Part shown: in pieces, positions 1 through 64,000 of the stretch
How the letters are laid out: each line of letters starts with the position of its first letter
How positions within the stretch are numbered: position 1 is the first letter of the stretch
Assembly (NCBI GenBank): GCA_944371905.1
Contig: CALVYA010000006.1
Location: 5,358-69,357 of the forward strand
Reading direction: 5' to 3'
DNA: 64,000 bases
Source: an uncultured Bacilli bacterium
GTDB lineage: Bacteria > Bacillota_I > Bacilli_A > RF39 > UBA660
Made by a program: the position numbers and the translations under genes
The notes under the pieces: generated by a model
Told to the model about the DNA's origin: nothing
Databases searched by the model: none
The model's input: only the letters and a program-made list of their open reading frames with translations

Positions 1-34
1 TAAAATAAAAACTATTAATTTATACAATTAATAG

Positions 35-1018
35 TTATCTATCTAATAAATTTAAATTACTAAGCATAACCCCACAACCTTCTGCTACACAGGTTAGTGG
101 ACTTTCCGCAATAAAAATAGGTACACTCAACTCTTTTTCAAATAATTCAGTAAAACCTTTCACTAATGCGCCTCCTCCAGTTAATACAATTCCCTTATCT
201 ACAATATCGGCAGATAATTCTGGAGAAGTTTCTTCCAATACCTTTTTAGTTTCTTTTATTATCTTTAAAGCATGAGGATATAAAGCTTCTTCCACTTCTT
301 TTTCAGATATTTCAATGGTATTAGGTAATCCATTTTCTAAACTTCTTCCTTTTATCTCTCTTTTATTTCCCTTATCGCCTTTATATACAGTTCCCAAATT
401 TAATTTAATCTCTTCGGCAGTTCTCTCTCCTATTAATAATTTATACTTTTCTCTGATATATTCTATGATTGCATTATCAAAAGTATTTCCTGCTATTTTT
501 ACAGAAGAACTATTTACTATTCCACCTAAAGACAATATAGCTATATCTGTGGTCCCTCCGCCTATATCTATAACCATATTAGCACCCGGTTTAGAAATAT
601 CCATTCCTGCTCCTAATGCCGCAACCTTTGGCTCTTCTTCCATAAAAACTTTCTTTGCTCCTAATTTTTCAGCAGCTTCTTTAATAGCATTTTTCTCTAC
701 TGGTGTAATATTAGATGGGCAACAGATTAAAATTCTAGGTTTAGACCACAGCCTTAATCCTTTTACTTTTTTTAACATGTTTGTAAGCATCGCCTCTGTA
801 TATTCAAAGTCTGCTATCACTCCATCTTTAAGTGGTTTTGTTGCTTTTACTTTACCAGGAGTTCTTCCTAACATTTCATTGGCATCTTTTCCTACTGCTA
901 ATACGTTTTTGGTCTCTGAATCAATAGCTAGTACGGAGGGTTCATTTAAAACTATTCCTTGTCCCTTTACATAAACTAATACATTTGCTGTTCCTAAATC
1001 TATTCCAATATCTTTCAT
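35..1018 (-). CDS. mbl: MreB-like actin homologue Mbl
   Basis: IGIDLGTAN, DIGGGTT and LTGGGA actin-fold motifs; follows spoIIID as in Bacillus. Confidence 0.92.
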   Translation of the reverse strand: MKDIGIDLGTANVLVYVKGQGIVLNEPSVLAIDSETKNVLAVGKDANEMLGRTPGKVKATKPLKDGVIADFEYTEAMLTNMLKKVKGLRLWSKPRILICCPSNITPVEKNAIKEAAEKLGAKKVFMEEEPKVAALGAGMDISKPGANMVIDIGGGTTDIAILSLGGIVNSSSVKIAGNTFDNAIIEYIREKYKLLIGERTAEEIKLNLGTVYKGDKGNKREIKGRSLENGLPNTIEISEKEVEEALYPHALKIIKETKKVLEETSPELSADIVDKGIVLTGGGALVKGFTELFEKELSVPIFIAESPLTCVAEGCGVMLSNLNLLDR

Positions 1019-1030
1019 AATCTCCTCTTC

Positions 1031-1279
1031 TTATAATTTTAAATATTTTTGCTTGGTAGACTCTCCTCCTCTAATGTGTCTAACTTCAATATGTTCTTTA
1101 AAAATTTTATCTACTTTTTCATGAAGTTGTATATCTACCTCTTTAAGTCTTTCCTGCAAATCTTTATGCACTGTACTCTTACTAACGTTATAAATATTAG
1201 CAATATCTCTTACAGTACTTTTGTGTTCTAACATGTACAACGCTTCATTTAACACTCTTGTTATAATATATTTATTCAT
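1031..1279 (-). CDS. spoIIID: Stage III sporulation transcription factor SpoIIID
   Basis: STVRDIA..VSKSTVHKDLQERL..RHIRGGESTK signature. Confidence 0.95.
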   Translation of the reverse strand: MNKYIITRVLNEALYMLEHKSTVRDIANIYNVSKSTVHKDLQERLKEVDIQLHEKVDKIFKEHIEVRHIRGGESTKQKYLKL

Positions 1280-1299
1280 ATATACCTTCCTTTAGTAAA

Positions 1300-1327
1300 G
1301 TATATATAAATAACTAAATAGTTATGA
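1300..1327 (-). promoter_or_regulatory. Putative sigmaE promoter of spoIIID
   Basis: Minus strand TCATAAC...TATATACT resembles the sigmaE consensus; spoIIID is sigmaE-dependent in Bacillus. Confidence 0.5.
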
Positions 1328-1349
1328 ATAAAAAAAGGCAAGTAACCGC

Positions 1350-1976
1350 CTATAAATCTTTTATATTTTTATTATAATATTCTTCTGGATTAAGGACTTG
1401 TCCTTCTTTAAAAAGCTCAAAATGTAAATGATTACCTAAATCTTCATTTATTTTAGAAATACCTGTTTTCCCTAAAACTTGTCCTTGTAATACTGTGTCT
1501 CCTTCTTTCACAGTAATAGTGGCTAAGCTTTGATAAACACTAATAATTGAGTTATCATGTTTAATTTCAATAGTATTTCCCAATAAATCATTATTATTTA
1601 CACTAATTACTGTACCATCTAATACAGATACAACATCAAATGCTTCCTCTTTAACATAATCAATACCAGAATTTTGAATATAGGTATTTTCATAATAAAC
1701 AATAGAATTCTTTTGACTTTCTTCATCTGCTTTAAAATCATAGAAACTCTTACCTATAGTTACAGCTGGATCATTATACGGTCTGATAATAACAACCTCA
1801 TCTGTTGCTACCACTGGTGTATCATTTGATAAAATAACATTAGACACATATTTTGGATCCTCTTCTTCTACTGGTACATCTTCAAAAGTTGACATGGCAC
1901 TAATTACAAATATAGTAATTAAGATAACATAAATACTAGGTATTACATATGGCCTTAACTTTAATTTTGTTTTCAT
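1350..1976 (-). CDS. spoIIQ: SpoIIQ-like forespore membrane protein with degenerate LytM/M23 domain
   Basis: N-terminal TM helix; NSGID in place of HxxxD, YQSL, HLHFE; upstream of spoIIID. Confidence 0.8.
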   Translation of the reverse strand: MKTKLKLRPYVIPSIYVILITIFVISAMSTFEDVPVEEEDPKYVSNVILSNDTPVVATDEVVIIRPYNDPAVTIGKSFYDFKADEESQKNSIVYYENTYIQNSGIDYVKEEAFDVVSVLDGTVISVNNNDLLGNTIEIKHDNSIISVYQSLATITVKEGDTVLQGQVLGKTGISKINEDLGNHLHFELFKEGQVLNPEEYYNKNIKDL

Positions 1977-1992
1977 TTTTCCACCTCAATAT

Positions 1993-2021
1993 CAGTTTGA
2001 ACATTTTAGTGGATTTTATAC
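1993..2021 (-). promoter_or_regulatory. Putative sigmaF promoter of spoIIQ
   Basis: Minus strand GTATA-N14-GTTCAAACTG. Confidence 0.5.
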
Positions 2022-2026
2022 ATAAT

Positions 2027-2224
2027 TTAAAATATTTTAGAAGTTAAAAAGAAATCAAAAATAAAATTAGTAATTAAATAAATAAGTGCAATTCCTAATA
2101 AACAATAAAATACTCGAGCTTGTATTACTCTATTTTTTTTAAAGATTTGATTGATATTAACAGAATCCATTGCCCATATAACTATAATAGTTACAAACAC
2201 ATAAATAAAAAATTTAACACTCAT
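2027..2224 (-). CDS. DUF1146/YwzB-family small membrane protein
   Basis: Two hydrophobic helices with the IFKKNRVIQAR motif. Confidence 0.8.
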   Translation of the reverse strand: MSVKFFIYVFVTIIVIWAMDSVNINQIFKKNRVIQARVFYCLLGIALIYLITNFIFDFFLTSKIF

Positions 2225-2669
2225 TGTCTATTCCTTCTTCATAATCTTCAATCATTTTTATGCGTCTATTATGACGATCTAAATTTGAAAATTTTGTTTT
2301 TAAAAAAGTATCAACAATATCTTTAGCTTTAAAAGACATCATACTACCATTCAGTGCTAAAATATTAGCATCATTGTCTTCTCTAGTTAATTTAGCTTCC
2401 TTAACATTATCTACTTTAGCACATCTAATACCTTTTACCTTATTGCAAGCAATAGATACACCTATTCCTGTTCCACATATAATAATTCCAAAATCCACTT
2501 CTTTACTCACTACTTTTTTGCATAATGAAAATGCATATTTAGGATAATCTACGGAAAGAACAGAATCAGTACCTAAATCGATAATATCAAATCCTTTTTT
2601 TTGCAAATAACTGATTAAAGTTGTCTTTAAATGATACCCTTTATGATCACTAGCTATTGCTATTTTCAT
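2214..2669 (-). CDS. rpiB: Ribose-5-phosphate isomerase B
   Basis: ASDHKG, DYP, CGTGIG and ACNKVKGIR motifs. Confidence 0.93.
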   Translation of the reverse strand: MKIAIASDHKGYHLKTTLISYLQKKGFDIIDLGTDSVLSVDYPKYAFSLCKKVVSKEVDFGIIICGTGIGVSIACNKVKGIRCAKVDNVKEAKLTREDNDANILALNGSMMSFKAKDIVDTFLKTKFSNLDRHNRRIKMIEDYEEGIDNEC

Positions 2670-2752
2670 ATAAACACCTCTTTACTATTCATTAGTATAC
2701 CATAATAATGATATTAAATTGTGAAATTTATAAGAAAAAAAGAAAATTGCCA

Positions 2753-2965
2753 TTAATTTTCTTTTTTATCAAAACCATATTTTTTGTTAAATTTATCTAC
2801 TCTTCCTGTATGTGAAGTTCTACTTTGCATTCCTGTATAAAAAGGATGACATTTAGAACAAACTTCTACGTTGATTTCATCTTTAGTAGATCTAACAACA
2901 AAGTTTTCTCCACAAGCACAAGTTACTTTGGTATCTTTATAATTTGGATGTATACCTGCTTTCAT
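2753..2965 (-). CDS. rpmE: 50S ribosomal protein L31 (Zn-binding form)
   Basis: [29 protein letters not shown]. Confidence 0.97.
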
Positions 2966-2971
2966 TCTATC

Positions 2972-3003
2972 TCTCCTTCCGCCATGATTTAATCAATCAT
3001 AGT
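2972..3003 (-). promoter_or_regulatory. Possible rpmE leader hairpin (L31 autoregulatory element)
   Basis: Minus strand CTATGATT...AATCATGG stem directly before the GGAAGGAG RBS. Confidence 0.35.
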
Positions 3004-3051
3004 AATAATTGCTAATATAGTATAACAATATTTCTTCAAATATGCAACTAT

Positions 3052-3825
3052 TTAATTTAACATTTCACGATCTATAACTTTAATTATTTCTCTACTTATT
3101 ATTTCATATCCTTTTTTATTAGGGTGTATATCTAACGGATTAGGTAAGCATTCTTTATTTTCTGCTATTTTATCTGATATTTTAACATAATAAATATGAT
3201 GTTTGTCACACAATTTTTGATACTCTTGATCAGCATAATTTACTATTTCGTTTATCTTATCTTCATATTTATCCAAATAAGGTAAGGGATTATAGTACCC
3301 TACAACAATAATTGTTCCCTTTGCATATTTTTTAATTATCTCCAATGTATCATCAATATTAGTAAGAATACTATTAATTTTTTTTAAAGCATAACTTTTA
3401 TCTTCTAACATAGAAGGAATTGACGTTAACTTTAATTCACCAATAAAATCATTAGCACCTATAGAAAGTGTTACTAAATCTGATTCCCGTAGCGCTTTCT
3501 TTATATTAATTTCCCTATTATCTACCAAAATACTTTTATTGTAATTGATATCGTTAATTACATCTATCGTTGTGTAGCCACTAACGGCAAAATTAATATA
3601 ACTTTCTAATTTGTTTTCATCGGCTAAATAATCTCTAACATAATCAGTATATCCATAATCATCTACACCATAAGGATTTCTTCCTGCTGCAACAGAATCC
3701 CCTAACGCAACATAATAAAATTCTTGTTTATAAGTTATTGTATAAATAGAAAAAATACCGACACTAATAAAGGATACAATAAAAAGTAATATCCATAATT
3801 TTTTATGTTTCATTTTTGCCTCCAA
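3052..3825 (-). CDS. Membrane-anchored SGNH/GDSL hydrolase
   Basis: N-terminal TM; LGDS, SIGAND and DIHPN catalytic blocks. Confidence 0.88.
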   Translation of the reverse strand: MEAKMKHKKLWILLFIVSFISVGIFSIYTITYKQEFYYVALGDSVAAGRNPYGVDDYGYTDYVRDYLADENKLESYINFAVSGYTTIDVINDINYNKSILVDNREINIKKALRESDLVTLSIGANDFIGELKLTSIPSMLEDKSYALKKINSILTNIDDTLEIIKKYAKGTIIVVGYYNPLPYLDKYEDKINEIVNYADQEYQKLCDKHHIYYVKISDKIAENKECLPNPLDIHPNKKGYEIISREIIKVIDREMLN

Positions 3826-3846
3826 AAAAAAGAAATATTCTATTCA

Positions 3847-5100
3847 TTATATTTCTTTTACTTCTACTTTAGCACCTACATCACTTAATTTTTCAACAAT
3901 ATTCTCATATCCCCTTAAAATATGCTCTATATTATGAATAACAGTTTTTCCTTCTGCTACTAATGCTGCCGCTACCATACTTGCACCTGCTCTTAAATCT
4001 GTCGCTTCTACTTCAGTTCCAATTAACTTAGTAGGACCTTTTATAATAGCTTTCGTACCATTTACTTCAATATTAGCACCCATTTTTTTCAAATAAGGAA
4101 TGTGCATAAAACGATTTTCATAAATGGTCTCTTCTATTATTGACTTACCAGAACACTGTGTCGATAATACCATAAAAGGTTGCTGCAAATCAGTAGGAAA
4201 TCCTGGGAACACTAATGTTGTTACATTAACTGCTTTATATCTATCAGGTTTATTAACTATTAAATAATCATCTCCTATCTCAAGTTCCACTCCCATCTCA
4301 AGTAACTTTGAAGTTAACGCTTCAATATGTTCTGGAATAATATTATCAATTTTTAAATAATTACCAATTAACGCTCCAATAATAGTATAAGTACCTGCTT
4401 CAATTCTATCCGGAATAACTTCATGAAAACATCCATTTAATTTCTCTACGCCTATAATTTTAATTGTACTAGTACCAGCTCCACTGATTCTAGCTCCCAT
4501 ATTATTTAAAAAGGTTGCAACATTAACTATTTCAGGTTCTTTTGCTGCATTATCAATTACTGTTATACCTTTTGCTTTTACTGCTGCCAACATGATATTA
4601 ATCGTGGCTCCTACTGACGCAAAGTCTAAATAAATATTAGCACCTTTTAATTCTTTAGCATCTACTATATATTTATCTCCTTCAATTTGTACAGTGGCTC
4701 CTAATGCTTCAAATCCTTTTAAATGAAAATTAATTGGCCTTGCCCCTATAGAACATCCACCAGGAAAATACATCTCTACATGTTTATACTTACCAAGTAA
4801 TGAACCCATAAAGTAATATGAGGCACGTAATTTCTTAGAAATTTCTGCCGGTATTTCTTTATTTCTTATTGATTTAGGATTAATTACTATACTTTCACTA
4901 GCTCTTCGTACATCTGCACCTAAAAATTCTAGAATTTCGCTTAACGCATCTGTATCCGTTATTTCTGGAACATTACAAATAGTTACATCATCATCAGCCA
5001 AAATTGCTGCTGGTATAAGCGCTACTGAACTATTTTTAGCTCCACTAATTCTAATTGTTCCAGATAACCTATAACCTCCTTGTATCTCTAATACCTTCAT
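3847..5100 (-). CDS. murA: UDP-N-acetylglucosamine 1-carboxyvinyltransferase
   Basis: SGAKNS, LRASYY, PGGCSIGARP, PDRIEAGT, TDLRAGA; occupies the murAB position after fba. Confidence 0.96.
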   Translation of the reverse strand: MKVLEIQGGYRLSGTIRISGAKNSSVALIPAAILADDDVTICNVPEITDTDALSEILEFLGADVRRASESIVINPKSIRNKEIPAEISKKLRASYYFMGSLLGKYKHVEMYFPGGCSIGARPINFHLKGFEALGATVQIEGDKYIVDAKELKGANIYLDFASVGATINIMLAAVKAKGITVIDNAAKEPEIVNVATFLNNMGARISGAGTSTIKIIGVEKLNGCFHEVIPDRIEAGTYTIIGALIGNYLKIDNIIPEHIEALTSKLLEMGVELEIGDDYLIVNKPDRYKAVNVTTLVFPGFPTDLQQPFMVLSTQCSGKSIIEETIYENRFMHIPYLKKMGANIEVNGTKAIIKGPTKLIGTEVEATDLRAGASMVAAALVAEGKTVIHNIEHILRGYENIVEKLSDVGAKVEVKEI

Positions 5101-5143
5101 AATACCTCCACTTCATTATATTTTATTATATTTCGACAAATAA

Positions 5144-5986
5144 TTACCTATTAAAAAACAGATTAATTTTATCATCGATAGCTTTTTTTATTGCTGCTTG
5201 TCCACTTCCAATCACTTTTCTAGGATCATAAACGTTAGGATTTTCTTTAACAAATTCTAAAACTGCATTATGCCATGCAATCTGCAATTCTGTATTAATA
5301 TTAATTTTGCTAATTCCACATGAAATAGCTTTTTTAATATCCTTATCAGGAATTCCCGTTCCACCATGTAAGACCAACGGAATTGGCAGACTATCATTAA
5401 TTAATTTCATTCTTTCAAAATTTAAATTAGGCAATCCCTTATAAAGACCATGAACACTTCCTAATGCAGGCGCCAAAGAATCAACACCTGTAGCTATATA
5501 TAAATTAATACAATCATCTAATGTAGCATGATATATTTCGTTAGAGACTCCATCTTCACTGCCACCAATATGACCAACTTCTGCTTCTACACTAATTCCA
5601 CGCTCATGGGCATAATCAACCACTTTCTTAGTTATCTCAATATTTTTATCAATAGCAAACTTAGACGCATCAATCATCACAGAGGTAAATCCACTATCCA
5701 TTGCTTTTTTACACGATTCAAAACTTGACCCATGATCTAAATGAAGACATACTGGAATCGTTATATTTAAATCTTTTATTAATCCTTGAACCATCTGACT
5801 AACAACAAAATATCCCCCCATATATTTACTAGCACCTTCACTGACACCTAAAATAATTGGGATCTTCTCTTTCTCACATTCTTCCAAAATATACTTTGTC
5901 CATTCTAAATTATTAATATTAAATTGTGGAATAGCATATTTCCCTTTTTTGGCGTCTTGTAACATTTTAATTCCATTTACTAGCAT
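5144..5986 (-). CDS. fba: Class II fructose-bisphosphate aldolase
   Basis: HLDHG, GSVHGLY, LVLHGGTG, KININTE. Confidence 0.95.
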   Translation of the reverse strand: MLVNGIKMLQDAKKGKYAIPQFNINNLEWTKYILEECEKEKIPIILGVSEGASKYMGGYFVVSQMVQGLIKDLNITIPVCLHLDHGSSFESCKKAMDSGFTSVMIDASKFAIDKNIEITKKVVDYAHERGISVEAEVGHIGGSEDGVSNEIYHATLDDCINLYIATGVDSLAPALGSVHGLYKGLPNLNFERMKLINDSLPIPLVLHGGTGIPDKDIKKAISCGISKININTELQIAWHNAVLEFVKENPNVYDPRKVIGSGQAAIKKAIDDKINLFFNR

Positions 5987-6045
5987 TATTTCACCATTCT
6001 TTCTTATATTAATTATAGTAGTTTTTAAATTTAGAAGTCAATAGA

Positions 6046-6591
6046 TTAACTACTATAAAAGAAAAGATATACTATAGATAGACACATTAATACAATACTA
6101 CCCAATAAAGTAGATATCCTTCCAAACTTATCATTTAATTTACTTCCTATAGTTAATCCTAAAAAAGTAAAAATAAAACTAGTAAGTGAAAAAATACCAA
6201 CGGCTAACAATTTATTATCACATACAGCGGATAATCCTATTCCTACCGAAAAACTATCTAAACTAACAGTAAAAGCAAAAAGTATTAAAGTAGATATTCC
6301 CTTTAAATCAACTATTTCTTCCTCTTTAAAAACAGAAATCAACATCTGAATCGAAATTATTAAAAATATGATTCCTACTACAAAATTAGAATCTATTGGT
6401 AACATTTGTAAAATTATAATCCCTATTAAATTTCCTAATAAAGGCATAAAAAAATGAAAAGCACCAACAAAACTAGCTAAAGTCAAAGCCTTTCTTTTGG
6501 TAAAATTTAAAGTACCGTATAATATAGCTAAGGAAAAAGCATCCATACTTAATCCTATAGCTATCATAATTACACTAATTAAATGCATCAT
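6046..6591 (-). CDS. mntP: Manganese efflux pump MntP (YwlD) family
   Basis: LSMDAF and VSLDSFSVG repeats; about six TM helices. Confidence 0.85.
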   Translation of the reverse strand: MMHLISVIMIAIGLSMDAFSLAILYGTLNFTKRKALTLASFVGAFHFFMPLLGNLIGIIILQMLPIDSNFVVGIIFLIISIQMLISVFKEEEIVDLKGISTLILFAFTVSLDSFSVGIGLSAVCDNKLLAVGIFSLTSFIFTFLGLTIGSKLNDKFGRISTLLGSIVLMCLSIVYLFFYSS

Positions 6592-6642
6592 AGTATCAAA
6601 TCCTCTACATTAAAATAATACTATGATTACTTTCAATTAATT

Positions 6643-7167
6643 CTAAAAATATTTATCAATAATTTCTTTGATAAAAGACTTATATTCAATTTCTTCTAAA
6701 TTAGCAGAATTAGTTTCCATTAAACATAGCGGTGGAAATAAGACACACCACCAATTATCGCCTTCACCATTACCTAAAGTAATAACTATAGATTCGTAAT
6801 ATCCTTCTTCATAAATAACGCCTTTATACTTCTTTTCAGGAAATAAATTATATCCAAAATTCACTTTATACTCTACATCATAATTATTTTTTAGTAGAAC
6901 TTCGTTCACACTATCATTAATAAACTCAATGTTATTTTTTAAAATTGTTCTTGCCTCTTCAATATTAGCAACATCTTCTAACAAAGTACTTACCTCATTT
7001 TCAACTTTATTACGAACTACATTTTTCACTAATTGATCTCTGGTAGTATTACTATTAGCAATTACTCTAATCCTTATAGATTCATCAGGAATAATTAAAT
7101 CTTCTGTCGTCTTAGTAGACATAAAAATCACTACAATAACACTTAATATTACCATTATTTTTTTCAT
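6643..7167 (-). CDS. spoIIR: Stage II sporulation protein R
   Basis: IRIRVIANS, FPEKKY, GEGDNWWCVLFPPLC. Confidence 0.95.
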   Translation of the reverse strand: MKKIMVILSVIVVIFMSTKTTEDLIIPDESIRIRVIANSNTTRDQLVKNVVRNKVENEVSTLLEDVANIEEARTILKNNIEFINDSVNEVLLKNNYDVEYKVNFGYNLFPEKKYKGVIYEEGYYESIVITLGNGEGDNWWCVLFPPLCLMETNSANLEEIEYKSFIKEIIDKYF

Positions 7168-7213
7168 TTTATCATCTCTATTTTATAGTGTTAATTATAG
7201 AAAAAAATTAGAC

Positions 7214-7246
7214 AAAAAAAAGCGAATATTATTCGTCATAATTCGC
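7214..7246 (-). terminator. Probable intrinsic terminator after prmC
   Basis: GCGAAT...ATTCGC stem followed by a U-tract on the minus strand. Confidence 0.55.
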
Positions 7247-7250
7247 ATCT

Positions 7251-8069
7251 TTACACGTGATATATAAAAATCATTCTATCTTTTCCAGATAAATCCTTTT
7301 TACTTTCAATAATAACATCTGAAAAATATTTATTAACAATATTTATAATTTTTTCTCTTTGATTCATTCCAATCTCGAACGCTATTAAAAATTTGGATTG
7401 CAAATTTTTTTTACAAGTAGATAAAATTTTTTCATAAAAATATAATCCATCATTATCAGCAAATAAAGCTAAATGAGGTTCATTATTTTTTACAATATCT
7501 TCAATATCTTCATCTCTACTTATATAAGGGGGATTACTTATAATGATATTATATTTATTCTTTATATTATCTAACATATCACTTTTAAGGAAAGTTATTT
7601 CTGCTCCTAAATTATTAGCATTATTGCTAGCAATTTTTAAAGCTTCATCACTGATATCTACACATGTAACTTTTGAATTTTTGATTTTTTTCTTCAAAGT
7701 AATACCAATATTGCCACTACCACACCCAAGATCTATAATAGATACTTCTTCTTTAAAAAATTTATTTATATAGTCTATAGTATAAAAAACTAATTCTTCT
7801 GTTTCAAATCGTGGAATTAAAACACTTTTATTAACATTAAAAGTATAACCATAAAAATTAACATTTCCTAATACATATTGTATGGGCTCTTTATTCATTA
7901 CTTTTTCAATCATTTCTTTGAATTTTACAACTTTAGCATTTTCTACTCGATTATCTAAATAATTTAATAATTCTAAATTATCGTAATTCAAAAGATGACT
8001 AAGTAACATGTATACTTCGTTAGTATGAAGATATTTCTTACCGTAACAGATTAATTCTTCAATTGTCAT
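7251..8069 (-). CDS. prmC: Release factor glutamine methyltransferase
   Basis: LIPRFETEEL, DLGCGSG, SNPPY; follows prfA. Confidence 0.95.
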   Translation of the reverse strand: MTIEELICYGKKYLHTNEVYMLLSHLLNYDNLELLNYLDNRVENAKVVKFKEMIEKVMNKEPIQYVLGNVNFYGYTFNVNKSVLIPRFETEELVFYTIDYINKFFKEEVSIIDLGCGSGNIGITLKKKIKNSKVTCVDISDEALKIASNNANNLGAEITFLKSDMLDNIKNKYNIIISNPPYISRDEDIEDIVKNNEPHLALFADNDGLYFYEKILSTCKKNLQSKFLIAFEIGMNQREKIINIVNKYFSDVIIESKKDLSGKDRMIFIYHV

Positions 8070-9136
8070 TAATTATTACCTTCTAATTGTCTTTTTTGAT
8101 CCTCATTTATTAACGCCTCTATTATTGGATCAATATCTCCTTCCATAACTCGATCTAATTGCATTAAAGTAAATCCTATTCTGTGATCGGTAACTCTATT
8201 TTGTGGATAATTATAAGTCCTGATCTTTTCAGAACGATCCCCTGTACCAATTTTGCTACGTCTTTCAGCGCCTTCTTTTTCTTCTTTTTCTTGTAATTTC
8301 ATATTATATAATCTAGTTTTTAATGTATTAAGAGCCATTTCTTTGTTTTGAATTTGACTACGACCTACTTGGCAATAGACAATAGTTCCAGTAGGAATAT
8401 GGGTAACACGAACGGCTGAATCTGTAGTATTTACTCCTTGACCTCCACATCCAGATGATCTTGTAATATCAATACGTACTTCCGACATATCCAACTGAAA
8501 ATCTAACTCTTCTGCTTCTGGCATAACTAAAACCGTGGCAGTAGAAGTATGAATTCTTCCTTGAGTTTCAGTCACAGGTACCCTTTGAACTCTATGAGCA
8601 CCACTTTCATATTTTAACTTTGAATAAACATTTTTACCTTTAATCATAAAACTAACTAAAGAAAAACCTCCACCATCAGAATGCTCTTCTTCTAAAATTT
8701 CTGTTTTCCAACCTTGTTTTTCAGCATATTTTATATACATACGATAAAGATCACCTGCAAAAATATTAGCTTCGTCTCCCCCAGCAGCACCTCTAATTTC
8801 TACAATAACATTTTTACCGTCATTTGGATCTTTAGGTATTAATAATATTTCTAATTGCTTTTCTAATTCTACTTTTTGCGCTTCTAAATTAATTAATTCT
8901 TCTTTAGCAAATTCAATACTAGCATCATCCTTAAGCATCTCCTTGGCAGCTTCCATATCGTCTAACACCTGTTTATACTTATCAAAACAAACAACTGTAT
9001 CTTCTAAACTGGATACTTCCTTTGATAATTCTCTTGTTTTATTAACATCGCTTAAAATATTTGGATCCAATAATTGATTATTAAGCTCTTCATATCGTTT
9101 TTTTATTGCTTCTAGTCTTTCTATCATTACTATCAT
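8069..9136 (-). CDS. prfA: Peptide chain release factor 1
   Basis: GGQ and PVT motifs, RTYNYPQNRVTDHR. Confidence 0.97.
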   Translation of the reverse strand: MIVMIERLEAIKKRYEELNNQLLDPNILSDVNKTRELSKEVSSLEDTVVCFDKYKQVLDDMEAAKEMLKDDASIEFAKEELINLEAQKVELEKQLEILLIPKDPNDGKNVIVEIRGAAGGDEANIFAGDLYRMYIKYAEKQGWKTEILEEEHSDGGGFSLVSFMIKGKNVYSKLKYESGAHRVQRVPVTETQGRIHTSTATVLVMPEAEELDFQLDMSEVRIDITRSSGCGGQGVNTTDSAVRVTHIPTGTIVYCQVGRSQIQNKEMALNTLKTRLYNMKLQEKEEKEGAERRSKIGTGDRSEKIRTYNYPQNRVTDHRIGFTLMQLDRVMEGDIDPIIEALINEDQKRQLEGNN

Positions 9137-9187
9137 CCCTTCATCTATCGTATTATATCATGACAATACTAAAAAAAGAAACTAAAA

Positions 9188-9622
9188 TTATTGTTCTAAT
9201 TCTAGTTCATCTTCATCCATTATAACTAAGTCTTTTAAATCATCATCGTTGTCATCAAAGTCATCTTCATTAGTGGCATCATCATAGGTTGCCTCTTCCT
9301 CTTCCTCGATTTCATCAGTGATTTCTATATCATCACTTTCATCTTCGTCATCCATAGCAACAGCAACTTTATCTGAAGTATGCCTATCTCTTAAATCCCA
9401 ACAACCATCTTCTAATAAAATAAATCTTTTGTCAGTGGTAAGAGTAGTATAATAATCAGCTATTTTAGTTTCAAATACACTATCAGGTAATTCTAACAAT
9501 GTCGTTATATCTTTAAATAAATCCTTAGTACTTCTTGCGCCTTTTTGTTCTAATAATATATTAGTAATATCTTTATAAGATAATAATTCCCAGTCTTCTT
9601 TACTCATTTTATTTATATCCAT
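9188..9622 (-). CDS. rpoE: RNA polymerase delta subunit
   Basis: YYTTLTTDKRF..WDLR domain plus acidic tail; start refined to the ATG after AGGAGG. Confidence 0.88.
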   Translation of the reverse strand: MDINKMSKEDWELLSYKDITNILLEQKGARSTKDLFKDITTLLELPDSVFETKIADYYTTLTTDKRFILLEDGCWDLRDRHTSDKVAVAMDDEDESDDIEITDEIEEEEEATYDDATNEDDFDDNDDDLKDLVIMDEDELELEQ

Positions 9623-9728
9623 GACATATCCTCCTACGATTAACATTATATGCTAGTAAATATTAATTTGCTTATAAAACAAATCAATAAAACTTATATC
9701 ATTATTTGTAACTAAAATCAACTTGTTT

Positions 9729-11477
9729 TTACATTTTTTCTGGACAATTTATTCCCAAAATATTTAATAACAATATATTGATATCCAAAACCAATTTAGT
9801 AAGTACTAACCATGATTCTCTTAAATCATAATTTTCTTCATCTAAAACTCTGTTTTCAGAATAGAATTTATTATAAGAACTAGTTAATTTATAAATATAA
9901 TCCGTTAATTCATTTAAAGATTTACTTTCATAAGCTTTAGTAATTGTACTAGATAAATTTAGTATATTCAACATTATGTCTTTATCATATTCATTTTTTA
10001 TAGTTTTTATTATATTAAATACCATATTTTTTTCTTTTGCTTTATTAAGCAATGATTTCATACGAATAGTTGAATATAGAAGATAAGGACCGGTTTTCCC
10101 TTCTAAATCACTAAATTTGTTAGGATCAAAAATATAATCAGTACTTCTATATGGTATTAAGTCTGCATATTTTATTGCTGATATAGCAATTGTTCTAGAA
10201 ATATCTTTTTTTTCTTTAGGATCAGTAATAGTTGGATTTAACTTTTTCAAAGTTTCTTCATTAACCAAATCTATTAAATTAGGTAAACTCATAACCCCAC
10301 CATCTCTAGTTTTAAATGGCTTTCCATCCGTTCCATTCATAGTTCCAAATCCTAAAAACTGTAAAGAAGTATTTTCTTTAACTATTCCAGATTTATACGC
10401 TGCACGAAACACCTGATTAAAGTGCAGTTCTTGTCTATTATCCACTACATACCAAATTTCATCAGGATTAAATCTTTTCATTCTAGAATATATAGTAGCT
10501 AAATCTGTAGTTCCGTATAAATAGGCGCCGTCACTTTTCTCTAAAATAATTGGAGGCATTTCTTTATCATCAGAATCTTCTTTAACATCCATTACTTTAG
10601 CTCCTTCGCTAATATATAACAAACCTTTTTTATCTAACAGGTTTAACATTTCTGGAATAACATCAAAAGTTAAACGTTCACCTTCCCATAGTTCAAAAGT
10701 GGCATTTAATTCTTCATAAATTTCTTTTATTGTTTTAATAGATAATGATGATATTTTATCCCACAATTTACAATAACCTAAATGTCCTTTTTGAATTAAA
10801 TACGTAATATTCCTTGCTTCATGTAATAATTCTTCATTAGCTTTAATTCTTGTACTACCTTCTGGATAAATATAAGACAAATCTTCGCTAGTAATTGGTA
10901 ATTCAAAATCTTCTCCTTGATAATCACTCTTAAAACAAATTAAATTAGGATACCTATCTTTCATTTCTAAACAAACAATTCCAGCTTGAAGACCAGCATC
11001 ACCTAAATGAACATCTCCTATTATTTCTTGTCCTAAAAATTTTGCCAATCTTTTTAAAGCTTCTCCTATGTTAGCACTTCTTAAATGCCCTACATGCAAG
11101 ATCTTTGCTACATTAGCTCCACCATAATCAATAATTATCTTCTTTTTCTCTGGTAGATCGATATTATTATAAACATTTTCTATAGTTTTATTTGTACATT
11201 CTATTAAATACTCCTTACTAATACTTAAATTAATAAAACCACTTCCAGCTATATTAACATTTACAAATCTTGCATCTTTTTTTAATTCTTCTAATATTGA
11301 TGTAGCAATTTCTCTTGGATTCTTTTTATAAATTTTAGCTAATTTCATAGCATCATTGATTTGATATTCTCCTAAATCAGGACGATTGGATACTACTAAA
11401 GTTACTTTTTCTATATCATAGCCTAACTTATTCATAATTATTTTTATATCATTTTCGATCTTTTTTATAAAACTCAT
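9729..11477 (-). CDS. argS: Arginyl-tRNA synthetase
   Basis: HVGHLRS (HIGH-type), FKTRDG, GPYLLY; start refined by RBS. Confidence 0.95.
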   Translation of the reverse strand: MSFIKKIENDIKIIMNKLGYDIEKVTLVVSNRPDLGEYQINDAMKLAKIYKKNPREIATSILEELKKDARFVNVNIAGSGFINLSISKEYLIECTNKTIENVYNNIDLPEKKKIIIDYGGANVAKILHVGHLRSANIGEALKRLAKFLGQEIIGDVHLGDAGLQAGIVCLEMKDRYPNLICFKSDYQGEDFELPITSEDLSYIYPEGSTRIKANEELLHEARNITYLIQKGHLGYCKLWDKISSLSIKTIKEIYEELNATFELWEGERLTFDVIPEMLNLLDKKGLLYISEGAKVMDVKEDSDDKEMPPIILEKSDGAYLYGTTDLATIYSRMKRFNPDEIWYVVDNRQELHFNQVFRAAYKSGIVKENTSLQFLGFGTMNGTDGKPFKTRDGGVMSLPNLIDLVNEETLKKLNPTITDPKEKKDISRTIAISAIKYADLIPYRSTDYIFDPNKFSDLEGKTGPYLLYSTIRMKSLLNKAKEKNMVFNIIKTIKNEYDKDIMLNILNLSSTITKAYESKSLNELTDYIYKLTSSYNKFYSENRVLDEENYDLRESWLVLTKLVLDINILLLNILGINCPEKM

Positions 11478-11488
11478 CTTAATCACTC

Positions 11489-11839
11489 CTAAAAAGTCCA
11501 TTCTAATGAAAAATCAAATTGATTTTGTTCTGATAATACATAGCTTACTATTAATTTGTTTTCTTCTAGATACTTAGATTTTACTACTAATGAAAGAGGC
11601 ATTTTGCTATTCATTTTTTTCATATTTATATAACTTTCTCCGCCAGAGAAGTTTAAAACCAAAAACATTTCTTCATTTTCCCTAGTTAAAATTAAATTTG
11701 TAAAATCCACAAATACATCCGTTCCATTTTGTTCTTTATATATTAAAATTTTACGATCCTCATAATATATACATTCACCATCATATTCTGTAATTTGTTT
11801 ATCATTTTTTAAAATATATTTACATCTACCTTTTAACAT
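11489..11839 (-). CDS. Hypothetical beta-rich protein, possibly DUF1934/YwiB-like
   Basis: Sits immediately upstream of argS, as ywiB does; beta-strand-like pattern. Confidence 0.5.
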   Translation of the reverse strand: MLKGRCKYILKNDKQITEYDGECIYYEDRKILIYKEQNGTDVFVDFTNLILTRENEEMFLVLNFSGGESYINMKKMNSKMPLSLVVKSKYLEENKLIVSYVLSEQNQFDFSLEWTF

Positions 11840-11895
11840 ATTATCACCACCAAAATTACTAACACGAATTATAACATAAGTTAAAGATTTTTAAC

Positions 11896-11925
11896 ACATA
11901 TTTTTATATTTTTATTACCATACTA
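11896..11925 (+). promoter_or_regulatory. Putative forespore (sigmaG/F) promoter of the class A PBP
   Basis: ACATA-N18-CATACTA. Confidence 0.55.
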
Positions 11926-11934
11926 AAATTAGAA

Positions 11935-13902
11935 TTGATGGTGATGTATTTGAAATTTTTCAAAAAAATTTTAAAAATAACAATATTCTTAATAATTATT
12001 AGCAGTGCTATTGGTTTAGGAATATATGGATATCAACAAGTATCTACTAAATTAGAAATCAAAAGTGCCAATAATATTTCTTTATATGATAGTAAAGGAA
12101 ATATGTATTTTCAAGGTAGTGGAACTAATGAATGGGTAGCATTAGAAGATATATCAGAAAATGTTATCAACGCAACAATTTCTACTGAAGATAAAAATTT
12201 TTATAAACATTTTGGATTTGATTTCTTAAGAATTATTAAAGCAGGATATACTAATATTATTTCTGGAGAAACTAAACAAGGGGCTTCTACGATTACTCAA
12301 CAATACGTTAAAAACTTATTTTTAGATTTTGATAAAACCTGGGAAAGAAAATGGAACGAATTATGGCTCACTTTAAACGTTGAAGCACATTATACAAAGG
12401 AAGAAATATTGGAAGGATATTTAAATACGATTAACTATGGTCATGGAATGTATGGTATTGAAAACGCTGCTGATTATTATTTTAATAAATCTGCTAAAGA
12501 TCTTACTTTAGCAGAAGCTTCTATGTTAGTAGGAATTCCTAAATCTCCGTCTAATTATTCACCTCTTGTTAATTTTGATATTGCTAAACAACGACAAAAA
12601 CTTATATTAAGTGGCATGGTAAAAAATAAATATATTACTGAAGCAGAAATGAATGAAGCTTATAACGAAGAATTAATTTTAATAGGTAAAAAAGCAACTA
12701 TTAATTCTGACACTATTTTATATTTTCAAGATGCTGTTTTAAATGAATTAAAGTCTATTAAAAGCATCCCTAGTTCATTTTTAGATACAGGTGGATTAAA
12801 AATATACACAACTCTTGATATGGATGCTCAAAATGCTTTAGAACAAAGTATAAAAGAAAATTTAGAAAAAAACAAAGAAGTACAATCAGCTGGCGTAATG
12901 ATCGATCCTACTACAGGAAATATCATAGCTTTAGTTGGAGGAAGAGATTATTCTCTCTCACAATTTAATCGTGCTACAAAGTCAAAAAGACAAGTAGGCT
13001 CTACTATGAAACCTTTTTTATATTATGCAGCCTTAGAAAATGGGTTTACTTCTAGTACTTCTTTTACTAGTGAAGAAACAACTTTTGTATTTTCCAATGA
13101 AGATTCCTATTCTCCTAAGAATGCTAACGAAATATATGGGCATAAACCAATATCATTAGCTGCGGCTATTGCTTACTCAGAGAATATATATGCAATAAAA
13201 ACGCATATGTTCTTAGGAGAGGATGTTTTAGTTGACACAGCCAAAAGATTGGGAATCAGTGAAAATTTACCAGCTATTCCTTCTCTACCTTTGGGTACTA
13301 GTGAAATTGGAATTATCGATATGGCTGCCGCATATTCTGTATTCGCTAACAATGGATATAAAAATACTCCACATTTAATAACAAAAGTGGAAGATGTAGA
13401 AGGAAATATTTTATATGAATTTAAAGAAACAGAAGAATTAGTTTTAAACCCCAGTTTAACTTATATATTAAATGAATTATTAACAACTACTTATGATGCT
13501 AATTTTATTGATTATAATTATCCAACCATTATAAATATAGCAGGAAGATTAAGTAGAAAATACTCTGTTAAATCCGGAACAACTGCAACTGATACTTGGA
13601 CAATTGGATACAACCCTCAAGTAGTCACCGCCGTATGGGTCGGATATGATGATAGCAAAACAATTGAAGAAGATTTATATTCTTCCACTAAAAATATTTG
13701 GGCAGATACGATGGAATCCTATTTAAAAGATAAAGAAGAAAAATGGTTCGAAATGCCAAGTAATGTTGTTGGAGTTTTAGTAGATCCTATCTCAGGAACT
13801 GCCGCTACTGAGAAAACTACAAAAAAAAGGATTCTATACTATTTGAAAGGTACAGAACCTACAGGAGAAGAAATGGTTTTTGATGAAAAATTAAATAATT
13901 AG
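11935..13902 (+). CDS. pbpG: Class A penicillin-binding protein, PbpG/PBP2d-like
   Basis: EDKNFY and GASTITQQ transglycosylase motifs; STMK, SEN, KSG transpeptidase motifs; near argS; sigmaG-like promoter. Confidence 0.75.
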   Translation: MMVMYLKFFKKILKITIFLIIISSAIGLGIYGYQQVSTKLEIKSANNISLYDSKGNMYFQGSGTNEWVALEDISENVINATISTEDKNFYKHFGFDFLRIIKAGYTNIISGETKQGASTITQQYVKNLFLDFDKTWERKWNELWLTLNVEAHYTKEEILEGYLNTINYGHGMYGIENAADYYFNKSAKDLTLAEASMLVGIPKSPSNYSPLVNFDIAKQRQKLILSGMVKNKYITEAEMNEAYNEELILIGKKATINSDTILYFQDAVLNELKSIKSIPSSFLDTGGLKIYTTLDMDAQNALEQSIKENLEKNKEVQSAGVMIDPTTGNIIALVGGRDYSLSQFNRATKSKRQVGSTMKPFLYYAALENGFTSSTSFTSEETTFVFSNEDSYSPKNANEIYGHKPISLAAAIAYSENIYAIKTHMFLGEDVLVDTAKRLGISENLPAIPSLPLGTSEIGIIDMAAAYSVFANNGYKNTPHLITKVEDVEGNILYEFKETEELVLNPSLTYILNELLTTTYDANFIDYNYPTIINIAGRLSRKYSVKSGTTATDTWTIGYNPQVVTAVWVGYDDSKTIEEDLYSSTKNIWADTMESYLKDKEEKWFEMPSNVVGVLVDPISGTAATEKTTKKRILYYLKGTEPTGEEMVFDEKLNN

Positions 13903-14459
13903 TATATCAGTTCAGCCATATCGCCAGTTTTTAAAAAATTAGCATTTGCATCGTCTGTATCTAGATGTAACTCCAAAATTCCATTTGGAGTTTCTTTAAT
14001 ATATACATCATTCAAAATAGCTGTTTTTTCTTTTCCAACTTTTACACTAATTTTGTCAATATTTTCTAAACCCAATTCCATTCTTTCGCTATGATTTAAA
14101 TGTAAATGTCTATTAGCAACAATAGCACACTTTTTAGTTATTACACCTTTAGAACCAATAATAGTAATTTCACTGGCATCACTCAATTCACCAGAAGTTC
14201 GAATCGGGGGGGTAATTCCTAATAAATAACAATCTGTTTTAGATATTTCAACTTGAGTATATTTTCTTATAGGACCTAGTACACGCACTCTTTCAATAGT
14301 AGCTTTTGAAGTTTGAATTTTTACCAATAAATTAGATGCGAATTCTCCCGGTTGCACTAAATCTTTTACCTTTTGTAATTCAATATCTCCAAATAAAATA
14401 TCATAATCCTCTTGACATAAATGAATATGACGATTAGATACTCCTATTTTAACTTTCAT
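13899..14459 (-). CDS. pduL: PduL-family phosphate acyltransferase
   Basis: VSNRHIHL, LVQPGEFAS, RVLGP, RHLH, LHLDTDDANA. Confidence 0.88.
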   Translation of the reverse strand: MKVKIGVSNRHIHLCQEDYDILFGDIELQKVKDLVQPGEFASNLLVKIQTSKATIERVRVLGPIRKYTQVEISKTDCYLLGITPPIRTSGELSDASEITIIGSKGVITKKCAIVANRHLHLNHSERMELGLENIDKISVKVGKEKTAILNDVYIKETPNGILELHLDTDDANANFLKTGDMAELIY

Positions 14460-14553
14460 TTATCTTCATCCTCTCTATTACTAGTATACCATAAAAAGTA
14501 ATTTTTTTTATTAATAAACATATTATTTAATATGAAAAAGAAAGGACGATTTT

Positions 14554-14913
14554 ATGAATGGAAATTATCAAAATTTAGGATTTAATACAAATAAGCCAAC
14601 CTATATTCCAAATCAAAATACTCAACCACCATATACTAATTTTCCTAATTCGGGGACAAATCAAAATCTAGATATATCAAATGATCAATTTCAATACGCA
14701 TATAATATTTTAAATAATAACCCTAATCAAATAGCATCATTTTATATGTCTTATCCAGATTCCGTTGAATGGCGCGATCGTATTTTTACAGGAAGAATAG
14801 TACACTCTACTAGAGAATATACCTTATTAAAAAATGAAGAAACTAACGAATGGTATGTTCTTCCATCTATTTATTTAAATTATGTTATATTTAATGAAGA
14901 AGTAAATATGTAA
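14554..14913 (+). CDS. gerQ: Spore coat protein GerQ-like
   Basis: N/Q/P-rich N-terminus; EWRDRIFTG and IYLNYVIFNEE resemble the GerQ core; near ung as in Bacillus. Confidence 0.75.
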   Translation: MNGNYQNLGFNTNKPTYIPNQNTQPPYTNFPNSGTNQNLDISNDQFQYAYNILNNNPNQIASFYMSYPDSVEWRDRIFTGRIVHSTREYTLLKNEETNEWYVLPSIYLNYVIFNEEVNM

Positions 14914-14975
14914 CAAAGAATGATTGTATCATTTCTTTTTTTTTGATATAATTTTTTTAACATAGAGGTGATTAT

Positions 14976-15509
14976 ATGATAATTTCTATAATATGTGGAT
15001 GCATTGCTTTTATAGCTATCATAATACTAATTATAAAATTAAAAAGTGATAAATTATATGTATATAATACAAAAATACAAGAGGCAGAAAATGAAATTCA
15101 ACTGTTATTAGATAAAAAAATGTCTCTTTTAAGTGAAATCCATCAACAACTTTCAGAACAAATAGAAAATATCAATTTTAATTATTTATGTAATTTAGAA
15201 GATATAAATGATGATGAATTCAAATTAAATTCTATATTAAATAATGCCTATAGCGAATTAAAAGATTTCTTAGAAAATAGGCATAGTTTTATTCCAGAAG
15301 ATAATACTAAACATTTAATCGATGAATTATATCGAATAAATATTGAATGCATAGCCACTAAAAACTACTATAATGATAATAGTATTATCTTAAATAATAA
15401 AATCAAAAAATTTCCTAATAATATAATTGCAAAATTTAAACATTTACATAAAAAAGAATTATATAATGATCCTGTAGAAGAAGAATTTGAAATATTAAAA
15501 AAGAAATAA
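14976..15509 (+). CDS. LemA-like membrane-anchored helical protein
   Basis: N-terminal TM; YYND..LNNKIKKFPNNIIAK C-terminal pattern. Confidence 0.6.
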   Translation: MIISIICGCIAFIAIIILIIKLKSDKLYVYNTKIQEAENEIQLLLDKKMSLLSEIHQQLSEQIENINFNYLCNLEDINDDEFKLNSILNNAYSELKDFLENRHSFIPEDNTKHLIDELYRINIECIATKNYYNDNSIILNNKIKKFPNNIIAKFKHLHKKELYNDPVEEEFEILKKK

Positions 15510-15512
15510 AAA

Positions 15513-16178
15513 TTAATCCTTTATTTCCCAATCAATCGGCTTTAATCCATGCTCTGTTAAAAAATGATTTGCTTTAGAAAAAGGTTTACTGCCAAAAAAG
15601 CCATTATGTGCAGATAAAGGTGAAGGATGAGCTGATTCAATAATAAAATGTCTTTTGTTAGTGATCAGTTCTTTTTTACTTCTTGCATAACTACCCCATA
15701 AAATAAACACAACCGGTGTTTCTTTTTTATTTATAAGTTTAATAACTTGATCAGTAAATATCTCCCACCCTTTTCCTTTATGAGAAGCAGCTTTATCTTT
15801 TTCTACAGTTAGTACAGCATTTAAAAGTAATACTCCTTGTTTTGTCCATGACACTAAACTTCCATTATGTGGAATTTCATATCCTAAATCATCATGTAAT
15901 TCCTTAAAAATATTTACTAATGAAGGCGGTTTTTGTACCCCTTTTTTTACTGAAAAACATAATCCTTCTGCTTGATTTTCACCGTGATATGGATCTTGCC
16001 CAATGATTACTACTTTAATATCGTCAAAAGAAGTATAACGAAAAGCATTATACACTTCGTTAATCTTAGGATAAATAATTTTAGAATTATACTCTTTTAA
16101 AACAAATTTTTCTAATTCCCTAAAGTACTCTTTATTATATTCATCTTTTAATAAAAGATCCCAATCGTTACCAATCAT
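15513..16178 (-). CDS. ung: Uracil-DNA glycosylase
   Basis: GQDPYH, PPSL, LLLN, HPSPLS. Confidence 0.97.
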
Positions 16179-16208
16179 AAAACTTCACCTAGATTTATTA
16201 TATCATAT

Positions 16209-17486
16209 TTATTTAACTTTTTTTCTTAGTTTAAAAATAGCATAAATATTGATAATTCCCATTATTGCTATAAAAATATCAACAATGTTCCATAAAAACA
16301 TAGAATTAACAAAACTTCCTACTATTAACAACACTATCGTGATCAACTTTAAAATCCATATATCATTATTAGATACTTTTCCTTTTAAAAATTTTAGACT
16401 ATTCTCACCATAATAATATCCTGAAATTATTGTAGAAAAAGCAAATATAAAAATAGTAACAATAAGAAGCCAATCACCAAAAGGACCTAAATGATAATTT
16501 AATGCATATTGAGTTAATTCAATTCCATTGATATTTAAAAAAGTTATATCATTATAATCACTTAGCATTATTATGAAAGCTGTTAAAGTACAAAGAACTA
16601 AACTAGTAAAATAAATTCCAGTTACTTGAATCATCCCTTGTCCTTTAGCATCATTATTATCAACAGTAGAGGCTGCTATAGCTCCGCTTCCAATCCCTGC
16701 TTCATTCGAAAATATTCCTCGTTGAAAGCCTATAATAAAAGGAGTAATAAATCCAACTCCTAACGATTTAGGATTAAACGCTTCTCTTACAATTAAAATC
16801 AATACCTTGGGAAGATCATTTATATTGAGTAGTAATATATAACAAGATATTACTACATATAAAATACCTATAAAAGGCATAATTTTTGAAGAAACATCAA
16901 TGATACCTTTTACTCCCTTAAAAATAACTAATCCTGTTATAATTGCCACTAGAATACCAGTAACTGTAGGCGCAATACCAATTAAATTATTAAAAGACTT
17001 AGAAATAGTGTTAGTCTGAATAGTTAAAAATCCAAATATATAACAAACAAGAATTAAAACCGAATATAATCTAGCTAAATGAACTTTTTTTAATCCTTTA
17101 GAAATATAATAGGAAGGTCCTCCTTGATTAAATCCATCTTTTTTTTCATGATATAATACCCCTAGAAAACTTTCAACATAAGCATTAGGCGCTACAATTA
17201 AAGTAGAAATCCACATCCAAAATATTGTTCCCGGTCCACCAATATAAATAGCTAAAGCTATTCCCGCCAAAGATCCAACTCCAATTCTAGCAGCAAGAGT
17301 TAACATCAAAGTGTTAAAAGGAGATATTTTTTCAGTTTTAGAACCTTTAAAACTTTTAATCATCCCTTTTATATTAAACTGAATAAATTTTAGCTTTTTT
17401 GTAAAATATAGCCCACTAACTATTAATAAAACAGTTGTAATTCCCCATAAAAGTTTATTTATTTCTGTTAAAATAATAATCACCAA
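16209..17486 (-). CDS. Alanine/glycine:cation symporter (AGCS/AlsT family); start codon uncertain
   Basis: GGPGTIFWMW, GGPSYY, RGIFSNEAGIG; multiple TM helices. Confidence 0.88.
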   Translation of the reverse strand: MVIIILTEINKLLWGITTVLLIVSGLYFTKKLKFIQFNIKGMIKSFKGSKTEKISPFNTLMLTLAARIGVGSLAGIALAIYIGGPGTIFWMWISTLIVAPNAYVESFLGVLYHEKKDGFNQGGPSYYISKGLKKVHLARLYSVLILVCYIFGFLTIQTNTISKSFNNLIGIAPTVTGILVAIITGLVIFKGVKGIIDVSSKIMPFIGILYVVISCYILLLNINDLPKVLILIVREAFNPKSLGVGFITPFIIGFQRGIFSNEAGIGSGAIAASTVDNNDAKGQGMIQVTGIYFTSLVLCTLTAFIIMLSDYNDITFLNINGIELTQYALNYHLGPFGDWLLIVTIFIFAFSTIISGYYYGENSLKFLKGKVSNNDIWILKLITIVLLIVGSFVNSMFLWNIVDIFIAIMGIINIYAIFKLRKKVK

Positions 17487-17517
17487 TTAATTTTATTAAA
17501 CAATACATTTAAATATG

Positions 17518-17543
17518 AAAAAAGTGATGAATTTCATCACTTC
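17518..17543 (-). terminator. Intrinsic terminator after rlmH
   Basis: AAGTGATGAA-TTCATCACTT inverted repeat with a U-tract. Confidence 0.6.
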
Positions 17544-17998
17544 TATTTATGATATTCTTCATTATTGTTTATTTTGAATGATCGATATATTTGTTCTAGT
17601 AACATTACTCTAAACAGTTGGTGAGGAAAAGTAAAATCTGAAAAAGACAATCTATAATGGGCAATATTTTTTATATTAGTTGATAATCCATAAGAAGAAC
17701 CAATTATAAATACAATACTGCTAAAATTATTAAAAATAGAATTAATTTTTTTTGCAAACTCCAAGGATGTAATTTTACATCCTTCAATCTCTAAAGTAAT
17801 TACATAATCTTTTTTATCAATGAATTTTATTATTTGCTCTTCTTCTTTTTTTAAAATATTAGAAATATCACCTATGTTAATGTCATCAACTTCTATTATT
17901 TTAATTTTAGTATATTTACTAATTCTTTTACAATACTCAAAAACTGCTTCTTTTAAATAATTTTCTTTTAATTTTCCAACACATATAATTTTTATCAT
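17543..17998 (-). CDS. rlmH: 23S rRNA m3Psi1915 methyltransferase
   Basis: VGKLKE, TFPHQLFRVMLLEQIYR, YHK. Confidence 0.95.
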   Translation of the reverse strand: MIKIICVGKLKENYLKEAVFEYCKRISKYTKIKIIEVDDINIGDISNILKKEEEQIIKFIDKKDYVITLEIEGCKITSLEFAKKINSIFNNFSSIVFIIGSSYGLSTNIKNIAHYRLSFSDFTFPHQLFRVMLLEQIYRSFKINNNEEYHK

Positions 17999-18760
17999 TT
18001 ATACCTCGATCATTTTTGTTTCCTCATTTTGATGAGTAACAATCATTTCGTAATTTTTAAATTGTGAATTTATTAATTCTTCCTTTACTTGAGTTAATGC
18101 TAAATCATAAGTATTATTATTCTCACTAATATGAGCTAAAAATATATATTTAGTATTACTACCAATTACTTTTGTTAAATATTTACCAGTATAGTGATTA
18201 GACAAATGACCTTTATCACTAATTACTCTTTGCTTCAAATGATAAGGATATGGTCCATTCATTAACATTTCTTCATCATGATTACTTTCTATAATATAAA
18301 TATCTTTATTAATAGTTAATTCATGATATTTTTTATTTATATATCCAGTATCAGTAATGTATACCATGGATACTCCATTATTTTCAATAATAAACCCATA
18401 AGAAGGAACATCATGAGAAGTCTCCATAAGTAATATATTGATATCTCCTATTTCAAATTGTTCATCGACAACGACAATAGATTCAATAGGTATTATTTTT
18501 ACCAAATCATAAAGTAGCTTTAATGTTGCATAAACTTTTAATTTGTATTTTTTTATAATCTGTGCTAACCCCTTAATATGATCACTATGAGTATGAGAAA
18601 TTAATACTCCATCTAAAGTATTGATATCAATATTTGACAACTCTAAACTATTTTTTATATAGGTAGAACTTACTCCAACATCAATCAATATCTTTGTATT
18701 CTGACTCATTACTAAAGTACAATTTCCTTTAGAACCACTGGCTATTATTTTTACTTTCAT
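17999..18760 (-). CDS. walJ: MBL-fold hydrolase WalJ/YycJ
   Basis: ASGSKGN, HTHSDH, TDTG, ESNHD, GHLSN, AHISENNN. Confidence 0.88.
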   Translation of the reverse strand: MKVKIIASGSKGNCTLVMSQNTKILIDVGVSSTYIKNSLELSNIDINTLDGVLISHTHSDHIKGLAQIIKKYKLKVYATLKLLYDLVKIIPIESIVVVDEQFEIGDINILLMETSHDVPSYGFIIENNGVSMVYITDTGYINKKYHELTINKDIYIIESNHDEEMLMNGPYPYHLKQRVISDKGHLSNHYTGKYLTKVIGSNTKYIFLAHISENNNTYDLALTQVKEELINSQFKNYEMIVTHQNEETKMIEV

Positions 18761-20223
18761 TATAGGAAACGCCTCGGATTTACAGATACTCCACCCAAGA
18801 ATGGATACCCATAATATATTGCAAAATGTAAATGAACCCCTGTAGCGAATCCAGAATCACCCATCGTTCCTATCAACTGTCCACCTTCTACTATTTGTCC
18901 TTTAGACACTCTAATACTGTCCATATGTGCATAGACAGAGTAATAGCCATTATTATGATCAATATATACATAATTACCATTAGTACCAGTATAACCAGCT
19001 TGTACTACCACCCCATTATTAGCTGCATATATAGGAGAACCACGTCCTGTACCCGAAATATCAAGTCCTTCATGCAATTTTCCCCAGCGCCATCCATAAG
19101 TACTCGAAATAATGTATGGCCTTGCTGTAGGCCAGAACCAAACTTGTAAATTTCCAACTCCTGACACTTGTTTTTGACCTCTAATAATTATTTGATCAAC
19201 TTTTGGCTTAATAACCTCTTCTCCAGCAGGTAACGCTTCTACTATATCACCATTTACTTTTTTAACTTTTCTTGTAACTCTACTTACACCATTAACTCCT
19301 TGTTGTTTAACTATTTCAGTTCCAACTGCCAATGTTGGATCATCCTCATATATAGTCGTATAGTGATTGTCCTCAATTGATACCACATGATCTTCTTCCA
19401 CTAATCTAAACGCTGGTTTTATAATCCCAAGAGTTACTTCTTGCCCTGGATATAATAAATTATCAGCACTATTAAATTGTTCGTTAGCAATTAAAAACTC
19501 TCCTACAGATAACTTATTATTAAAGGATACTGATTCAATGGTGTCTCCTTCTTTTACTGTATATTTTTGTTGTTCATCTAAAGTTCCAAATAATAAATAT
19601 TTACTTAAATCTTCTACCGTTAAAAATATTTGATCTTTAATTGAAATGTTTGATTCTTTAATAATAATATCATTTTGTAAATAAATATCTTCTATTAAAG
19701 TGCCTTCATCAGTTATCTCTTCTTGTTGATCATTTAAAAATTTTTCATAACTCTCATCATCAACAAATGCACCCATTGCATTATCAACAGCTTCTACAAA
19801 AATATCTTTATCCAATACATTAACACTAACATCTTCCGTTTGTTTTGTTCCTTCTTCTGTCATTTCTTCAACACCTTTAATAGTAATTTTATAACCCTTA
19901 ATAGTGAAGGAAGATTTGTCTTTAATCTCATCATAAATAGCAGCTGCACTTTGAACTTTTTCATTATATGTTACTTCTTTAACAATATCTAGATTATTTG
20001 GAATATACACATTATCAACATCATATTGATTCTTAATTGTTTCTTCTTCCTTATTAATATAATCTTCTAATTCTGCTTTGGAATATATAAGACCAATTGA
20101 TTTCCCATCTAGATAAACTCGATACACTTCTTGTGGATCCGATGTTTCACTAGAATTAAATAGAAAAACGCTAGAACTCATAATTAATGCTATAATTGTA
20201 TATAAAATAGTTTTAGGATTCAT
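18760..20223 (-). CDS. Cell-wall endopeptidase with LysM, G5 and M23 domains
   Basis: YTVKEGDT (LysM), QQGVNG (G5), HEGLD, YAHM and HLHF (intact M23). Confidence 0.88.
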   Translation of the reverse strand: MNPKTILYTIIALIMSSSVFLFNSSETSDPQEVYRVYLDGKSIGLIYSKAELEDYINKEEETIKNQYDVDNVYIPNNLDIVKEVTYNEKVQSAAAIYDEIKDKSSFTIKGYKITIKGVEEMTEEGTKQTEDVSVNVLDKDIFVEAVDNAMGAFVDDESYEKFLNDQQEEITDEGTLIEDIYLQNDIIIKESNISIKDQIFLTVEDLSKYLLFGTLDEQQKYTVKEGDTIESVSFNNKLSVGEFLIANEQFNSADNLLYPGQEVTLGIIKPAFRLVEEDHVVSIEDNHYTTIYEDDPTLAVGTEIVKQQGVNGVSRVTRKVKKVNGDIVEALPAGEEVIKPKVDQIIIRGQKQVSGVGNLQVWFWPTARPYIISSTYGWRWGKLHEGLDISGTGRGSPIYAANNGVVVQAGYTGTNGNYVYIDHNNGYYSVYAHMDSIRVSKGQIVEGGQLIGTMGDSGFATGVHLHFAIYYGYPFLGGVSVNPRRFL

Positions 20224-21571
20224 AAGAATCACCTTGTCCTTCTCTTTGATAACTTAAAAACGTTGAAGTATCTCTTTTAAATAACAATTCTATAGTTGCA
20301 GTAGGACCATTACGATGCTTAGCAATAATAAATTCACTAATACTTGTATTGGCATCTATTGCTTTTTCTTTATTATAATAATCATCACGATATAAAAACG
20401 CTACAATATCCGCATCTTGTTCAATAGATCCCGATTCTCTTAAATCACTCATAATTGGTCTTTTATTCTCACGAGCATCTACAGCACGTGATAATTGAGC
20501 TAAAGCAACTACAGGAACATTTAATTCCATAGCCATGGTTTTTAAAGATCTAGAAATATCTGATACTTCTTGTTGTCTATTGGCTCCATAATTAGTAGAA
20601 GAAGAAATTAACTGCAGATAATCAATAATTACAATTCCTAATCCTTCTTCACTACTAGCTAGTCTTCTACATTTTGATCTTATTTCTCCAATAGTAATTC
20701 CGGGCGTATCATCCATATACATCTTGGCATCAGATAATTGACTAACTGCTTCGTTTACTCTTTTCCAATCCTCATTCATAAGTTTTCCAGTAGCTAATTT
20801 TTTACCCTCAATTTGACCAAGAGAACTTAACATTCTTGATGCTAATTGTTCTGCGCCCATTTCCATATTAAAAAGTGCTACCGTTTTATCAGTATTAATA
20901 GCAATATTAGTAGCCAAATTTAAAGCAAAAGCTGTTTTTCCCATTGCTGGACGAGCTGCAATAATTATCAACTGATTTCCTTGCAGACCAGTAGTAATAT
21001 TGTCAATATCATACCATCCAGTAGGAATACCTGTAATATCTCCTTTTAAAGCTGCTAATTTTTCTAAATTAGCTTGGGTAGAATCCAATACTTCTTTTAT
21101 TGTTTTAAATTCTGTTGATCTTCTATTTTTAACAATTCCTAAAATCTTTCGTTCCGCTTCATCCAAAGTTTCATTAACATTTCCAAAAGATTGATATGCA
21201 TTCGTTGTAATATCAGTTGAAACTTCAATTAATCTTCTTAATATAGCAGCATCTTCAACTAATTTTATATAATATTCAACATTAGCTGCTGTAGGAACAC
21301 TTTCTAATACTTCGGATAAGTATTCAACTCCACCAACTTCATTTAATAAATTCTTATTTTTTAATTCCGAAGTTATTGTTGTTAAATCAATCGGTTTTTT
21401 ATTTTCATTCATTTCTTGAATTACATTAAAAATTAAAGCATTATTATGATAGTAAAAGCTTTCTTTAGTAAGAGTTTCGCATGCCTTTTCTAACGCATAC
21501 TTAGATAAAAACATTGCGCCAATGACTGATTGTTCCGCTTCAAAATTATTTGGTACATTTTTATTAGGCAT
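20213..21571 (-). CDS. dnaB: Replicative DNA helicase (DnaB family; Bacillus DnaC)
   Basis: ARPAMGKT, IDYLQL, DLRESGSIEQDAD, KHRNGPT. Confidence 0.97.
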   Translation of the reverse strand: MPNKNVPNNFEAEQSVIGAMFLSKYALEKACETLTKESFYYHNNALIFNVIQEMNENKKPIDLTTITSELKNKNLLNEVGGVEYLSEVLESVPTAANVEYYIKLVEDAAILRRLIEVSTDITTNAYQSFGNVNETLDEAERKILGIVKNRRSTEFKTIKEVLDSTQANLEKLAALKGDITGIPTGWYDIDNITTGLQGNQLIIIAARPAMGKTAFALNLATNIAINTDKTVALFNMEMGAEQLASRMLSSLGQIEGKKLATGKLMNEDWKRVNEAVSQLSDAKMYMDDTPGITIGEIRSKCRRLASSEEGLGIVIIDYLQLISSSTNYGANRQQEVSDISRSLKTMAMELNVPVVALAQLSRAVDARENKRPIMSDLRESGSIEQDADIVAFLYRDDYYNKEKAIDANTSISEFIIAKHRNGPTATIELLFKRDTSTFLSYQREGQGDSYES

Positions 21572-21582
21572 GGCTTCACCTC

Positions 21583-22029
21583 CTATTTTTGTAATTTAAC
21601 TTTTATTTTAGCAAAAATATCCTTATATAAATTTATTTGAATTTCATGATAACCTAAACTAGATATAGAATGATCAAATTCTATTTGTTTTTTATCAATA
21701 TTATATCCTTTATGTTCTAACTCATCTTTGATTTGTTTAGCACTAATACTTCCAAAAACACGATCATCTTTTCCGGTTTTAACAATAAAATTAAGTTCAA
21801 TTTTTTCTAGATTTTCTTTCATTTTTTTTGCTTCTTCACGTAATTTAGTGTCATTTTGACGTTGTTGTTCACATTCCCGATTATATTTTTCTAAACTACC
21901 TTCAGTCAATTGAACAGCATAATTATTTTTAATTAAAAAATTTTTTGCGTATCCATCTTTAACTTCTTTGATATCTCCTTTTTTTCCTTGTCCTCTTAAA
22001 TCTTTGGTAAATATTACTTTCACAACCAT
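21583..22029 (-). CDS. rplI: 50S ribosomal protein L9
   Basis: GKKGDIKEVKDGYAKNFL, FGSIS. Confidence 0.96.
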   Translation of the reverse strand: MVVKVIFTKDLRGQGKKGDIKEVKDGYAKNFLIKNNYAVQLTEGSLEKYNRECEQQRQNDTKLREEAKKMKENLEKIELNFIVKTGKDDRVFGSISAKQIKDELEHKGYNIDKKQIEFDHSISSLGYHEIQINLYKDIFAKIKVKLQK

Positions 22030-22039
22030 CCCTCCTCAA

Positions 22040-23008
22040 TTATAAAATTTTTATAATACCTAATATCTCATTTTCTACTTTGTTAACTGATGTATTACTA
22101 AGCTTAGCAGCTGCTTCATGTACATCTCCACCTCCGCCTAGCATACCTAATATTTGTCCAACATTTATTTTTCCCATTGATCTAGCACTAACACCAACTT
22201 TATCTTTATCAATTTTAGCAACCACAAAAGATGCTTCTATTTTATTAAAAAATAATAATGTATCTGCTGTTTTAGCAAGTTCTTCGCGTCTAAATATTTC
22301 AGTTTGTGGTCCCTTAGTTATGGCAATATTATTAATAATTTTTACATTAGTAATCATCTTTTGCCTTTTTATATATTTCTTTAAATCCTGTTTTAATAAA
22401 TACTGTACTTTTGTAGGTTTAGCACCACAGGTAGTAAGATAATATGAATAATAAAAAGTATTGCTATCTGTTTTTAAAACATAATTGTTAGTATCTAAAA
22501 TAATTCCTGATAATAAAATTGTTGCTAAATAACTATCAATAACAAAATTATTTAATTTAAGAAATTCAGTCATCATTTCACAAGTACTAGATGCTTCGTT
22601 ATCAATAATTAATAGTGAATCATGAATTGTACCTTCTCCTTCTCCATGGTGATCTATTACAATTTTGTTATCGAACGCTTGATTCAAATTATCATTTTGT
22701 AATAAATAATCTTTATTAGTATCTAAAATAATTAATAGACTTCCTTGATTTTTTAATGTGATCGCATGCTCCCCTTTAATAAATTTAATAGTATCAGATA
22801 CTTCTTTAATCACTTTAGATACAGCTTTTTCTGTTCTAACATCATCAACAATAACATAAACTTCATTTTTCTTAGTAGAAACGTAACTATACATAGATAA
22901 GCATCCACCTAATGCATCTAAATCTAAATCTTTATGTCCTACCACAAATATACTAGATGCTTTTTCAATCAATTGATTTATTTTTTTATATTGCTCTATT
23001 ATTTTCAT
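22040..23008 (-). CDS. DHH/DHHA1 phosphodiesterase; GdpP catalytic part only
   Basis: HKDLDLD, IDHH, ILDT, SARS, GGG; lies upstream of rplI like gdpP. Confidence 0.8.
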   Translation of the reverse strand: MKIIEQYKKINQLIEKASSIFVVGHKDLDLDALGGCLSMYSYVSTKKNEVYVIVDDVRTEKAVSKVIKEVSDTIKFIKGEHAITLKNQGSLLIILDTNKDYLLQNDNLNQAFDNKIVIDHHGEGEGTIHDSLLIIDNEASSTCEMMTEFLKLNNFVIDSYLATILLSGIILDTNNYVLKTDSNTFYYSYYLTTCGAKPTKVQYLLKQDLKKYIKRQKMITNVKIINNIAITKGPQTEIFRREELAKTADTLLFFNKIEASFVVAKIDKDKVGVSARSMGKINVGQILGMLGGGGDVHEAAAKLSNTSVNKVENEILGIIKIL

Positions 23009-23124
23009 AAACCTCCTGCTAAAACCCCACTATAATTATACATCAAAAAAGAGATTATGTCATTAAGATACCTCTTCTTTTTGCATAAAAAATATGATAA
23101 ATAGATGTTATTTATCATATTTAA

Positions 23125-23415
23125 TTACAAACTCTCTAAACGATATTTTCTAATAACTTTTGTTTTAACATTACCAAGTACAAATCCTATTATCATTGCG
23201 ATAATAAAATATAAATGAATAATTCCATTATTTATCATTCTTAAAATTTCGAAATATAACAACGTATTAATTGTTATAAAAATCAAATTTGTTACTACTC
23301 TAAGTATTAATTTTCCACAAAATAAATGCTTATAAAATAAATTAAACATAAGAGAAAAAAACATTCCAAAAACTAAAGAAAAAATTAGTGATTGAATTTG
23401 AATTTCTAAATTCAT
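23125..23415 (-). CDS. yabQ: Spore cortex protein YabQ-like (short form)
   Basis: Hydrophobic protein with NNGIIHLY motif, coupled to yabP. Confidence 0.7.
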   Translation of the reverse strand: MNLEIQIQSLIFSLVFGMFFSLMFNLFYKHLFCGKLILRVVTNLIFITINTLLYFEILRMINNGIIHLYFIIAMIIGFVLGNVKTKVIRKYRLESL

Positions 23416-23708
23416 TATTTAAATAACCTATTAAAAATACTATTTTCTTTATCTTTAGTTTTTCCCTCTTCTGCATATGTAAAACTTTTAATTAAACCTT
23501 TGATGGATACATTACCTTGCATCGTATCTAGCTTAATTAATTCTAAATCCTCACCTTTAATAATTAAATATCCCATTGTAGTTTCCATAAGGAATTCTTC
23601 ACTATCAAAATTATCAATTTTCTTTACTCCTGTTATTATTATGTTTTTTCGTTCAATAACACTGATTCCATGATTGTAATTAGTTATACTATTATCTGTC
23701 TTGTCCAT
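23415..23708 (-). CDS. yabP: Sporulation protein YabP
   Basis: RKNIIITGVKKIDNFD..ETTMGYLIIKG. Confidence 0.92.
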   Translation of the reverse strand: MDKTDNSITNYNHGISVIERKNIIITGVKKIDNFDSEEFLMETTMGYLIIKGEDLELIKLDTMQGNVSIKGLIKSFTYAEEGKTKDKENSIFNRLFK

Positions 23709-23726
23709 ATTAATTCCTCCTAATTA

Positions 23727-23754
23727 ACTATACGAAAAAAGAAAATTAATATGA
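23727..23754 (-). promoter_or_regulatory. Putative sigmaE promoter of yabPQ
   Basis: Minus strand TCATATT-N13-CGTATAGT. Confidence 0.55.
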
Positions 23755-23755
23755 C

Positions 23756-23784
23756 AAAAAAACAACTTAGATAAGTTGTTTTTT
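23756..23784 (-). terminator. Intrinsic terminator after spoVG
   Basis: AAAAAACAACTTA-G-ATAAGTTGTTTTTT inverted repeat. Confidence 0.7.
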
Positions 23785-23789
23785 AGCAA

Positions 23790-24062
23790 TTATTCTTCAG
23801 AGGGTTGATCAGCATTTTTATATGCTTCAAAAATAGCCTCTTCAAACAATGCGCGACCCTCAGGATTAATTGGATGTGCTATATCACGATACCCTCCTGT
23901 AGCTGTTTTTCTACTTGGCATTGCGATAAATAGTCCATTATCTCCTTCAATAATTCTAATATCATGTACTGCAAAACTATCGTCTATTAATACAGACGCA
24001 ATTCCTTTCATACGTGAGTTTTCTTTTTCAATTTTTCGCACGTTTACAGATGTAATTTTCAT
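23790..24062 (-). CDS. spoVG: SpoVG
   Basis: FAVHDIRIIEG, LFIAMPSRK, RDIAHPIN. Confidence 0.96.
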   Translation of the reverse strand: MKITSVNVRKIEKENSRMKGIASVLIDDSFAVHDIRIIEGDNGLFIAMPSRKTATGGYRDIAHPINPEGRALFEEAIFEAYKNADQPSEE

Positions 24063-24154
24063 TTGCCTATCCTCCCTCTTAAAGTATGTGTCATATTTAC
24101 ATAACTTTATAATATGATCTTATACTAAAATATAATAAAATGCAACTTTTTTCT

Positions 24155-24379
24155 CTATTTATCAACAAAAATCTCTAAACTTTCAGTTAAAATATCTGTA
24201 TAACTAAAAGACCGAATCTTTGCATTATCATCATCTACTCTAATTAGAAAGACATAATTATAAGTATTTTCAATTGTACCTTTAAACACTTCAGTTTGAT
24301 TTCTGCTGCCATTAAATTTAAAATTTAATAATTTCCCTTTATTTTGTTCTAAATCATTTTTTATTTTTTCTATATTCAT
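24155..24379 (-). CDS. veg: Veg family protein
   Basis: NGSRN, GTIENTY, SFSYTDILT. Confidence 0.9.
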   Translation of the reverse strand: MNIEKIKNDLEQNKGKLLNFKFNGSRNQTEVFKGTIENTYNYVFLIRVDDDNAKIRSFSYTDILTESLEIFVDK

Positions 24380-25155
24380 CTTGGATACCCCGTATACATA
24401 GTACCATTAGTTATAATCCCCCCGATACCTTCTTCTTTATATTTAGTTTTATCAATTATTTTAAGTAAATCAATAGGTTTACTTTTATCAGATAAAGCAA
24501 TAGAAGAAGCAATAATGGCTGGATCTAAAGCATGCAAGTTAACTCTTTTAGGACTACTTGCAAAATTTGCCCCTGCTTTAATTAATTCTTCATAATCCGA
24601 TTGACACGCTCCAGCAATGATAATTAATTTATCATGAGATTTTTCATAATTTCTAGCTTCTTTTACAGCATCTACAAAATTTTTACTATTTTTATAACTA
24701 TTAATATCACTTATTTTTCCATTTTTCTTATAGAAAACGTCATGACCTGTAATCACTACAATATCCGGTTTTAAGTCCTCTAAATATTTTTCTATTTCAA
24801 GAGGTATTTCTTTTTCTTTTAGATTAACTCCATACGCCATTATTTTTAATTTTTTATAAAAATTCATACATCGTTCTAAATATTCTGTATCACCATCAAA
24901 ATGTAAAATTTTACCTGGCAAATAAAAATATTCGTTACGATCTAAATCTATGGAAGTACTTATTCTATCAATAAGTTCATTATCATCTATTCTAGCATCT
25001 TCCACAAGTTTTAAGTCATCCATACTACTATCAGCATACAATCTTATATTAAGTCCTTTCAAATATGCGACTTTATCATTTACCTCAATTATTTTAAAAA
25101 CAATATCATTATTATAAGAATTTCTAGTTACCAGATCTCCAACTTTAAAAAACAT
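24376..25155 (-). CDS. yabG: Sporulation peptidase YabG
   Basis: GDLVTRNSY, PGKILHFDGD, ITGHD, AGACQS, ANFASSP. Confidence 0.95.
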   Translation of the reverse strand: MFFKVGDLVTRNSYNNDIVFKIIEVNDKVAYLKGLNIRLYADSSMDDLKLVEDARIDDNELIDRISTSIDLDRNEYFYLPGKILHFDGDTEYLERCMNFYKKLKIMAYGVNLKEKEIPLEIEKYLEDLKPDIVVITGHDVFYKKNGKISDINSYKNSKNFVDAVKEARNYEKSHDKLIIIAGACQSDYEELIKAGANFASSPKRVNLHALDPAIIASSIALSDKSKPIDLLKIIDKTKYKEEGIGGIITNGTMYTGYPR

Positions 25156-25197
25156 ATAATCATCCCCAGATAATTATATGTTTTTTATTTATAATTA

Positions 25198-26022
25198 TTA
25201 TAAGTTATTACTTAAATCAACAAATATATTTAACGATAATTGTTCTGCTCTTGAATTTAAATCAAATCCATATTGTTTTAATATCTGCTCGGTCTTATCC
25301 AAATTATATCCTTTTAAATTGTTACGTAAATTTTTTCTTTTTTGAGCAAAACTATCTCGTACTAATTTATAAAATTTATTCAAATCCTTTACTTTCATTT
25401 TTTCTTTTTTGCATAATTCTAATACTATACTATCTACATTAGGTTTAGGAATAAAAACATTACGGCTTACATCCATTACTTTGGTTATATCAAAATTATA
25501 TTGCAAGAAAACACTTAAAGAATTATAATCTTTTGAATTAGGTTTGGCGTTAAAACGATCTCCTACTTCTTTTTGAACCATAATAATAATTTTATCTACA
25601 TCTATCTTATCTTCAATAATTTTAGTAATAATAGGAGTAGTAATATAATAAGGTAAATTGGCAATTAAATACAAATGATTGTACTCATATTGATTTAGTA
25701 TGTCTTGCAAATTAACTTTCAAAAAATCCTCATAAATAATTTCAACATTATTATATTCTTTTAAATTATTAGATAAAATATCTCTTAAACTAGAATCTAT
25801 TTCAAAACAAACTACTTTATCTGCAATCTTACACAACTTATAAGTTAAAGAACCACTCCCAGGTCCTACTTCAATTACTAATGATCTTTCTTTTATATTA
25901 GCTCTATTAATTATATTATTAATAATATTTTCGTCAACAATAAAATTTTGACCAAATTTCTTTTTAAAACTGAAATGATACTCTTTTAAATTATTATTAA
26001 CTTCTGTTGGTGAATATTTCAT
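25198..26022 (-). CDS. rsmA: 16S rRNA dimethyladenosine transferase
   Basis: KKFGQNF, EVGPGSG, ANLPYYITTP. Confidence 0.96.
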   Translation of the reverse strand: MKYSPTEVNNNLKEYHFSFKKKFGQNFIVDENIINNIINRANIKERSLVIEVGPGSGSLTYKLCKIADKVVCFEIDSSLRDILSNNLKEYNNVEIIYEDFLKVNLQDILNQYEYNHLYLIANLPYYITTPIITKIIEDKIDVDKIIIMVQKEVGDRFNAKPNSKDYNSLSVFLQYNFDITKVMDVSRNVFIPKPNVDSIVLELCKKEKMKVKDLNKFYKLVRDSFAQKRKNLRNNLKGYNLDKTEQILKQYGFDLNSRAEQLSLNIFVDLSNNL

Positions 26023-26060
26023 ACTTACTCCTTATAAAATAAAAGTACATTCCTGTACTT

Positions 26061-26636
26061 TTACCATCCCCACCTTATGATTTCATAAGTTACATTTTGT
26101 CTTCCTATAGAACTAGAAGTTCTTTCGCTAGGCATTAATAAATCCATTAAAGTTCCTTTAATTGCACCACCGCGATCTAATACTACAGCGGTTATTTGTT
26201 CTCCAAGTCTTCCTCCGGATATTTTAACTACCGTTCCGCAAGGAATATTGCCATCCGCAGCAACTATTCTTAATGTTCCATAGTCATTATCTTCAAAATA
26301 TATATTTCCATTTCTAACATCATTCCTTGGAGGACATGATACTTTTCCAGAACATCCTACACAATCCGGACCATAGGCAGTCATTGTACCTTGAAATATT
26401 ACTGGATTAGTTTGACCATATTGTAATATTTCTGATATATTATTAGCATAAATTGTTTCTACTACTTCAGCATTATATTTAGAAACTAAATGTACAGCTT
26501 GAATTGAATTAATACTACTTACATTATAAGTAATTACTTCTTCTTTTGTATTACCACTAATTATTATAAAAAACATAATAATTAATATCAATATTACGCA
26601 AAGCTGGTTTCTGATCATATATAATATATTTTTCAT
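26061..26636 (-). CDS. Membrane-anchored 3D-domain protein (YabE position)
   Basis: TAY, IVAAD, LDRGGAIKG..MDL 3D motif; N-terminal TM. Confidence 0.8.
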   Translation of the reverse strand: MKNILYMIRNQLCVILILIIMFFIIISGNTKEEVITYNVSSINSIQAVHLVSKYNAEVVETIYANNISEILQYGQTNPVIFQGTMTAYGPDCVGCSGKVSCPPRNDVRNGNIYFEDNDYGTLRIVAADGNIPCGTVVKISGGRLGEQITAVVLDRGGAIKGTLMDLLMPSERTSSSIGRQNVTYEIIRWGW

Positions 26637-26673
26637 ACTTTCTCCTCGTCTTTACAAAAATATAATAACACAC

Positions 26674-27426
26674 TCAAATTTTTAAGTCAAATATTCTAAT
26701 TACATTAGAAGAGGTAATCTTTTCCACTGTTTCAATGGATATTTTTTTACTTTCGGCCACTTTTTTCGCTATAATAGGAATATATTTTGGTTCATTTATT
26801 TGACCTCTAAAAGGTTCAGGAGTTAAATAAGGACTATCTGTTTCCAAAACAATATTTTCCATTGGAATTTGTTCAATAACAGAAGATAGATTACTATTTT
26901 TGAAAGTAATTACACCTCCAATTCCTAAACAGTAACCTAATTTTGTATAGAGCCTTGCTACTTCAAGACTAGCAGTAAAACAATGGATTATACCTTTTAA
27001 ATTATATTTTTCTAACAAATTATAAGTATCTTGAAAAGCATCTCTAGAATGAATAACAACTGGCATATGTAATTTTTCTGCTATTTCTAATTGATTAGTA
27101 AACAATTTTAATTGTTGATCTTTGTTATCTTTTCCATAATAATAATCTAACCCTATTTCGCCTATTCCTATTACCTTATTGTTAGTTTTAACCACATTTT
27201 CAAGCCATAACAAATCATTATCACTAACTACATTAGCTTCACTAGGATGAAATCCTACAGTGACATAAACATTATCATATTTCTTTGTGATTTCTAAAGC
27301 ATCTAATATTGCTTGTTTATCGCAACCACTAACAATTAAGTATTTCACATTATTGTCATACGCTTCTCTAATTATTTTTCCTACTTTATCATCATTATTC
27401 ATATGTAAATGGGTATCTATTAACAT
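26674..27426 (-). CDS. tatD: TatD family nuclease
   Basis: DTHLH, GEIGLDY, IHSRDA, HCF, ETDSPY. Confidence 0.95.
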   Translation of the reverse strand: MLIDTHLHMNNDDKVGKIIREAYDNNVKYLIVSGCDKQAILDALEITKKYDNVYVTVGFHPSEANVVSDNDLLWLENVVKTNNKVIGIGEIGLDYYYGKDNKDQQLKLFTNQLEIAEKLHMPVVIHSRDAFQDTYNLLEKYNLKGIIHCFTASLEVARLYTKLGYCLGIGGVITFKNSNLSSVIEQIPMENIVLETDSPYLTPEPFRGQINEPKYIPIIAKKVAESKKISIETVEKITSSNVIRIFDLKI

Positions 27427-27485
27427 ATTCCACCTCTTATATTAAATATATTATATCAAAAAAATAGATTATCATATTATATAAT

Positions 27486-29027
27486 CTACTTTTCGTTAAT
27501 TTCTTTTAGTTTCTCGTCTTTATTAATTCGTTGAAATAATGGTTGTGGATCATTTGTATTATAAATATTATTATTTTTATATTCTCTTCTATTATCACTG
27601 ATATTTAATTGCTTTAAAATATTATCGCTAGTACTAGGTAAAAACGGTTTTAAAAAAATGGCACAAACTCTAATGGATTCTAATAAATTATAAATAACTG
27701 TCATTAATCTTTCTTTATTATTATCTTCCTTAGCTAAAGACCATGGCATAGTATCATCTATATATTTGTTGCTCTTTCTCAATACCTCAAAAATTTCATC
27801 CAAAGCACCACCTATTTCCAAGCGACTCATTTTATCATCTACTTTTTCATCTAATAAATTAATACTATTAATTAAATCCTTATCCAATAAATCCGATTTA
27901 TCTAAATATTTAACATTACCATCAAAATATTTGTTCGCCATAGTAATTGTTCGATTAACCAAATTACCTAATATATTAGCTAAATCACTATTAATTCTAT
28001 CAATTAATAATTCATAAGTAAGACTTCCATCATTAGCATAAGGAATTTCATGCAAAACATAGTATCTAATAGCATCTACACCGAACCACTTTACTAAATC
28101 ATCTGCATACATAATATTTCCTTTGGATTTACTCATCTTATCATTTCCAAATAACAACCAAGGATGCCCAAATATTTGTTTTGGAAGAGGTAAATCCAAT
28201 GACATTAAAAAGCAAGGCCAATAAATAGTGTGGAATCTAATAATATCTTTACCTATTAAATGCAAATCTGCCGGCCAATATTTTTTAAATTCTTCCGTAG
28301 GATTATCTACATCGTACCCAATGTTAGTAATGTAATTAGTAAGAGCATCTAACCAAACATATATAACATGTTTAGGATCAAAATCAACTGGTATCCCCCA
28401 CTTGAATGAAGTTCTAGAAACGCATAAATCTTGCAATCCTGGTTTAATGAAATTATTAATCATTTCGTTCTTTCTAGAATCTGGTTTAATAAAATCAGGA
28501 TGATTATTATAATATTCGACTAATCTATCTTGATATTTAGACAATTTAAAAAAGTAAGCTTCTTCACTAGCATAATGCACTTCACGCCCACAGTCAGGAC
28601 ATTTACCATCAATCAATTGACTTTCTGTGAAAAAAGATTCACATGGAGTACAATATAATCCTTCATATTTTCCTAAATAGATATCCCCTTTATCATACAT
28701 CTTTTTAAATATTTTTTGTACTGTTTTTTCATGATTAGGATCTGTCGTTCTTACAAAGCGATCATAACTAGTATTCATAACATCCCATATTCTTTTAATC
28801 TCTTTTGCTACTTTGTCTACATACTCTTGTGGAGTAATTCCTTGTTCTCTAGCTTTAATTTCTATCTTTTCCCCATGTTCATCAGTTCCAGTTTGAAAAT
28901 AAACATCAAACCCTTTTTGTCTTTTATATCTAGCAATAGCATCTGCTAATACAATTTCATAAGTATTACCAATATGAGGTTTACCTGAAGTATATGCTAT
29001 AGCAGTACTAATATAATATTTTTCCAT
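27486..29027 (-). CDS. metG: Methionyl-tRNA synthetase (short form lacking the C-terminal tRNA-binding domain)
   Basis: HIGN, GTDEHG, Zn knuckle CTPC..CPDC, KMSKS; start refined to the ATG after AGGAGG. Confidence 0.96.
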   Translation of the reverse strand: MEKYYISTAIAYTSGKPHIGNTYEIVLADAIARYKRQKGFDVYFQTGTDEHGEKIEIKAREQGITPQEYVDKVAKEIKRIWDVMNTSYDRFVRTTDPNHEKTVQKIFKKMYDKGDIYLGKYEGLYCTPCESFFTESQLIDGKCPDCGREVHYASEEAYFFKLSKYQDRLVEYYNNHPDFIKPDSRKNEMINNFIKPGLQDLCVSRTSFKWGIPVDFDPKHVIYVWLDALTNYITNIGYDVDNPTEEFKKYWPADLHLIGKDIIRFHTIYWPCFLMSLDLPLPKQIFGHPWLLFGNDKMSKSKGNIMYADDLVKWFGVDAIRYYVLHEIPYANDGSLTYELLIDRINSDLANILGNLVNRTITMANKYFDGNVKYLDKSDLLDKDLINSINLLDEKVDDKMSRLEIGGALDEIFEVLRKSNKYIDDTMPWSLAKEDNNKERLMTVIYNLLESIRVCAIFLKPFLPSTSDNILKQLNISDNRREYKNNNIYNTNDPQPLFQRINKDEKLKEINEK

Positions 29028-29028
29028 A

Positions 29029-29514
29029 TTATTCCTCCTTATTAGTAGATCCAAGTCCACCTTTTCTTTCGTTTTTTATTTCTTCTTCATTATCTATGGT
29101 TAAAAATTTAATAAATATTCCTTGGCAAATAGCATCGCCTTTTTTTACAATGTAATCTTTATCTCCTTCATTTTGTAATTTTAACCAAGCATGACCTTCA
29201 TTATTAGGATTATTATAATAATCACTTTCAAAAATTCCAATTTGATTACACATCCGTACATTATATTTAAACCCCATACTACTTCTAACGACTAACATTA
29301 ACATCTCGTCAGTATTCATATTGAATTTTATTCCAGTTGGAATCTTTTTAGATTCATTTGGTTTTAAAATAAAATCATATAAAGAAAAAAAATCATAACC
29401 AGCACTATATTTTGTACTTCTTTTTGGTAATGAAAAATTATTATATAATTCTTCATCATCACTACAGTCTTTTTTAAATTGCTCAAAACTGATTTTTTCA
29501 AAATATCTAGGCAC
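29029..29514 (-). CDS. dut: Trimeric dUTPase
   Basis: SAGYD, RSS, ESDYYNN, QGIF, RKGGLGST; GTG start after GGAGG. Confidence 0.9.
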   Translation of the reverse strand: MPRYFEKISFEQFKKDCSDDEELYNNFSLPKRSTKYSAGYDFFSLYDFILKPNESKKIPTGIKFNMNTDEMLMLVVRSSMGFKYNVRMCNQIGIFESDYYNNPNNEGHAWLKLQNEGDKDYIVKKGDAICQGIFIKFLTIDNEEEIKNERKGGLGSTNKEE

Positions 29515-29529
29515 CTTTATCAACCTCCA

Positions 29530-29745
29530 AAAATAAAACACAGATAAAACCTCCTTAAGGACGAAATATCCGTGTTACCACCTTAATTCATAGAAAAACT
29601 ATGCACTCAATACATTAACGCTGTCAACGTATTAGCCTACATATCGACTAATAAGACTAAGGAACCATCTTCTGTAATACTTACACTTTTTCCACCAACC
29701 AAAGCTCTCTATTATAAGTTAGTTACATCTCTTTCCCTCAAAGTC
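29530..29745 (-). promoter_or_regulatory. T-box riboswitch with Met (AUG) specifier
   Basis: Minus strand: stem I AGAGAG and GGTGGAA motifs, specifier loop GAAG-ATG-G (29668-29666), T-box AAGGTGGTAACACG (29584-29571), terminator CACGGATA/TATCTGTG plus U-tract. Confidence 0.88.
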
Positions 29746-29781
29746 ATAATAAATATGTATTTTATTATAACATCATTATTC

Positions 29782-30312
29782 CTATTCTTCAATATGTTTT
29801 CCAAAAAATTGAGAAGCGATTTGTGCAGTCTTTATTTCCAAACTACTTATTTTATCATCCAAAGACAAAATTATAATGAGACCAATAGAGTCTCCATTGG
29901 AAATAATAGTATTAATAACATAACTGCAATACTCTTGCTTTTCATTAATAATACTTACTTCTTTCATTTCTTCTTCAACAATATTACTTCTTTTATTAAT
30001 ACACTCTTCTAAATAACTACTAATAGGTTTATTTAAATATTCTTTTTTTAGAGTACCTGCACATGCTATTATATTATCTCGGTCTGTTATTATAATATCT
30101 TTTTTTAATGCGTTATAAATAGAATCAACATATACTTCAGCAAAGTGTAATAAATTATTCATGGAAGAATGTTTTTTTAAAGCAACCATATCTTTCTCAA
30201 CAAATATTTCTAATGAGGTACCATCTTTAATTCCAAGAGTTCTTCGTATTTCTTTAGGGATTACAACTCTACCTAAATCATCTATTCTTCTAACTACTCC
30301 TGTTGTTTCCAT
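29782..30312 (-). CDS. spoVT: Stage V sporulation protein T
   Basis: TGVVRRIDDLGRVVIPKEIRRTL AbrB domain plus GAF-like C-terminus. Confidence 0.95.
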   Translation of the reverse strand: METTGVVRRIDDLGRVVIPKEIRRTLGIKDGTSLEIFVEKDMVALKKHSSMNNLLHFAEVYVDSIYNALKKDIIITDRDNIIACAGTLKKEYLNKPISSYLEECINKRSNIVEEEMKEVSIINEKQEYCSYVINTIISNGDSIGLIIILSLDDKISSLEIKTAQIASQFFGKHIEE

Positions 30313-30340
30313 AGCAAATTACCCTCTTTCTTTCACACAT

Positions 30341-30369
30341 TAGTATTTGTTGTGAATTAAAAATTATAC
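30341..30369 (-). promoter_or_regulatory. Putative sigmaG promoter of spoVT
   Basis: Minus strand GTATA-N17-AATACTA. Confidence 0.6.
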
Positions 30370-30481
30370 CTACTACCAGTAAATAATTTTTTATTTACTA
30401 CATAAATTATAATCTCTTTAGGGGTATATTTCCTTTGGTAAATTTTACCATTTGTAGTGCAAAAAAAAACTCATAATGAGT

Positions 30482-31159
30482 TTATTTCAATTCTTGTAAA
30501 CTTTTAATTTTAACACTTTCCTTTTTTATAATACGACTCTTGTCTAAATCTAAATATTTCTTATACGCCTCATCTGCCATGTTTTTTAAAGTTTGATTTC
30601 GATGTCTACTTTCACTACTAATTCTATTAAATAATACTTGAGAAAAATTTATATTTATAGTTGTTAAAATATCTTGATGCATTTCTTCATTAACACAAGA
30701 ATACGCGTTTGTTAATTCATTATATAAAGATATTTCTGTTTCCTCTTTGATTGTTAAATTTAAATTTTCTTCAAAAGGAAGTTCGTTGTTATCTATTTGT
30801 TTGTTATATTCTTTTAAAAATTTTTTAGTATTACTTACTTTATTTTCTTGATTACTAATGTAATCTTTATTGCTGTCTCGTTTTTCATTAATTACAATAA
30901 TTGTACTTTCTAACATTGAATTTTTACTGTTATTTAAGATATGTTTTATAACTTCATCATCTATATCTACAGAATATTTATCATAAATTTTTTTCAAAGA
31001 AGACAATAATTTGGCTATTTCTATTTTTATAATATTTTTAGTCGCTAATTTAAAAGTATCAGCATTATTATCTAAATCTAATCTTAATTTATCAAAAAAC
31101 ATTTTTTGATGTTTTTCACTAAATATTTCATCAATATCTATTTCTACATTATTATTCAT
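30482..31159 (-). CDS. Hypothetical helical protein
   Basis: Long ORF filling the mfd-spoVT gap; AGGTG RBS before ATG 31159; no recognised motif. Confidence 0.7.
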   Translation of the reverse strand: MNNNVEIDIDEIFSEKHQKMFFDKLRLDLDNNADTFKLATKNIIKIEIAKLLSSLKKIYDKYSVDIDDEVIKHILNNSKNSMLESTIIVINEKRDSNKDYISNQENKVSNTKKFLKEYNKQIDNNELPFEENLNLTIKEETEISLYNELTNAYSCVNEEMHQDILTTININFSQVLFNRISSESRHRNQTLKNMADEAYKKYLDLDKSRIIKKESVKIKSLQELK

Positions 31160-31227
31160 AATAACACCTATTTCTATTCTTAATAATTTAATCTTATCAA
31201 ATATATGTTTAATAGTCAACCTTGACT

Positions 31228-34200
31228 CTATTCATTAAAAGTTATTTTATCAAGCAATTCCACTAAATAATAAATATAATGTTTATTCAATTTTAAGATA
31301 TCAAGAATAATAATTAAATGATTATTTTTGAACATAAATCTAAACATATTAGAAATTTTATATGCCTCTTCGAAGACCTTTTCTCCATCAATTTTATTAG
31401 AATACTCTTCATCAAAAATTAATTCAATAAAATTCTTAGTCTCTTTAACACTATCTACATGTTTATCTTTAGCTAATTTTTCAAACCATTCTTCATACAT
31501 ATAAATAATTAAATTATCATCCAATTTACCAAATCGATCTTCTAATTCTAATTTTACTTCTAATAATTTATTATAGGAATCAATTTCATTAATTTTCTTA
31601 TGTATTTCAATTTTTAATTCATTTTCTTCTACATAGCTATCTTCAATATGAGTATCAACTTCGATTAATGGTTTAGTTTCGTTAATAACTTCTTCTTCCA
31701 CAGATTCCCCTTTTAATCTTTTGATTTCATCATTTAATATTTTTAAATATAAATCTATACCAACATTATCAATAAATCCGGCTTGCTCACTTCCTAAAAC
31801 ATCTCCGGCACCTCTTATAGATAAATCACGTGTGGCAATAGAAAATCCACTTCCTAATTCGGTAAATTCTTTAATAACTTTTAATCTTTTTACAGCGGTC
31901 TCTGTTAATACTTTATTTTTATTATACATTAAATAGGCATAAGCAATTTTATCACTTCTTCCTACTCTTCCGCGAATTTGATATAATTGACTAAGTCCAA
32001 ATCGATCTGCGTCAATTATTATTAATGTATTAACATTTGGAATATCAATCCCTGTTTCAATAATCGTTGTACATAGTAACACATCATATTCATGATTAAT
32101 AAATTTAATCATAATATCTTCTAATTCTTCTTTATTCATTCTACCGTGTGCATAAATAATCCTAGCATCTGGTACTAACTTAGAAATTTCAATTGCCTTA
32201 TTCTCTATTTTTTCTACACTATTAAATAATAGAAAAACTTGACCATCTCTAGACAATTCTTTATAAATAGCTTCTTTTATTAAAAAATCATTTTCCTCGA
32301 TAACATAAGTTTCAACAGGATATCTATTAACTGGTGGAGTTTCTATCAAAGATAAACTTCTAATTCCCATCATTGACATTTGTAAGGTTCTTGGTATTGG
32401 TGTAGCCGTTAAAGTAAGAACATCAATGTTATTCTTATACTGTTTTATTTTTTCTTTATGTACAACACCAAATCGCTGTTCTTCATCGATTACTAGAAGT
32501 CCCAAATTACTAGGTTGAATATCGTTACTTAAAATACGATGGGTTCCAAATAAAATATCAATTTTTCCCGTTTTTAAATCGTTTAAAATTTCCTTTGTAC
32601 GTTTAGATGAAGTAAATCTATTTAAAACTGCTATATTAACCGGGAAATTTTTAAATCTTTGAATAGCATTATTATATTGCTGATTTGACAAAATTGTAGT
32701 AGGGCATAAATATAAAACTTGTTTTGAATCAGATACTGCCTTAAATATAGCCCTAAAAGCTACTTCTGTTTTTCCATATCCAACATCTCCACATAGTAAT
32801 CTATCCATAGGATGAATTGATTCCATATCAGACTTTATTTGATTAATAGCTATTCTTTGATCTGGCGTTAATTCATATTGAAATTCATCTTCAAATATCT
32901 GTTGTAACTCACTATCGACACTAAATGCATATCCCTTTTGCATCTCACGAGATGCATATAATCTAATAAGATCGGCAGCTATTTCTTTTACCTTATTTTT
33001 TACTCTAAGTTTTGTCTTAGCCCATTCCGTACCACCTAATTTATGAATTTTAGGTACTACTCCTTCTTTTCCCGTATATTTACTTATTAATTCGATCTTT
33101 TCTACTGGAATATACAGTTTATCTTTTCCTTCATAAAGAAGCTCTAAATAATCTTTTTTTAATCCGTTTTTAGTTAAAGTTTTAATACCATTATATATAC
33201 CAATACCATGAACATTATGCACTACATAATCCCCAATATTGAGATTACTTATATTTTTTATCCTTGTCGAATATTTAAATGTTGTTTTATATTTATTCTT
33301 ATTAGTGTTAGTGTTAAATAATTCTTTTTCAGTTAAAACAATATAATCATTATATATAAAACCCTGATTAAGATATAAATTAACGATATTCAATTTATTT
33401 TCAATAATAGAATCATTTTCTACTTTTACATATTCTAAATCAATGAATTTTATAAAACTTGTAATCTGATAATCTTTAAGACATACAATTACAGTTTTTT
33501 CGTGTTTTAAATTGTCAATAATATAATTTCTAATTGCTTCTACGTTTTCACGAAAGGAACCAATCGTATGAACATCAAATTTCACATTTTTTTTATTATT
33601 AAAATTCATTATATCGGAATCAATTGTATTATATAAAGTACAATCATAAGGAATTTTATCTAAAGTAAACATTATATTTTGTGTAGTATTTAAATCATTC
33701 CTGCTAAAATAATCATGTATATCTTCTTGTAATTTTTCGTAGCTTATTTTTAATTGTGAATAATCCTTTACTATTACAATTGGGTCTTTAATATAATCCA
33801 AAATATTTTCTGGATTATCAACAATATTAAACCTTTTTTTAAATTCATTTTCTTCATCAAAAATTTCACTATTAGGATAAATAGTGACTTCATTAATAGT
33901 TTCAATTGATTTTTGGGTTGTTGTATCAAAAATACGTATTGATTCTATTTCATCGCCAAAAAATTCTAAACGAACAGCATTAGGTAAACCTAAGGGAAAT
34001 ATATCTATAACAAAGCCTCTTATTCCCATATCTCCTGTTCTAGTCACAGTTGTTTCCCTAATATATCCAATATTCAATAATTTACTTATTAATTCATCTC
34101 TATCAATGGAATCTCCTGTTTTTAAATTAATAATATGATTAGAATAACTCTTTTTAGAAGGTAAATATCTCAAATAAGAATTTAAATGAGTAATAATAAT

Positions 34201-34506
34201 ATGTCTTTTATCCTTCATTAGTTCGTTTAACGTTTCTAACCTAGTAGTCTTTAATTCTGGACTAGTAGCAATAGAAGCGCTAGCTAAAAAATCATCCATT
34301 GGAAATAATAAAGCATTATTATCATAATTATTAATAGAATTTACTAACTTATTTGCTTCAAACAAAGTAGATGTTATAATAACAATATTTCTGTTATTTA
34401 CTTTTGATAAATTAGAAATATATAGACAAAAAAAGTCATCCGTCATGCCATATAAACTAACATTATTCAAATCCATACTATAATCTAACTTATCAAATAA
34501 ATTCAT
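31228..34506 (-). CDS. mfd: Transcription-repair coupling factor
   Basis: GDYVVH, GDVGYGKT, DEEQRFG, QIRGRVGRS. Confidence 0.96.
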   Translation of the reverse strand: MNLFDKLDYSMDLNNVSLYGMTDDFFCLYISNLSKVNNRNIVIITSTLFEANKLVNSINNYDNNALLFPMDDFLASASIATSPELKTTRLETLNELMKDKRHIIITHLNSYLRYLPSKKSYSNHIINLKTGDSIDRDELISKLLNIGYIRETTVTRTGDMGIRGFVIDIFPLGLPNAVRLEFFGDEIESIRIFDTTTQKSIETINEVTIYPNSEIFDEENEFKKRFNIVDNPENILDYIKDPIVIVKDYSQLKISYEKLQEDIHDYFSRNDLNTTQNIMFTLDKIPYDCTLYNTIDSDIMNFNNKKNVKFDVHTIGSFRENVEAIRNYIIDNLKHEKTVIVCLKDYQITSFIKFIDLEYVKVENDSIIENKLNIVNLYLNQGFIYNDYIVLTEKELFNTNTNKNKYKTTFKYSTRIKNISNLNIGDYVVHNVHGIGIYNGIKTLTKNGLKKDYLELLYEGKDKLYIPVEKIELISKYTGKEGVVPKIHKLGGTEWAKTKLRVKNKVKEIAADLIRLYASREMQKGYAFSVDSELQQIFEDEFQYELTPDQRIAINQIKSDMESIHPMDRLLCGDVGYGKTEVAFRAIFKAVSDSKQVLYLCPTTILSNQQYNNAIQRFKNFPVNIAVLNRFTSSKRTKEILNDLKTGKIDILFGTHRILSNDIQPSNLGLLVIDEEQRFGVVHKEKIKQYKNNIDVLTLTATPIPRTLQMSMMGIRSLSLIETPPVNRYPVETYVIEENDFLIKEAIYKELSRDGQVFLLFNSVEKIENKAIEISKLVPDARIIYAHGRMNKEELEDIMIKFINHEYDVLLCTTIIETGIDIPNVNTLIIIDADRFGLSQLYQIRGRVGRSDKIAYAYLMYNKNKVLTETAVKRLKVIKEFTELGSGFSIATRDLSIRGAGDVLGSEQAGFIDNVGIDLYLKILNDEIKRLKGESVEEEVINETKPLIEVDTHIEDSYVEENELKIEIHKKINEIDSYNKLLEVKLELEDRFGKLDDNLIIYMYEEWFEKLAKDKHVDSVKETKNFIELIFDEEYSNKIDGEKVFEEAYKISNMFRFMFKNNHLIIILDILKLNKHYIYYLVELLDKITFNE

Positions 34507-34516
34507 ATTATCACCA

Positions 34517-35077
34517 TCATTTCCTATTATATTTTGACATTAATTTTTCCATATCCATTTTAAAAAAATCATCAATTATGTTACAAACTATATCTATGTT
34601 ATTATTAAAAATTTCCATCGTTTGATTATCAATCTTAGATAAAACATAATCTTTTGTATCTATGGCTTTATTGTTAGAAATACCAATTCTTAATCTTGAA
34701 TAATCTTTAGTCTTCAACATTAATTCTATATTTTTTAAACCATTATGACCACCACTACTACCAGAAGGTCTTATGCGTATTTTTCCTGACTCTAAATTTA
34801 AATCATCACATATTATAAATATATCTTTTAATTCAATATTAAAATAATCAATATACTTTTTTATTACCTCCCCCGATAAATTAATATAACTTTGTGGTTT
34901 TAATAAAATAGCTTTCTCATGATTAATGAGTAAATCACAATATAATCCATTGAATTTTTTTTTATTTATAATCACATTTTTCCTTTCAGCATATTTATCA
35001 ATATAAAAAAATCCTATATTATGTCTTGTTTTATCATACTCATTACCAGGATTACCTAGCCCTACTATTAATTTCAT
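34517..35077 (-). CDS. pth: Peptidyl-tRNA hydrolase
   Basis: GLGNPG, TRHNIGF, GGHNGLK. Confidence 0.96.
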   Translation of the reverse strand: MKLIVGLGNPGNEYDKTRHNIGFFYIDKYAERKNVIINKKKFNGLYCDLLINHEKAILLKPQSYINLSGEVIKKYIDYFNIELKDIFIICDDLNLESGKIRIRPSGSSGGHNGLKNIELMLKTKDYSRLRIGISNNKAIDTKDYVLSKIDNQTMEIFNNNIDIVCNIIDDFFKMDMEKLMSKYNRK

Positions 35078-35923
35078 CTATTCACATCCTTTATGATATT
35101 CTTTATAAATATCTGATTTTGTCGTTTTTCTATCGCGAGCTACTAATTTCATAGCTTCTTTTTCGCTATATCCTAAATTAATATAATTTTTAATATGATC
35201 TATTATACTAATATTATCATAATTAGAATTATCCTTATTACCTTCCACTATTATGACAAATTCTCCTTTTATTTCGCCTGTTAATTCATTTATCACTACA
35301 TCTATTTTACCTCGATATATTTCTTCATATATTTTAGATATTTCTCTACTTATCGATATTTTTCTATTACCAAATATTTTTTTTAAAGATTTTAAGGTAT
35401 CCATTATTCGATGAGGAGATTCATAAAAAATTAAAGTATATTTAAAATCTTTTAATTCTTCCAACTCTTTTTCTAATTTAGATGTCTTAGAATTTAAAAA
35501 CCCATAAAATAGAAAATGATTCGATTCAATACCAGATGTTATTAAAGCTGGGATCAAAGCTGTAGCACCAGGTAAACCAATAACATTATGACCTTTATCT
35601 ACAACATATTCTACTGTTTTATAACCTGGATCACTAATAATTGGTGTCCCTCTATCAGTAATAATTCCAACATCATATCCTTGATCCAAACAGGTTAAGA
35701 TTTTTTCTTTTACCACATTTTCATTAATATTATTACAGCTAATTAATTTTTTCTTAATATTTAATTGATTTAATAATAATTTAGCTACTCTAGTATCTTC
35801 ACAAAAAATTATCTCTACTTGTTTTAAAATATTTATTGATCTTAATGTTATATCTTCCAAATTTCCTATAGGAGTTGGAATTAAATATAGTGCATTTTTA
35901 CCACTATAACTTTTTTGACTCAT
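35078..35923 (-). CDS. rsmI: 16S rRNA C1402 2'-O-methyltransferase
   Basis: TPIGNLEDIT, CEDTR, GTPIISDPG, YESPHR. Confidence 0.95.
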   Translation of the reverse strand: MSQKSYSGKNALYLIPTPIGNLEDITLRSINILKQVEIIFCEDTRVAKLLLNQLNIKKKLISCNNINENVVKEKILTCLDQGYDVGIITDRGTPIISDPGYKTVEYVVDKGHNVIGLPGATALIPALITSGIESNHFLFYGFLNSKTSKLEKELEELKDFKYTLIFYESPHRIMDTLKSLKKIFGNRKISISREISKIYEEIYRGKIDVVINELTGEIKGEFVIIVEGNKDNSNYDNISIIDHIKNYINLGYSEKEAMKLVARDRKTTKSDIYKEYHKGCE

Positions 35924-35932
35924 AAAAACCTC

Positions 35933-36652
35933 CTAACTAAAATATTTAAGAACTTCTTCACTGTATGTACCATCATGATTATGAACTATAATTGAAGGCA
36001 TAATTTTCATACCTGGATTGCCTCCTTTTTTTCCCTCTATTAAAACAATATTAGACTCTTCACCCAGTTTTGGATAAATTAATTGAATTTTTTTAGGCTC
36101 AATCTTATATTTTTTAAATAAAGAAATTAATTCTATTAATCGATCACTTCTATGTACAATCGCTAATAATCCGCCATTTTTTAAATACATACTAGAAATT
36201 TCTATAATTTCTTCTAAATCAATTTTTAATTCATGTCTTGCTATAGTTTTATGAATATCTTCATTAATTTTACTTTTTTCCTGCAATTTAAAATAAGGAG
36301 GATTAGAAACAATAACGTCAAAAAAACCATATTTAAAATATTGGCCTATATTATGAACATCATCATTTATTAATTGAATTTGATCTTGCAAATGATTTAT
36401 TTTAATACTTTCTTGTGCTAGATCATAAATATCCTTTTGTATTTCTATTCCAAATATATTACACTTCGTTCTTGTTGATAAAATTAAGGGAATAGGTGCA
36501 TTACCTGTACCTATATCTAAAATGTTTTTAGTATCTTTATTTATTGTTACAAATCTAGGTAATAGTACTGAATCAAGTGAAAAACTAAACCATTCTGAAT
36601 TTTGAATTATTCTCAGATTTTTATATCCAATTAAATCATTTATTACTTTCAT
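35933..36652 (-). CDS. tRNA1(Val) A37 N6-methyltransferase (YabB-like)
   Basis: FSLDSVLL, DIGTGN, NPPYF, IARHE. Confidence 0.88.
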   Translation of the reverse strand: MKVINDLIGYKNLRIIQNSEWFSFSLDSVLLPRFVTINKDTKNILDIGTGNAPIPLILSTRTKCNIFGIEIQKDIYDLAQESIKINHLQDQIQLINDDVHNIGQYFKYGFFDVIVSNPPYFKLQEKSKINEDIHKTIARHELKIDLEEIIEISSMYLKNGGLLAIVHRSDRLIELISLFKKYKIEPKKIQLIYPKLGEESNIVLIEGKKGGNPGMKIMPSIIVHNHDGTYSEEVLKYFS

Positions 36653-37436
36653 ACTCTTCCACAAAAATTTCTGTTAATATTTTATCACTTGATTCAATAG
36701 TAAATGTTTTTTTAAATAAATTATGTGATACAACTTTTCCACTCAAATTATTTACTTTGATATAACTACCTAAATCTGGATACTTTTTTTTCATTTCGCT
36801 ATATTGCTCATCTTCATAGTTAAGACAACATAAAAGTCTTCCACAAATACCATTAATTTTACTTGGATTTAATGCTATATATTGATTTTTTGCCATATTT
36901 ATAGATACACTATTAAAATCCGTTAAAAAACTATTACAACATAAAAATCGTCCACATGGTCCTAAACCACCTATTTCTTTAGCTTTATCCCTAACACCAA
37001 TTTGTCTTAATTCAATTCTAGTTTTATAAATAGATGCTAATTTTTTTGCCAATTCTCTAAAATCAATTCTTTCATCAGCAACAAAATTATAAATTAATTG
37101 ATTTTTATCTAAAGTAAAATAAGCCCCTATAAAGTTCATATTTAAATTTAACTTTTTTGCATTTTTTTTGGCATCATCTAAAGCTTTCACACTTAATTTT
37201 TGATTTTTAGCATTTTGATTAATATCTTCCTCATTAGCTAATCTTATTATTTTTTTTAGTGGAGTAGTTAAATGCTTATCTTCCATTGATTTAACGTTCG
37301 TAAATACTTCACCAAATTGAACACCTTTTTCTGTTTCTACTACTACTTTATCACCTTTTTTTACATCTAAGGAATTTCTTTCAAAAAAATACAATCTATT
37401 TGAACTTTCGAATTTTACTCCTACTACTTCATTCAT
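36636..37436 (-). CDS. yaaT: PSP1-domain RicT/YaaT
   Basis: RIDFREL, RIELRQIGVRD, GPCGR..CC, GICGRLLCCLNYE. Confidence 0.93.
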   Translation of the reverse strand: MNEVVGVKFESSNRLYFFERNSLDVKKGDKVVVETEKGVQFGEVFTNVKSMEDKHLTTPLKKIIRLANEEDINQNAKNQKLSVKALDDAKKNAKKLNLNMNFIGAYFTLDKNQLIYNFVADERIDFRELAKKLASIYKTRIELRQIGVRDKAKEIGGLGPCGRFLCCNSFLTDFNSVSINMAKNQYIALNPSKINGICGRLLCCLNYEDEQYSEMKKKYPDLGSYIKVNNLSGKVVSHNLFKKTFTIESSDKILTEIFVEEYESNK

Positions 37437-37437
37437 A

Positions 37438-38247
37438 CTACTCAACTCCAAACATAGAAATCATCAATTTATCAACTAGTAATTTTAAATTAATATTAAA
37501 ATCTAATGAATCAATTATAAAAATAAGCCCATTTATTCTTCTTTTTATATCAATTATTTTATTGTTTTTTATAATTTTGTCAAACGTTTTTTGTATTTCA
37601 TCATCATTGTCTACGGTAAGTATATTCAACATAATCCGTTCATATAACTTTATAACTTTTTTTAAAAAAGATTGTAATTCAATTTTATCTTCGTACTCCG
37701 AAAATTTTTCTAATATTTCAATAGAAGCTAGCATTTTTTTAGTTTCTATATTATGAATAAATTCGATAGCATCGTTATAATCATTATCATCTTCATTATA
37801 ATTATAACTCAAGTTTATAAACTCACACCGTGATACTATCGTATCCATAACTTTATTTTTATTTTCTGTAATTAATAAGGCAATAATATCCTCATCGGGT
37901 TCTTCTAAAAACTTTAGCAAAGTATTACCTGATGATTTATTTAAGTTCTCTGCATTTTTAATCACATATATTCTTTTATTGTTATACGATGACTTTGCTT
38001 TAAATTCTTCTTTTAAATTTAATATTTGTTCTTTTTTTATCCACTGACCTTCTGGTTCTATGATTTTAAAATCTGGATATATTCCTTCCATTATCAATGT
38101 ATCAATATTATCAACAACTTCTTTTTTTGATAATATAATCTTAACTATTTTTATTATTATATTAAAATCCGAAGTTTTTAATAAATAAGCATGTCCAATA
38201 TTATCATTACTAAAATATGTTTTTATTATATTATCAAAATCTAACAT
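37438..38247 (-). CDS. holB: DNA polymerase III delta' subunit (divergent)
   Basis: HAYLL, NTLLKFLEEP, TIVSRC; upstream of yaaT. Confidence 0.85.
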   Translation of the reverse strand: MLDFDNIIKTYFSNDNIGHAYLLKTSDFNIIIKIVKIILSKKEVVDNIDTLIMEGIYPDFKIIEPEGQWIKKEQILNLKEEFKAKSSYNNKRIYVIKNAENLNKSSGNTLLKFLEEPDEDIIALLITENKNKVMDTIVSRCEFINLSYNYNEDDNDYNDAIEFIHNIETKKMLASIEILEKFSEYEDKIELQSFLKKVIKLYERIMLNILTVDNDDEIQKTFDKIIKNNKIIDIKRRINGLIFIIDSLDFNINLKLLVDKLMISMFGVE

Positions 38248-38258
38248 TATTACCTCCA

Positions 38259-38438
38259 TTAAAATATTAATATGAATGAAAAAACCAATAAAATCATCGC
38301 CGGTATATCTAATAAAGTTACTAAAGCTATAGTGATATAATTAATTGGTACTATTAAACCAAACTTAATAGATATTAAATTAAAACTATATAAAAGTACT
38401 ACTGCAAAAATTAATTTTTTTATTAACTTTGTTATCAT
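38259..38438 (-). CDS. bofA: Pro-sigmaK processing inhibitor BofA-like, 59 aa (missing from the ORF track)
   Basis: My translation MITKLIKKLIFAVVLLYSFNLISIKFGLIVPINYITIALVTLLDIPAMILLVFSFILIF contains the PINxxT motif; GAGGG RBS; follows recR as in Bacillus. Confidence 0.78.
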   Translation of the reverse strand: MITKLIKKLIFAVVLLYSFNLISIKFGLIVPINYITIALVTLLDIPAMILLVFSFILIF

Positions 38439-38476
38439 TTTTATCCCTCAATCTAATTTATGAGGATAAAATCATA

Positions 38477-39073
38477 TTATTCAATTTCTTTTCTATCAAT
38501 TAATGCTCTTTCTAAAGTTAATGAATCAATATATTCAATATCAGCACCTAAAGGAATCCCACTAGCAATTCGCGTAACCCTAACATTTAAACCTTCTAAA
38601 ACTTTTTTTATATATAAACTAGTCGTTTCTCCTTCAATACTAGGTTTAACTGCTATTATTATTTCTTCGAAAGATGCATTTTCAACACGTTTTACCAATT
38701 TCTCTATTCCAATATCTTCTGGATTAATTCCATCTAAAGGAGATATTAAATTATCTAAAACATGATAATACCCTTTAAAAGAGCCAATTTTCTCAAATAG
38801 AAAAATACTTCTACAATCTTCCACAATACATAATGTTTTGCTATCTCTAGAACTAGAAGAACAAATATTACAAATGTCTTCATCAGTAATATTAGAACAG
38901 ATAGGACACTTATGTAATTTTTGCCTTGCCTCAATAATAGACTTTGAAAAAAAATCAGCTTTTTCTTCATCAATACTTAACATGTAAAAAGCTAATCTTT
39001 CTGCTGTTTTTTCACCAATTCCTGGTAACAATTTAAATCCTTCTATTAAATCTTTCAAACTTTCAGGATACAT
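38477..39073 (-). CDS. recR: Recombination mediator RecR
   Basis: LPGIGEKTAERLA, C4 zinc finger, Toprim EGETT. Confidence 0.96.
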   Translation of the reverse strand: MYPESLKDLIEGFKLLPGIGEKTAERLAFYMLSIDEEKADFFSKSIIEARQKLHKCPICSNITDEDICNICSSSSRDSKTLCIVEDCRSIFLFEKIGSFKGYYHVLDNLISPLDGINPEDIGIEKLVKRVENASFEEIIIAVKPSIEGETTSLYIKKVLEGLNVRVTRIASGIPLGADIEYIDSLTLERALIDRKEIE

Positions 39074-39075
39074 AA

Positions 39076-39372
39076 TTAAAATAGACCTGGGATATTACTA
39101 AATTTTCCCATTTTTTCTTCTGTCATATCATCAATCTTTTTTAATGCTGAATTAACTGCTACCACGATCATATCTTCTAGCATTTCTATTTCGTCTTCTT
39201 GTATTGCTTCTTTGGTATTTATTTTTATTGATTTTATTTCCTTATTTCCTTTAATTTCAACTTGTACTAAAGCATTCTCTCCAGTAAATATTGTGTTATC
39301 AATTTCTTCTTTAGCTTTTAACATATCTTTTTGCATACTTTGTGCCTGTTTCAATAAAGCTTGCATATTCAT
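39076..39372 (-). CDS. YbaB/EbfC nucleoid-associated protein
   Basis: KQAQSMQ, EMLEDMIVVAVN; between dnaX and recR. Confidence 0.92.
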   Translation of the reverse strand: MNMQALLKQAQSMQKDMLKAKEEIDNTIFTGENALVQVEIKGNKEIKSIKINTKEAIQEDEIEMLEDMIVVAVNSALKKIDDMTEEKMGKFSNIPGLF

Positions 39373-39386
39373 AATTATTCTCTCCT

Positions 39387-41012
39387 TTATTTTATCTCTA
39401 TATCAACTGAATCAAACAGTTCATATATTTTATTATCAATAATTTCTTGATCTTTCCTAACTTCCTTTTTAGAATTATTATCAGTTAATACAATGTATTT
39501 ATCATCTATAATATTATATTTTTCATTATTATTCAATTTTTTTATATATTCAGTTCTTGCTTCATTCCATTCTGAATCTGAAATTGCTACTATATGATAG
39601 TTTAATTGCAAATAATCATTTAAAATCTTTTCTATTTTCTTATATTCTTCATTCAATTTATCTGCAAGGGACGAATAAAGATAATCTATAACTACATATT
39701 CATTACTTGCTACTACCGGAGATCCATCTAACAAATTACATATAATAGCACCATTTTCTTTATCAAAAGCATAATTTTTCAATTCTAACCATTTATTTTT
39801 TATATTATTTAAAAATTCTTTATTAGCATTAACAAAAGTATTATTGATTCTAATAGTTTTAAAATCGGCGTTTGAAAATTTATTTGTTTCTTTCAAATTT
39901 TCTTCTTTTACTATGGTATCATTTTCTAGTTTAATAGGATCAACACATTGCTCTTCTGTCTTTTTTTCAGAAAATATTTCCCGGGAAATATTTTCTATAT
40001 TATTCGCTATATCTAATAAACCCACTTCAAAAATTATTTTTTTACTAACAGAACTACTTTTCATTTTGTCATATATCTTGATCATTTCAGATAGTAAATC
40101 TTGCAATTCTTTATTTCTATCTTTCTTAATAAAAATTCTATCATCCAATTCTTTTATAATATCTTCTACTATATAAATTAAATCATAGTTATTTTGATAT
40201 AATGTATTCACTCGATCAATAGAATTGATAATATCTTTTGAAAGTATTAGATCAATCAGTGAAATAATCTCTTTTTTTGAAGGTTTATCACACACTGTTC
40301 TAACATCTTCCAATTCTATTTTGCTATTACAATAAGAATTAATTTTTTCTAATAAACTCAAAGCATCACGCATACATCCGTCAGAGGAAGAAATAATTTC
40401 ATCTATTGCTTCATTCGAAATTTCTATTTTTTCTTTATCACATATTTCTATAATTCTATTTTTCATATCGATAGAAGATATTTTTTTAAATTCTAGAACT
40501 TGACATCTAGACAATATAGTAGATGGTACTTTCTGAATCTCTGTTGTAGCTAATATAAATATAACATGAGATGGAGGCTCTTCTAATGTCTTTAACAAGG
40601 CATTAAAAGCGCCAATAGATAACATATGTACCTCATCAATAATATAAATTTTATATTTTAAAAAAGAAGGAACAATATTAATTTTACTTTTTAACTCTCT
40701 TATTTCATCGACTCCATTATTAGAAGCAGCATCAACTTCAATAATATCTACACATTCTTTTGACGAGGAATTAAGACACGAATCACATTGATTACAAGGA
40801 TTCAAATTGATTAAATTTTCACAATTAATTGTTCGAGCAAATATCTTAGCAATACTTGTTTTTCCAGTTCCCCTTGGTCCAGTAAATAAATATGCATGCG
40901 AAATATTATTATTATTAATAGCATTTTTTAAAATCGTAGTTATTACTTTCTGACCAGAAACTTCATCAAAATTAAAAGGTCTATATTTTCTATATATTGC
41001 TAGATGACTCAT
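39387..41012 (-). CDS. dnaX: DNA polymerase III gamma/tau
   Basis: YRKYRP, GPRGTGKT, DAASN, DEVH, SRC. Confidence 0.96.
   Translation of the reverse strand: MSHLAIYRKYRPFNFDEVSGQKVITTILKNAINNNNISHAYLFTGPRGTGKTSIAKIFARTINCENLINLNPCNQCDSCLNSSSKECVDIIEVDAASNNGVDEIRELKSKINIVPSFLKYKIYIIDEVHMLSIGAFNALLKTLEEPPSHVIFILATTEIQKVPSTILSRCQVLEFKKISSIDMKNRIIEICDKEKIEISNEAIDEIISSSDGCMRDALSLLEKINSYCNSKIELEDVRTVCDKPSKKEIISLIDLILSKDIINSIDRVNTLYQNNYDLIYIVEDIIKELDDRIFIKKDRNKELQDLLSEMIKIYDKMKSSSVSKKIIFEVGLLDIANNIENISREIFSEKKTEEQCVDPIKLENDTIVKEENLKETNKFSNADFKTIRINNTFVNANKEFLNNIKNKWLELKNYAFDKENGAIICNLLDGSPVVASNEYVVIDYLYSSLADKLNEEYKKIEKILNDYLQLNYHIVAISDSEWNEARTEYIKKLNNNEKYNIIDDKYIVLTDNNSKKEVRKDQEIIDNKIYELFDSVDIEIK
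39969..39996. promoter_or_regulatory. Noc-binding site (NBS) inside dnaX
   Basis: 28-bp perfect palindrome AGAAAATATTTCCCGGGAAATATTTTCT containing the NBS consensus ATTTCCCGGGAAAT. Confidence 0.85.
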
Positions 41013-41094
41013 TCAAATCCCTCCATAAATATTGTAACACAAATCACTAGTGCAATAAAGGTTTATTTTATGGTTATAATGATAAAACCTACGC

Positions 41095-41118
41095 AAAATA
41101 TTTCCCGGGAAATATTTT
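41095..41118. promoter_or_regulatory. Noc-binding site
   Basis: AAAATATTTCCCGGGAAATATTTT perfect palindrome. Confidence 0.88.
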
Positions 41119-41486
41119 ATCGAACAAAAATACGAACATTTTTATAAAAAAATAAAATACAATTTATAGAGAAAATATAAAAAATCTTTCAATCAAATGA
41201 AAATTTTTAAAAATGACATTTCTTATAAATTTAAAAGATATTATAGATAAAAAATAACAAACAAATCATTTGTTTAAACATATGTTTTTTTTTACTATTA
41301 ATCAATAACCTTAAGTCATACTTTATTGTATAAATATTATGATTATACATACAAAAATCAAAATTCTAAATGAATTTATTTTATTAATTCTTCCTATTTA
41401 ATATCTTGTATTTATTTTTATATTTTTTCACAATACAATTAAAATATTATCAATCATTTCATAAAATATTTTTATTATTAAACTAA

Positions 41487-41514
41487 ATAAAATATTTCCC
41501 GGGAAATATTTTAT
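41487..41514. promoter_or_regulatory. Noc-binding site
   Basis: ATAAAATATTTCCCGGGAAATATTTTAT perfect palindrome. Confidence 0.88.
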
Positions 41515-41587
41515 CAAACAAAAATACGTTCTTTTGTTTTGCTTTACCATTAACTTTGTTTAAACAAGATCTAACATTTAAAATTTT

Positions 41588-41603
41588 TGTTTCACGTGAA
41601 ACA
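41588..41603. promoter_or_regulatory. parS: parS site
   Basis: TGTTTCACGTGAAACA, exact consensus. Confidence 0.93.
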
Positions 41604-41748
41604 TAGTAGTTTTTAATATAGTTTTTTTAATTTACTGATATAAAATAACAATTATATTCTATATTTCAACAATTTCGTATTGTTAATTTATTTAAAAGTT
41701 TTCTATCACATCACTTTGGCTATTTTTTAATATGCAACCTTGCTTTAA

Positions 41749-41764
41749 CGTTTCACGTGAAACA
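41749..41764. promoter_or_regulatory. parS: parS site
   Basis: CGTTTCACGTGAAACA, one mismatch. Confidence 0.9.
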
Positions 41765-41853
41765 TCAAAATATTGTTATCTTTAATATATATTATTCTAC
41801 TAATTTATTTATATAAAGTAATAATTAAAATTTATATTTTAATAGTATTTACA

Positions 41854-41881
41854 AAAAAATATTTCCCGGGAAATATTTTTT
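41854..41881. promoter_or_regulatory. Noc-binding site
   Basis: AAAAAATATTTCCCGGGAAATATTTTTT perfect palindrome. Confidence 0.88.
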
Positions 41882-41915
41882 GTAATATTACTTTATTAGA
41901 TAATTTTATAAAAAA

Positions 41916-41931
41916 TGTTTCACGTGAAACA
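41916..41931. promoter_or_regulatory. parS: parS site
   Basis: TGTTTCACGTGAAACA, exact consensus. Confidence 0.93.
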
Positions 41932-41938
41932 TAATATA

Positions 41939-42388
41939 TTATCTTTTATTATTAAAAAATTTTTTTATAATACTTGAACATTCATCAGACATAATGCCTC
42001 TTTCTATTATAACTTGATGGTTATAGTTATTATTTTGTAATATTTGCTCTATTATTTTTCTGTTATCTGTAATATTTGAATCGCATCCATAAATAATTTT
42101 ACTTATTCTTGCCTGTTGAATAGCACTGGCACACATTGGACACGGTTCTAATGTTACATAAATAATGGTATCATTCAGTCTCCAATCTTTTAATTTTGCA
42201 CTTGCTTTTTCAATTGCAATTAATTCTGCATGACGTGTCACTAACTTTTCTTTATCTTTTTGATTATAAGCTGATGCAATTACTACATTATCTTTAACAA
42301 TTACAGCTCCTACTGGTATTTCATCTTCAATATCAGCAAATTTAGCTTGTTCTAAAGCTAATTTCATAAAATACTCGTTATTATACAT
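41939..42388 (-). CDS. tadA: tRNA adenosine deaminase
   Basis: EIPVGAV, HAE, TLEPCPMC; true start MYNNEY after GGAGTG. Confidence 0.92.
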   Translation of the reverse strand: MYNNEYFMKLALEQAKFADIEDEIPVGAVIVKDNVVIASAYNQKDKEKLVTRHAELIAIEKASAKLKDWRLNDTIIYVTLEPCPMCASAIQQARISKIIYGCDSNITDNRKIIEQILQNNNYNHQVIIERGIMSDECSSIIKKFFNNKR

Positions 42389-42407
42389 AATATCACTCCA
42401 TAAAAAA

Positions 42408-42482
42408 TAGCGCACATAAATAGGAATTGTTAAGGCTGCTATCTTCCGATCCTGACCTGGTTCCAATATATTTATTGCGCCA
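42408..42482 (-). ncRNA. ffs: Signal recognition particle RNA (small 4.5S type)
   Basis: Minus strand GCGCA...GAACCAGGTCAGGATCGGAAGATAGCAGC...TGCGC: domain IV with GGAA tetraloop and CAGG/AGCA loop, closing stem and U-tract. Confidence 0.85.
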
Positions 42483-42523
42483 TATATAGATTAATATATT
42501 TTTTTTATTTTTGCAAGTTTAAA

Positions 42524-44962
42524 TTATAAAGTTTCCTCAATTTCTTCTTCATGTTCGATTGTATTAGCTGTAGATACTTTTTGCTCTTCTTTTAAATTAA
42601 TTAAACGAACACCCTGTGTATTTCTACTTAATAACGATATCTGCTCAACAGCAATTCTTATTACAATACCATTATTAGTAATAATCATTACATCTTCATC
42701 TCCTGTTACAGATTTCAAAGTTACTATATTTCCATTTTTTTCGGTAACATTTAATGTTTTTACTCCTTTACTTCCCCTATGGGTTAAACGATATTCTTCA
42801 ATTGGGGTTCTTTTACCATAGCCATTTTCTGTTATTACTAATACTTGTGAGCATTCTTCAACTACTTCTGCTCCTACTACAATAGAATTATCACAATTAA
42901 TTCCTTTAACTCCTGAACTGCTTCTACCCATGATACGAACTTCTGATTCATGAAATCTTACTAATCTACCATCGCTAGTACCAATAATTATTTCATTATT
43001 ACCATTAGTCTTTCTAACAGAAATTAATTCATCATTATCTTTCAAAACGATTGCTTTTTTGCCATTATTTCTTATATTATCAAATTCTAATAAAGAAGTT
43101 CTCTTAACTAATCCTTTTTTTGTTATGAAAGCTAAATATTTAGTTTCTTCATTTTCATATTTAATAACAATCGTGGAGGTAATTTTTTCATCTTTTTCTA
43201 TTGGCAATAAATTAACAATAGGTAATCCTTTAGATTGACGATTAAATTCTGGTATTTCATAACCTTTCAATCTATAAACTTTTCCATAATTAGAGAATAA
43301 TAAGATATAATCATGAGTTTTCATAGGAAGAATTTTTTCTGGGAAATCCTCTTCGTTTGTACCCATACCCCTTATACCTACTCCTCCTCTATTTTGAGTT
43401 TTATAAGTATCCGCTGGCACTCTTTTAATATACCCCTTATTAGTTAACATAATTATCGAATCTTCCACAGGAATTAAAGATTCATCTTCTATATAATCAA
43501 TTGCTGAGAGATCAATTGTAGTTCTTCTATCATCACCATATTTATTCTTTATTTCTATTAATTCGTTTTTAATAATAGTTAAAATACGTTCTTCCTTTGA
43601 TAAAATATCAGTTAAATCAGCAATTAAAATCTCTAATTCTCTTAATTCAGATTCTATTTTATCTCTTTCTAAACCTGTTAATCTTCTAAGTCTCATTTCC
43701 AAAATAGCCTTAGCTTGAATTTCAGTTAAATTAAATCTAGATTGTAATTGCTTACATGCTTCATCATCATCAGTAGATTTTTTTAATAATTGTACTATTT
43801 CATCAATATTATCTAATGCTATTTTTAATCCTTCTAAAATATGTGCTCTTGATTTTGCTTTATCTAAATCAAATTGGGTTCGTCTTATAATGACAACTCT
43901 TTGATGTTCTATATATTTTTCAATCATATCCTTTAAAGATAAGATTCTAGGTTGTCCATCAACTAATGCTAAAAAATTGATTCCATAAGATGATTGCAGT
44001 GCAGTATGTTTGTATAAATTATTTAGAACTACATTTGGATTAGCATCACGTCTTAATTCAATAACAATCTTAATACCATTACGATTAGATTCATCTCTTA
44101 AATCGGTTATACCGTCTATTACTTTTTCCCTAACAAGCTCCGCTATACGGGTTATCATATTAGCTTTATTAACCATATAAGGAATTTCAGTTACAATTAT
44201 TTGGCTTTTTCCACCATGCATTTCTTCGATAGTTGCCCTAGATCTAATTGTTATTATTCCTTTACCGGTTTCATATGCCTTTTTGATTCCACTATTACCA
44301 AGAATTATAGCACCAGTTGGAAAATCAGGTCCTTTAATATATTGCATTAAATCCAAAACAGTTAAATCAGGATTATCAATAAGTGCAACGGTTGCATCGA
44401 TAACTTCTTTTAAATTATGAGGAGGAACATTCGTTGCCATACCAACAGCAATACCTGTCGAACCATTAACTAATAAATTAGGATACCTAGAAGGTAATAC
44501 AACTGGTTCTTTTTCTTCTCCATCATAATTCGGTGTAAAATCAACAGTATTTTTGTTCATATCGCGAACTAATTCCATACTTAATTTCGACATCCTAGCT
44601 TCAGTATAACGTTGTGCCGCAGCACCATCACCATCTATAGAACCAAAATTTCCATGACCATCTACAATCACATATCTATAGGAAAAATCTTGAGCCATTC
44701 TTACCAAAGCTTCATAAATACTTGAGTCACCATGAGGATGATATTTACCCATAACATCACCAGTAATACGTGCACACTTTTTATATGGTGAACTAGCTGT
44801 TGCACCTAATTCATTCATACCATATACAATACGTCTTTGAACAGGTTTTAAACCGTCTTTAACATCAGGTAATGCTCTTGATACAATAACACTCATTGCA
44901 TAATCAAGAAATGATTGTTGTATCTCTTCTGAAAAATGTAAATCTTTTAAACTATCTGCCAT
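42524..44962 (-). CDS. gyrA: DNA gyrase subunit A
   Basis: YHPHGDS, AAQRYTE, GyrA-box QNRGGVG. Confidence 0.97.
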
Positions 44963-44974
44963 AATATCCCCCTC

Positions 44975-48011
<3,037 letters not shown>

Positions 48012-48080
48012 TTAAATCCCCTAAAAATGCCCATATAACCACCTTTACCTATAACCATAGTCCTCTATACATACATTTAT

Positions 48081-48089
48081 ATTATAGCA
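48081..48089 (-). promoter_or_regulatory. Extended -10 sigmaA promoter for recF-gyrB-gyrA
   Basis: Minus strand TGCTATAAT downstream of the comK terminator. Confidence 0.55.
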
Positions 48090-48104
48090 CATATTTTTTA
48101 AATA

Positions 48105-48132
48105 AAAAAGAAAAAAGAGGTCACCCTCTTTT
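48105..48132 (-). terminator. Intrinsic terminator after the comK-like gene
   Basis: AAAAGAGG-GTGA-CCTCTTTT followed by a U-tract. Confidence 0.7.
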
Positions 48133-48577
48133 ATTTTTTCGATATTCTTTTCGTTATCATAGCATCTAACATACCCGCTCTAAGTAATTGATTTTCAAAA
48201 GATAATTTAGAAATATCAAATTCTTTTTCTATGCCATTTTGAAATATCACTTTAGTATTATTACCTATTTTTTCTCTTTTTTTTACATAATTATGATTTA
48301 TCCAACAGCAATCTTCACTAGTATAAGATTTTGTCGGAAAAAAGATTATTTTTTCTGATTCTTCAATAAGAAGTGGTAATTTATAACTAAAATTTAATAT
48401 CTTCTGAGCAGCTTTAATTCTACCATCATATGTACTACCATAATACTCACAATTTTCTTCCATAATGTTAAAAGTAGAAGAAGGTATTAAATATTCTTTT
48501 GTTAATTCTATTACTTTCGTATTTTCTGAATCGATTGGTATTAATGCTATAGTTTCATCATTAATCTCATATGTCAT
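48131..48577 (-). CDS. comK: ComK-family competence transcription factor
   Basis: YEINDETIALIP, CEYYGSTYDGR, KLPLLI, IFFPTKS, CCWIN match the ComK family pattern. Confidence 0.82.
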   Translation of the reverse strand: MTYEINDETIALIPIDSENTKVIELTKEYLIPSSTFNIMEENCEYYGSTYDGRIKAAQKILNFSYKLPLLIEESEKIIFFPTKSYTSEDCCWINHNYVKKREKIGNNTKVIFQNGIEKEFDISKLSFENQLLRAGMLDAMITKRISKK

Positions 48578-48642
48578 AAAGTATCCCCCCATTTCTAATT
48601 TTTTGTAATTTAAATTACGGGGATTATTATAATTATATTTAT

Positions 48643-48669
48643 TGTCGAATTATGTCGAAATATGACGAA
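48643..48669. promoter_or_regulatory. Three tandem Spo0A boxes in the comK promoter region
   Basis: TGTCGAA (48643), TGTCGAA (48653), TGACGAA (48663); consensus TGNCGAA. Confidence 0.8.
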
Positions 48670-48681
48670 TTTTGCATTTTT

Positions 48682-49803
48682 TTAATAAGTTCTTATAGGT
48701 AATACTAGTTGTTCAAGTGTATCATCTTCTTTTCCACGAATAATAATTGGTTTTATTTCTCCAAATAATGATATCTTAGCATAACTAGTTTCAAAAGATT
48801 TTAATGCATCCATCATATATTTAGCACTAAATGAAATCTTGATTTCTTGATCATTATCTTTTTCAATTTTCATTTTTTCTTCTACTCTACCTATTTCAGC
48901 AGAGGAAGATTTTACTAATAATGTATCTCCATTAACTTCAAAAGTAACAACATTTTTTTCCTTATCAGAAGTTAAAATACTAGCTCTATCTATAACATTA
49001 TATAATTCGTCCAAATTAGCTGTAAAACTTAAAATAGGATCTGTTGGCCATAAATTTGATGTATTTGGATAATTTCCATTAATTAATCGTGATTGAAATA
49101 ATAGATTATTATATTTAAACAATATTTTATTATTAAATATATGCATTTCTATATTATCCTCACCAAAATCTAATATTTTATTAAATTCTATTAAATTTTT
49201 ACTAGGTACTACAAAATTATAATTCTCTTCGGCTATTTTATCTAAATTTATTGTTTTTTTAGCCAAACGATAAGAATCTGTAGCATTACATTCCAATAAA
49301 TCCCCTACTATTTTAAAATTAATTCCTGTTAAAACAGGTCTTGATTCATCTGCTGATGTGGCAAATGAAGTTTGATTAATAAGACTGTGGAAAATTTTAT
49401 TATTAATATATATTATTTTTTTACTTTCTTCTAATGAAATATTAGGATATTCATTTTTGTTAATACCATTTAAATTAAATTCACTATTTTCAGTGTATAT
49501 AATTATTTTTAATTCATCTATTACTTCAATATTAATAAATTCGTCAGGTAACTTTCTTACAATATCTAATATGTACTTACCTTGAATAATAATACTACCT
49601 TCTTTTTCTATAGTCATATCTTCGTTTGTTGGTATAAATGTTTGAATAGTAATATCATTATCTGAAGCTGTTAATGTTAATCCGTTACTATTTAATTCGA
49701 ATTTAATTCCAGATAAAATGGGAATTAAGTTTTTAGTAGATATAGCTTTTGATACTTTGTTTAAACTTTCTAACAATATTTCTTTTTTAATTTTTAATTT
49801 CAT
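48682..49803 (-). CDS. dnaN: DNA polymerase III beta clamp
   Basis: PILSGI, SRPVLTG, ATDSYRLA, LVLPIR. Confidence 0.97.
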   Translation of the reverse strand: MKLKIKKEILLESLNKVSKAISTKNLIPILSGIKFELNSNGLTLTASDNDITIQTFIPTNEDMTIEKEGSIIIQGKYILDIVRKLPDEFINIEVIDELKIIIYTENSEFNLNGINKNEYPNISLEESKKIIYINNKIFHSLINQTSFATSADESRPVLTGINFKIVGDLLECNATDSYRLAKKTINLDKIAEENYNFVVPSKNLIEFNKILDFGEDNIEMHIFNNKILFKYNNLLFQSRLINGNYPNTSNLWPTDPILSFTANLDELYNVIDRASILTSDKEKNVVTFEVNGDTLLVKSSSAEIGRVEEKMKIEKDNDQEIKISFSAKYMMDALKSFETSYAKISLFGEIKPIIIRGKEDDTLEQLVLPIRTY

Positions 49804-49928
49804 ATTTATTCCTTCTTTCTTTATTATTATTTTTATTATTAGAGTGGAAATTGTTGAAAACTTATTTTTTCTCTAATATACAAATGATTTTATAAATTTA
49901 TCCTGTGGAAAAATAGTTGATAAGTGAA
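49804..49928. other. oriC, dnaA-dnaN part (probable unwinding region)
   Basis: DnaA-box-like TGTTGAAAA (49852), TGTGGAAAA (49904) and AGTTGATAA (49915), next to (TTA)n DnaA-trio-like repeats at about 49821-49841. Confidence 0.75.
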
Positions 49929-51308
49929 TTATTTAATCTCTTTTTCTAGTATTTCTATAGTTTTAGACAAATCTTTATTTATTGAAATTTCTCTTTCAAT
50001 TTTTTCACAGGAATGCATTACTGTTGAGTGATCTTTTCCTCCAAATTCAATTCCAATTTTAGGAAAAGATTCGTCTGTTAATTTTCTACATAAGTACATA
50101 GCAATTTGTCGTGGAAATGATATATTAGAATTTCTTTTTTTAGATTTTAAATCATCAATAGATATTTTAAAATATTCTGCTACTACCTTTTGTATTTTGT
50201 TGATATCATTTTTTTCACTTATGCCTTTATTAATATAGTCTTTTAAAGCTTCCATTGCAAGATTTAAATCAATTTCTGCTCCCATAATGGTCGAATATGC
50301 AACTAATCTTGTAACAGAACCTTCCAGCATCCTAATATCACTACCTAAATTGGAAGCCATATATTCAATAACTTGCTCTGGAATATATTTATTAATAGCT
50401 TCCCCAGCAATTCTTTTTTTCAAAATAGCAACTCTAAGTTCAAAATCTGGGGGATATATATCAACAGGTAATCCCCAACAAAATCTCGTTCTTAAGCGAT
50501 CTTCTAGTATTTTTAAATCATCGGGAGAACGATCAGAAGAAATTATTATTTGTTTGTTATCACCATACAAATTATTAAATGTGTGAAAAAATTCTTTTTG
50601 TGTTTCTGTTGCACCACCTAAATATTGAATGTCGTCAATGATGAGAACATCAATATTTCTATACTTTTGCTTAAAGAAGTCAACATAACTAAAATTCGTT
50701 CCAGATTCATCTTTCTTATTAATTCCAATAAAATCAGATACAAATTGTTCACTAGTTACATATAAAACTTTTTTATCAGAGTTTTTAGTAATATAATTTC
50801 CTATTGCATGCATTAAATGAGTTTTACCCAGTCCACTGTTTCCATAAATAAATAACGGATTATACATTTTTCCAGGATTTTCCGCAACTGCAAGAGCAGC
50901 TGCATGAGCAAATTTATTACTATTTCCTACAATAAAATTATCAAAAGTATATTTTGAATTTAAGTTTGTATTTAAATATAAATGTTCATTATTATATAAA
51001 CTGTTACTGGTATTTTCCACATGATTGTGAATATTATTTTCTTCTTGAAATTCATCTTCAATGTCTTCTTTTAATAATAATTCAATTTCTATATTTTTTC
51101 CCGTTAATTCTAAAAATGAGTTTTGTAACATTTCCTTATAATTTAATAGGATATGATTTTTATGAATAGCATAAGGAACAATAATTCTAGCAGTTCCATT
51201 TTTTATGTCATACAATTCTGTTTCTTCAAACCAAGTTTGGAAGGACAATGAATTTATTTCTGATTTAATTTTTTCTAAAATGTTAGACCATAAAACAGAT
51301 GTATTCAT
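49929..51308 (-). CDS. dnaA: Chromosomal replication initiator
   Basis: NPLFIYGNSGLGKTHL, IDDIQ, RQIAMYL, GGKDHSTV. Confidence 0.98.
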   Translation of the reverse strand: MNTSVLWSNILEKIKSEINSLSFQTWFEETELYDIKNGTARIIVPYAIHKNHILLNYKEMLQNSFLELTGKNIEIELLLKEDIEDEFQEENNIHNHVENTSNSLYNNEHLYLNTNLNSKYTFDNFIVGNSNKFAHAAALAVAENPGKMYNPLFIYGNSGLGKTHLMHAIGNYITKNSDKKVLYVTSEQFVSDFIGINKKDESGTNFSYVDFFKQKYRNIDVLIIDDIQYLGGATETQKEFFHTFNNLYGDNKQIIISSDRSPDDLKILEDRLRTRFCWGLPVDIYPPDFELRVAILKKRIAGEAINKYIPEQVIEYMASNLGSDIRMLEGSVTRLVAYSTIMGAEIDLNLAMEALKDYINKGISEKNDINKIQKVVAEYFKISIDDLKSKKRNSNISFPRQIAMYLCRKLTDESFPKIGIEFGGKDHSTVMHSCEKIEREISINKDLSKTIEILEKEIK

Positions 51309-51339
51309 CCTTATCACTCCCCCCATTAATACGAATAAT

Positions 51340-51560
51340 TAATACAAATTCATTTTAACTTATCCTGTTGAAAAAATAAAGTAAAAACCGTAAAAAAAAG
51401 ATATCAACAAGTAATCAACAGAGTTTTCAACAAAAAATGTGCATAAATAATAAGAAAAAAATTACTTTTTCACATTTTCCACAAATTTTTATTCATAACT
51501 ATGAATAATGTTATCCACAAGTATGTTAATTTTGTTGATAACTATTTTTAAAATGAATTG
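51340..51560. other. oriC, rpmH-dnaA DnaA-box cluster
   Basis: Perfect TTATCCACA (51511) plus TTTTCAACA, TGTGCATAA, TTTTCCACA and TGTTGATAA; gene orientation switches here. Confidence 0.85.
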
Positions 51561-51617
51561 ACAAATATGATAATTCTTTATTATAATAGGGTAGATTTTA
51601 GTTTGGAGGTGGAATGA

Positions 51618-51737
51618 ATGAAAAGGACTTATCAACCAAATAATAGAAAAAAAGCTAAAAAGCAAGGATTTTTTGCTAGAATGGAAACAGATATTATTAA
51701 TAAAAGAAGAAAAAAAGGACGTAAAAAACTTGTATAA
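51618..51737 (+). CDS. rpmH: 50S ribosomal protein L34, 39 aa (missing from the ORF track)
   Basis: [39 protein letters not shown]; GGAGGT RBS. Confidence 0.93.
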
Positions 51738-51795
51738 ATAGTTCCACTGGTAACAGTGGCTTTTTTGTTATATACTGTGTATGGAGATGTGTGTT

Positions 51796-52155
51796 ATGAA
51801 AAAAGTAAATATAGTGAAAGAAAATAAAGATTTTTCTAGAATTATAAATAATGGAAAAAAATGTTGGAATGATGTTTTTTCTATATATTATAGTATGAAT
51901 GATAAAGAAAATTATAGATTTGGTATTTCTGTAAGTAAAAAAATAGGAAATGCTGTAACTAGAAATAAAATAAAAAGACAAATGAGAAATATCGTGGATA
52001 AGTACAAAAATATCTACCCAAACAATCAAGATTATATTATAATAATAAGGAAGAACTACATTAATTTAACTTTTTATGAAGTAAGAGATAAATATATTGA
52101 ATTAATGAAAAAAATAACGCACATAAAGGAGAAAAAAGATGAAGAAAAAAAATAA
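51796..52155 (+). CDS. rnpA: RNase P protein component
   Basis: RFGISVSKKIGNAVTRNKIKR. Confidence 0.95.
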   Translation: MKKVNIVKENKDFSRIINNGKKCWNDVFSIYYSMNDKENYRFGISVSKKIGNAVTRNKIKRQMRNIVDKYKNIYPNNQDYIIIIRKNYINLTFYEVRDKYIELMKKITHIKEKKDEEKK

Positions 52156-53074
52156 TAAAATCAAAATAATAATATTAATTTTATTAGTATTATTTTCAAC
52201 AGGATGTACCAAAGTATTAAAAGATCCTGAAGATAAAAAAGCTGTTACTAATCCTACTACAGGTCAAAGTTTAACCGAGAATATATTATGTCAGCCAGAA
52301 GATGAAGAAACTATAAAAGCTTATGAGAAATATAAAGATATTGTAGATATTTCTAAATTGCCAACATGTCAAAATTTTCAAATTAACTCAGGTGGATATG
52401 AAGGATTATGGGATAGTATTTTTGTAAAACCATTAGCTTGGGTAATTATTCAAATAGGTAATTTTGTAAAAAGTTATGGATTATCATTGATTATTACTAG
52501 TTTGTTAATTAGATTAATAGCTTTTCCTATTACTAAGAAAACAGCTATCCAATCAGAATTGATCAGTAAAGCTAAACCAGAGTTAGATAAATTAGAAAAA
52601 AAATACAAAGATAAAACAGATCAAGCTTCGCTTATGAAGAAAAGTCAAGAAATGACTATGATTTATAAGAAATATAACATAAATCCAGTTGCTGGATGTT
52701 TATATGCATTTTTACAGATTCCTTTATTTATAGCATTTTTAGAAGCAATTAACAGAGTGCCAGCAATTTTTGAAGAAAAGTTTATTGGATTTCAATTAGG
52801 AACAACTCCTTTAGTAGGATTACAAAATGATAATTTTATATATATAATTATTATTGTTTTAGTTGGATTATCTACTTACTTCTCATTTAAATTGAATTCA
52901 ACCGCAACCGATATCAACGGTCAATCTAGTATGATTAATAAAGTTATGGTATTAACAATAGTATTTATGTCATTATTCATGTCATCTGCATTAGGCATTT
53001 ATTGGATAACAACAAATCTATTTACTATAGGACAAAATTTATTAGTTAAAAGGAGTAAAGCGTTAAATGGATAA
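52139..53074 (+). CDS. yidC: YidC/SpoIIIJ membrane protein insertase (lipoprotein)
   Basis: Lipobox STGC, INPVAGCL..QIP, LGIYW. Confidence 0.9.
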   Translation: MKKKNNKIKIIILILLVLFSTGCTKVLKDPEDKKAVTNPTTGQSLTENILCQPEDEETIKAYEKYKDIVDISKLPTCQNFQINSGGYEGLWDSIFVKPLAWVIIQIGNFVKSYGLSLIITSLLIRLIAFPITKKTAIQSELISKAKPELDKLEKKYKDKTDQASLMKKSQEMTMIYKKYNINPVAGCLYAFLQIPLFIAFLEAINRVPAIFEEKFIGFQLGTTPLVGLQNDNFIYIIIIVLVGLSTYFSFKLNSTATDINGQSSMINKVMVLTIVFMSLFMSSALGIYWITTNLFTIGQNLLVKRSKALNG

Positions 53075-53675
53075 GTATGTATATAATGGAAAAACAAAAG
53101 AAGAAGCACTAGAAAAAGCATTAAATGATTTAAATGTTTTAGAAAAAGAAGTTTTGATAAAAGACAAAGAACAAAAAGTAGGTTTATTTAAAAATAAGCG
53201 TATTGATTTAGAAGTCATTAAGAAAAATGATATAATTGAAGAATTAAAAAAATTTATAAAAAATATAACTAAATTAATGGGAATTGAAGTAAATATAGAA
53301 CAAAAAATTAGAAACGATGATGTTACTATTACATTATATAGTGATAATAATAATATTCTGATAGGAAAAAATGGACGAACATTAGAAGCAATTAGTATGG
53401 TAGCTAAACAATATATTTATAATGAAACGGGATATAATTTTAGATTTTTATTAGATGTTGGAGAATATAAATTAAAACATCAAAAAAATATTGAATATTT
53501 AGCTAAAAAAATAGCTAAAGAAGTAGCTACTACTAAAATAGAAGCTAAATTAGATCCAATGAATTCATACGAAAGAAGAATTGTTCATAGTGTTTTATCT
53601 GATAATGATAAAGTATATACAGAAAGTATGGGAGAAGAACCAAATAGGGCGGTAGTAATTAAACCAAGAGATTAA
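53067..53675 (+). CDS. jag: Jag/KhpB RNA-binding protein
   Basis: KH motif LIGKNGRTL, R3H motif ERRIVH. Confidence 0.93.
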   Translation: MDKYVYNGKTKEEALEKALNDLNVLEKEVLIKDKEQKVGLFKNKRIDLEVIKKNDIIEELKKFIKNITKLMGIEVNIEQKIRNDDVTITLYSDNNNILIGKNGRTLEAISMVAKQYIYNETGYNFRFLLDVGEYKLKHQKNIEYLAKKIAKEVATTKIEAKLDPMNSYERRIVHSVLSDNDKVYTESMGEEPNRAVVIKPRD

Positions 53676-53752
53676 TATCTCTTTTTTTCTTGAAATACTT
53701 GAAAAAATGATAAATATGTTATAATCTATATAAGCAAAAAAGGGGTGATATC

Positions 53753-55105
53753 ATGAATGATACGATTGCTGCTATATCTACTGCTTTGGGAGTAGGAGCT
53801 ATTTCTATAGTAAGGCTTAGTGGAAAAGATGCTATATCTATTACTAATTCTATTTTTAAAGGAAAAGATTTAAATAATGTTAATAGCCATACTATTAATT
53901 ACGGTCATATCGTTGATAATGATAAAGTGATTGATGAGGTATTAGTTAGTATTATGAGATCACCTAAAACTTATACTTGTGAAGATATAGTTGAAATAAA
54001 TTGTCATGGCGGAATCGCAACTACTAATAAAATTTTGGAGTTGGTTTTATTAAATGGGGCAAGATTAGCAGAGCCTGGAGAATTTACTAAAAGAGCTTTT
54101 TTAAATGGAAGAATCGATTTAATAGAAGCGGAATCTGTTATGGATTTAATTGATGCTAAAACAGAAGAAGCTAGAAAATTGTCTATTAATCAATTGGAAG
54201 GAAAAGTAAGTACTATTATTCGTAATTTTAGACAAAAACTGTTGGAACTTTTAGCTAGTATTGAAGTAAATATAGATTATCCAGAATATGAAGATATTGA
54301 GGTTATTACTAATGAAAACATAAGAAAAGAAATTTCTAATATCAAAGAAGAATTAAATAAAATAATTATGGAGTCTGAAAATGGTAAAATTATAAAAAAA
54401 GGAATTAAAGTTGCAATAGTGGGTCGTCCTAACGTGGGAAAAAGTAGTATTTTAAATAGATTATTAAATGAAGAAAAAGCAATCGTTACGGATATTGAGG
54501 GAACTACAAGAGATATTGTTGAAGGAGAAGTAAGTATTTCAGGAATTCTATTTAGATTTGTTGATACTGCTGGAATCCGAGAAGCAAAAGATTTAGCAGA
54601 AAAAATTGGAATAGAGCGTAGTAAAAATGAAATTTTTAATTCTGATTTAGTTTTAATGGTTTTAAATAATAATGAAAACATAAAAGAAGAAGATAAAAAT
54701 TTGATTAACAAATTACCAAAAAATTCTTTAATTGTTATTAATAAAAATGATTTATGTTCTAATATAGATACTGAATTTTTAAAAGATCGTGATGTTATAT
54801 ATATCGATACAGTCAATATAGATGGTATTGAACCATTAAAGAATAAATTAATTGAGATGTTTAATTTGGAGAAAATAAATAATAGTGACTATACTTATAT
54901 GAGTAATGCTAGACAAATATCTTTAGCAAAGGAAGCCTATAATATAATTAATGATGTAGAATTAGGTTTAAAAAATGAAGTACCAACGGATTTAATAGAA
55001 ATAGATATTAAACGTATATGGGAAAAACTAGGTGAAATATTGGGAGAAAGTTATTCAGAGGAATTAATTGATCAGTTATTTACTCAGTTTTGTCTTGGAA
55101 AATAG
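53753..55105 (+). CDS. mnmE: tRNA modification GTPase
   Basis: GRPNVGKSS, GTTRD, DTAG, FCLGK. Confidence 0.97.
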   Translation: MNDTIAAISTALGVGAISIVRLSGKDAISITNSIFKGKDLNNVNSHTINYGHIVDNDKVIDEVLVSIMRSPKTYTCEDIVEINCHGGIATTNKILELVLLNGARLAEPGEFTKRAFLNGRIDLIEAESVMDLIDAKTEEARKLSINQLEGKVSTIIRNFRQKLLELLASIEVNIDYPEYEDIEVITNENIRKEISNIKEELNKIIMESENGKIIKKGIKVAIVGRPNVGKSSILNRLLNEEKAIVTDIEGTTRDIVEGEVSISGILFRFVDTAGIREAKDLAEKIGIERSKNEIFNSDLVLMVLNNNENIKEEDKNLINKLPKNSLIVINKNDLCSNIDTEFLKDRDVIYIDTVNIDGIEPLKNKLIEMFNLEKINNSDYTYMSNARQISLAKEAYNIINDVELGLKNEVPTDLIEIDIKRIWEKLGEILGESYSEELIDQLFTQFCLGK

Positions 55106-55108
55106 GAA

Positions 55109-56986
55109 GTGATAAATATGAAATTTGATGTTATTGTCGTAGGAGGAGGTCATGCTGGATGTGAAGCTTGTTTAGCATGTGCTAGAAAAAATAAAAAGAC
55201 TCTTCTTATCACTAGTAATAAAGAAAATATTGCGGATATGCCATGTAATCCTTCTATAGGAGGACCAGCTAAAGGTATTGTCGTTCGTGAAATCTCTGCT
55301 TTAGGTGGAGAAATGGCTAATAATATTGATAAAAGTTTTTTGCAAATGAAAATGTTAAATACGAAAAAAGGCCCTGCAGTAAGAGCTTTAAGAGCACAAG
55401 CAGATAAAATAAGTTATAAACAAGAAATGATAAAAACTTTAGAAAGTACTCCAAACTTGACTATTATGGAAGGAATGGTTGAAGATTTAATTATTGAAAA
55501 TAATACTATAAAAGGAATCGTACTAGAGGATAACAGTAAAATTTTTTCTAATTGTGTAATTCTTACTACAGGAACTTATTTAAAAGGAGTTATTTTATAC
55601 GGATCAACTAAAATAGAAAGTGGTCCACATGAGGAAAGACCTTCTAAATTTTTAAGTGATAATTTAAAAAAATTAGGATTTAAAATAAAAAGATTAAAAA
55701 CTGGCACACCTCCTAGAATAGAGAAGAGTAGTATTGATTTTAGCAAAGCTGTTTTACAACCAGGAGATTGTGAAAAACATTATTTTTCTTTCTTTAATAA
55801 TCAAGATTATAATGTAGATGACCAGTTACCTTGTTATTTAATATATACTACTCCATTGACTCATCAAATAATAAAAGAAAACTTATCAAAGTCTAGTATG
55901 TATGGAGGATATGTAGAAGGTATTGGTCCTAGATATTGTCCTTCGATCGAAGATAAAATAGTAAGATTTGCTGATAAAGAACGTCATCAATTATTTTTAG
56001 AACCTGAAAGTATATATTACGACGATATCTACATTCAAGGTTTTTCAACTAGTATGCCACATGATGTTCAAGAAAGAATGGTTCATAGTTTGCCTGGACT
56101 TGAAAATGCAATCATAAATAAATATGCTTATGCTATTGAGTATGATGCAATAGATTCTACACAGTTAAAACCTACTTTGGAGACAAAATTAATAAAAAAT
56201 TTGTATACTGCTGGTCAAATTAATGGTACTAGTGGATATGAAGAAGCTGCATGTCAAGGATTAATGGCCGCTATCAATGTTTGTTTAAAGTTAGATAATA
56301 AGGAACCCTTAATTTTAAAAAGAAATGAAGCTTATATTGGAGTACTTATTGATGATTTAATTACAAAAGGTGTTATTGATCCTTATCGTTTGTTAACATC
56401 ACGAGCTGAATATAGATTATTATTAAGACATGATAATGCTGATTTAAGATTAATGGATTATGGATATCAAGTAGGGTTAATAAGTGAAGAAGATTATCGT
56501 TTATTTTGTGAAAAAAGAGATAGCATTAATAAATTGTTACAAAATTTAAAAAATTATCTTCTAAATCCTACTATAGAAAATAATAAGTTTTTAACTAGCA
56601 TAGGAACTCAAGAAATAGTTACAACGACATCCTTATATGACTTATTAAAAAGACCAGAAATAGAAATTAATCAATTTAAAGATTTGATTGATCTAAACTA
56701 TACTAATGAAGTATTAGAACAAGTGACTATTAATGTTAAATATGAAGGGTACATAAAAAAAGCTAATAAGGAAGCTTTAAAAATGTTAGAATATGAAAAT
56801 ATAAAGATACCAGAGGGGATTGATTATAATTTAGTTCATAATATTGCAAAAGAAGCAAAACAAAAATTAAGCGAAATAAGACCAACTTCTATTGGTCAAG
56901 CTATGAGAATTAGTGGAGTAAATCCTGCTGATATTACTATGTTAATGGTTTATTTGAAAAGGAATAAGGTCAATGAAGAGAGATGA
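55109..56986 (+). CDS. mnmG: tRNA uridine-34 modification enzyme GidA
   Basis: GGGHAGCEA, CNPSIGG, GPRYCPSIEDK, GQINGTSGYEEA. Confidence 0.97.
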   Translation: MINMKFDVIVVGGGHAGCEACLACARKNKKTLLITSNKENIADMPCNPSIGGPAKGIVVREISALGGEMANNIDKSFLQMKMLNTKKGPAVRALRAQADKISYKQEMIKTLESTPNLTIMEGMVEDLIIENNTIKGIVLEDNSKIFSNCVILTTGTYLKGVILYGSTKIESGPHEERPSKFLSDNLKKLGFKIKRLKTGTPPRIEKSSIDFSKAVLQPGDCEKHYFSFFNNQDYNVDDQLPCYLIYTTPLTHQIIKENLSKSSMYGGYVEGIGPRYCPSIEDKIVRFADKERHQLFLEPESIYYDDIYIQGFSTSMPHDVQERMVHSLPGLENAIINKYAYAIEYDAIDSTQLKPTLETKLIKNLYTAGQINGTSGYEEAACQGLMAAINVCLKLDNKEPLILKRNEAYIGVLIDDLITKGVIDPYRLLTSRAEYRLLLRHDNADLRLMDYGYQVGLISEEDYRLFCEKRDSINKLLQNLKNYLLNPTIENNKFLTSIGTQEIVTTTSLYDLLKRPEIEINQFKDLIDLNYTNEVLEQVTINVKYEGYIKKANKEALKMLEYENIKIPEGIDYNLVHNIAKEAKQKLSEIRPTSIGQAMRISGVNPADITMLMVYLKRNKVNEER

Positions 56987-57677
56987 GTTTTTAAAAGAGA
57001 TAGATAAATTAGGTATTACTCTTAATGAGAGACAGCTAAATCAACTAGAGAAGTTTTATAAATTATTAATTGAATGGAATCAAAAAATTAATTTGACAAC
57101 TATTATTTCTGAAGAAGAAGTTTATTTGAAACATTTTTATGATAGTTTGACCTTAGTGAAAGAAATTAATTTAGATCAAAAATTAAAATTATGTGATGTA
57201 GGAAGTGGAGCAGGATTTCCGGGTATAGTTTTAAAAATTTGTTTTCCAAAATTAGAAATAGTTTTAGTTGAAGCACTACAAAAAAGAGTAAACTATTTAA
57301 ATGACATCATAAAAAAAATAGGATTGACTGACATTATAGCGATACATGCTAGAATGGAAGACTTTTCAAGAGTTAATGAAGAAAAATTTGATATGATTAC
57401 AGCAAGAGCGGTAGCTAATCTCAATGTTTTGTTGGAAATAAGTGTAAGAGCCTTAAAAATAAAAGGACAAATGATTTTTATGAAAGCAAATTGTGAAGAA
57501 GAAATTAATCATAGTAGACAAGCTTTAAATAAATTATCTTGTAATATAGTTCATATAAATAAGTTTAAATTGCCCATAGAAAATAGTAAGAGAACAATAA
57601 TTACTGTTGTAAAACAAGAAAAAACAAAGAACATTTATCCAAGAACTATTGATAAAATCAAAAAGAATCCATTGTAA
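56973..57677 (+). CDS. rsmG: 16S rRNA m7G527 methyltransferase
   Basis: KHFYDSL, DVGSGAGFPG, ARAVA. Confidence 0.96.
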   Translation: MKRDEFLKEIDKLGITLNERQLNQLEKFYKLLIEWNQKINLTTIISEEEVYLKHFYDSLTLVKEINLDQKLKLCDVGSGAGFPGIVLKICFPKLEIVLVEALQKRVNYLNDIIKKIGLTDIIAIHARMEDFSRVNEEKFDMITARAVANLNVLLEISVRALKIKGQMIFMKANCEEEINHSRQALNKLSCNIVHINKFKLPIENSKRTIITVVKQEKTKNIYPRTIDKIKKNPL

Positions 57678-57714
57678 AAATATAGTTATGCAAATTATAA
57701 CTATATTTTATTTT
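57677..57714 (+). terminator. Probable terminator between rsmG and noc
   Basis: AAAATATAGTTAT...ATAACTATATTTT inverted repeat. Confidence 0.55.
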
Positions 57715-57795
57715 AATTTTACATTGTAAAATATTGAAAAATATTATATAATTTATTATAAAGTAAGAAAGAATAAAGTAGGAGGGTATAAATAT

Positions 57796-58794
57796 ATGGA
57801 AAATGAAATAGTTTATTTATACTTAGATGATATTATACCTAATAGATTTCAACCTCGTGAAGTTTTTGATGATAAAGCATTAAAAGAATTAGCAGTGTCC
57901 ATTAGAGAACATGGTGTTATTCAACCAATTATTGTTAGAAAAATAGGGACTAAATATGAAATAATTGCAGGAGAACGTCGTTATAAAGCTTCAACTATGG
58001 TAGGATTAACAAAAATTCCAGCTATAATTAGAAATCTTGATGATAAAGAAAGTTCTAAAGTAGCTCTTATTGAAAATTTGCAAAGAAAAGACTTAACTGC
58101 TATAGAAGAAGCAAGAACATATCAAAAAATTTTAGATATTGATAATATGACGCAAGAAGAATTAGCTAAAACTATGGGAAAATCTCAATCTGCGATTTCT
58201 AATAAATTGCGTTTATTAACTTTATCTAACAAAATACAAGACGCTTTATTGAATGAAAAAATATCAGAAAGACATGCTAGAGCTCTATTAAATGTTGATT
58301 CTGAAGAAGAACGTGATAGATTAACTGATTTAATTATTGAAAAACGTCTTTCTGTTAAAGATTTAGAGAATTTAGTAAAAGAAGAACAAAAGAAAAAAGA
58401 TGAGATTAAAACTTCATCGAGTGAAAAAGTAGAAAAAGAAGATACAGTAATTGATAATAGTAAAGTAGAAACTAAAAATAACGAAAATAATTATCCAAGA
58501 ATTAAATTAGATGATCTTTTAAAAGATATTATTAAGGAAGAGGATAAACCTTTAGAAAAAGAAAAAGATTCTGATATAGAAATGTTAGATTTATCAGAAC
58601 CTGATGAAAATTATTATTCTTTTAAAGGATTAAAGGAAGTTACTAACGCTAGTAATAGTATAGATAAATGTATAAATATGATAAGAGATACAATTAAAGA
58701 AATCGAAAACAAAGGATATCAAGTTAAATTTGATGAATTAGATTTAGAAAATAAGCATCGTTTTATTATAGAGATTGAAAAAAGAGAAGAATAA
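57796..58794 (+). CDS. noc: Nucleoid occlusion protein Noc (ParB paralogue) without N-terminal amphipathic helix
   Basis: PNRFQPR, GERR CTPase box, Noc-type HTH GKSQSAISNKLR and ERHARAL; located between rsmG and soj. Confidence 0.85.
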   Translation: MENEIVYLYLDDIIPNRFQPREVFDDKALKELAVSIREHGVIQPIIVRKIGTKYEIIAGERRYKASTMVGLTKIPAIIRNLDDKESSKVALIENLQRKDLTAIEEARTYQKILDIDNMTQEELAKTMGKSQSAISNKLRLLTLSNKIQDALLNEKISERHARALLNVDSEEERDRLTDLIIEKRLSVKDLENLVKEEQKKKDEIKTSSSEKVEKEDTVIDNSKVETKNNENNYPRIKLDDLLKDIIKEEDKPLEKEKDSDIEMLDLSEPDENYYSFKGLKEVTNASNSIDKCINMIRDTIKEIENKGYQVKFDELDLENKHRFIIEIEKREE

Positions 58795-58898
58795 AATAAA
58801 AGGTAGATTTTCTATCTTTTTTTATTGAAAAACATTTAAAAAAGTTATATTTTTTGATAGAATAGTATTTGTCAAGAATTATTGAAAAGGGTGATAGG

Positions 58899-59687
58899 AT
58901 GGGAAAGGTAATTTCTTTGGTAAATCAAAAAGGTGGAGTTGGAAAAACAACGACAAGTATTAATCTTTCAGCATCTTTAGCGGTATTAGGGAAAAATGTA
59001 TTATTAATCGATTTAGATCCTCAAGGAAATACAACGACAGGTATAGGTATTAATAAAGGAGATATCGATAAAAGTATTTATGATGTATTAATTGATCAAT
59101 GTTCAATCAACGAAGCTATTCTTGCCACTAGATATAAGAGATTATTTTTATTACCAGCTACTATCAATTTGGCTGGGATTGATATAGAATTGATGGAAAA
59201 GAGTAAAGATGAACCGACTTTTTCAAAAGGAAAACAATTAAAAATAAAACTAGATACAATAAAAGATAAATATGATTTTGTAATTATTGATTGTCCACCA
59301 TCATTAGGATTGATTACTACTAATGCATTGACAGCTTCAGATTCTGTTATTATTCCTGTTCAATGTGAATTTTTCGCTTTGGAAGGAATTATGCAGTTAT
59401 TGAATACTATTATGATGGCTCAGAAAAATTTAAATCCTAATTTAGATATCGAAGGAGTTTTATTAACTATGTTAGATTCAAGAACTAAATTGGGATTTGA
59501 AGTCGTAGAAGATATTAGGAAGTATTTTAAAGAGCGTGTTTATAATACAATTATTCCTAGATTAATAAGGTTAACAGAAGCTCCATCTCATGGTAAACCA
59601 ATAATTGCTTATGATCCAAAAAGTAAAGGAACAGAAGCTTACTTAAATTTAGCAAAGGAAGTGATTGAAAGAAATGGAAACAACTAA
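58899..59687 (+). CDS. soj: ParA/Soj ATPase
   Basis: NQKGGVGKTT, DLDPQGN, DCPPSLG, EAPSHG. Confidence 0.96.
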   Translation: MGKVISLVNQKGGVGKTTTSINLSASLAVLGKNVLLIDLDPQGNTTTGIGINKGDIDKSIYDVLIDQCSINEAILATRYKRLFLLPATINLAGIDIELMEKSKDEPTFSKGKQLKIKLDTIKDKYDFVIIDCPPSLGLITTNALTASDSVIIPVQCEFFALEGIMQLLNTIMMAQKNLNPNLDIEGVLLTMLDSRTKLGFEVVEDIRKYFKERVYNTIIPRLIRLTEAPSHGKPIIAYDPKSKGTEAYLNLAKEVIERNGNN

Positions 59688-60552
59688 AAGAAGAGCACTT
59701 GGTAAAGGATTAGAAGAATTGTTTAATAATGAGCAGTTAGATTTAAATAAATTTGAGAAACAAATAGTAGAATCAACACCAAAAGAAGAAATAATAGAAG
59801 TTAATATTAGTGATTTAAGACCAAATCCGTATCAACCAAGAAAAGTCTTTGATGAATCCAAATTGAATGAATTAGCTTCTTCTATTAAGGAGCATGGAGT
59901 TTTTCAACCAATAATAATTAAAAAAAGTGTTAAGGGATATGAAATAATTGCAGGAGAACGTCGTGTTAAAGCATCGGGTATAGCAGGGTTAGAAAAAATT
60001 CCTGCTATTGTTAGAAGTTTTACTGATGAAGAAATGATGGAAATAGCTCTACTTGAAAATTTGCAAAGAGAAAATTTAAATTCTATAGAAGAGGCAACAG
60101 CATATAAAAAGTTATTAGACAATTTATCTATTACACAGGAAGAGCTAGCTAATAAGTTAGGAAAAAGTAGAAGTCACATTACCAATATGTTAGGATTATT
60201 GTCATTACCTTCTGAAATTAAAGATATGATTAGTGAAAATAAAATTTCAATGAGTCATGCCAGAGTGCTAAGTAAAATTGAGGAAAAAGATAAAATATTA
60301 TCTTTAGCACAAAAAATAATAGATGAAAACTTAAATGTTAGAGAATTAGAAGAATTATCAAAAGATAAAGAAATCGTGAAAAAACATCATATGGAAAAGC
60401 ATAAAAATAATGAATATCATTATTTGGAAGAACAATTATGTGATAGGTTAGGCACAAAAGTAAAAATTAAATCTAATAAAATAGAAATTAAATTTAGTAA
60501 TGTTAACGATTTAAATAGAATATTAGAAATTTTAAGATTAACGGAAGAATAA
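59674..60552 (+). CDS. spo0J: ParB/Spo0J
   Basis: ALGKGL ParA-stimulating peptide, GERR, HTH GKSRSHITN. Confidence 0.95.
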   Translation: METTKRRALGKGLEELFNNEQLDLNKFEKQIVESTPKEEIIEVNISDLRPNPYQPRKVFDESKLNELASSIKEHGVFQPIIIKKSVKGYEIIAGERRVKASGIAGLEKIPAIVRSFTDEEMMEIALLENLQRENLNSIEEATAYKKLLDNLSITQEELANKLGKSRSHITNMLGLLSLPSEIKDMISENKISMSHARVLSKIEEKDKILSLAQKIIDENLNVRELEELSKDKEIVKKHHMEKHKNNEYHYLEEQLCDRLGTKVKIKSNKIEIKFSNVNDLNRILEILRLTEE

Positions 60553-60573
60553 AAACTATCTAGGAGTGATTTT

Positions 60574-60759
60574 ATGCAGGATAAAAGTTATGAGTTAGGA
60601 ACCATTGTAGAAATGAAAAAAGGTCACCCTTGTGGAGAAAATAAGTGGCAAGTAATTAGACTTGGAGCAGATATAAAGGTAAAATGTTTGAAATGTGGAA
60701 GAACAGTTATGATTCCTAGGATAGAATTTAATAAAAAAATAAAGAAGGTTATCGGTTAG
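60574..60759 (+). CDS. DUF951/YyzM family protein
   Basis: MKKGHPCG..W..R.GADIK..C..CG. Confidence 0.9.
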   Translation: MQDKSYELGTIVEMKKGHPCGENKWQVIRLGADIKVKCLKCGRTVMIPRIEFNKKIKKVIG

Positions 60760-60768
60760 GAGAAACAT

Positions 60769-62355
60769 ATGAGTACTAAAAAGAAAATGAGATTAAAAAA
60801 GTTTAGTTTCCATCCAATTACAACTTTTATATTATTAACTCTTGGAGTGATGATACTTAGTTGGATTTTATCTGCACTACAATTTCAAGCAACTTATACA
60901 ATAGTTCGTCCTGAAAACTTGGAATTAGAATCTGTTTTTGTTAGTGTTAAAAATTTATTAAATTTTGATGGAATTAAATATATTATAAGTAATGCTGCAA
61001 CTAATTTTGCATCATTTACTCCGTTAATAAGTTTATTAATAGCTTTAATAGGCTTATCTGTAGCTCATGCTTCGGGATTGATTGACACATTTATTAAAAG
61101 AGTGACATTAAATATAAGTAATAAGAAATTGACTTTTATTTTAATATTAGTAGCTATTTTTTCTAGTATTATTAATGATGTTGGATATGTTATTTTGATT
61201 CCTTTAGCGGCTTTATTATTTTTAGCCAATGGGAGAAGTCCATTATTAGGAATTGTAGCTGCCTTTTCTGGAGTAGCTTTTGGATATGGAACAACATTTT
61301 TTGTAGGTTCGATGGAAGTAAACCTTATTTCTTTAACCACATCTAGTGCTAGATTAATTGATCCGGAATTTCATGTAGGATTAACTTCCAATTTATTTAT
61401 CATGATAGCTTTTTCTATTGTTATGGCTATAGTAGGAACTATCGTTGTTGAAAATATTGTATTAAAAAAATTAGGACGATATAAATTATCGATGGAGGAG
61501 ACCCAGGAATTAGAAAAATTAACTTTTCCAATTGAAGAACAACAAAAAATAGCCTTAGAAATTAATGAAAAAAAAGGTTTAAGAAGTGCGTATATTGCTG
61601 GTATAGTAATAATACTATTATTTATTTATATGATTATTCCTGGACTTCCTGCTTCTGGTATGTTGCTAGATATGAACGAAAATACTTATTTGAATCAATT
61701 ATTTGGTCCTAATTCGTATTTTCAAGATGGTTTTACTTATATAGTTTCTATATTCTTTATTGTAACAGGAATAGCTTATGGTATGGGCGCAAAAACTTTA
61801 AAAAGTGATAAGCAATTAATTGAGAAAGCTTCAGAATATACTAAAAATATCGGAAGTTTAATAGTTTTATTGTTTTTTGCCTCACAATTTATTGCTGTTT
61901 TTAGAGAAACTAATATTGGAACCGTTTTGACTGCTACTGGAGCTAATCTTATCAAAGATTTGTCTTTTTCAGGATTACCATTGATTCTTTTAGTGTTAAT
62001 TATTATTTTAATATGTAATTTGTTCTTAACATCACCTGTTAGTAAATGGACGATTTTATCTCCAGTCGTAATACCATTGATGATGCAATCTAATATTTCA
62101 CCACAATTTGCTCAATTTATTTTGAGAGCTGGAGATTCTATAACTAAAGGAATTACTCCACTATTAGCATATTTTGTGATATATTTAGGATATTTAAATA
62201 TCTATAATAAAAATAGAGAGCCAATTACAATAAGAAAAGCAATTTCTTATGTAATGCCTTGTTGTTTAATTATGGGAATGACTTGGATTTTATTAATTGT
62301 AGGATGGTACTTAATAGGTTTACCAATAGGTCCTGGGGTATTTCCTACTTTATAG
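60769..62355 (+). CDS. AbgT-family transporter
   Basis: HPITTF, NFASFTPL, GRSPLLG, RAGDSITKGITPL, LPIGPG. Confidence 0.85.
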   Translation: MSTKKKMRLKKFSFHPITTFILLTLGVMILSWILSALQFQATYTIVRPENLELESVFVSVKNLLNFDGIKYIISNAATNFASFTPLISLLIALIGLSVAHASGLIDTFIKRVTLNISNKKLTFILILVAIFSSIINDVGYVILIPLAALLFLANGRSPLLGIVAAFSGVAFGYGTTFFVGSMEVNLISLTTSSARLIDPEFHVGLTSNLFIMIAFSIVMAIVGTIVVENIVLKKLGRYKLSMEETQELEKLTFPIEEQQKIALEINEKKGLRSAYIAGIVIILLFIYMIIPGLPASGMLLDMNENTYLNQLFGPNSYFQDGFTYIVSIFFIVTGIAYGMGAKTLKSDKQLIEKASEYTKNIGSLIVLLFFASQFIAVFRETNIGTVLTATGANLIKDLSFSGLPLILLVLIIILICNLFLTSPVSKWTILSPVVIPLMMQSNISPQFAQFILRAGDSITKGITPLLAYFVIYLGYLNIYNKNREPITIRKAISYVMPCCLIMGMTWILLIVGWYLIGLPIGPGVFPTL

Positions 62356-62366
62356 GAGGTTTTGAT

Positions 62367-63467
62367 ATGAGTTTAAAAGCAGGAATTGTTGGTCTACCTA
62401 ATGTAGGTAAATCAACTCTTTTTAACGCAATTACTAAAAAAAATATTTTAGCAGCTAATTATCCTTTTGCCACTATAGACCCTAATGTTGGAATAGTAAC
62501 AGTACCAGATGAAAGATTAGCTAAATTAGAAGAGATGTATATACCTGAAAGATTAGTTGCTACTAGTTATGAATTTACAGATATTGCAGGTCTTGTAAAA
62601 GGTGCTTCCCTAGGAGAAGGGTTAGGAAATAAATTTTTATCTCATATTAGAGAAGTAGATGCAATAGTGGAAGTAGTTAGATGTTTTGATGATAACAATA
62701 TTATTCATGTTGAAAATTCGGTAGATCCAATACGTGATATTGAAATAATTAATTTAGAACTTTCTTTATCTGATTTAGAAATTTTAAATAATAGGATCGA
62801 TAAAATAAAAAAGAAAGCAGAGACAAACAGGGATAAAGAAGCTTTAGAAGAATTGAATATTTTGAGAAAAGCGAAAGAAAATTTAGAAAAAAATATTCCT
62901 CTTAGATTAGTAATATTTACAGATGAAGAAAGAACAATATTGAATAATTTTTCTTTTTTAACTATTAAACCAATGATATATCTTGCTAATGTGAATGAAG
63001 ATGATGTTGCCACTAATGACAATAAATATGTTAAACAAGTGAAAGAATATGCAAGTCATGAAAATTCAAAAGTAATTAAAATGTGCGCTAAGTTAGAATC
63101 AGAACTCAGTGAATTAAATGATAGCGATAAACAAGAAATGCTAAATGCTATTGGAATTGAAGAAAGTGGCCTTGATTTATTAATAAAAGAAACCTATGAT
63201 TTGTTAGGGTTAAAGACTTTTTTTACTGTTGGTAGTGACGAAGTAAGAGCTTGGACTTTTAAAAATGGGATGACTGCTAAAAGCTGTGCAGGTATTATTC
63301 ATAGTGATTTCGAGCGAGGTTTTATTAAAGCGGAAGTTATGAGTTATGAAGATTTAATTAAATATGGTAGTGAACAGAAAGTAAAAGAAAATGGGCGAGC
63401 TAGGTTAGAAGGAAAAGATTATATAATGCAAGATGGTGATATTTGTTATTTTAGATTTAATGTATAA
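62367..63467 (+). CDS. ychF: Ribosome-binding ATPase YchF
   Basis: GLPNVGKST, ANYPFATI, DIAGLV, GIIHSDF, FRFNV; start refined by RBS. Confidence 0.97.
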   Translation: MSLKAGIVGLPNVGKSTLFNAITKKNILAANYPFATIDPNVGIVTVPDERLAKLEEMYIPERLVATSYEFTDIAGLVKGASLGEGLGNKFLSHIREVDAIVEVVRCFDDNNIIHVENSVDPIRDIEIINLELSLSDLEILNNRIDKIKKKAETNRDKEALEELNILRKAKENLEKNIPLRLVIFTDEERTILNNFSFLTIKPMIYLANVNEDDVATNDNKYVKQVKEYASHENSKVIKMCAKLESELSELNDSDKQEMLNAIGIEESGLDLLIKETYDLLGLKTFFTVGSDEVRAWTFKNGMTAKSCAGIIHSDFERGFIKAEVMSYEDLIKYGSEQKVKENGRARLEGKDYIMQDGDICYFRFNV

Positions 63468-63532
63468 TATAATTGAAAATAAAGTATAGACAAAAGTTTG
63501 TACTTTTGTTATACTACTTGCGAGTATGAATT

Positions 63533-63578
63533 ACTCCTTGCTTCATTTGTATGAAGCCATAAGTCCAAAAGGAGGTGT
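63533..63578 (+). promoter_or_regulatory. rpsF leader (S6:S18 autoregulatory RNA)
   Basis: CTCCTT/AAGGAG stem sequestering the RBS, inner GCTTCAT/ATGAAGC hairpin followed by CCA. Confidence 0.7.
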
Positions 63579-63583
63579 GAAAA

Positions 63584-63874
63584 GTGAAAAGATATGAAAT
63601 TATGTTCATTGTTAGACCAGATCTTGAAGAAACTAATATTAAAAGTGTTGTTGATTCAATGAAGACTTTAGTAGAATCAAAAGGTTCTAAAATATTAGAA
63701 GTAAAAGAAATGGGTCAAAGAGAACTTGCTTACGAGATTAATAAATATAAAAATGGTTATTATTTCTTATTTGTAATTGAATCAGAAAATAATGATGCCA
63801 CAGTAGAATTTGATCGTGTAGCATTAATTAATGAAGATATTATTCGTCACTTAATAGTAAAAGTAGAAGAATAA
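63584..63874 (+). CDS. rpsF: 30S ribosomal protein S6
   Basis: YEIMFIVRP, GQRELAYEI, IIRHLIV. Confidence 0.96.
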   Translation: MKRYEIMFIVRPDLEETNIKSVVDSMKTLVESKGSKILEVKEMGQRELAYEINKYKNGYYFLFVIESENNDATVEFDRVALINEDIIRHLIVKVEE

Positions 63875-63891
63875 TAAAGTAGGAGATTGTT

Positions 63892-64000
63892 ATGAATAAA
63901 GTATTTTTAATAGGTAGATTAACAAGAGATCCTGAGTTAAGATATACTAGTTCTAATTTACCAGTAGCTACGTTTAGTTTAGCAGTAAATAGGAATTTTA
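63892..64000 (+). CDS. ssb: Single-stranded DNA-binding protein (5' part; runs off the window)
   Basis: [29 protein letters not shown]. Confidence 0.93.

Follow-up and report, generated by a model that had tools for sequence, protein, structure and literature searches.

How is a sporulation-specific gene kept silent during growth when a housekeeping gene lies directly upstream of it on the same strand? Sporulation genes interspersed among housekeeping genes need such silence, and safeguards that protect a single locus against read-through have rarely been addressed. The yabG locus of an uncultured Bacilli bacterium (contig CALVYA010000006.1 of assembly GCA_944371905.1) raises this question in a compact form. 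Within the 64,000-nucleotide stretch of DNA that was analysed, referred to here as the window, the upstream housekeeping gene rsmA is co-directional with yabG, and a long hairpin that takes in the yabG start codon lies 10 nt beyond the rsmA stop codon. The elements of the locus are as follows.

25198..26022, minus strand: rsmA, 16S rRNA dimethyladenosine transferase, an open reading frame matching Pfam RrnaAD (E 1.5e-67)
25146..25187, minus strand: the 19-bp hairpin, with its 5' arm at 25187..25169, its loop (UGGG) at 25168..25165 and its 3' arm at 25164..25146
25180..25173, minus strand: CATA-type -10 box CATATAAT within the 5' arm, reading CATATAATT over 25180-25172
25167, minus strand: predicted sporulation transcription start site (TSS), the G at the second loop base, placed by analogy with C. 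difficile promoters
25163..25167, minus strand: ribosome-binding core GGGGA, mainly in the loop, as read from the letters
25155..25153, minus strand: yabG start codon ATG, a part of the 3' arm that pairs with CAT in the -10 box
25152..25147, minus strand: U6 run, forming codons 2-3 (Phe-Phe) and paired with A6 at 25181-25186
24376..25155, minus strand: yabG, sporulation-specific cysteine protease, matching Pfam Peptidase_U57 over profile positions 1-280 of 280 (E 2.2e-94)
24155..24379, minus strand: veg, whose start overlaps the yabG stop (ATGA)

The hairpin lies within a series of minus-strand genes (metG, tatD, a 3D-domain gene, rsmA, yabG, veg, spoVG, yabP and yabQ), and we take the order from metG to yabQ to be that of the B. 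subtilis origin-proximal region. The assigned yabG start is one at which the N-terminus, MFFKVGDLVTR, aligns with the N-termini of relatives. Since the veg start overlaps the yabG stop, the two genes are probably carried on one transcript, and inspection by eye of the 3' end of yabG revealed no convincing sigma-A promoter for veg. Assembled contigs of one RNA run (word share 0.05) gave short pieces over 21500-30500, for example 24039-24279, and none at the hairpin; no conclusion was drawn from them.

The initial annotation had described a 19-bp stem with one G-U pair at 25146..25187, and direct reading of the letters confirms it: 19 contiguous pairs, one of them U-G and only two of them G-C, enclose a 4-nt loop. 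It had also assigned part of the ribosome-binding site, the ATG and the U6 run to the 3' arm, and had proposed that folding occludes the ribosome-binding site. The ATG and the U6 run are indeed there, but most of the ribosome-site core is not: its GGGG occupies the loop and only the first base of the 3' arm, at the position where relatives have GGAGA or GGTGA. What is paired in the 3' arm is the 9-nt spacer, the start codon and codons 2-3 of yabG, so that the site to be hidden would be the start codon with its spacer rather than most of the ribosome-binding site. With the ribosome-site core in the loop, occlusion may be partial.

Folded alone, the 42-nt hairpin reaches -17.6 kcal/mol (z -8.72) and none of 200 shuffles was as stable; the same holds in a 76-nt context (-18.5, z -4.0, 0/200). 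Its 12-bp core stem, directly followed by U6, accounts for -10.1 kcal/mol. The length of the stem is rare in its genome. When both strands of the 1.29-Mb genome were searched for contiguous stems of 12 bp or more with loops of 3-8, we counted 339, as against 69-74 in three block shuffles; just two stems reach 19 bp, the yabG hairpin among them, and the three shuffled genomes together held one 18-bp stem and none of 19 bp. G+C content is 24-29% within the window and 27% for the genome. The hairpin does not appear among the best 25 of 73 inverted repeats by length, which consist of lower-identity arms, and Rfam 15 covariance models gave no matches at E up to 1 on either strand of 24000-26200.

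The 5' arm had been proposed to hold a sigmaK/sigmaE-type -10 element, and comparison with relatives bears this out. We sampled yabG upstream regions from relatives, which are uncultured gut Bacilli with a genome size near 1 Mb (among them 'Acholeplasma sp. CAG:878' and 'Ca. Faecisoma'), and found a CATA box before the ribosome site at 82 of 85 yabG loci and then at 76 of 80 further ones. Counted from the C of CATA, the ribosome site has its first G after 13 nt in 56 of the 82 loci and after 14 nt in 16. Many relatives carry a classical terminator between rsmA and the box, with its T-run touching the box, which leaves no space for another promoter in those relatives without the hairpin. These patterns support the CATA box before yabG as a real promoter element. 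The -10 consensus of the mother-cell factors sigma-E and sigma-K is CATA---T(A), and CATATAATT conforms to it; the consensus also agrees with the C. difficile promoters considered below. At 16-18 bp a -35 element of AC would be expected for sigma-K and of ATA for sigma-E. A search for one gave nothing convincing: AC is absent 16-18 nt upstream of the box, the 22 nt before the box contain no C at all, and loci with and without the hairpin share only a weak enrichment of A between -20 and -16, in a composition where ATA is expected by chance. The genome encodes both sigK and spoIIGA-sigE, and we infer that mother-cell sigma-E and/or sigma-K reads the yabG box.

If the box is the promoter, whether the 5' arm is transcribed depends on where the transcript begins. 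In C. difficile, expression of yabG needs sigma-E and sigma-K, according to the portion of PMC10681294 available to us, and its mapped TSS is assigned to SigK in the accessible part of a supplementary table (PMC7438776). That table gives 100 nt of upstream sequence ending at +1, and we calibrated on the 13 protein-gene rows assigned to SigE or SigK among the rows at hand, together with yabG. In 7 of the 13 rows the C of CATA lies exactly 13 nt before +1, and yabG is the eighth case; the promoters with this spacing are those of spoIID, spoIIID, CD630_01290, CD630_10631, CD630_10632, CD630_10670, CD630_26410 and yabG (PMC7438776, same rows). Five of the 13 have no CATA near +1 (glmS, CD630_01560 twice, cotA and spoIVA), and the low-scoring cwlD row has CATA in another register. 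From the eight C. difficile promoters we infer that the sporulation transcript of our yabG starts at about G25167, within the loop, so that its leader would be 12 nt long and open directly on the ribosome site. The fixed distance from box to ribosome site at yabG loci is the value expected for this +1. A leader of 12 nt is short, and the C. difficile sigma-E rows available include leaders of 11, 16 and 20 nt.

The initial annotation had suggested that a transcript from the sporulation promoter lacks most of the 5' arm; by the C+13 register of the accessible C. difficile rows, the predicted mRNA would lack all of it. Folding of the two transcript forms, which had been named as a check, gave the expected outcome. 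The long form, transcribed from rsmA, retains the full hairpin, and the short form, corresponding to the predicted sporulation mRNA, folds to only -5.8 kcal/mol (z +1.27), worse than 178 of 200 shuffles.

If the overlap between box and start codon matters to the cell, it should leave a mark in related loci, and covariation there had been named as a further check. We assigned to the hairpin class loci with at least 8 inner and at least 3 outer pairs, which gave 35 of 82; the other 47 mostly have 2-6 inner pairs, and 7 of them have at least 8 inner but fewer than 3 outer pairs. The stem is kept by different sequences in different relatives. The own genus uses A-U pairing with proteins beginning MFF, the commonest state uses G-C pairing with MLF, and further compensated states are AGA/TCT with MSF and TGG/CCA with MPF. 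Changed boxes likewise occur with matching spacers, namely CATAAGAT with ATCTT, CATATTAT with ATAAT, and CATAGAAT or CATAAAAT with ATTTT. In a gap-free alignment of 34 sequences, picked solely by a 28-nt box-to-start spacing, 78.1% of cells are paired compared with 72.4 +/- 0.7 after shuffling, and the covariation score is 0.192 compared with 0.097; neither value was reached in 500 shuffles, and partners slid out of register scored 0.070-0.095. Both sides change in 10 of the 19 pairs. The column 8/37 pair, for example, is G-C in 13 sequences and A-U in 11.

The same signal is present when no class is selected. In 54 of 126 distinct loci, every one of the five variable positions of the box can pair with the five nucleotides before the start, compared with a shuffled mean of 26.9 and a maximum of 38 in 2000 shuffles. 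Behind CATATAAT the partner spacer is ATTAT in 37 of 65 loci, behind CATAGAAT it is ATTTT in 4 of 5, and behind CATAAGAT it is ATCTT in 2 of 2. ATTAT precedes the start codon in only 18 of 939 genes of the genome (1.9%), as against 57% of yabG starts behind CATATAAT. For the three outer pairs, formed between the bases before the box and codon 2, the mean across the 126 loci is 2.01 compared with 1.37 +/- 0.08, above every shuffle.

Selection on pairing extends to the choice of codons. In the hairpin loci, a class defined by the pairing itself, codons 2-3 read CTTTTT in 18, TTTTTT in 12, TCTTTT in 3, and CCATTT and AAATTT in one each. Leucine at codon 2 is encoded by CTT in 18 of 18 of these loci, and CTT makes up 10.3% of leucine codons in the genome compared with 67.5% for TTA. 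That the rare CTT is always used argues that the nucleotides, not the residue, are selected; its C would close the stem with G, and its UU would lengthen the U-run. In-register pairs that depart from Watson-Crick pairing are G-U in 70 cases, A-C in 9 and others in 68, and the large excess of G-U over A-C favours pairing in sense-strand RNA. One U-G pair is conserved in 25 of 33 rows of the covariation alignment. The relatives are kin, so the shuffle statistics overstate independence, and more weight belongs to the separate compensated states. As far as the alignments can tell, pairing between box and start is under selection in these relatives.

What might the pairing do? A terminator-like hairpin follows 307 of the 1414 open reading frames of the genome, with medians of 10 bp for the stem, 0.22 for stem GC and -8.0 kcal/mol for stability; 62% start with an A-tract, and a quarter have a stem GC of 0.16 or below. 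The long hairpins of the genome are mostly of this kind, an A-run, a stem and a U-run just 3' of genes. The yabG hairpin exceeds all 307 scored in both length and stability, the most stable of them reaching -15.9, and like an intrinsic terminator it is a stable stem-loop just behind a gene read in the same direction. Of 11 loci checked, 10 have a co-directional gene upstream of yabG, and the remaining one has a flank of only 558 nt. The stem, with its two G-C pairs, is not G+C-rich as expected of an intrinsic terminator, and a scan for consensus terminators that requires at least three G-C pairs did not call it. The full-length stem likewise escaped our own criterion for terminators, which demanded T-rich sequence beyond the maximal stem; U6 is wholly paired with A6 in the full stem, which is followed by AAGUU.

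Loci with and without the hairpin also differ in what lies upstream of yabG. A T-run of at least 5 within 14 nt upstream of the box is present at 25 of 47 non-hairpin loci and at 2 of 35 hairpin loci, classes which were defined by pairing. The gap between the upstream stop codon and the yabG start has a median of 42 nt in hairpin loci (n=32) and 53.5 nt in the others (n=42), again with classes set by pairing and with kinship ignored in the test (Mann-Whitney p 0.0013). In some relatives the rsmA stop codon even lies within the -10 box, leaving an 18-nt gap. The lack of a separate T-run, the shorter gaps and the stop codons inside the box together suggest that in this genus the hairpin replaces the rsmA terminator.

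Termination is unlikely to be the whole story, however. Inner pairing also occurs behind a separate upstream T-run terminator (loci L082, L089 and L201, with 10 inner pairs), and pairing of 9-11 inner pairs occurs where codon 2 breaks the U-run (L191, L193, L200, L219 and L224). Since termination would be impossible there, hiding the start codon in leaked transcripts seems to be a separate function. Linkage to veg was considered as a means of telling termination from occlusion and was rejected. The veg-yabG gap lies between -7 and +11 nt at all 10 hairpin-class loci that were scored, at 5 of the 8 scored loci without the hairpin and at 3 more of no assigned class, so that veg adjoins yabG in both groups, even behind a classical terminator, and does not help in choosing between the two.

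We therefore propose, with a probability of roughly 0.6, that the yabG hairpin insulates the gene against read-through by superimposing three signals, a model in which termination, occlusion, the TSS and the sigma factor are all predicted features. A transcript reading through from rsmA would carry both arms, and the -10 box, transcribed as the 5' arm, would pair with the spacer, the ATG and codons 2-3. The A6/U6 extension would give this structure the A-tract, stem and U-tract shape of the genome's intrinsic terminators. The read-through RNA would then either be terminated within codons 2-4 of yabG or continue with its start codon sequestered, and stray vegetative transcripts would probably be stopped or silenced at yabG in one of these ways. 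During sporulation, mother-cell RNA polymerase with sigma-E and/or sigma-K would read the CATA box as DNA and start at about G25167, producing an mRNA that lacks the 5' arm, has the ribosome site at its 5' end and is open to translation. In the wider family, pairing of box and start alone may provide the basic function, fold-back occlusion; in the own genus and several others the pairing may have been extended to a full terminator, taking the place of a separate rsmA terminator. This is in essence the reading of the initial annotation, which the sequence comparisons support in every part that can be tested computationally.

Two further genes of the same genome bear on this proposal. We scanned 810 stems of at least 11 bp for a 3' arm that includes a start codon with a ribosome site ahead of it, and only 8 qualified; by length, yabG comes first with 19 bp, followed by sigK with 18 bp and spoIIID with 17 bp. 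The sigK gene (TIGR02846, 301 bits, above the cut-off) follows a co-directional open reading frame of 468 aa, which reads as a murE-like ligase, after a gap of 41 nt. Its hairpin (-15.1 kcal/mol, z -3.1) carries a CATA box in its 5' arm and exposes the ribosome site in its loop; the ATG and U7 make up part of the 3' arm, and here too MFF opens the protein. Among sigK relatives, at least 8 inner pairs are kept in 11 of 29 loci through box variants with matching spacers. By its layout the sigK hairpin is a second copy of the yabG design in this genome. The third hairpin is arranged differently.

1272-1313, minus strand: 17-bp spoIIID hairpin, with the start codon in the 3' arm

The best profile match of this gene is to TIGR02844 (90.5 bits, below the cut-off). 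A conserved CATA box lies directly after the spoIIQ terminator, 45 nt before the ATG, and this places the hairpin inside the predicted leader, unlike that of yabG. Start-proximal hairpins in this genome can therefore have another role.

How far could a simpler or different account explain the yabG hairpin? It might be a plain intrinsic terminator of rsmA that genome reduction has pushed onto the promoter and start of yabG, the overlap being tolerated and having no effect on translation that depends on the transcript form. The A-tract, AU-rich stem and U-tract shared with the genome's other terminator-like hairpins would follow directly from this, as would the shorter gaps, the rsmA stop codons inside the box, and the separate terminators of non-hairpin relatives with their excess of T-runs. 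Inner pairing at loci with a separate terminator or a broken U-run would not, and a terminator placed anywhere would not need box variant and spacer to co-vary. We regard this account as unlikely, although it deserves to be taken seriously. Alternatively, the true yabG promoter may lie further upstream and the hairpin may form the gene's own 5' end, acting as a stabiliser or as a translational switch opened by a sporulation factor. We retain this mainly for the sake of spoIIID, whose start-sequestering hairpin of 17 bp lies in its own predicted leader. For yabG such an arrangement is improbable: nothing is conserved 5' of the A-tract in the genus, where the upstream gene differs in 4 of 9 species; no other promoter fits in the non-hairpin relatives whose T-run adjoins the CATA box; and the distance from box to ribosome site is held at the value expected for the predicted +1.

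The remaining two accounts give the RNA no part. The inverted repeat is centred on the predicted +1, and the palindrome creates a second CATATAAT on the plus strand, at 25153-25160, so the repeat could in principle act as double-stranded DNA, either as the operator of a dimeric regulator or as mirrored CATA boxes of divergent mother-cell promoters. Symmetric changes of half-sites would preserve such a palindrome just as compensatory changes preserve a stem. The excess of G-U, which breaks a palindrome, over A-C and the conserved U-G pair speak for RNA instead; the outer arms, one a run of A and the other a run of U, resemble those of a terminator, and with all neighbours co-directional there is no opposite-strand gene for a divergent promoter to serve. 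A function in DNA thus appears quite improbable. Chance deserves mention in a genome of 27% GC, where shuffled versions yield about 70 stems of at least 12 bp. The reverse complement of CATATAAT is ATTATATG, and partial pairing with a start codon comes free, CAT and ATG supplying three automatic pairs. Chance would nevertheless have to produce a stem longer than any in the three shuffled genomes, whose maximum was the single 18-bp stem, as well as the rise from 1.9% to 57% in the use of ATTAT and several compensatory states, and we give it hardly any credence.

Returning to the read-through insulator, a tentative generalization, on which we would offer less than even odds, is that at least two mother-cell genes located behind housekeeping genes, yabG and sigK, follow a grammar shared in this large family of gut spore-formers with reduced genomes. 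The box would serve as 5' arm, the ribosome site as loop, and the start with the first codons as 3' arm and U-tract; the hairpin would end the vegetative transcript, silence leaks and be absent from the developmental transcript, and RNA structure would set the N-termini MFF, MLF, MSF and MPF. If the proposal is true, promoter, terminator and translation start are superimposed at yabG, and the 5' end of a transcript would decide whether it can be read. The invariable choice of the rare CTT leucine codon is an instance of RNA structure constraining the N-terminal codons of a protein, and the locus illustrates how regulatory signals are packed in the 1-Mb genomes of a lineage known from metagenomes only. 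Should the design prove general, it could guide the annotation of mother-cell promoters of uncultured spore-formers, and synthetic constructs could use it as a small insulator part.

The closest precedents come from mobile elements. Fold-back inhibition of the IS10 transposase was reportedly described by Davis, Simons and Kleckner in 1985. In IS10 and IS50 an inverted repeat brackets the element's own TSS; RNA that enters from outside contains both arms and conceals the start, and the transcript from the native promoter has only the 3' arm and is translated. The yabG hairpin resembles this arrangement in that its 3' arm covers the translation initiation region; the +1, if the prediction is right, would also fall between the arms. 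It differs in that yabG is a chromosomal developmental gene and not a transposase, that the 5' arm is the -10 box itself, and that the hairpin is terminator-like, with a 3' arm that continues into the coding sequence, where it dictates codons 2-3. IS200, as described in the available part of PMC4513863, has a terminator at its left end against impinging transcription and a separate stem-loop that sequesters the ribosome site. There too the stopping of incoming transcription is combined with structural hiding of the translation start; IS200 uses two hairpins for this, the second of them in the native mRNA (PMC4513863, same part), whereas the single yabG hairpin would do both and would be absent from the native mRNA.

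Among the Rho-independent terminators of its own genome the yabG hairpin would pass by its A-run, AU-rich stem, short loop, U-run and position directly after a co-directional gene, and it stands apart in that a promoter element lies within it, along with a ribosome site and a start codon, and in that two sense codons form its U-tract. In B. subtilis, yabG presumably lies downstream of the rsmA/ksgA region as well, behind a sigma-E/sigma-K dependent promoter with a CATA-type -10 box, and its TSS is said to have been reported by Takamatsu in 2000. The C. difficile gene likewise has a CATA-type -10 box just upstream and lies downstream of the rsmA/ksgA region, in the accessible portions of PMC10681294 and PMC7438776. 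Its leader is 28 nt according to the latter, compared with the predicted 12 nt here, and no pairing between box and start codon was seen in the C. difficile yabG upstream sequence given in that portion (PMC7438776). A search of the open-access literature found no description of such an overlap of promoter, terminator and start, which is not proof of absence. We read the design as a combination of two known ideas, a promoter-overlapping terminator and IS10-style fold-back inhibition. What is new is the use of the -10 box as the 5' arm, a single hairpin that would both terminate and occlude, a U-tract made of sense codons, and the deployment of all this at developmental genes of a spore-former.

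The arrangement found at yabG, in which an inferred mother-cell (sigma-E/sigma-K type) -10 box (CATA box) lies in the 5' arm of a hairpin that closes over the start codon, recurs at sigK, and a hairpin that holds the start codon is present at spoIIID:

G000:C1:64709-64751 (source genome, outside the window; 1468-1510 of the sigK locus L090): 18-bp sigK hairpin with the yabG-type layout
Window 1272-1313, minus strand: 17-bp spoIIID hairpin, start codon inside the 3' arm

The sigK hairpin carries a CATA box in its 5' arm, the ribosome site in its loop and the ATG with a U7 run in its 3' arm, a layout that is kept across the genus and also shared by two further genera. It is preceded, 41 nt away, by a co-directional ORF of 468 aa that we read from its sequence as murE-like. 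At spoIIID a conserved CATA box is found immediately 3' of the spoIIQ terminator. Because this box is 45 nt upstream of the spoIIID ATG, the hairpin seems to be located within the spoIIID leader, where it may serve translation or stability.

Two more genes of the source genome, on contigs C17 and C3, are preceded by hairpins whose 5' arm contains a -10 box. One encodes a protein of 546 aa and the other a response regulator; the boxes are TATAAT-type, the hairpins are 14 bp and 11 bp, respectively, and the 3' arm ends with the start codon. Placement of the -10 box in the 5' arm may also apply to sigma-A promoters whose leaders are very short.

On either side of yabG, the window contains:

24376-24379: overlap of the yabG stop and veg start (ATGA)
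25153-25160, plus strand: CATATAAT, a second reading of the yabG stem

Tight linkage of yabG and veg is found in most of the family, suggesting that the two form an operon, an arrangement from which B. subtilis differs. Upstream, in four relatives (loci L047, L053, L070 and L075), the rsmA frame enters the yabG -10 box and ends at a TAA within it, 18 nt from the yabG ATG. Since the stem is palindromic, CATATAAT also occurs on the plus strand, where it is oriented antisense into rsmA and is therefore a possible mirrored mother-cell -10 box.

Elsewhere in the window, perfect 14+14-nt palindromes centred on CCCGGG, with an arm reading ..AAATATTTCCC, occur in three copies inside 2 kb:

39969-39996: palindrome
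41487-41514: palindrome
41841-41880: palindrome

GC skew flips sign, from approximately -0.3 to +0.28, over about 48000-54000, which would fit an origin or terminus of replication close to 51 kb.

In a same-genus species (genome G006), yabG itself is split:

G006:C9:400-12800 (locus L227): yabG with an insertion of ~11.3 kb

The hairpin is retained ahead of the 5' half (yabG locus L028). Besides an ABC ATPase, the insertion encodes two large serine recombinases, which adjoin the 3' half, and it looks like a skin-type intervening element. A 'yin' element in yabG has been reported in C. botulinum (PMC10747680), and the insertion looks similar to it.

Follow-up and report, generated by a model that had tools for sequence, protein, structure and literature searches.

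The uncultured Bacilli bacterium studied here carries all of the Noc-binding sites (NBS) and parS sites detected at 0–1 mismatch in its whole assembly, four NBS and three parS cores, within 1.96 kb of DNA close to the replication origin. In the window (the whole stretch of 64,000 nucleotides that was analysed), three of the four NBS and all three parS lie in a single AT-rich non-coding island between dnaX and tadA, which we read as the chromosome's centromere. With a probability of roughly 60%, this island would be one centromere serving two orthogonal CTP clamps, in which Noc has shifted from chromosome-wide nucleoid occlusion to a role in the origin domain.

A mixed cluster of NBS and parS near oriC

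The sites and genes of the system were located in the window as follows:

39976–39989, no strand: NBS 4, inside dnaX, where it is read as I-S-R-E-I
41013–41938, no strand: AT-rich non-coding island of 926 bp without a long ORF, holding the mixed NBS/parS cluster
41100–41113, no strand: NBS 1, exact 14-mer within a 24-bp palindrome (41095–41118)
41494–41507, no strand: NBS 2, exact
41588–41603, no strand: parS 1, exact 16-mer
41749–41764, no strand: parS 2, one mismatch at the outermost base, 14-bp core exact
41861–41874, no strand: NBS 3, exact
41916–41931, no strand: parS 3, exact 16-mer
42393–42491, minus strand: SRP RNA gene, next to the island and outside the NBS/parS system
51438–51541, no strand: cluster of DnaA boxes, located between dnaA and rnpA and interpreted as oriC
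57796–58794, plus strand: Noc-derived ParB paralogue of 332 aa, assigned from domain matches, structure search, alignment and an AlphaFold model
58869–59687, plus strand: Soj/ParA ATPase, the true start being probably the Met at residue 11 of the ORF
59665–60552, plus strand: ParB/Spo0J of 295 aa, with an N-terminal ParA-contact peptide, parS-type residues and ParB_C

The island is bordered by dnaX (39387–41012, minus strand) and tadA (from 41939, minus strand). The very AT-rich 926-bp gap between these genes, described in the original prediction, was borne out, with a G+C content of 16.8% over 41150–42049 compared to 27.4% genome-wide. The exact NBS ATTTCCCGGGAAAT was found at 41100, 41494 and 41861, and again at 39976 within dnaX, while parS occurred as TGTTTCACGTGAAACA at 41588 and 41916 and as CGTTTCACGTGAAACA at 41749. 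All six sites previously placed in the gap were confirmed, the positions first given for them being the starts of longer palindromes, and one 22-bp palindrome was common to all four NBS. In shuffled sequences the expectation was 0.19 NBS matches at ≤2 mismatches, with five matches reached in none of 100 shuffles, and 0.04 matches for parS. NBS 1 and NBS 2 each lie in a copy of a 56-nt direct repeat (41086–41141 and 41480–41535) with 86% identity.

Two other identities of the island were considered. A hidden RNA gene was rejected: the Rfam search of the island returned no family match (one microRNA-family match at E 0.27 was noise), the tRNA search found none there, and the SRP RNA gene next door was the sole find. 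The island was also rejected as oriC itself, since no sequence in it matches a DnaA box with ≤1 mismatch and the boxes and the GC-skew turn were found at 51438–51541. Four of the DnaA-box matches lie inside these 104 bp, and the GC skew turns at ~51.0–51.5 kb. The distance from the island to oriC is 9.5–10.5 kb, which is origin-proximal as had been claimed, although slightly more than the 8–10 kb first estimated. The three parS are 9.5–10 kb from the DnaA-box cluster, as in a clustered near-oriC parS centromere.

The assembly scanned comprised 1,294,023 bases in 43 contigs and was 93.6% complete. The four NBS spanned less than 1.9 kb, and the reversed control patterns gave no match at 0–1 mismatch. 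At this level the whole-assembly scan agreed with the earlier statements that the sole extra NBS lies inside dnaX and that the window contains no other parS. Allowing two mismatches added five NBS-like sites on four contigs, compared to one for the reversed control, and weak NBS-like sites may be dispersed elsewhere in the assembly. In a complete chromosome of 1.52 Mb, scanned at ≤1 mismatch for parS and ≤2 mismatches for NBS, seven NBS and six parS were found in total. All six parS and six of the seven NBS formed a strictly alternating 126-bp tandem array, and the seventh NBS lay 6.7 kb from the array, all seven being within 7.3 kb. In another genome, assembled in four contigs, the island held all three NBS (≤2 mismatches) and all four parS cores.

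The NBS inside dnaX coincides with a conserved peptide. The seven residues NISREIF were invariant in the eight genus DnaX proteins checked, with varying flanking residues. CGG makes up 0.8% of the Arg codons and TCC 4.1% of the Ser codons, and the chance of the dnaX residues being spelled as an exact NBS was 1.6e-4. This NBS is evidently kept by selection at the DNA level. Among the NBS examined outside islands, 10 of 11 were at recurrent spots of the origin region, namely in dnaX, in or beside an rsmI-like gene, and in spacers adjoining mnmE.

A Noc-type protein without the N-terminal helix

The gene order at 56973–60552 is rsmG-noc-soj-parB, with the flanking names taken from ORF order and profile matches; this position beside oriC speaks for orthology with noc by synteny. 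The protein at 57796–58794 starts with a ParB N-terminal CTP domain, followed by a helix-turn-helix (HTH) that bears NBS-type residues, then a disordered linker and finally a C-terminal domain of small size. Its ParB_N match reached 119.8 bits, and a KorB-domain match in the HTH was weak and under the Pfam cut-off. The closest solved structures were those of Noc (207 and 188 bits), compared to 127–170 bits for chromosomal ParB/Spo0J chains. The NCBIfam Noc model TIGR04285 matched over profile positions 2–213 of 255 with 287.2 bits, below its cut-off of 315.

Noc Q173, K179 and R201 have their counterparts in Q131, K137 and R159, which were invariant in 43 homologues, in line with the original proposal that this protein binds the NBS palindrome. 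The fourth specificity position is T142 and not Lys (Noc K184), so that three of the four residues match; in the published variants described in a passage of PMC7383237, NBS binding requires a Lys at only one of the positions 179 and 184. The Q-K-x-R signature was present in 23 of 25 family genomes. One family genome had Q-T-T-R, without Lys, yet kept three NBS. The paralogue of a family genome that was 81% complete read E-K-S-G; no exact NBS was found in that genome, and no replacement palindrome was seen in the 695 bp up to the contig end. The counterparts of Noc R89 and N121 are R62 in the GERR box and N94 in the ENLQR box, both likewise invariant in 43 homologues. According to passages of PMC8429893, Noc R89 and N121 are required for CTP binding, and Noc lacking its first 10 residues retains CTP binding and the engagement of its N-terminal domains.

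The N-terminal amphipathic membrane-targeting helix (Noc aa 1–10/15) is absent. Residue 3 of the protein aligns with Noc residue 28, and the AlphaFold model opens directly with a strand at residues 5–9. In all lineage homologues checked (72/72), the first conserved strand was preceded by 0–19 residues, and stop codons were located immediately further upstream. In B. subtilis, deletion of this helix abolishes Noc function, as stated in a section of PMC4331003. Because there is no membrane-targeting helix and the sites lie only around the origin, chromosome-wide membrane-tethered nucleoid occlusion would be impossible, and judging from the sequences Noc in the host family probably does another job than in textbook bacteria.

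The lineage proteins are 322–612 aa long, owing to their long disordered linker. In the protein studied here, a linker helix at 238–250 was predicted with low confidence. It overlaps an amphipathic segment at 237–247 (moment 0.76) that is net neutral, contains three acidic residues and is poorly conserved, and that could contact the membrane or a partner. A complex prediction of linker 215–265 with a Soj dimer and ATP, run without controls, gave scores of 0.00 and 0.00 compared to a mark of 0.34 and speaks neither for nor against docking.

The protein at 59665–60552 matched all of the Pfam domains ParB_N, HTH_ParB and ParB_C. Its signature, R-M-S-S, was read by eye from the translation against the alignment of Noc and the 57796 protein, with parS-type residues defined as Arg at 173 and no Arg at 201. 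The signature alignments gave R-T-S-G, R-I-R-G, R-M-R-G and R-T-K-A for the ParBs of relatives. FtsZ and SMC were present, and MinD gave no match above the cut-off in one family search of the 93.6%-complete assembly.

Conservation of the cluster among relatives

The host family consists of small-genome gut bacteria, and its organisms are known solely as metagenome bins. NBS and parS occurred together in the gyrA-tadA-dnaX spacers of 18 of 25 host-family genomes, representing 10 of 17 genera. The other seven of the 25 had parS-only arrays, with their few NBS located 1.7–7 kb off or on another contig. When 185,579 species genomes were scanned with a composite pattern, the mixed cluster was found in gyrA-tadA-dnaX spacers at 78 of 80 loci. 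The island is conserved in relatives, as the original prediction supposed, and the interleaving it described is widespread in the family without being found in every genome.

Exact NBS were found in 22 of 24 family relatives compared to 1 of 16 genomes of other families, and the reversed NBS control gave 0 in all 41 genomes scanned. A wider sample covered 149 family genomes in 86 genera; 128 of these genomes and 77 of the genera had exact NBS, 21 genomes had none, and the reversed control was 0 in all 151 genomes. Rather than dozens of NBS spread genome-wide, there were four here and 0–10 in each of the 149 family genomes.

The unit sizes of the arrays were 66, about 115, 126 and 207 bp, depending on the genus. 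Because the unit sizes differ between genera, the arrays must have been rebuilt repeatedly, with both sites kept each time. Tandem duplication of a unit that contains both sites gives interleaving automatically, and the close spacing itself therefore need not be selected. No preferred NBS-parS spacing was found across genera (range 17–200 bp). Bracketing of parS arrays by NBS was rejected on 52 complete islands: in the first 17, NBS stood at both ends in 10 and parS at both ends in none, and in all 52 the ends were NBS and NBS in 8, NBS and parS in 24, and parS and parS in 20, compared to 5.6, 27 and 19.4 in shuffles.

Three Bacilli from outside the family with a QK-R Noc-type protein had 13–19 degenerate NBS-like sites and no exact NBS. 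Their proteins had a longer N-terminus, with 20–45 residues ahead of the first conserved motif; an amphipathic or hydrophobic N-terminal stretch was seen in G038 and G032, and G029 had 20 residues only and no such peak. The NBS-like sites were located on 14 contigs in G032 and on 11 contigs in G029, and in G038 they were spread along a single 2.4-Mb contig, where the control count was 11. A quick maximum-likelihood tree was computed from 30 rows of Noc-like proteins and ParBs. The family proteins grouped together in it (SH-aLRT 97) and the base was not resolved; the interleaved state needed at least four changes on this tree.

Possible roles of the second clamp and known systems

If one centromere serves two clamps, ParB (59665–60552) would load at the parS sites and the Noc-derived paralogue (57796–58794) at the NBS mixed among them, and both clamps would close on DNA with CTP and slide over the same origin-proximal ~10–20 kb. 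Within the origin/partition nucleoprotein complex, the Noc-like protein would be a second component next to ParB, with which it would mark or organise the origin domain. We infer this pairing of proteins with sites, the CTP-dependent sliding, the overlap of both complexes and the cell's gain from it. The original prediction had proposed a two-clamp co-loading platform distinct from classical nucleoid occlusion; the predicted sites are indeed few, clustered and conserved, although the platform is not present in every relative, and the origin-anchoring version of the proposal was weakened. It is possible, if doubtful, that the Noc-derived protein has given up its role as a membrane tether, serves the partition complex as a second subunit with a structural role and loads between the ParB loading sites. 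Its disordered linker with the short amphipathic helix would then recruit or condense something that ParB does not, the candidate targets being the Soj ATPase, SMC or the division machinery. In a variant, the layout may preserve, or have returned to, an early stage of the parB-to-noc duplication, in which new sites would have arisen via a few mutations inside a parS array before the membrane helix and the scattered sites.

The Noc-like protein might instead control FtsZ ring placement from one origin-proximal cluster, as a minimal form of nucleoid occlusion or division timing. No Z ring would then form over unsegregated origins, following the logic of an origin-tethered inhibitor and not of chromosome-scattered sites. 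FtsZ is present without a MinD match above cut-off, so another division-site cue would be needed; the MinD result, however, comes from the one family search of an incomplete assembly. An excerpt of PMC6852036 describes a joint block of premature mid-cell Z rings by Spo0J and Noc in B. subtilis, few sites may suffice for a 1.3-Mb genome, and the amphipathic segment of the predicted linker helix could substitute for the lost N-terminal helix. However, every one of the 72 homologues checked lacks the helix on which division inhibition depends in B. subtilis, the charge, low helix confidence and poor conservation of the linker segment argue against such a substitution, and the Noc-like protein showed no part known to contact FtsZ. 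We consider this explanation unlikely.

Local regulation is improbable. By that account, the NBS-bound Noc-like protein would be a barrier shaping ParB spread or SMC loading, or would repress the dnaX, tadA and gyrBA promoters in the manner of KorB. SMC is present, one genus has NBS 60–110 bp upstream of the dnaX start, and NBS and parS can be as close as 17–27 bp centre to centre, so that bound dimers would abut. NBS were nevertheless found inside dnaX, an rsmI-like gene and ebfC and in spacers that vary between genera, which fits loading sites better than operators, and they did not preferentially flank parS arrays in the 52 complete islands. The promoter scan of the island gave 16 promoter-like matches, no more than the 17.6 in shuffles, and the accompanying terminator scan gave none. 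Even less probable by far is that the palindromes are not Noc sites at all and were carried along by tandem duplication, are bound by another protein, or are of the restriction type, with the core CCCGGG. This hexamer is rare, with 10 copies in the genome, and much of the local pattern can be attributed to tandem duplication. The conserved unit, however, is the full 14–22-bp NBS and not the hexamer; exact sites persist across the 149-genome sample at 27% G+C with a control of 0; the NBS in dnaX is retained where DnaX is otherwise variable and although codon usage disfavours it; and in the 81%-complete family genome with the E-K-S-G paralogue no exact NBS was found.

A full-text literature search, with supplementary files and subscription journals outside its scope, returned no description of co-clustered NBS and parS or of a helix-less Noc. 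KorB is a clamp of the ParB family that depends on CTP and has a repressor function. The Noc-like protein resembles it as a ParB-family clamp with a job beyond segregation, but a partner repressor and operator-like placement were not found here. The likeness to MipZ-ParB of Caulobacter is one of logic only: under the division-timing explanation, a cell lacking Min would use the origin-proximal centromere to position a division-related factor. MipZ, a ParA-like ATPase, binds to ParB, whereas the Noc-like protein is itself a ParB paralogue with predicted DNA sites; the two show no relationship in sequence. The parS array near oriC and the ParB domains look canonical for a ParABS system (ParB/Spo0J-parS, Soj). 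Unlike in ParABS, the centromere here also bears predicted sites of a second, orthogonal clamp, and all parS lie in one array instead of several sites across the origin region.

Noc is the textbook ParB paralogue with a new job, defined by scattered sites and a CTP-controlled membrane helix. The whole host family, as sampled in 149 species genomes of 86 genera, is without the scattered sites and without the membrane helix, and the Noc-like protein, its site specificity and its CTP residues are nonetheless under strong constraint. The family is thus a natural experiment on the function of a Noc clamp deprived of its membrane anchor, and a natural substrate for how two orthogonal CTP clamps share DNA, whether by independent loading, mutual block or a joint complex. 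Position and similarity alone are insufficient for annotating such genes as nucleoid occlusion proteins. The system shares with the Noc-NBS system of Bacillus subtilis and Staphylococcus aureus the gene position rsmG-noc-soj-parB, the NBS core and the residues for site specificity (Q, K and R) and for CTP binding, and solved Noc proteins are its best structural relatives. It differs from theirs in a protein that has lost the N-terminal membrane-targeting helix, carries a long disordered linker and scores under the NCBIfam Noc cut-off, and in NBS that are confined near the origin, four within 1.9 kb, where classical Noc has many sites scattered across the half to two-thirds of the chromosome nearest the origin.

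NBS and parS interleave in one spacer near the origin

The island, an AT-rich spacer between dnaX and a tadA-type deaminase gene, contained three exact 14-bp cores of the Noc-binding site (NBS) and three copies of parS, and a fourth exact NBS was located inside dnaX.

Features of the island and its flanks
39387-41012, minus strand: dnaX, flanking the island
39976: fourth exact NBS, inside dnaX
41013-41938: spacer (island) between dnaX and the tadA-type deaminase gene
41100, 41494 and 41861: exact 14-bp NBS core, three copies within the island
41588, 41749 and 41916: parS, three copies within the island
41939 onward, minus strand: tadA-type deaminase gene, flanking the island
42393-42491: SRP RNA, adjoining the island, outside the spacer

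The chance expectation from dinucleotide-preserving shuffles, allowing up to two mismatches, was 0.19 NBS and 0.04 parS. The pattern search against these shuffles confirmed the three NBS and three parS named in the original prediction, and its single extra NBS in dnaX proved to be an exact match. The middle parS copy had one mismatch, at the outermost base, and all four NBS shared one 22-bp palindrome. The predicted very AT-rich gap was recovered as a G+C content of 16.8% over 41150-42049, compared with 27.4% for the genome. The genes gyrA and gyrB lay beyond tadA, with recR and ebfC on the opposite side of the island. Four DnaA-box matches at 51438-51541 and a GC-skew turn at ~51.0-51.5 kb place the island 9.5-10.5 kb from oriC, so the predicted near-origin placement held while the proposed distance of 8-10 kb was revised. 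Rfam and tRNA searches of the spacer returned no Rfam family and no tRNA.

Several smaller features were observed in the window. A 56-nt direct repeat (86% identical; 41086-41141 and 41480-41535) carried the first two NBS and extended ~28 nt past the palindrome on one side, where no known motif was found; the third NBS lacked the repeat. The tadA ORF (41939-42491, 175 aa, TTG start) overlapped the SRP RNA gene, but its deaminase domain does not begin until residue 28; the true start therefore probably lies inside the called ORF, which would make the overlap an ORF-calling artefact. The SRP RNA lies upstream of tadA here, instead of between tadA and dnaX as we take to be the case in B. subtilis. 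Rfam also identified, at gathering score, an ordinary T-box leader (29554-29750, minus strand) and an ordinary L31 ribosomal-protein leader (2973-3002, minus strand).

The whole assembly (1,294,023 bases, 43 contigs, 93.6% complete) contained four NBS and three parS cores at 0-1 mismatch, all of them the sites in the window, while reversed control patterns gave no matches at this threshold. At 0-1 mismatch, genome-wide scanning found no spread of NBS and no parS outside the island. At two mismatches, five further NBS-like sites were found on four contigs versus one for the control, and a few weak NBS-like sites may exist elsewhere in the assembly. This is the opposite of the pattern in B. subtilis, where, according to the accessible text of one study, NBS are widespread except near the terminus and parS is limited to the origin region (PMC7383237).

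Conservation of the mixed cluster and of its NBS

Related records were deposited as metagenome bins of uncultured Bacilli, Tenericutes or Mollicutes, a small number of them under Candidatus names, and belong to what we take to be the lineage usually called RF39. In a first sample of 40 relatives, exact NBS were present in 22 of 24 genomes from the same family versus one of 16 from other families, and the reversed NBS control had no match in these or the window's own genome (0 of 41). The exact parS core was found in 15 of the 24 family genomes, and one-mismatch variants in others. A wider, even sampling of the order recovered at least one exact NBS in 128 of 149 family genomes (0-10 per genome), and the control pattern matched in none of 151 genomes.

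Sites and flanking genes were mapped in regions fetched from 25 family genomes. NBS and parS occurred together in the gyrA-tadA and/or tadA-dnaX spacers of 18 of the 25, representing 10 of 17 genera. All genomes but one are draft bins, and the relatives are not independent samples. The spacer held only parS in the other seven (G009, G010, G011, G013, G014, G016, G017), each with 0-2 NBS, at a distance of 1.7-7 kb or on a separate contig. The complete circular chromosome (1,517,539 bases) carried six strictly alternating NBS/parS pairs in a 126-bp tandem unit and one further NBS 6.7 kb from the array; the rest of the chromosome, searched with one mismatch allowed for parS and two for NBS, had neither site. 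An independent scan for NBS followed by parS 33-63 bases on, covering 185,579 species with a single genome per species, yielded at least 119 matching stretches. All 80 matches listed came from bins of uncultured organisms; Bacilli, Tenericutes, Mycoplasma and Erysipelotrichaceae were the usual labels, beside a few odd ones. In 78 of the 80, homologues of gyrA, tadA or dnaX lay no more than 1.5 kb from the cluster, and the largest arrays held 13 NBS and 12 parS. The arrangement may also occur outside this lineage. The island is therefore conserved in relatives, a check that the original prediction had named.

Array units differed in size between genera (66, about 115, 126 and 207 bp), which means that arrays were rebuilt repeatedly with both sites kept each time. 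The NBS inside dnaX was always translated I-S-R-E-I, and the seven residues around it were invariant in eight genus members while their neighbours varied freely. The exact site requires CGG for Arg (0.8% of its codons) and TCC for Ser (4.1%), a spelling with a probability of 1.6e-4 from codon usage alone. Together, the rebuilt arrays, invariant residues and rare-codon spelling show that NBS are under selection as DNA; that they are non-functional or foreign palindromes is extremely improbable.

Of 11 non-island NBS examined in six other genomes, 10 fell in recurrent spots, namely dnaX, the rsmI-like methylase gene or its adjacent spacer, and, across oriC, the spacers on both sides of mnmE. These spots confine the family's NBS to ~17 kb either side of the origin. 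The exact NBS in the rsmI-like tetrapyrrole-methylase gene, always I-S-R-E-I within a conserved protein motif, recurred across several genera, one of the genomes belonging to another family (relatives' rows L141:1348, L142:1223, L139:1416, L140:693, L097:2566, L267:2032, L275:2010); the window's own rsmI-like gene (35078-35923) had none. Other genera had a single NBS in the jag-mnmE or mnmE-mnmG spacer, on the opposite side of oriC from the island (L266, L268, L270, L272, L276), and no NBS was found in the window's jag-mnmE-mnmG region (53067-56986).

ParB and the Noc-like protein

The genome encodes two ParB_N proteins, in the classical gene order rsmG, noc, soj, parB. The product of 59665-60552, with an N-terminal ParA-contact peptide, ParB_N, HTH_ParB and ParB_C domains and parS-type residues in its translation read against the Noc alignment, is an ordinary ParB. 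The 57796-58794 protein (332 aa) is most similar to solved Noc proteins. It scored 207 and 188 bits against these and 127-170 bits against chromosomal ParB/Spo0J chains, and 287 bits on the NCBIfam Noc model, under the cut-off of 315. At the Noc positions Q173, K179, K184 and R201 the protein reads Q, K, T and R. In the part of the source available, these four positions switch ParB from parS to NBS, a single lysine at 179 or 184 being sufficient (PMC7383237). The Q, K and R were invariant in 43 homologues, as were the equivalents of Noc R89 and N121, described as required for CTP binding in the accessible text of PMC8429893. The one family genome with an E-K-S-G paralogue had no exact NBS (assembly 81% complete), but a genome with a Q-T-T-R paralogue kept three, so the rule drawn from these residues has exceptions.

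Residue 3 of the Noc-like protein aligned with Noc residue 28. Only 0-19 residues preceded the first conserved strand in 72 lineage homologues (none in 26), with stop codons directly upstream of their starts, and the first element of the AlphaFold model (mean pLDDT 75.6) was a strand at 5-9. Excerpts of PMC4331003 describe residues 1-10/15 of B. subtilis Noc as a highly conserved amphipathic helix, predicted in every homologue then examined, whose deletion abolishes membrane binding and function. Noc without its N-terminus retains CTP binding and closure of the N-terminal domains, as far as the available text of PMC8429893 reports, so a natural helix-less Noc can remain a DNA clamp.

The linker was poorly conserved and disordered at 210-233 and 247-286, whole-protein length ranged from 322 to 612 aa across the lineage, and the small C-terminal domain comprised a helix and two strands. 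A linker helix at 238-250, predicted with low confidence in the AlphaFold model, overlaps the linker's only semi-conserved motif; segment 237-247, the most amphipathic of the linker (moment 0.76), has three acidic residues and no net charge. Longer homologues (L003-L082) have three short semi-conserved motifs in the region of residues 196-290. The window's protein retains one of them, at about 236-245, coinciding with the low-confidence helix, and its core resembles the ParA-contact peptide at the N-terminus of the genome's own ParB.

In three Bacilli of other families (G038, G032, G029) the N-terminus of the Noc-type (QK-R) protein is longer, with 20-45 residues ahead of the first conserved motif. 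This stretch was amphipathic or hydrophobic in G038 and G032, while the 20 residues of G029 had no such peak. None of these genomes had an exact NBS, and the degenerate NBS-like sites numbered 13-19 per genome, lying on 14 contigs in G032, on 11 in G029 and along a single 2.4-Mb contig in G038, where the control count was 11 and many sites may therefore be chance matches.

A second ParB paralogue without N-terminal extension was also observed in neighbouring reduced lineages (G037, row L143; G025, row L145) and in family member G011 (L131), with specificity positions P-K-K-R, E-K-D-G and E-K-S-G, respectively. In G025 a different perfect 14-bp palindrome occurs twice between the dnaX and ebfC matches (L135:1793, 2027). 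These paralogues and the palindrome may represent further divergence of site specificity. A second ParA/MinD-like frame in the window's assembly (G000:C1:77658-78446) reached 44 bits with the MinD model, short of its cut-off, and contained one in-frame TAG.

Proposed role and comparison with Noc

The layout of the sites and its conservation are direct observations. Judging from residues and co-occurrence, parS would be the loading site of ParB and NBS that of the Noc-derived clamp, all inside one stretch of a few hundred base pairs; in the presence of CTP, the two clamps would slide outward over the same origin-proximal region, where their overlap could benefit the cell. Nucleoid occlusion is accepted to work by tethering the bulk chromosome to the membrane. 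Lacking both the membrane helix and sites outside the origin region, the Noc-like protein should be unable to provide such tethering, which points to a second component of the origin/partition complex (probability about 0.6).

A reduced form of division control, exerted from the origin, would agree with the presence of FtsZ, the lack of any MinD above its cut-off in the assembly (93.6% complete) and the known cooperation of Spo0J and Noc in Z-ring timing; we consider it unlikely. That the NBS-bound protein forms a local barrier or acts as a repressor is improbable, since NBS sit inside genes and a bracketing test, in which NBS would flank the parS arrays, failed; the NBS placement, which extends into genes, is more in keeping with loading sites than with operators.

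Our literature search, with supplements and subscription journals outside its range, found no paper on NBS clustered with parS or on a helix-less Noc. Sharing locus, site and reading residues with Noc, the 57796 gene is, as judged from its sequence, a noc orthologue by descent. However, its product scores below the cut-off of the curated Noc model and, with neither the membrane helix nor the scattered sites that help to define Noc, should not be annotated as a nucleoid occlusion protein.

Follow-up and report, generated by a model that had tools for sequence, protein, structure and literature searches.

A ComK-family gene with a candidate promoter carrying Spo0A-type boxes occupies the dnaN-recF slot in the origin cluster of uncultured endospore-forming Bacilli

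The window analysed here, a stretch of 64,000 nucleotides (64 kb) from an uncultured member of the Bacilli, contains the genes dnaA, dnaN, comK, recF, gyrB, and gyrA, all of which are located on the minus strand. The dnaA (49929-51326), gyrB (44975-46903, overlapping the end of recF), and gyrA (42524-44962) genes were assigned from the list of open reading frames (ORFs) together with the conserved gene order in relatives, which for dnaA comprised 41 loci with 46-94% identity, while dnaN (48682-49803, encoding three beta-clamp domains) and recF (46881-48011) were recognized by Pfam. The ORF between the latter two genes (48131-48577, minus strand, stop codon included), designated comK on the basis of the ORF list, Pfam, homologues, and an AlphaFold2 model, encodes a protein of 148 amino acids (aa) and is separated from dnaN by a spacer of 104 nt and from recF by a gap of 119 nt. 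Upstream of dnaA, a motif scan detected a cluster of four DnaA-box-like sites, one of which is a perfect TTATCCACA (51438-51541; listed without strand). Since the GC skew of the window flips sign within the 48-52 kb block, in addition to the presence of this cluster, oriC was placed upstream of dnaA, and comK lies about 3 kb from it. Gene orientation in the window also diverges from the region of the DnaA-box cluster. The host has a very low GC content (24-29%) and is an endospore-former; the sporulation proteins encoded in the window include SpoIIR, GerQ, YabP, YabQ, YabG, SpoVT, SpoVG, SpoIIID, and BofA.

The window shares with the origin cluster of Bacillota (dnaA-dnaN-yaaA-recF-(remB)-gyrB) the order and strand of dnaA, dnaN, recF, gyrB, and gyrA, as well as their position beside oriC. 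It differs from that cluster in having comK in the yaaA slot, and no S4-domain ORF of the yaaA type was found in the comK-recF gap or among the 13 small ORFs of the window that were scanned. Further differences are the overlap of recF with gyrB, which leaves no gene between them, and the presence ahead of recF of an extended -10 and a +1 motif, both of which are conserved, along with a mini-ORF. Whereas comK of Bacillus subtilis is located far from oriC, the comK gene of the window is found between dnaN and recF, beside the origin. The first-pass annotation of this DNA had taken the slot to be that of yaaA under normal circumstances, which agrees with the B. subtilis gene order dnaN-yaaA-recF as given in the accessible part of a published source (PMC10721633).

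The 148-aa ORF matches the Pfam family ComK (PF06338) with an E-value of 5.4e-42 and a score of 143.6 bits (cut-off 22.3), and this match spans positions 3-151 of the profile, i.e., 149 of its 152 positions. Such a near full-length match, combined with the DnaN and RecF Pfam domains in the flanking genes, substantiates the earlier suggestion that a ComK-like ORF lies between dnaN and recF. The search against NCBIfam with the same ORF matched no model. Sixty homologues of the window protein were found, with a length of approximately 148 aa and identities of 53-99%, two of which bear the name ComK in their sources. In an alignment of the window protein with 21 of these homologues, picked across 51-84% identity to the window protein (alignment A1, 22 sequences), 37 columns are invariant. 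An alternative start codon (ATG 48592), which would yield a protein of 153 aa, was considered unlikely because this ATG sits within the G-run of the Shine-Dalgarno (SD) sequence, and the relatives of the window protein begin with M-x-YEIN and are 148-150 aa long. Judged from its sequence, the 148-aa ORF genuinely belongs to ComK, a family of DNA-binding transcription factors, with 'competence regulator' serving here as a family name. It belongs to the same family as B. subtilis ComK by its full-length profile match, and both are small stand-alone proteins, although the 148 aa of the window protein compare with about 190 aa in B. subtilis and with 171 aa in a relative from Fictibacillus (locus L041), which also matches Pfam ComK.

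The AlphaFold2 model of the window protein, obtained with alignment A1, has a pLDDT of 87.2 and a pTM of 0.83, and combines a beta-rich core and three helices. When PDB chains were searched by sequence with the ComK alignment, the sole match was a chance ribosomal protein (E 0.22), and a Foldseek search of the PDB with the model gave nothing at an E-value of 0.001 or better. The coherent but weak structural neighbours were exclusively LytTR DNA-binding domains (3d6w, AgrA, and ComE; E 0.03-0.24), the best of which had an E-value of about 0.03 and a probability of 1.0, with TM-scores of 0.50-0.56 for isolated LytTR domains (target-normalised) and 0.26 for full-length ComE. The resemblance of the modelled fold to LytTR domains is regarded as a lead and not as a result.

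Conservation of the arrangement was surveyed by scanning species-representative genomes with alignment A1 through two peptide patterns, so that the survey samples only this subfamily of ComK. It returned 43 loci (denoted by L numbers), and the gene order at each of these was determined by tblastn with the six proteins of the window. The order dnaA-dnaN-comK on one strand was found in 41 of the 43 loci, which establishes that the arrangement seen in the window is not a one-off. In 38 of these 41 loci, recF lies downstream of comK (in L021 visible only in part), and the remaining three (L005, L020, and L037) stop at a contig edge; gyrB and gyrA come next wherever the contig goes on. The two exceptions are cultured Fictibacillus (L041 and L042), in which a ComK of 28-29% identity is encoded among other neighbours. 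All 41 clade loci derive from metagenome-assembled genomes, mostly named 'Bacilli bacterium' and in some cases Candidatus Faecenecus, Coprovivens, or Ventrenecus, for which the placement in the NCBI taxonomy stops at Bacilli or Bacillota. None of the clade loci leaves space for yaaA in the dnaN-recF slot. Additional ORFs are present in three loci, i.e., between comK and recF in L017 and L025 (146-150 aa) and between dnaN and comK in L034 (144 aa), and a Pfam scan of these ORFs matched no family. The literature search, with subscription journals largely outside its reach, found no description of a dnaN-comK-recF arrangement.

Across the 41 clade loci the identity of ComK to the window protein ranges from 37 to 92%, and the lowest identities are 46% for DnaA, 46% for DnaN, and 66% for GyrB. 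The identity of ComK is rank-correlated with that of DnaN (rho 0.91, n=41), RecF (0.92, n=37), and DnaA (0.83, n=41), as well as with that of GyrA (0.75, n=32) and GyrB (0.60, n=36). The divergence of ComK thus tracks that of its neighbours, which is the pattern of a single old insertion that was vertically inherited.

The spacer between dnaN and comK contains three tandem TTCGNCA boxes (TTCGTCA, TTCGACA, and TTCGACA) at 10-bp phasing (48643-48669, minus strand), which constitute a putative Spo0A operator of the comK promoter. The array reads TTCGTCA-tat-TTCGACA-taa-TTCGACA at 48669-48643, and the reverse complement of TTCGNCA is TGNCGAA, the consensus given for the Spo0A box in PMC7643835. 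When the 64-kb window was searched for the tandem pattern TTCGNCA-N3-TTCGNCA with at most one mismatch, two overlapping matches were obtained, both at 48643-48669, where 0.07 were expected, and none of 100 shuffled sequences contained two matches. Single TTCGNCA boxes are not enriched in the window as a whole (15 versus 10.2 expected), so that the argument made here relies on the tandem array and on the conservation of this array. Downstream of the proximal box, at a distance of 11 nt, lies the candidate -10 hexamer TATAAT of comK (48626-48631, minus strand; putative promoter element), which in combination with the 10-bp phasing places the middle box at 21 nt from the -10. A canonical -35 is absent from the window comK promoter.

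Conservation of the boxes was assessed in the 42 dnaN-comK spacers of the window and the 41 clade loci (5,140 nt in total). The sequences compared in this way share ancestry. Boxes on the forward strand of these spacers number 44, which equals 8.6 per kb, against a density of 0.11 per kb on the forward strand and 0.14 per kb on the reverse strand outside the spacers of these sequences (474,929 nt). This represents an enrichment of about 70-fold that is strand-specific, with only one box in reverse orientation across the 42 spacers. At least one strict box is present in 30 of the 42 sequences and two or more in 12, and neighbouring boxes are spaced by 10 or 20 nt. With a relaxed pattern that allows one variable position, a box is found in 35 of the 42 sequences, while seven (L011, L017, L020, L021, L022, L024, and L027) have no box even under this pattern. 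The CG core of the boxes is kept across loci in which ComK is only 37-45% identical. A hexamer TAnnnT, often preceded by TG, is located exactly 11 nt after the proximal box in 17 of the 42 sequences, and in a distant group with a single box the latter is found either 16 nt from TATGNT, with TCGACA at this distance in 7 distant loci, or 21 nt from a TG-extended hexamer. In L034, the box is still present 67 nt ahead of the comK start despite the ORF inserted after dnaN, and because the box stays with comK in this locus, the element belongs to comK and not to dnaN. The conserved feature upstream of comK is therefore a candidate promoter of comK itself with Spo0A-type boxes, rather than a signature of read-through from dnaN.

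Other readings of the TTCGNCA repeats were considered. The DnaA-box consensus has a CACA core, which the repeats do not contain, and a DnaA-box scan of the window dnaN-comK spacer gave no match, the nearest matches to comK being located inside dnaN (49064-49072) and in the dnaA-dnaN gap (49904-49912). The repeats do not resemble the parS or Noc-site motifs either. ComK boxes, of which the consensus consists of paired AAAA-N5-TTTT, were encountered once in a type-I K-box scan of the window, inside a coding region (0.32 expected). In contrast to B. subtilis comK, the comK genes of the clade are not preceded by B. subtilis-type ComK boxes above background: a K-box with at most two mismatches occurs within 250 nt upstream of comK in 2 of the 42 sequences, as compared to 5% of random 250-nt windows, and a single AT-box in 5 of 42, as compared to 10% of random windows. 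Since ComK boxes are not enriched upstream of comK, an auto-activation loop of the B. subtilis type is not evident, and the ComK of this clade may read a motif other than the B. subtilis K-box. In Bacillus, ComK is the textbook switch that governs natural transformation and the K-state, and, to our knowledge, little has been established about how it is wired beyond a few cultured Bacillales. None of the late competence genes comG, comE, comF, dprA, and ssbB is found within the 64-kb window.

Spo0A binds tandem boxes with 3-bp spacers, and in the spoIIG and spoIIE promoters the spacers are 21-22 bp long and 0A boxes lie across the -35 region. Both of these promoters are sigma-A promoters that depend on Spo0A (PMC12090719). 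The boxes of the window likewise overlap a weak or displaced -35, and the distance of 21 nt between the middle box and the -10 resembles the over-long spacers of spoIIG and spoIIE; differences are the third box within the spacer of the window promoter, 11 nt from the -10, and the nature of the downstream gene, which encodes a ComK-family regulator and not a sporulation sigma factor or phosphatase operon. As in promoters of the Spo0A regulon, 0A boxes are located in or beside the candidate promoter, in this case three boxes that each fit the 7-nt consensus at 7 of 7 positions. According to PMC7643835, the residues with which Spo0A contacts the bases have been conserved in Bacillus and Clostridium alike. 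A Spo0A-dependent programme is to be expected in the host because the window encodes sporulation proteins, and it is very likely, judging from these genes, that the host encodes Spo0A, the gene for which is not in the 64-kb window.

The comK promoter of B. subtilis is directly bound by Spo0A~P, as described in the accessible part of PMC3297582, whereas the boxes of the window are putative. The same portion of that source lists five Spo0A sites in the B. subtilis promoter, three of which are read as activating and two as repressing; none of these deviates from the consensus at more than 2 of 7 positions, with one mismatch each in A1 and A3, and the repressing box R1 overlaps the -35 (PMC3297582). 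The boxes of the window differ from these sites in being perfect, arranged in tandem, and overlapping the -35 region. Activation of comK by Spo0A would be favoured because the layout resembles that of the sigma-A promoters spoIIG and spoIIE, although the sign of the regulation could be either way, since R1 of B. subtilis, which overlaps the -35, is read as repressing.

The relation of comK to transcription from dnaN was addressed by a scan for hairpins followed by a T-run. In the dnaN-comK spacer of the window, the consensus terminator scan detected no terminator-like site, which confirms what had been noticed before for the region after dnaN. Across the 42 sequences, 24 contain a terminator-like hairpin between dnaN and comK, of which 19 have the hairpin directly after the dnaN stop codon (L012, L015, L020, L023, L026-L029, L031-L040, and L043) and five have a hairpin with T-run that holds the TG-extended -10 of comK in its loop (L009, L013, L016, L017, and L025). 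The latter hairpin would be expected to form in RNA coming from dnaN and not in RNA that begins at the comK promoter. No hairpin was found by the scan in the window and in L001-L008, L010, L011, L014, L018, L019, L021, L022, L024, and L030, and because a dnaN terminator is absent there, co-transcription with dnaN is possible in the window and at least eight close relatives.

RNA folding points to a possible consequence of such co-transcription. In the 5' leader of comK (48585-48623, minus strand), UCCCCG (48623-48618) is predicted to pair with the SD sequence GGGGGG (48590-48585), and the resulting helix encloses the palindrome GTAATTTAAATTAC (48618-48605, minus strand). In the group to which the window belongs, the -10 is followed at a distance of one to three nt by UCCCC(C)G, for which pairing with the G-run of the SD sequence is predicted. 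RNA covering 48627-48572 folds at -12.7 kcal/mol (z -2.3; 4 of 200 shuffled sequences fold as well), while RNA that starts at 48618 loses the pairing with the SD sequence and folds at only -4.4 kcal/mol. Changes in the leader helix are one-sided or wobble in alignment A2, which contains no two-sided compensatory change, and on this basis the helix that masks the SD sequence is plausible but not proven. Read-through RNA from dnaN may exist in the window and may be translationally silent. A search of the comK and recF leaders against Rfam gave nothing above threshold; a match to sraA of 27 bits (gathering score 56), overlapping the comK terminator, was dismissed. Reading the leader palindrome as a CodY box, with about 9 of 15 matches to the consensus by eye, was likewise dropped.

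Downstream of comK, the consensus scan detected an intrinsic-terminator-like hairpin with T-run that overlaps the comK stop codon (48113-48132, minus strand), and the sequence TGcTATAAT, an extended -10 of the recF-gyrB-gyrA unit, is found at 48081-48089 (minus strand). A terminator after comK and an extended -10 promoter of recF had both been proposed in the first-pass annotation, and both are upheld. A terminator-like site follows comK in 24 of the 42 sequences, a scan count that is too low for hairpins with loops of more than 8 nt, and an extended -10 of the TGnTAnAAT type precedes recF in 40 of 42, making it a general feature of these loci. Directly following the extended -10, at about +1 of the recF transcript, relatives have conserved the motif GTATGTATAGAGGACTA (48058-48074, minus strand), which in distant loci reads AGGTATAGGAGTA. 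This motif has no second copy in the 64-kb window, so there is no sign of a +1-motif regulon within these 64 kb, and the recF leaders of the nearer group did not yield a conserved structure with RNAalifold. Finally, a putative upstream mini-ORF of 8 codons has its stop codon overlapping the recF start (ATGA; 48008-48034, minus strand), at a position that the nearer relatives share.

The reading that we consider the best, and moderately probable, is that comK encodes a vertically inherited regulator of the ComK family and is expressed from a promoter of its own that is gated by Spo0A. A ComK gene would have entered the dnaN-recF slot in an ancestor of a deep clade of gut Bacilli that are uncultured, form endospores, and have a very low GC content, and would have been inherited vertically thereafter at the position where B. 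subtilis has yaaA. In this clade, comK would form its own transcription unit, with a promoter that has no canonical -35 and carries between one and three Spo0A-type boxes that lie on the same helical face, a strong SD sequence of its own, and, in the window, a terminator of its own. Phosphorylated Spo0A, the master regulator of stationary phase and sporulation, is proposed to bind these boxes and to gate the transcription of comK, for which activation is favoured and repression is possible. Expression of comK would accordingly report the developmental state of the cell rather than the activity of the dnaA-dnaN promoter, and in the sub-clade of the window, read-through RNA from dnaN is predicted to hide the ribosome-binding site of comK. 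The analysis demonstrates the family membership, the conservation of the position and of the oriented boxes, the terminators, and the recF promoter, whereas the identity of Spo0A as the binder, the sign of the regulation, the transcription start, and the targets of ComK are all inferred.

The first-pass annotation had proposed that comK may be coupled to dnaA-dnaN transcription and to the gene dosage of the origin, an idea that finds support only in part. What stands of this proposal is the slot near the origin, which is conserved in 41 of 41 clade loci, and the absence of a terminator-like site in the window; a dosage or position effect of origin proximity is still possible because the slot is kept in all of these loci. 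As the main mechanism, the transcriptional part is not supported, in view of the conserved candidate promoter of comK with Spo0A-type boxes, the hairpin in 24 of 42 sequences, the box that stays with comK in L034, and the predicted pairing of the SD sequence in read-through RNA. In its full form, with comK mainly expressed as the third gene of a dnaA-dnaN-comK operon, such that the level of ComK depends on DnaA autoregulation and on the copy number of the origin and links DNA uptake to replication status, this explanation is judged unlikely. It can point to the 104-nt spacer of the window and those of L001-L008, in which no terminator-like site is seen, to genes that lie on one strand at about 3 kb from oriC, and to the conserved position, against which stand the hairpins located after dnaN or spanning the comK -10, boxes and a -10 that travel with comK, the predicted sequestration of the SD sequence, and a dnaN-comK spacer that has no DnaA-box match in the window. 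With a conserved candidate promoter of its own and the hairpins in 24 of 42 sequences, comK was not assigned to the dnaA-dnaN operon.

It is conceivable, and a good deal short of probable, that the location carries no regulatory meaning, and that a comK gene arrived a single time in a slot that yaaA had left or occupied with it, where only the rarity of rearrangements in the dnaA-gyrA cluster has kept it. The divergence of ComK in step with its neighbours is what passive vertical inheritance would give, the cluster tolerates other insertions (the ORFs without Pfam family in L017, L025, and L034), and comK has no need of its neighbours because it appears to have its own promoter and terminator. 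A neutral passenger would not readily last in 41 of 41 loci over which the identity of DnaA falls to 46%, an argument that is weak because the synteny of the dnaA-gyrA cluster is generally very stable. A different question is whether the TTCGACA repeats are sites for another regulator than Spo0A, such as the ComK-like protein itself (by autoregulation), a direct-repeat response regulator, or SpoIIID, with the single box of distant loci perhaps acting as a -35-like element; this we consider decidedly unlikely. The direct-repeat layout would fit many winged-helix or LytTR-type regulators, LytTR domains are the only structurally coherent PDB neighbours of the ComK model, SpoIIID is encoded in the window, and TCGACA equals TTGACA at 5 of 6 positions and precedes TATGNT by 16 nt in the 7 distant loci. 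However, the three boxes of the window fit the Spo0A consensus perfectly, the CG core is needless for a -35 and is nevertheless kept where ComK is only 37-45% identical, B. subtilis-type ComK boxes upstream of comK do not exceed their 5% background, and the LytTR fold similarity is weak, with no PDB match at E 0.001.

Beyond the preferred reading of a Spo0A-gated, vertically inherited regulator, a more far-reaching proposal can be formulated, which is a long shot. In this clade the ComK family might have been rewired as an origin-tethered developmental regulator that is directly activated by high Spo0A~P at the entry into sporulation, without an auto-activation loop. It would be kept at less than 3 kb from oriC in order for gene dose and early capture in the forespore to reflect the state of the chromosome, and its targets might be chromosome-handling genes, e.g., the adjacent recF-gyrB-gyrA with their invariant +1 motif, instead of or besides a DNA-uptake machine.

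A whole lineage of uncultured gut spore-formers thus keeps a short ComK at one fixed site within the chromosome's most highly conserved cluster of genes, where comK sits behind an apparently clean putative Spo0A operator. If the location reflects frozen synteny only, it would still be a useful lineage marker and a caution against inferring operon coupling from a single genome. If the preferred reading is true, it would provide, in organisms that so far resist cultivation, a simple and testable circuit leading from Spo0A~P to ComK, and a natural case for asking if the origin-proximal placement of a fate regulator matters. Moreover, it would hint that gut Bacilli with reduced genomes may be naturally transformable or may have a K-state that is linked to sporulation.

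The unit formed by recF, gyrB and gyrA is preceded by an extended -10 promoter element in 40 of 42 sequences, comprising the window (element and following motif at 48058-48089, minus strand) and the regions upstream of recF in 41 related loci from species-representative genomes. Following this element, at approximately position +1, an almost unchanging motif was found; the window has it as GTATGTATAGAGGACTA, and distant loci have it as AGGTATAGGAGTA. A search of this motif against Rfam returned zero matches, and no fold conservation was detected when it was looked for in the nearer group. The motif could be bound by a protein; alternatively, the gyrase operon could have here a start region that is sensitive to supercoiling.

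Between this promoter and recF, the window contains an 8-codon mini-ORF (48008-48034, minus strand) with its own ribosome site (AAAGGTGG), of which the stop codon lies in an ATGA that overlaps the recF start codon. Nearer relatives have it at the same place with a variable peptide; the mini-ORF could function as a translational coupling device, or could be a remnant of a lost yaaA. The junction takes another form in a distant sub-clade (L031, L033-L037, L039, and L040), where a separate comK terminator is absent from the comK-recF gap, and a hairpin (AGGTATA...TATACCT) with a T-run is located immediately 3' of the recF -10. Because this hairpin lies just 3' of the recF -10 and comK is without a terminator of its own, the comK terminator would seem to overlap the recF start in these loci, or there would seem to be an attenuator at recF.

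Lineage-specific insertions were encountered on either side of comK, namely one extra ORF each in L017 (6542-6994) and L025 (6588-7028), located between comK and recF and 146-150 aa long, and a hydrophobic ORF of 144 aa between dnaN and comK in L034 (5474-5908); none of the three matched a Pfam family. Five loci from records titled Muribaculaceae or Bacteroidaceae (L018, L019, L026, L029, and L030) carry a Bacillota-type dnaA-dnaN-comK-recF cluster, and their DnaN proteins are 49-69% identical to that of the window; the bins behind them are probably mislabelled or mixed.

Elsewhere in the window, a T-box leader (29554-29750, minus strand, 97.6 bits) is followed downstream by an ORF of 170 aa (29029-29541) that contains a dUTPase domain and overlaps the beginning of metS, the gene for methionyl-tRNA synthetase (27486-29060). 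Barring a wrong metS start or ORF call, this placement of a dUTPase-like ORF between T-box and metS is unusual. The small SRP RNA (42393-42491, minus strand, 68.1 bits) lies partly within the 5' portion of a deaminase ORF that was mechanically called from a TTG start (41939-42466); the true start of this tadA-like gene must be further downstream. An L31-Firmicutes ribosomal-protein leader (2973-3002, minus strand) lies immediately 5' of rpmE (2753-2965). Across oriC from the comK cluster, a ParA-type ATPase gene has a ParB-family gene on each side (57796-60552, plus strand), in the usual noc-soj-spo0J arrangement, and many sporulation genes, spoIIR, spoIIID, bofA, yabP, yabQ, yabG, spoVT, spoVG, and gerQ, are found less than 50 kb from the origin.

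With respect to comK itself, DnaA-box-like sequences in its leader, approximately 40-60 nt upstream of the gene, are restricted to L023 (TGTGGATAA) and L026 (GTGGATAA), and the ComK proteins of these two loci measure 176-177 aa and have a lysine-rich C-terminal tail. For the window ComK (48131-48577), the confident AlphaFold2 model (m453e09770651) has as its sole coherent, albeit weak, structural neighbours in the PDB the LytTR DNA-binding domains (3d6w, AgrA, and ComE), which hints that ComK may adopt a LytTR-like fold.

Follow-up and report, generated by a model that had tools for sequence, protein, structure and literature searches.

Phased candidate Spo0A boxes at the predicted comK promoter within the replication-origin gene cluster of uncultured gut Bacilli

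How is a competence regulator controlled when its gene lies directly behind dnaN, among the genes of the replication origin? The question is raised by a stretch of DNA of 64,000 nucleotides from an uncultured Bacilli bacterium (assembly GCA_944371905.1, contig CALVYA010000006.1), which was analysed over its whole length and is referred to here as the window. The window has a G+C content of ∼26% and displays the gene order dnaA-dnaN-comK-recF-gyrB-gyrA, with dnaN and comK both encoded on the minus strand. These two genes are separated by a spacer of 89 bp (48593–48681) that contains three short direct repeats, in which the original prediction recognized boxes for Spo0A (0A boxes). The downstream gene had been named comK, and the product is indeed a full-length member of the ComK family: it matches PF06338 with 143.7 bits (gathering score 22.3) and an E value of 5e-42, residues 7–150 aligning to profile positions 3–151 of 152. 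Sixty ComK homologues were found, almost all of them 148 aa long, which places the comK start at the ATG at 48577, 3′ of the GGGGGGA ribosome-binding site. The sole informative source annotation among these homologues reads ‘competence protein ComK [Bacilli bacterium]’. Both in the window (46881–51326) and in its relatives, the competence regulator gene sits inside the replication-origin gene cluster, at the dnaN-recF position where Bacillus carries yaaA, a small S4-like gene.

The relatives were collected by scanning species-representative genomes with an alignment of ComK sequences, which recovered 43 loci. Two of these belong to Fictibacillus, show 28–29% identity and lie in a different context, outside the syntenic set. 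The other 41 are MAGs of uncultured gut Bacilli (L001–L040 and L043) and were used together with the window as a set of 42 sequences. The genes dnaA and dnaN are found directly upstream of comK in 41 of the 41 related loci; downstream, recF is present in 38 loci and gyrB in 37, and where either gene is lacking the contig comes to an end. DnaA identity to the window is as low as 46% across these loci, which makes the set a deep one. Among the relatives are Candidatus Faecenecus and Candidatus Coprovivens, which are members of the GTDB order RF39 (PMC8035907). The window resembles L020 and, on this similarity, probably belongs to RF39 as well. In one locus a spore-coat open reading frame of the Coat_F family (PF07875, E 1.9e-11; L011:3465–3782, minus strand) is accommodated between comK and recF, and gaps similar to that of L011 are seen at this position in L017 and L025.

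At its 3′ end comK looks monocistronic, as the gene is followed by a terminator-like hairpin with a T run (Table 1) and recF possesses an extended -10 of its own, TGTGCTATAAT, at 48082–48092, just past this terminator. The terminator scan found two terminator-like sites against 0.1 expected in shuffles, and none in 48593–48681, between dnaN and comK. A GGGGG tract upstream of the comK start codon is shared by nearly all related loci. When known RNA families were searched, the promoter and leader gave no match, and a sub-threshold hit to sraA was returned at 48105–48176 (27.1 bits; gathering score 56).

Table 1. Coordinates of genes, predicted promoter elements and candidate 0A boxes in the window
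Feature	Position	Strand	Basis or remark
dnaN	48682..49803	minus	stop codon 48682-48684, 12 bp from the distal box
Distal 0A box TTCGTCA (TGACGAA on plus)	48663..48669	minus	∼-50 to -44 from the predicted start site
Middle 0A box TTCGACA (TGTCGAA on plus)	48653..48659	minus	∼-40 to -34
Proximal 0A box TTCGACA (TGTCGAA on plus)	48643..48649	minus	∼-30 to -24, 11 bp from the -10
Second TATAAT	48632..48637	minus	window-specific, unconserved; closest relative L001 has GTATAA there
Conserved -10 hexamer TATAAT of the predicted comK promoter	48626..48631	minus	aligns with TATNNT in relatives
CCCC and palindrome GTAATTTAAATTAC, possible leader hairpin	48605..48622	minus	predicted 5′ end of the comK mRNA
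Ribosome-binding site GGGGGGA of comK	48584..48590	minus	window sequence
comK, 148 aa, start MTYEIN	48131..48577 (including stop codon)	minus	PF06338
Terminator-like hairpin and T run, directly 3′ of comK	48113..48132	minus	terminator scan

The three repeats match the 0A consensus TGNCGAA at all seven positions and two of them are perfect copies of TGTCGAA; with spacers of 3 bp each (tta and ata), the box period is exactly 10 bp. Re-reading of the sequence confirmed every coordinate given originally, and with them the three boxes, their 10-bp period, the two TATAAT hexamers and the TCGACA hexamer at 21 bp. This hexamer belongs to the middle box (48658–48653, minus strand) and is separated from the TATAAT downstream of it by the 21 bp of 48652–48632. 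The window as a whole is not enriched in 0A boxes: counting both strands, TGNCGAA occurs 15 times where 10.2 ± 3.3 occurrences would be expected, and the three boxes form the only cluster. Neither a same-strand pair at 10 bp nor a triple appeared in any of 1000 dinucleotide-preserving shuffles, and the analytic expectation is ∼1e-7 triples per window. The array is also the only place in the whole window in which TGTCG cores are paired at 9–11 or 20–22 bp; a second tandem 0A array, as a possible further Spo0A target, was sought across the window and none was found. The repeat by itself is unremarkable, since Tandem Repeats Finder describes it as period 10, 2.9 copies and score 44, one among 92 low-scoring rows. 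What is remarkable is the 0A-box unit and its conservation in relatives.

This conservation is evident in several ways. Within 150 nt upstream of comK, the 42 sequences contain TTCGACA 43 times in the sense orientation and once in the antisense orientation, a density of 6.8 per kb that exceeds ∼120-fold the background of 0.057 per kb per strand (29 occurrences on both strands in the remaining 252.6 kb). An exact TTCGNCA is present upstream of comK in 29 of 41 syntenic loci. The shorter core CGACA occurs in sense orientation at least once in 34 of the 42 sequences and two or three times in 18, and two cores are separated by 10 bp in 20 pairs, by 20 bp in 15 and by 25 bp in one, so that 35 of 36 pairs fall at 10 or 20 bp. 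Two cores were encountered in only 6 of 3338 control windows. As the loci are related, such counts are not independent, and the proper control is a comparison of box and spacer columns within one alignment.

The alignment was anchored on the proximal box and the -10 by means of the pattern ACA-N11-TA with a score of at least 10, and it comprises 26 sequences, L025 having been re-anchored by hand; sixteen loci (L011, L014, L017, L020–L022, L024, L031–L037, L039 and L040) did not show this pattern and were left out. The distal box, which was not used for anchoring, has C in 21 of 26 rows, G in 24, A in 24, C in 26 and A in 26. The middle box is the weakest in the relatives (C 16/26, G 24/26, A 22/26, C 15/26, A 22/26); its two C columns are the weaker ones among the three bases that Spo0A would contact, and it frequently reads AACGACA, which departs from TGNCGAA at positions 6–7. 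The inter-box spacer columns hold ∼0 bits. The strongest conserved boxes are the distal and the proximal ones, and across the lineage the invariant part of the box is TGTCG, with positions 6–7 being variable. Three of the 42 sequences (L021, L022 and L024) have no box upstream of comK; these loci carry GGACGAAA in the opposite orientation, ∼110–130 nt upstream of the gene.

Many short repeats of like score populate this AT-rich window, as the 92 rows indicate, and a functionless chance tandem duplication might be envisaged for this reason. Against this stand the conservation of the boxes across 41 species-level genomes as divergent as described above, with nearly uninformative sequence between them, and the strictness of both orientation and spacing, which leave a chance origin with next to no credibility. 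As related gut bacteria preserve the layout of the array, it very likely represents a real switch of a kind known in Bacillus subtilis; that it is a real cis-regulatory element is almost certain.

The position of the boxes with respect to the -10 is equally constrained. A box followed by N11 and TAnnnT (anchor score at least 10) is found in 26 of the 42 sequences; two further loci (L011 and L020) keep the 11-bp distance with degenerate boxes, and in another two (L014 and L032) box-like hexamers are discernible by eye 11 bp from a -10. Eight loci (L031, L033–L037, L039 and L040) contain one single TTCGACA at comK, and in each of them exactly 21 bp separate it from an extended -10 of the form TGnTAnnnT. 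Boxes thus reside at 11, 21 or 31 bp from the -10, with no intermediate positions, and this rule is observed in 36 of 42 sequences. The 21-bp relation between box and -10 to which attention had originally been drawn is real: it is conserved and constitutes the sole arrangement in the eight single-box relatives. As for the two TATAAT hexamers that had been reported side by side, both are present in the window and only the downstream one (48631–48626) is kept in relatives.

From this hexamer the start of comK transcription is predicted near 48619. A TG at -15/-14 accompanies 14 of the 26 anchored promoters and a perfect TATAAT occurs in six, the -10 being either perfect or TG-extended in 19 rows. 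At the canonical 17-bp spacing, TTGACA is matched at 0–3 of six positions in all 26 anchored rows, and none of them has a usable -35. The best reading of the dnaN-comK spacer is that of a sigma-A-type comK promoter with a good -10 and no usable -35. The boxes would occupy positions ∼-50 to -24 of this promoter, and the earlier claim that they overlap the comK core promoter is supported.

Which protein recognizes the boxes? The Spo0A box has been defined as the 7-bp core TGTCGAA, of which Spo0A contacts G2, C4 and G5; single changes at any of these bases lower the affinity ∼10-fold, and Clostridioides difficile Spo0A reads the same motif as its B. subtilis counterpart (PMC3485338). Spo0A~P works as a dimer, and each of its footprinted sites in phages phi29 and Nf is a pair of boxes with a 3-bp gap, 25–30 bp of DNA being protected (PMC2731898). 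The CGACA core conserved in the relatives is TGTCG on the other strand, that is, box positions 1–5 with G2, C4 and G5 included. The array combines the TGNCGAA core, contact bases that are kept in orthologous sites and the tandem 3-bp spacing, all of which are features of 0A sites, and judged by its motif it is probably bound by Spo0A. The box-less loci, the departures of the middle box from consensus and the lack of another tandem array in the window count against this proposal.

Spore formation is predicted for the order RF39, and sporulation is described as strictly dependent on spo0A (PMC10868615). A search of the 64 window ORFs with Spo0A models detected no spo0A in the 64-kb window. Sporulation genes are represented there: yabP, yabQ and yabG score above curated cut-offs, and spoIIR together with spoIIQ-like, spoVT-like and gerQ-like genes below them. 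Many sporulation genes (among them spoIIQ-like, spoIIR, gerQ-like, yabP, yabQ, spoVG, yabG and spoVT-like) are distributed over 1350–30312, where the cell-wall genes murA, PBP1A and mreB and a gene for RNA polymerase delta are also present; the window has the appearance of a small genome.

A different regulator might bind the repeats, be it another response regulator, a CtsR-like repressor or ComK itself, and the likeness to 0A boxes would then be coincidental. PhoB/PhoP-type activation typically relies on direct repeats of 10–11 bp that end ∼10 bp before the -10, CtsR operators are likewise heptad repeats with 3-bp spacers, and the assignment to Spo0A comes solely from motif identity. Moreover, ComK regulates its own gene in B. 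subtilis (PMC3297582). This alternative is unlikely, however, as all three boxes agree with TGNCGAA throughout, the conserved part is exactly the TGTCG that Spo0A contacts and 24 of 26 rows retain G5. The PhoP hexamer TT(A/T/C)ACA is not matched by TCGACA. The CtsR operator consensus, RGTCAAA-NAN-RGTCAAA, was rejected because it does not fit the array even when three mismatches are tolerated. Autoregulation was likewise rejected, since 48593–48681 contains no ComK box of the form AAAA-N5-TTTT, the nearest ones lying at 48340–48352 and 49857–49869.

With Spo0A as the probable binder, the sign of its effect has to be considered. Given Spo0A, activation is slightly favoured as the net outcome. 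The complete proposal, a comK promoter controlled by Spo0A~P in which the regulator takes over the role of the -35 and activates transcription, is advanced tentatively and falls a little short of an even chance. Spo0A~P would bind the three boxes head to tail on one face of the helix, from ∼-50 to -24, and would substitute for the -35 contact in the manner of response regulators whose repeats end ∼10 bp before the -10. In such a scheme comK would be switched on when growth comes to an end and Spo0A~P increases and, with two of its three boxes being perfect consensus, could respond at low Spo0A~P, ahead of sporulation genes. Once all boxes are occupied, the one within the promoter spacer (-30 to -24) included, the promoter may be turned off again, and the occupied array may in addition block read-through from dnaN. 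The fixed positions at 11, 21 and 31 bp, the lack of a -35 and, in eight species, a single box at 21 bp point to a protein that cooperates with RNA polymerase from a fixed face of the helix. Response regulators are known to act with RNA polymerase in this way where repeats stand in for the -35, and the Spo0A-activated promoters spoIIG and spoIIE, with their long spacers, are a further example. The favoured course of events would be that low Spo0A~P activates the promoter and that complete occupancy of the boxes possibly closes it afterwards.

The location of the conserved proximal box inside the promoter spacer nevertheless speaks against activation, and a -10 that is perfect or TG-extended could yield substantial activity without an activator. 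Known sites that resemble the array in position are negative: site R1 of B. subtilis comK, which overlaps the -35, represses (PMC3297582), as do the tandem boxes of phage Nf A2c, which lie over the upstream part of the core promoter (PMC2731898), and Spo0A sites that overlap a promoter are stated, in the manner of a review, to be negative (PMC4168254). Spo0A~P might do nothing else than repress: by covering -50 to -24 it would exclude RNA polymerase and block read-through from dnaN, and the promoter, firing by virtue of its strong -10, would be silenced in sporulation-committed cells, which would thus be barred from competence. A Spo0A~P roadblock has been described at abrB and at the Pv promoter of spo0A (PMC12090719), and such a device would be useful in the window, where dnaN and comK are not separated by a terminator. 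Yet mere overlap suffices for a repressor, and this leaves the fixity of the 11/21/31-bp positions without a reason; a single box at 21 bp, as in eight loci, would cover the -10 poorly, and the fact that 0 of 26 rows have a usable -35 suggests the need for a helper protein. Pure repression is considered a realistic but rather improbable option, and activation by Spo0A~P is the reading that is pursued here.

Several Spo0A-dependent and response-regulator promoters invite comparison with an activated comK promoter of this design. At abrB tandem 0A boxes are separated by 3 bp, and at spoIIG and spoIIE, which are Spo0A-activated sigma-A promoters, a -35-like hexamer stands ∼21–22 bp from the -10 and is overlapped by a 0A box. 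The window promoter, with TCGACA-N21-TATAAT overlapped by a 0A box, is similar in this respect. The analogy drawn in the original prediction consequently holds for the relation between hexamer and -10 and breaks down at the proximal box: a conserved extra box within the spacer (N11) has no known counterpart at spoIIG and spoIIE. The boxes here are also consensus rather than weak. Unlike at these two promoters with their upstream sites, the next TGNCGAA upstream of comK is met only within dnaN (49540–49546), and no second upstream site is possible because only 12 bp separate the distal box from the coding sequence of dnaN. PhoB/PhoP-type promoters, in which direct repeats replace the -35 and the last repeat ends ∼10 bp before the -10, share with the array the direct repeats on one face and the missing -35; the difference is that the repeat is a 0A box and not a pho box.

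The closest functional parallel is comK of B. subtilis itself, to whose promoter Spo0A~P binds directly, as judged by gel shift, first activating and then repressing; the level of Spo0A~P sets when competence can start, and the same pair of regulator and target is proposed here (PMC3297582). The B. subtilis promoter likewise displays 0A-box-like sequences (A1–A3, R1 and R2), with R1 placed over the -35. These five sites are dispersed and imperfect, with 0–2 mismatches, in contrast to three phased boxes of which two are perfect; furthermore, B. subtilis has a recognizable -35, ComK boxes and antagonism with Rok (PMC3297582), whereas the promoter in the window has neither a -35 nor a ComK box. 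The placement of comK directly behind dnaN is a further departure from B. subtilis. In terms of architecture, the sites A2c and A2b-A3 of phages phi29 and Nf are similar in being head-to-tail boxes with a 10-bp period and 3-bp gaps, and dissimilar in consisting of two boxes that repress, as opposed to three boxes at fixed distances from a -10 (PMC2731898). As direct control of comK by Spo0A is established in B. subtilis, a precedent that the original prediction did not mention, no new category is introduced and the novelty is lowered: the principle is known (PMC3297582), and what is new is the architecture and the host. A literature search for comK and RF39 retrieved no description of this arrangement.

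The residence of the array within the origin gene cluster raises the additional question of an involvement in replication. The dnaA-dnaN spacer (49804–49928) contains the DnaA box TTTTCCACA at 49904–49912 and, around ∼49815–49840, consecutive TAA triplets together with A/T-rich sequence. The TAA run lies just before the dnaN ribosome-binding site and fits an unwinding element located ∼1.15 kb from the array; we take it to resemble a DnaA-trio or unwinding element. The GC skew changes sign near 51–52 kb, at the cluster of DnaA boxes upstream of dnaA. The possibility that the three repeats are DnaA boxes was rejected: a search for TTATCCACA with at most one mismatch gave no match in 48593–48681 and clusters at 51438–51541.

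It could be argued that the array acts mainly on replication, with DnaA or Spo0A modulating oriC, or on an antisense promoter directed into dnaN. The proximity of the DnaA box and TAA run would be compatible with the former, as would the statement that 0A boxes at an origin allow Spo0A~P to block initiation (PMC2731898), and a weak promoter-like site on the plus strand at 48603–48630 with the latter. Such roles are nevertheless very improbable. The boxes differ from the DnaA box by more than one mismatch, they keep fixed distances to the comK -10, the TG extension exists only in the direction of comK and the promoter-like sites in the region number six against 9.8 expected from shuffles. Moreover, the origin box of the relatives lies inside the dnaA-dnaN spacer and is additional to the comK boxes. 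This TTCGACA, found beside DnaA boxes in six closely related loci (L033:1636, L034:1177, L035:1638, L037:1667, L039:1678 and L040:1677), represents a candidate 0A box at the origin in the arrangement expected for origin control. The TGNCGAA scan of the dnaA-dnaN spacer of the window revealed no such box. The effect on initiation that had been suggested for the array is unsupported, as the array is ∼1.15 kb away and the origin box of the relatives is a separate one in the dnaA-dnaN spacer.

If Spo0A~P controls the promoter, the decision between competence and sporulation would be far simpler than in B. subtilis, a single regulator and three phased sites replacing the -35, with no ComK box and with the gene embedded among those of the origin. 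The array offers a clean test case for Spo0A action inside a core promoter, since the boxes at 11, 21 and 31 bp are individually movable. It also yields, for an order of gut Bacilli that has not been cultured, a first prediction about regulation; the capacity of this order for sporulation and transformation is known from gene content alone. A more ambitious proposal, and a decidedly doubtful one, is that comK is built into the origin operon, where it would be transcribed by read-through from dnaA-dnaN as well as from its own promoter without a -35, with the 27-bp Spo0A~P array, 12 bp behind dnaN, serving both as a roadblock to this read-through and as an activator site. Were this true, one oriC module would tie together replication initiation, gene dosage, competence and sporulation, and natural transformability would be predicted for never-cultured gut bacteria with reduced genomes. 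In Streptococcus pneumoniae the master competence control, comCDE, is also adjacent to the origin and belongs to a different regulator family (PMC8394987).

The predicted comK leader displays features of its own. The palindrome GTAATTTAAATTAC begins ∼7 nt past the -10 and is identical in L001, L002, L003 and L007; different inverted repeats are found at the corresponding position in other loci, and single-sequence folds give a hairpin after the -10 in most of them. RNAalifold, applied to a MAFFT alignment of 16 leaders, returned 0 pairs and no consensus structure. In the clade of the window, the CCCC of the leader could pair with the GGGGGG of the ribosome-binding site (48585–48590). Two relatives, L023 and L026, contain in the comK leader an inverted pair of DnaA-box-like sequences, ∼60–90 nt upstream of the start codon, which in L023 reads TTTTCCACC ... 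TGTGGATAA. The pair is situated downstream of perfect TTCGACA boxes, of which there are three in L023 and two in L026.
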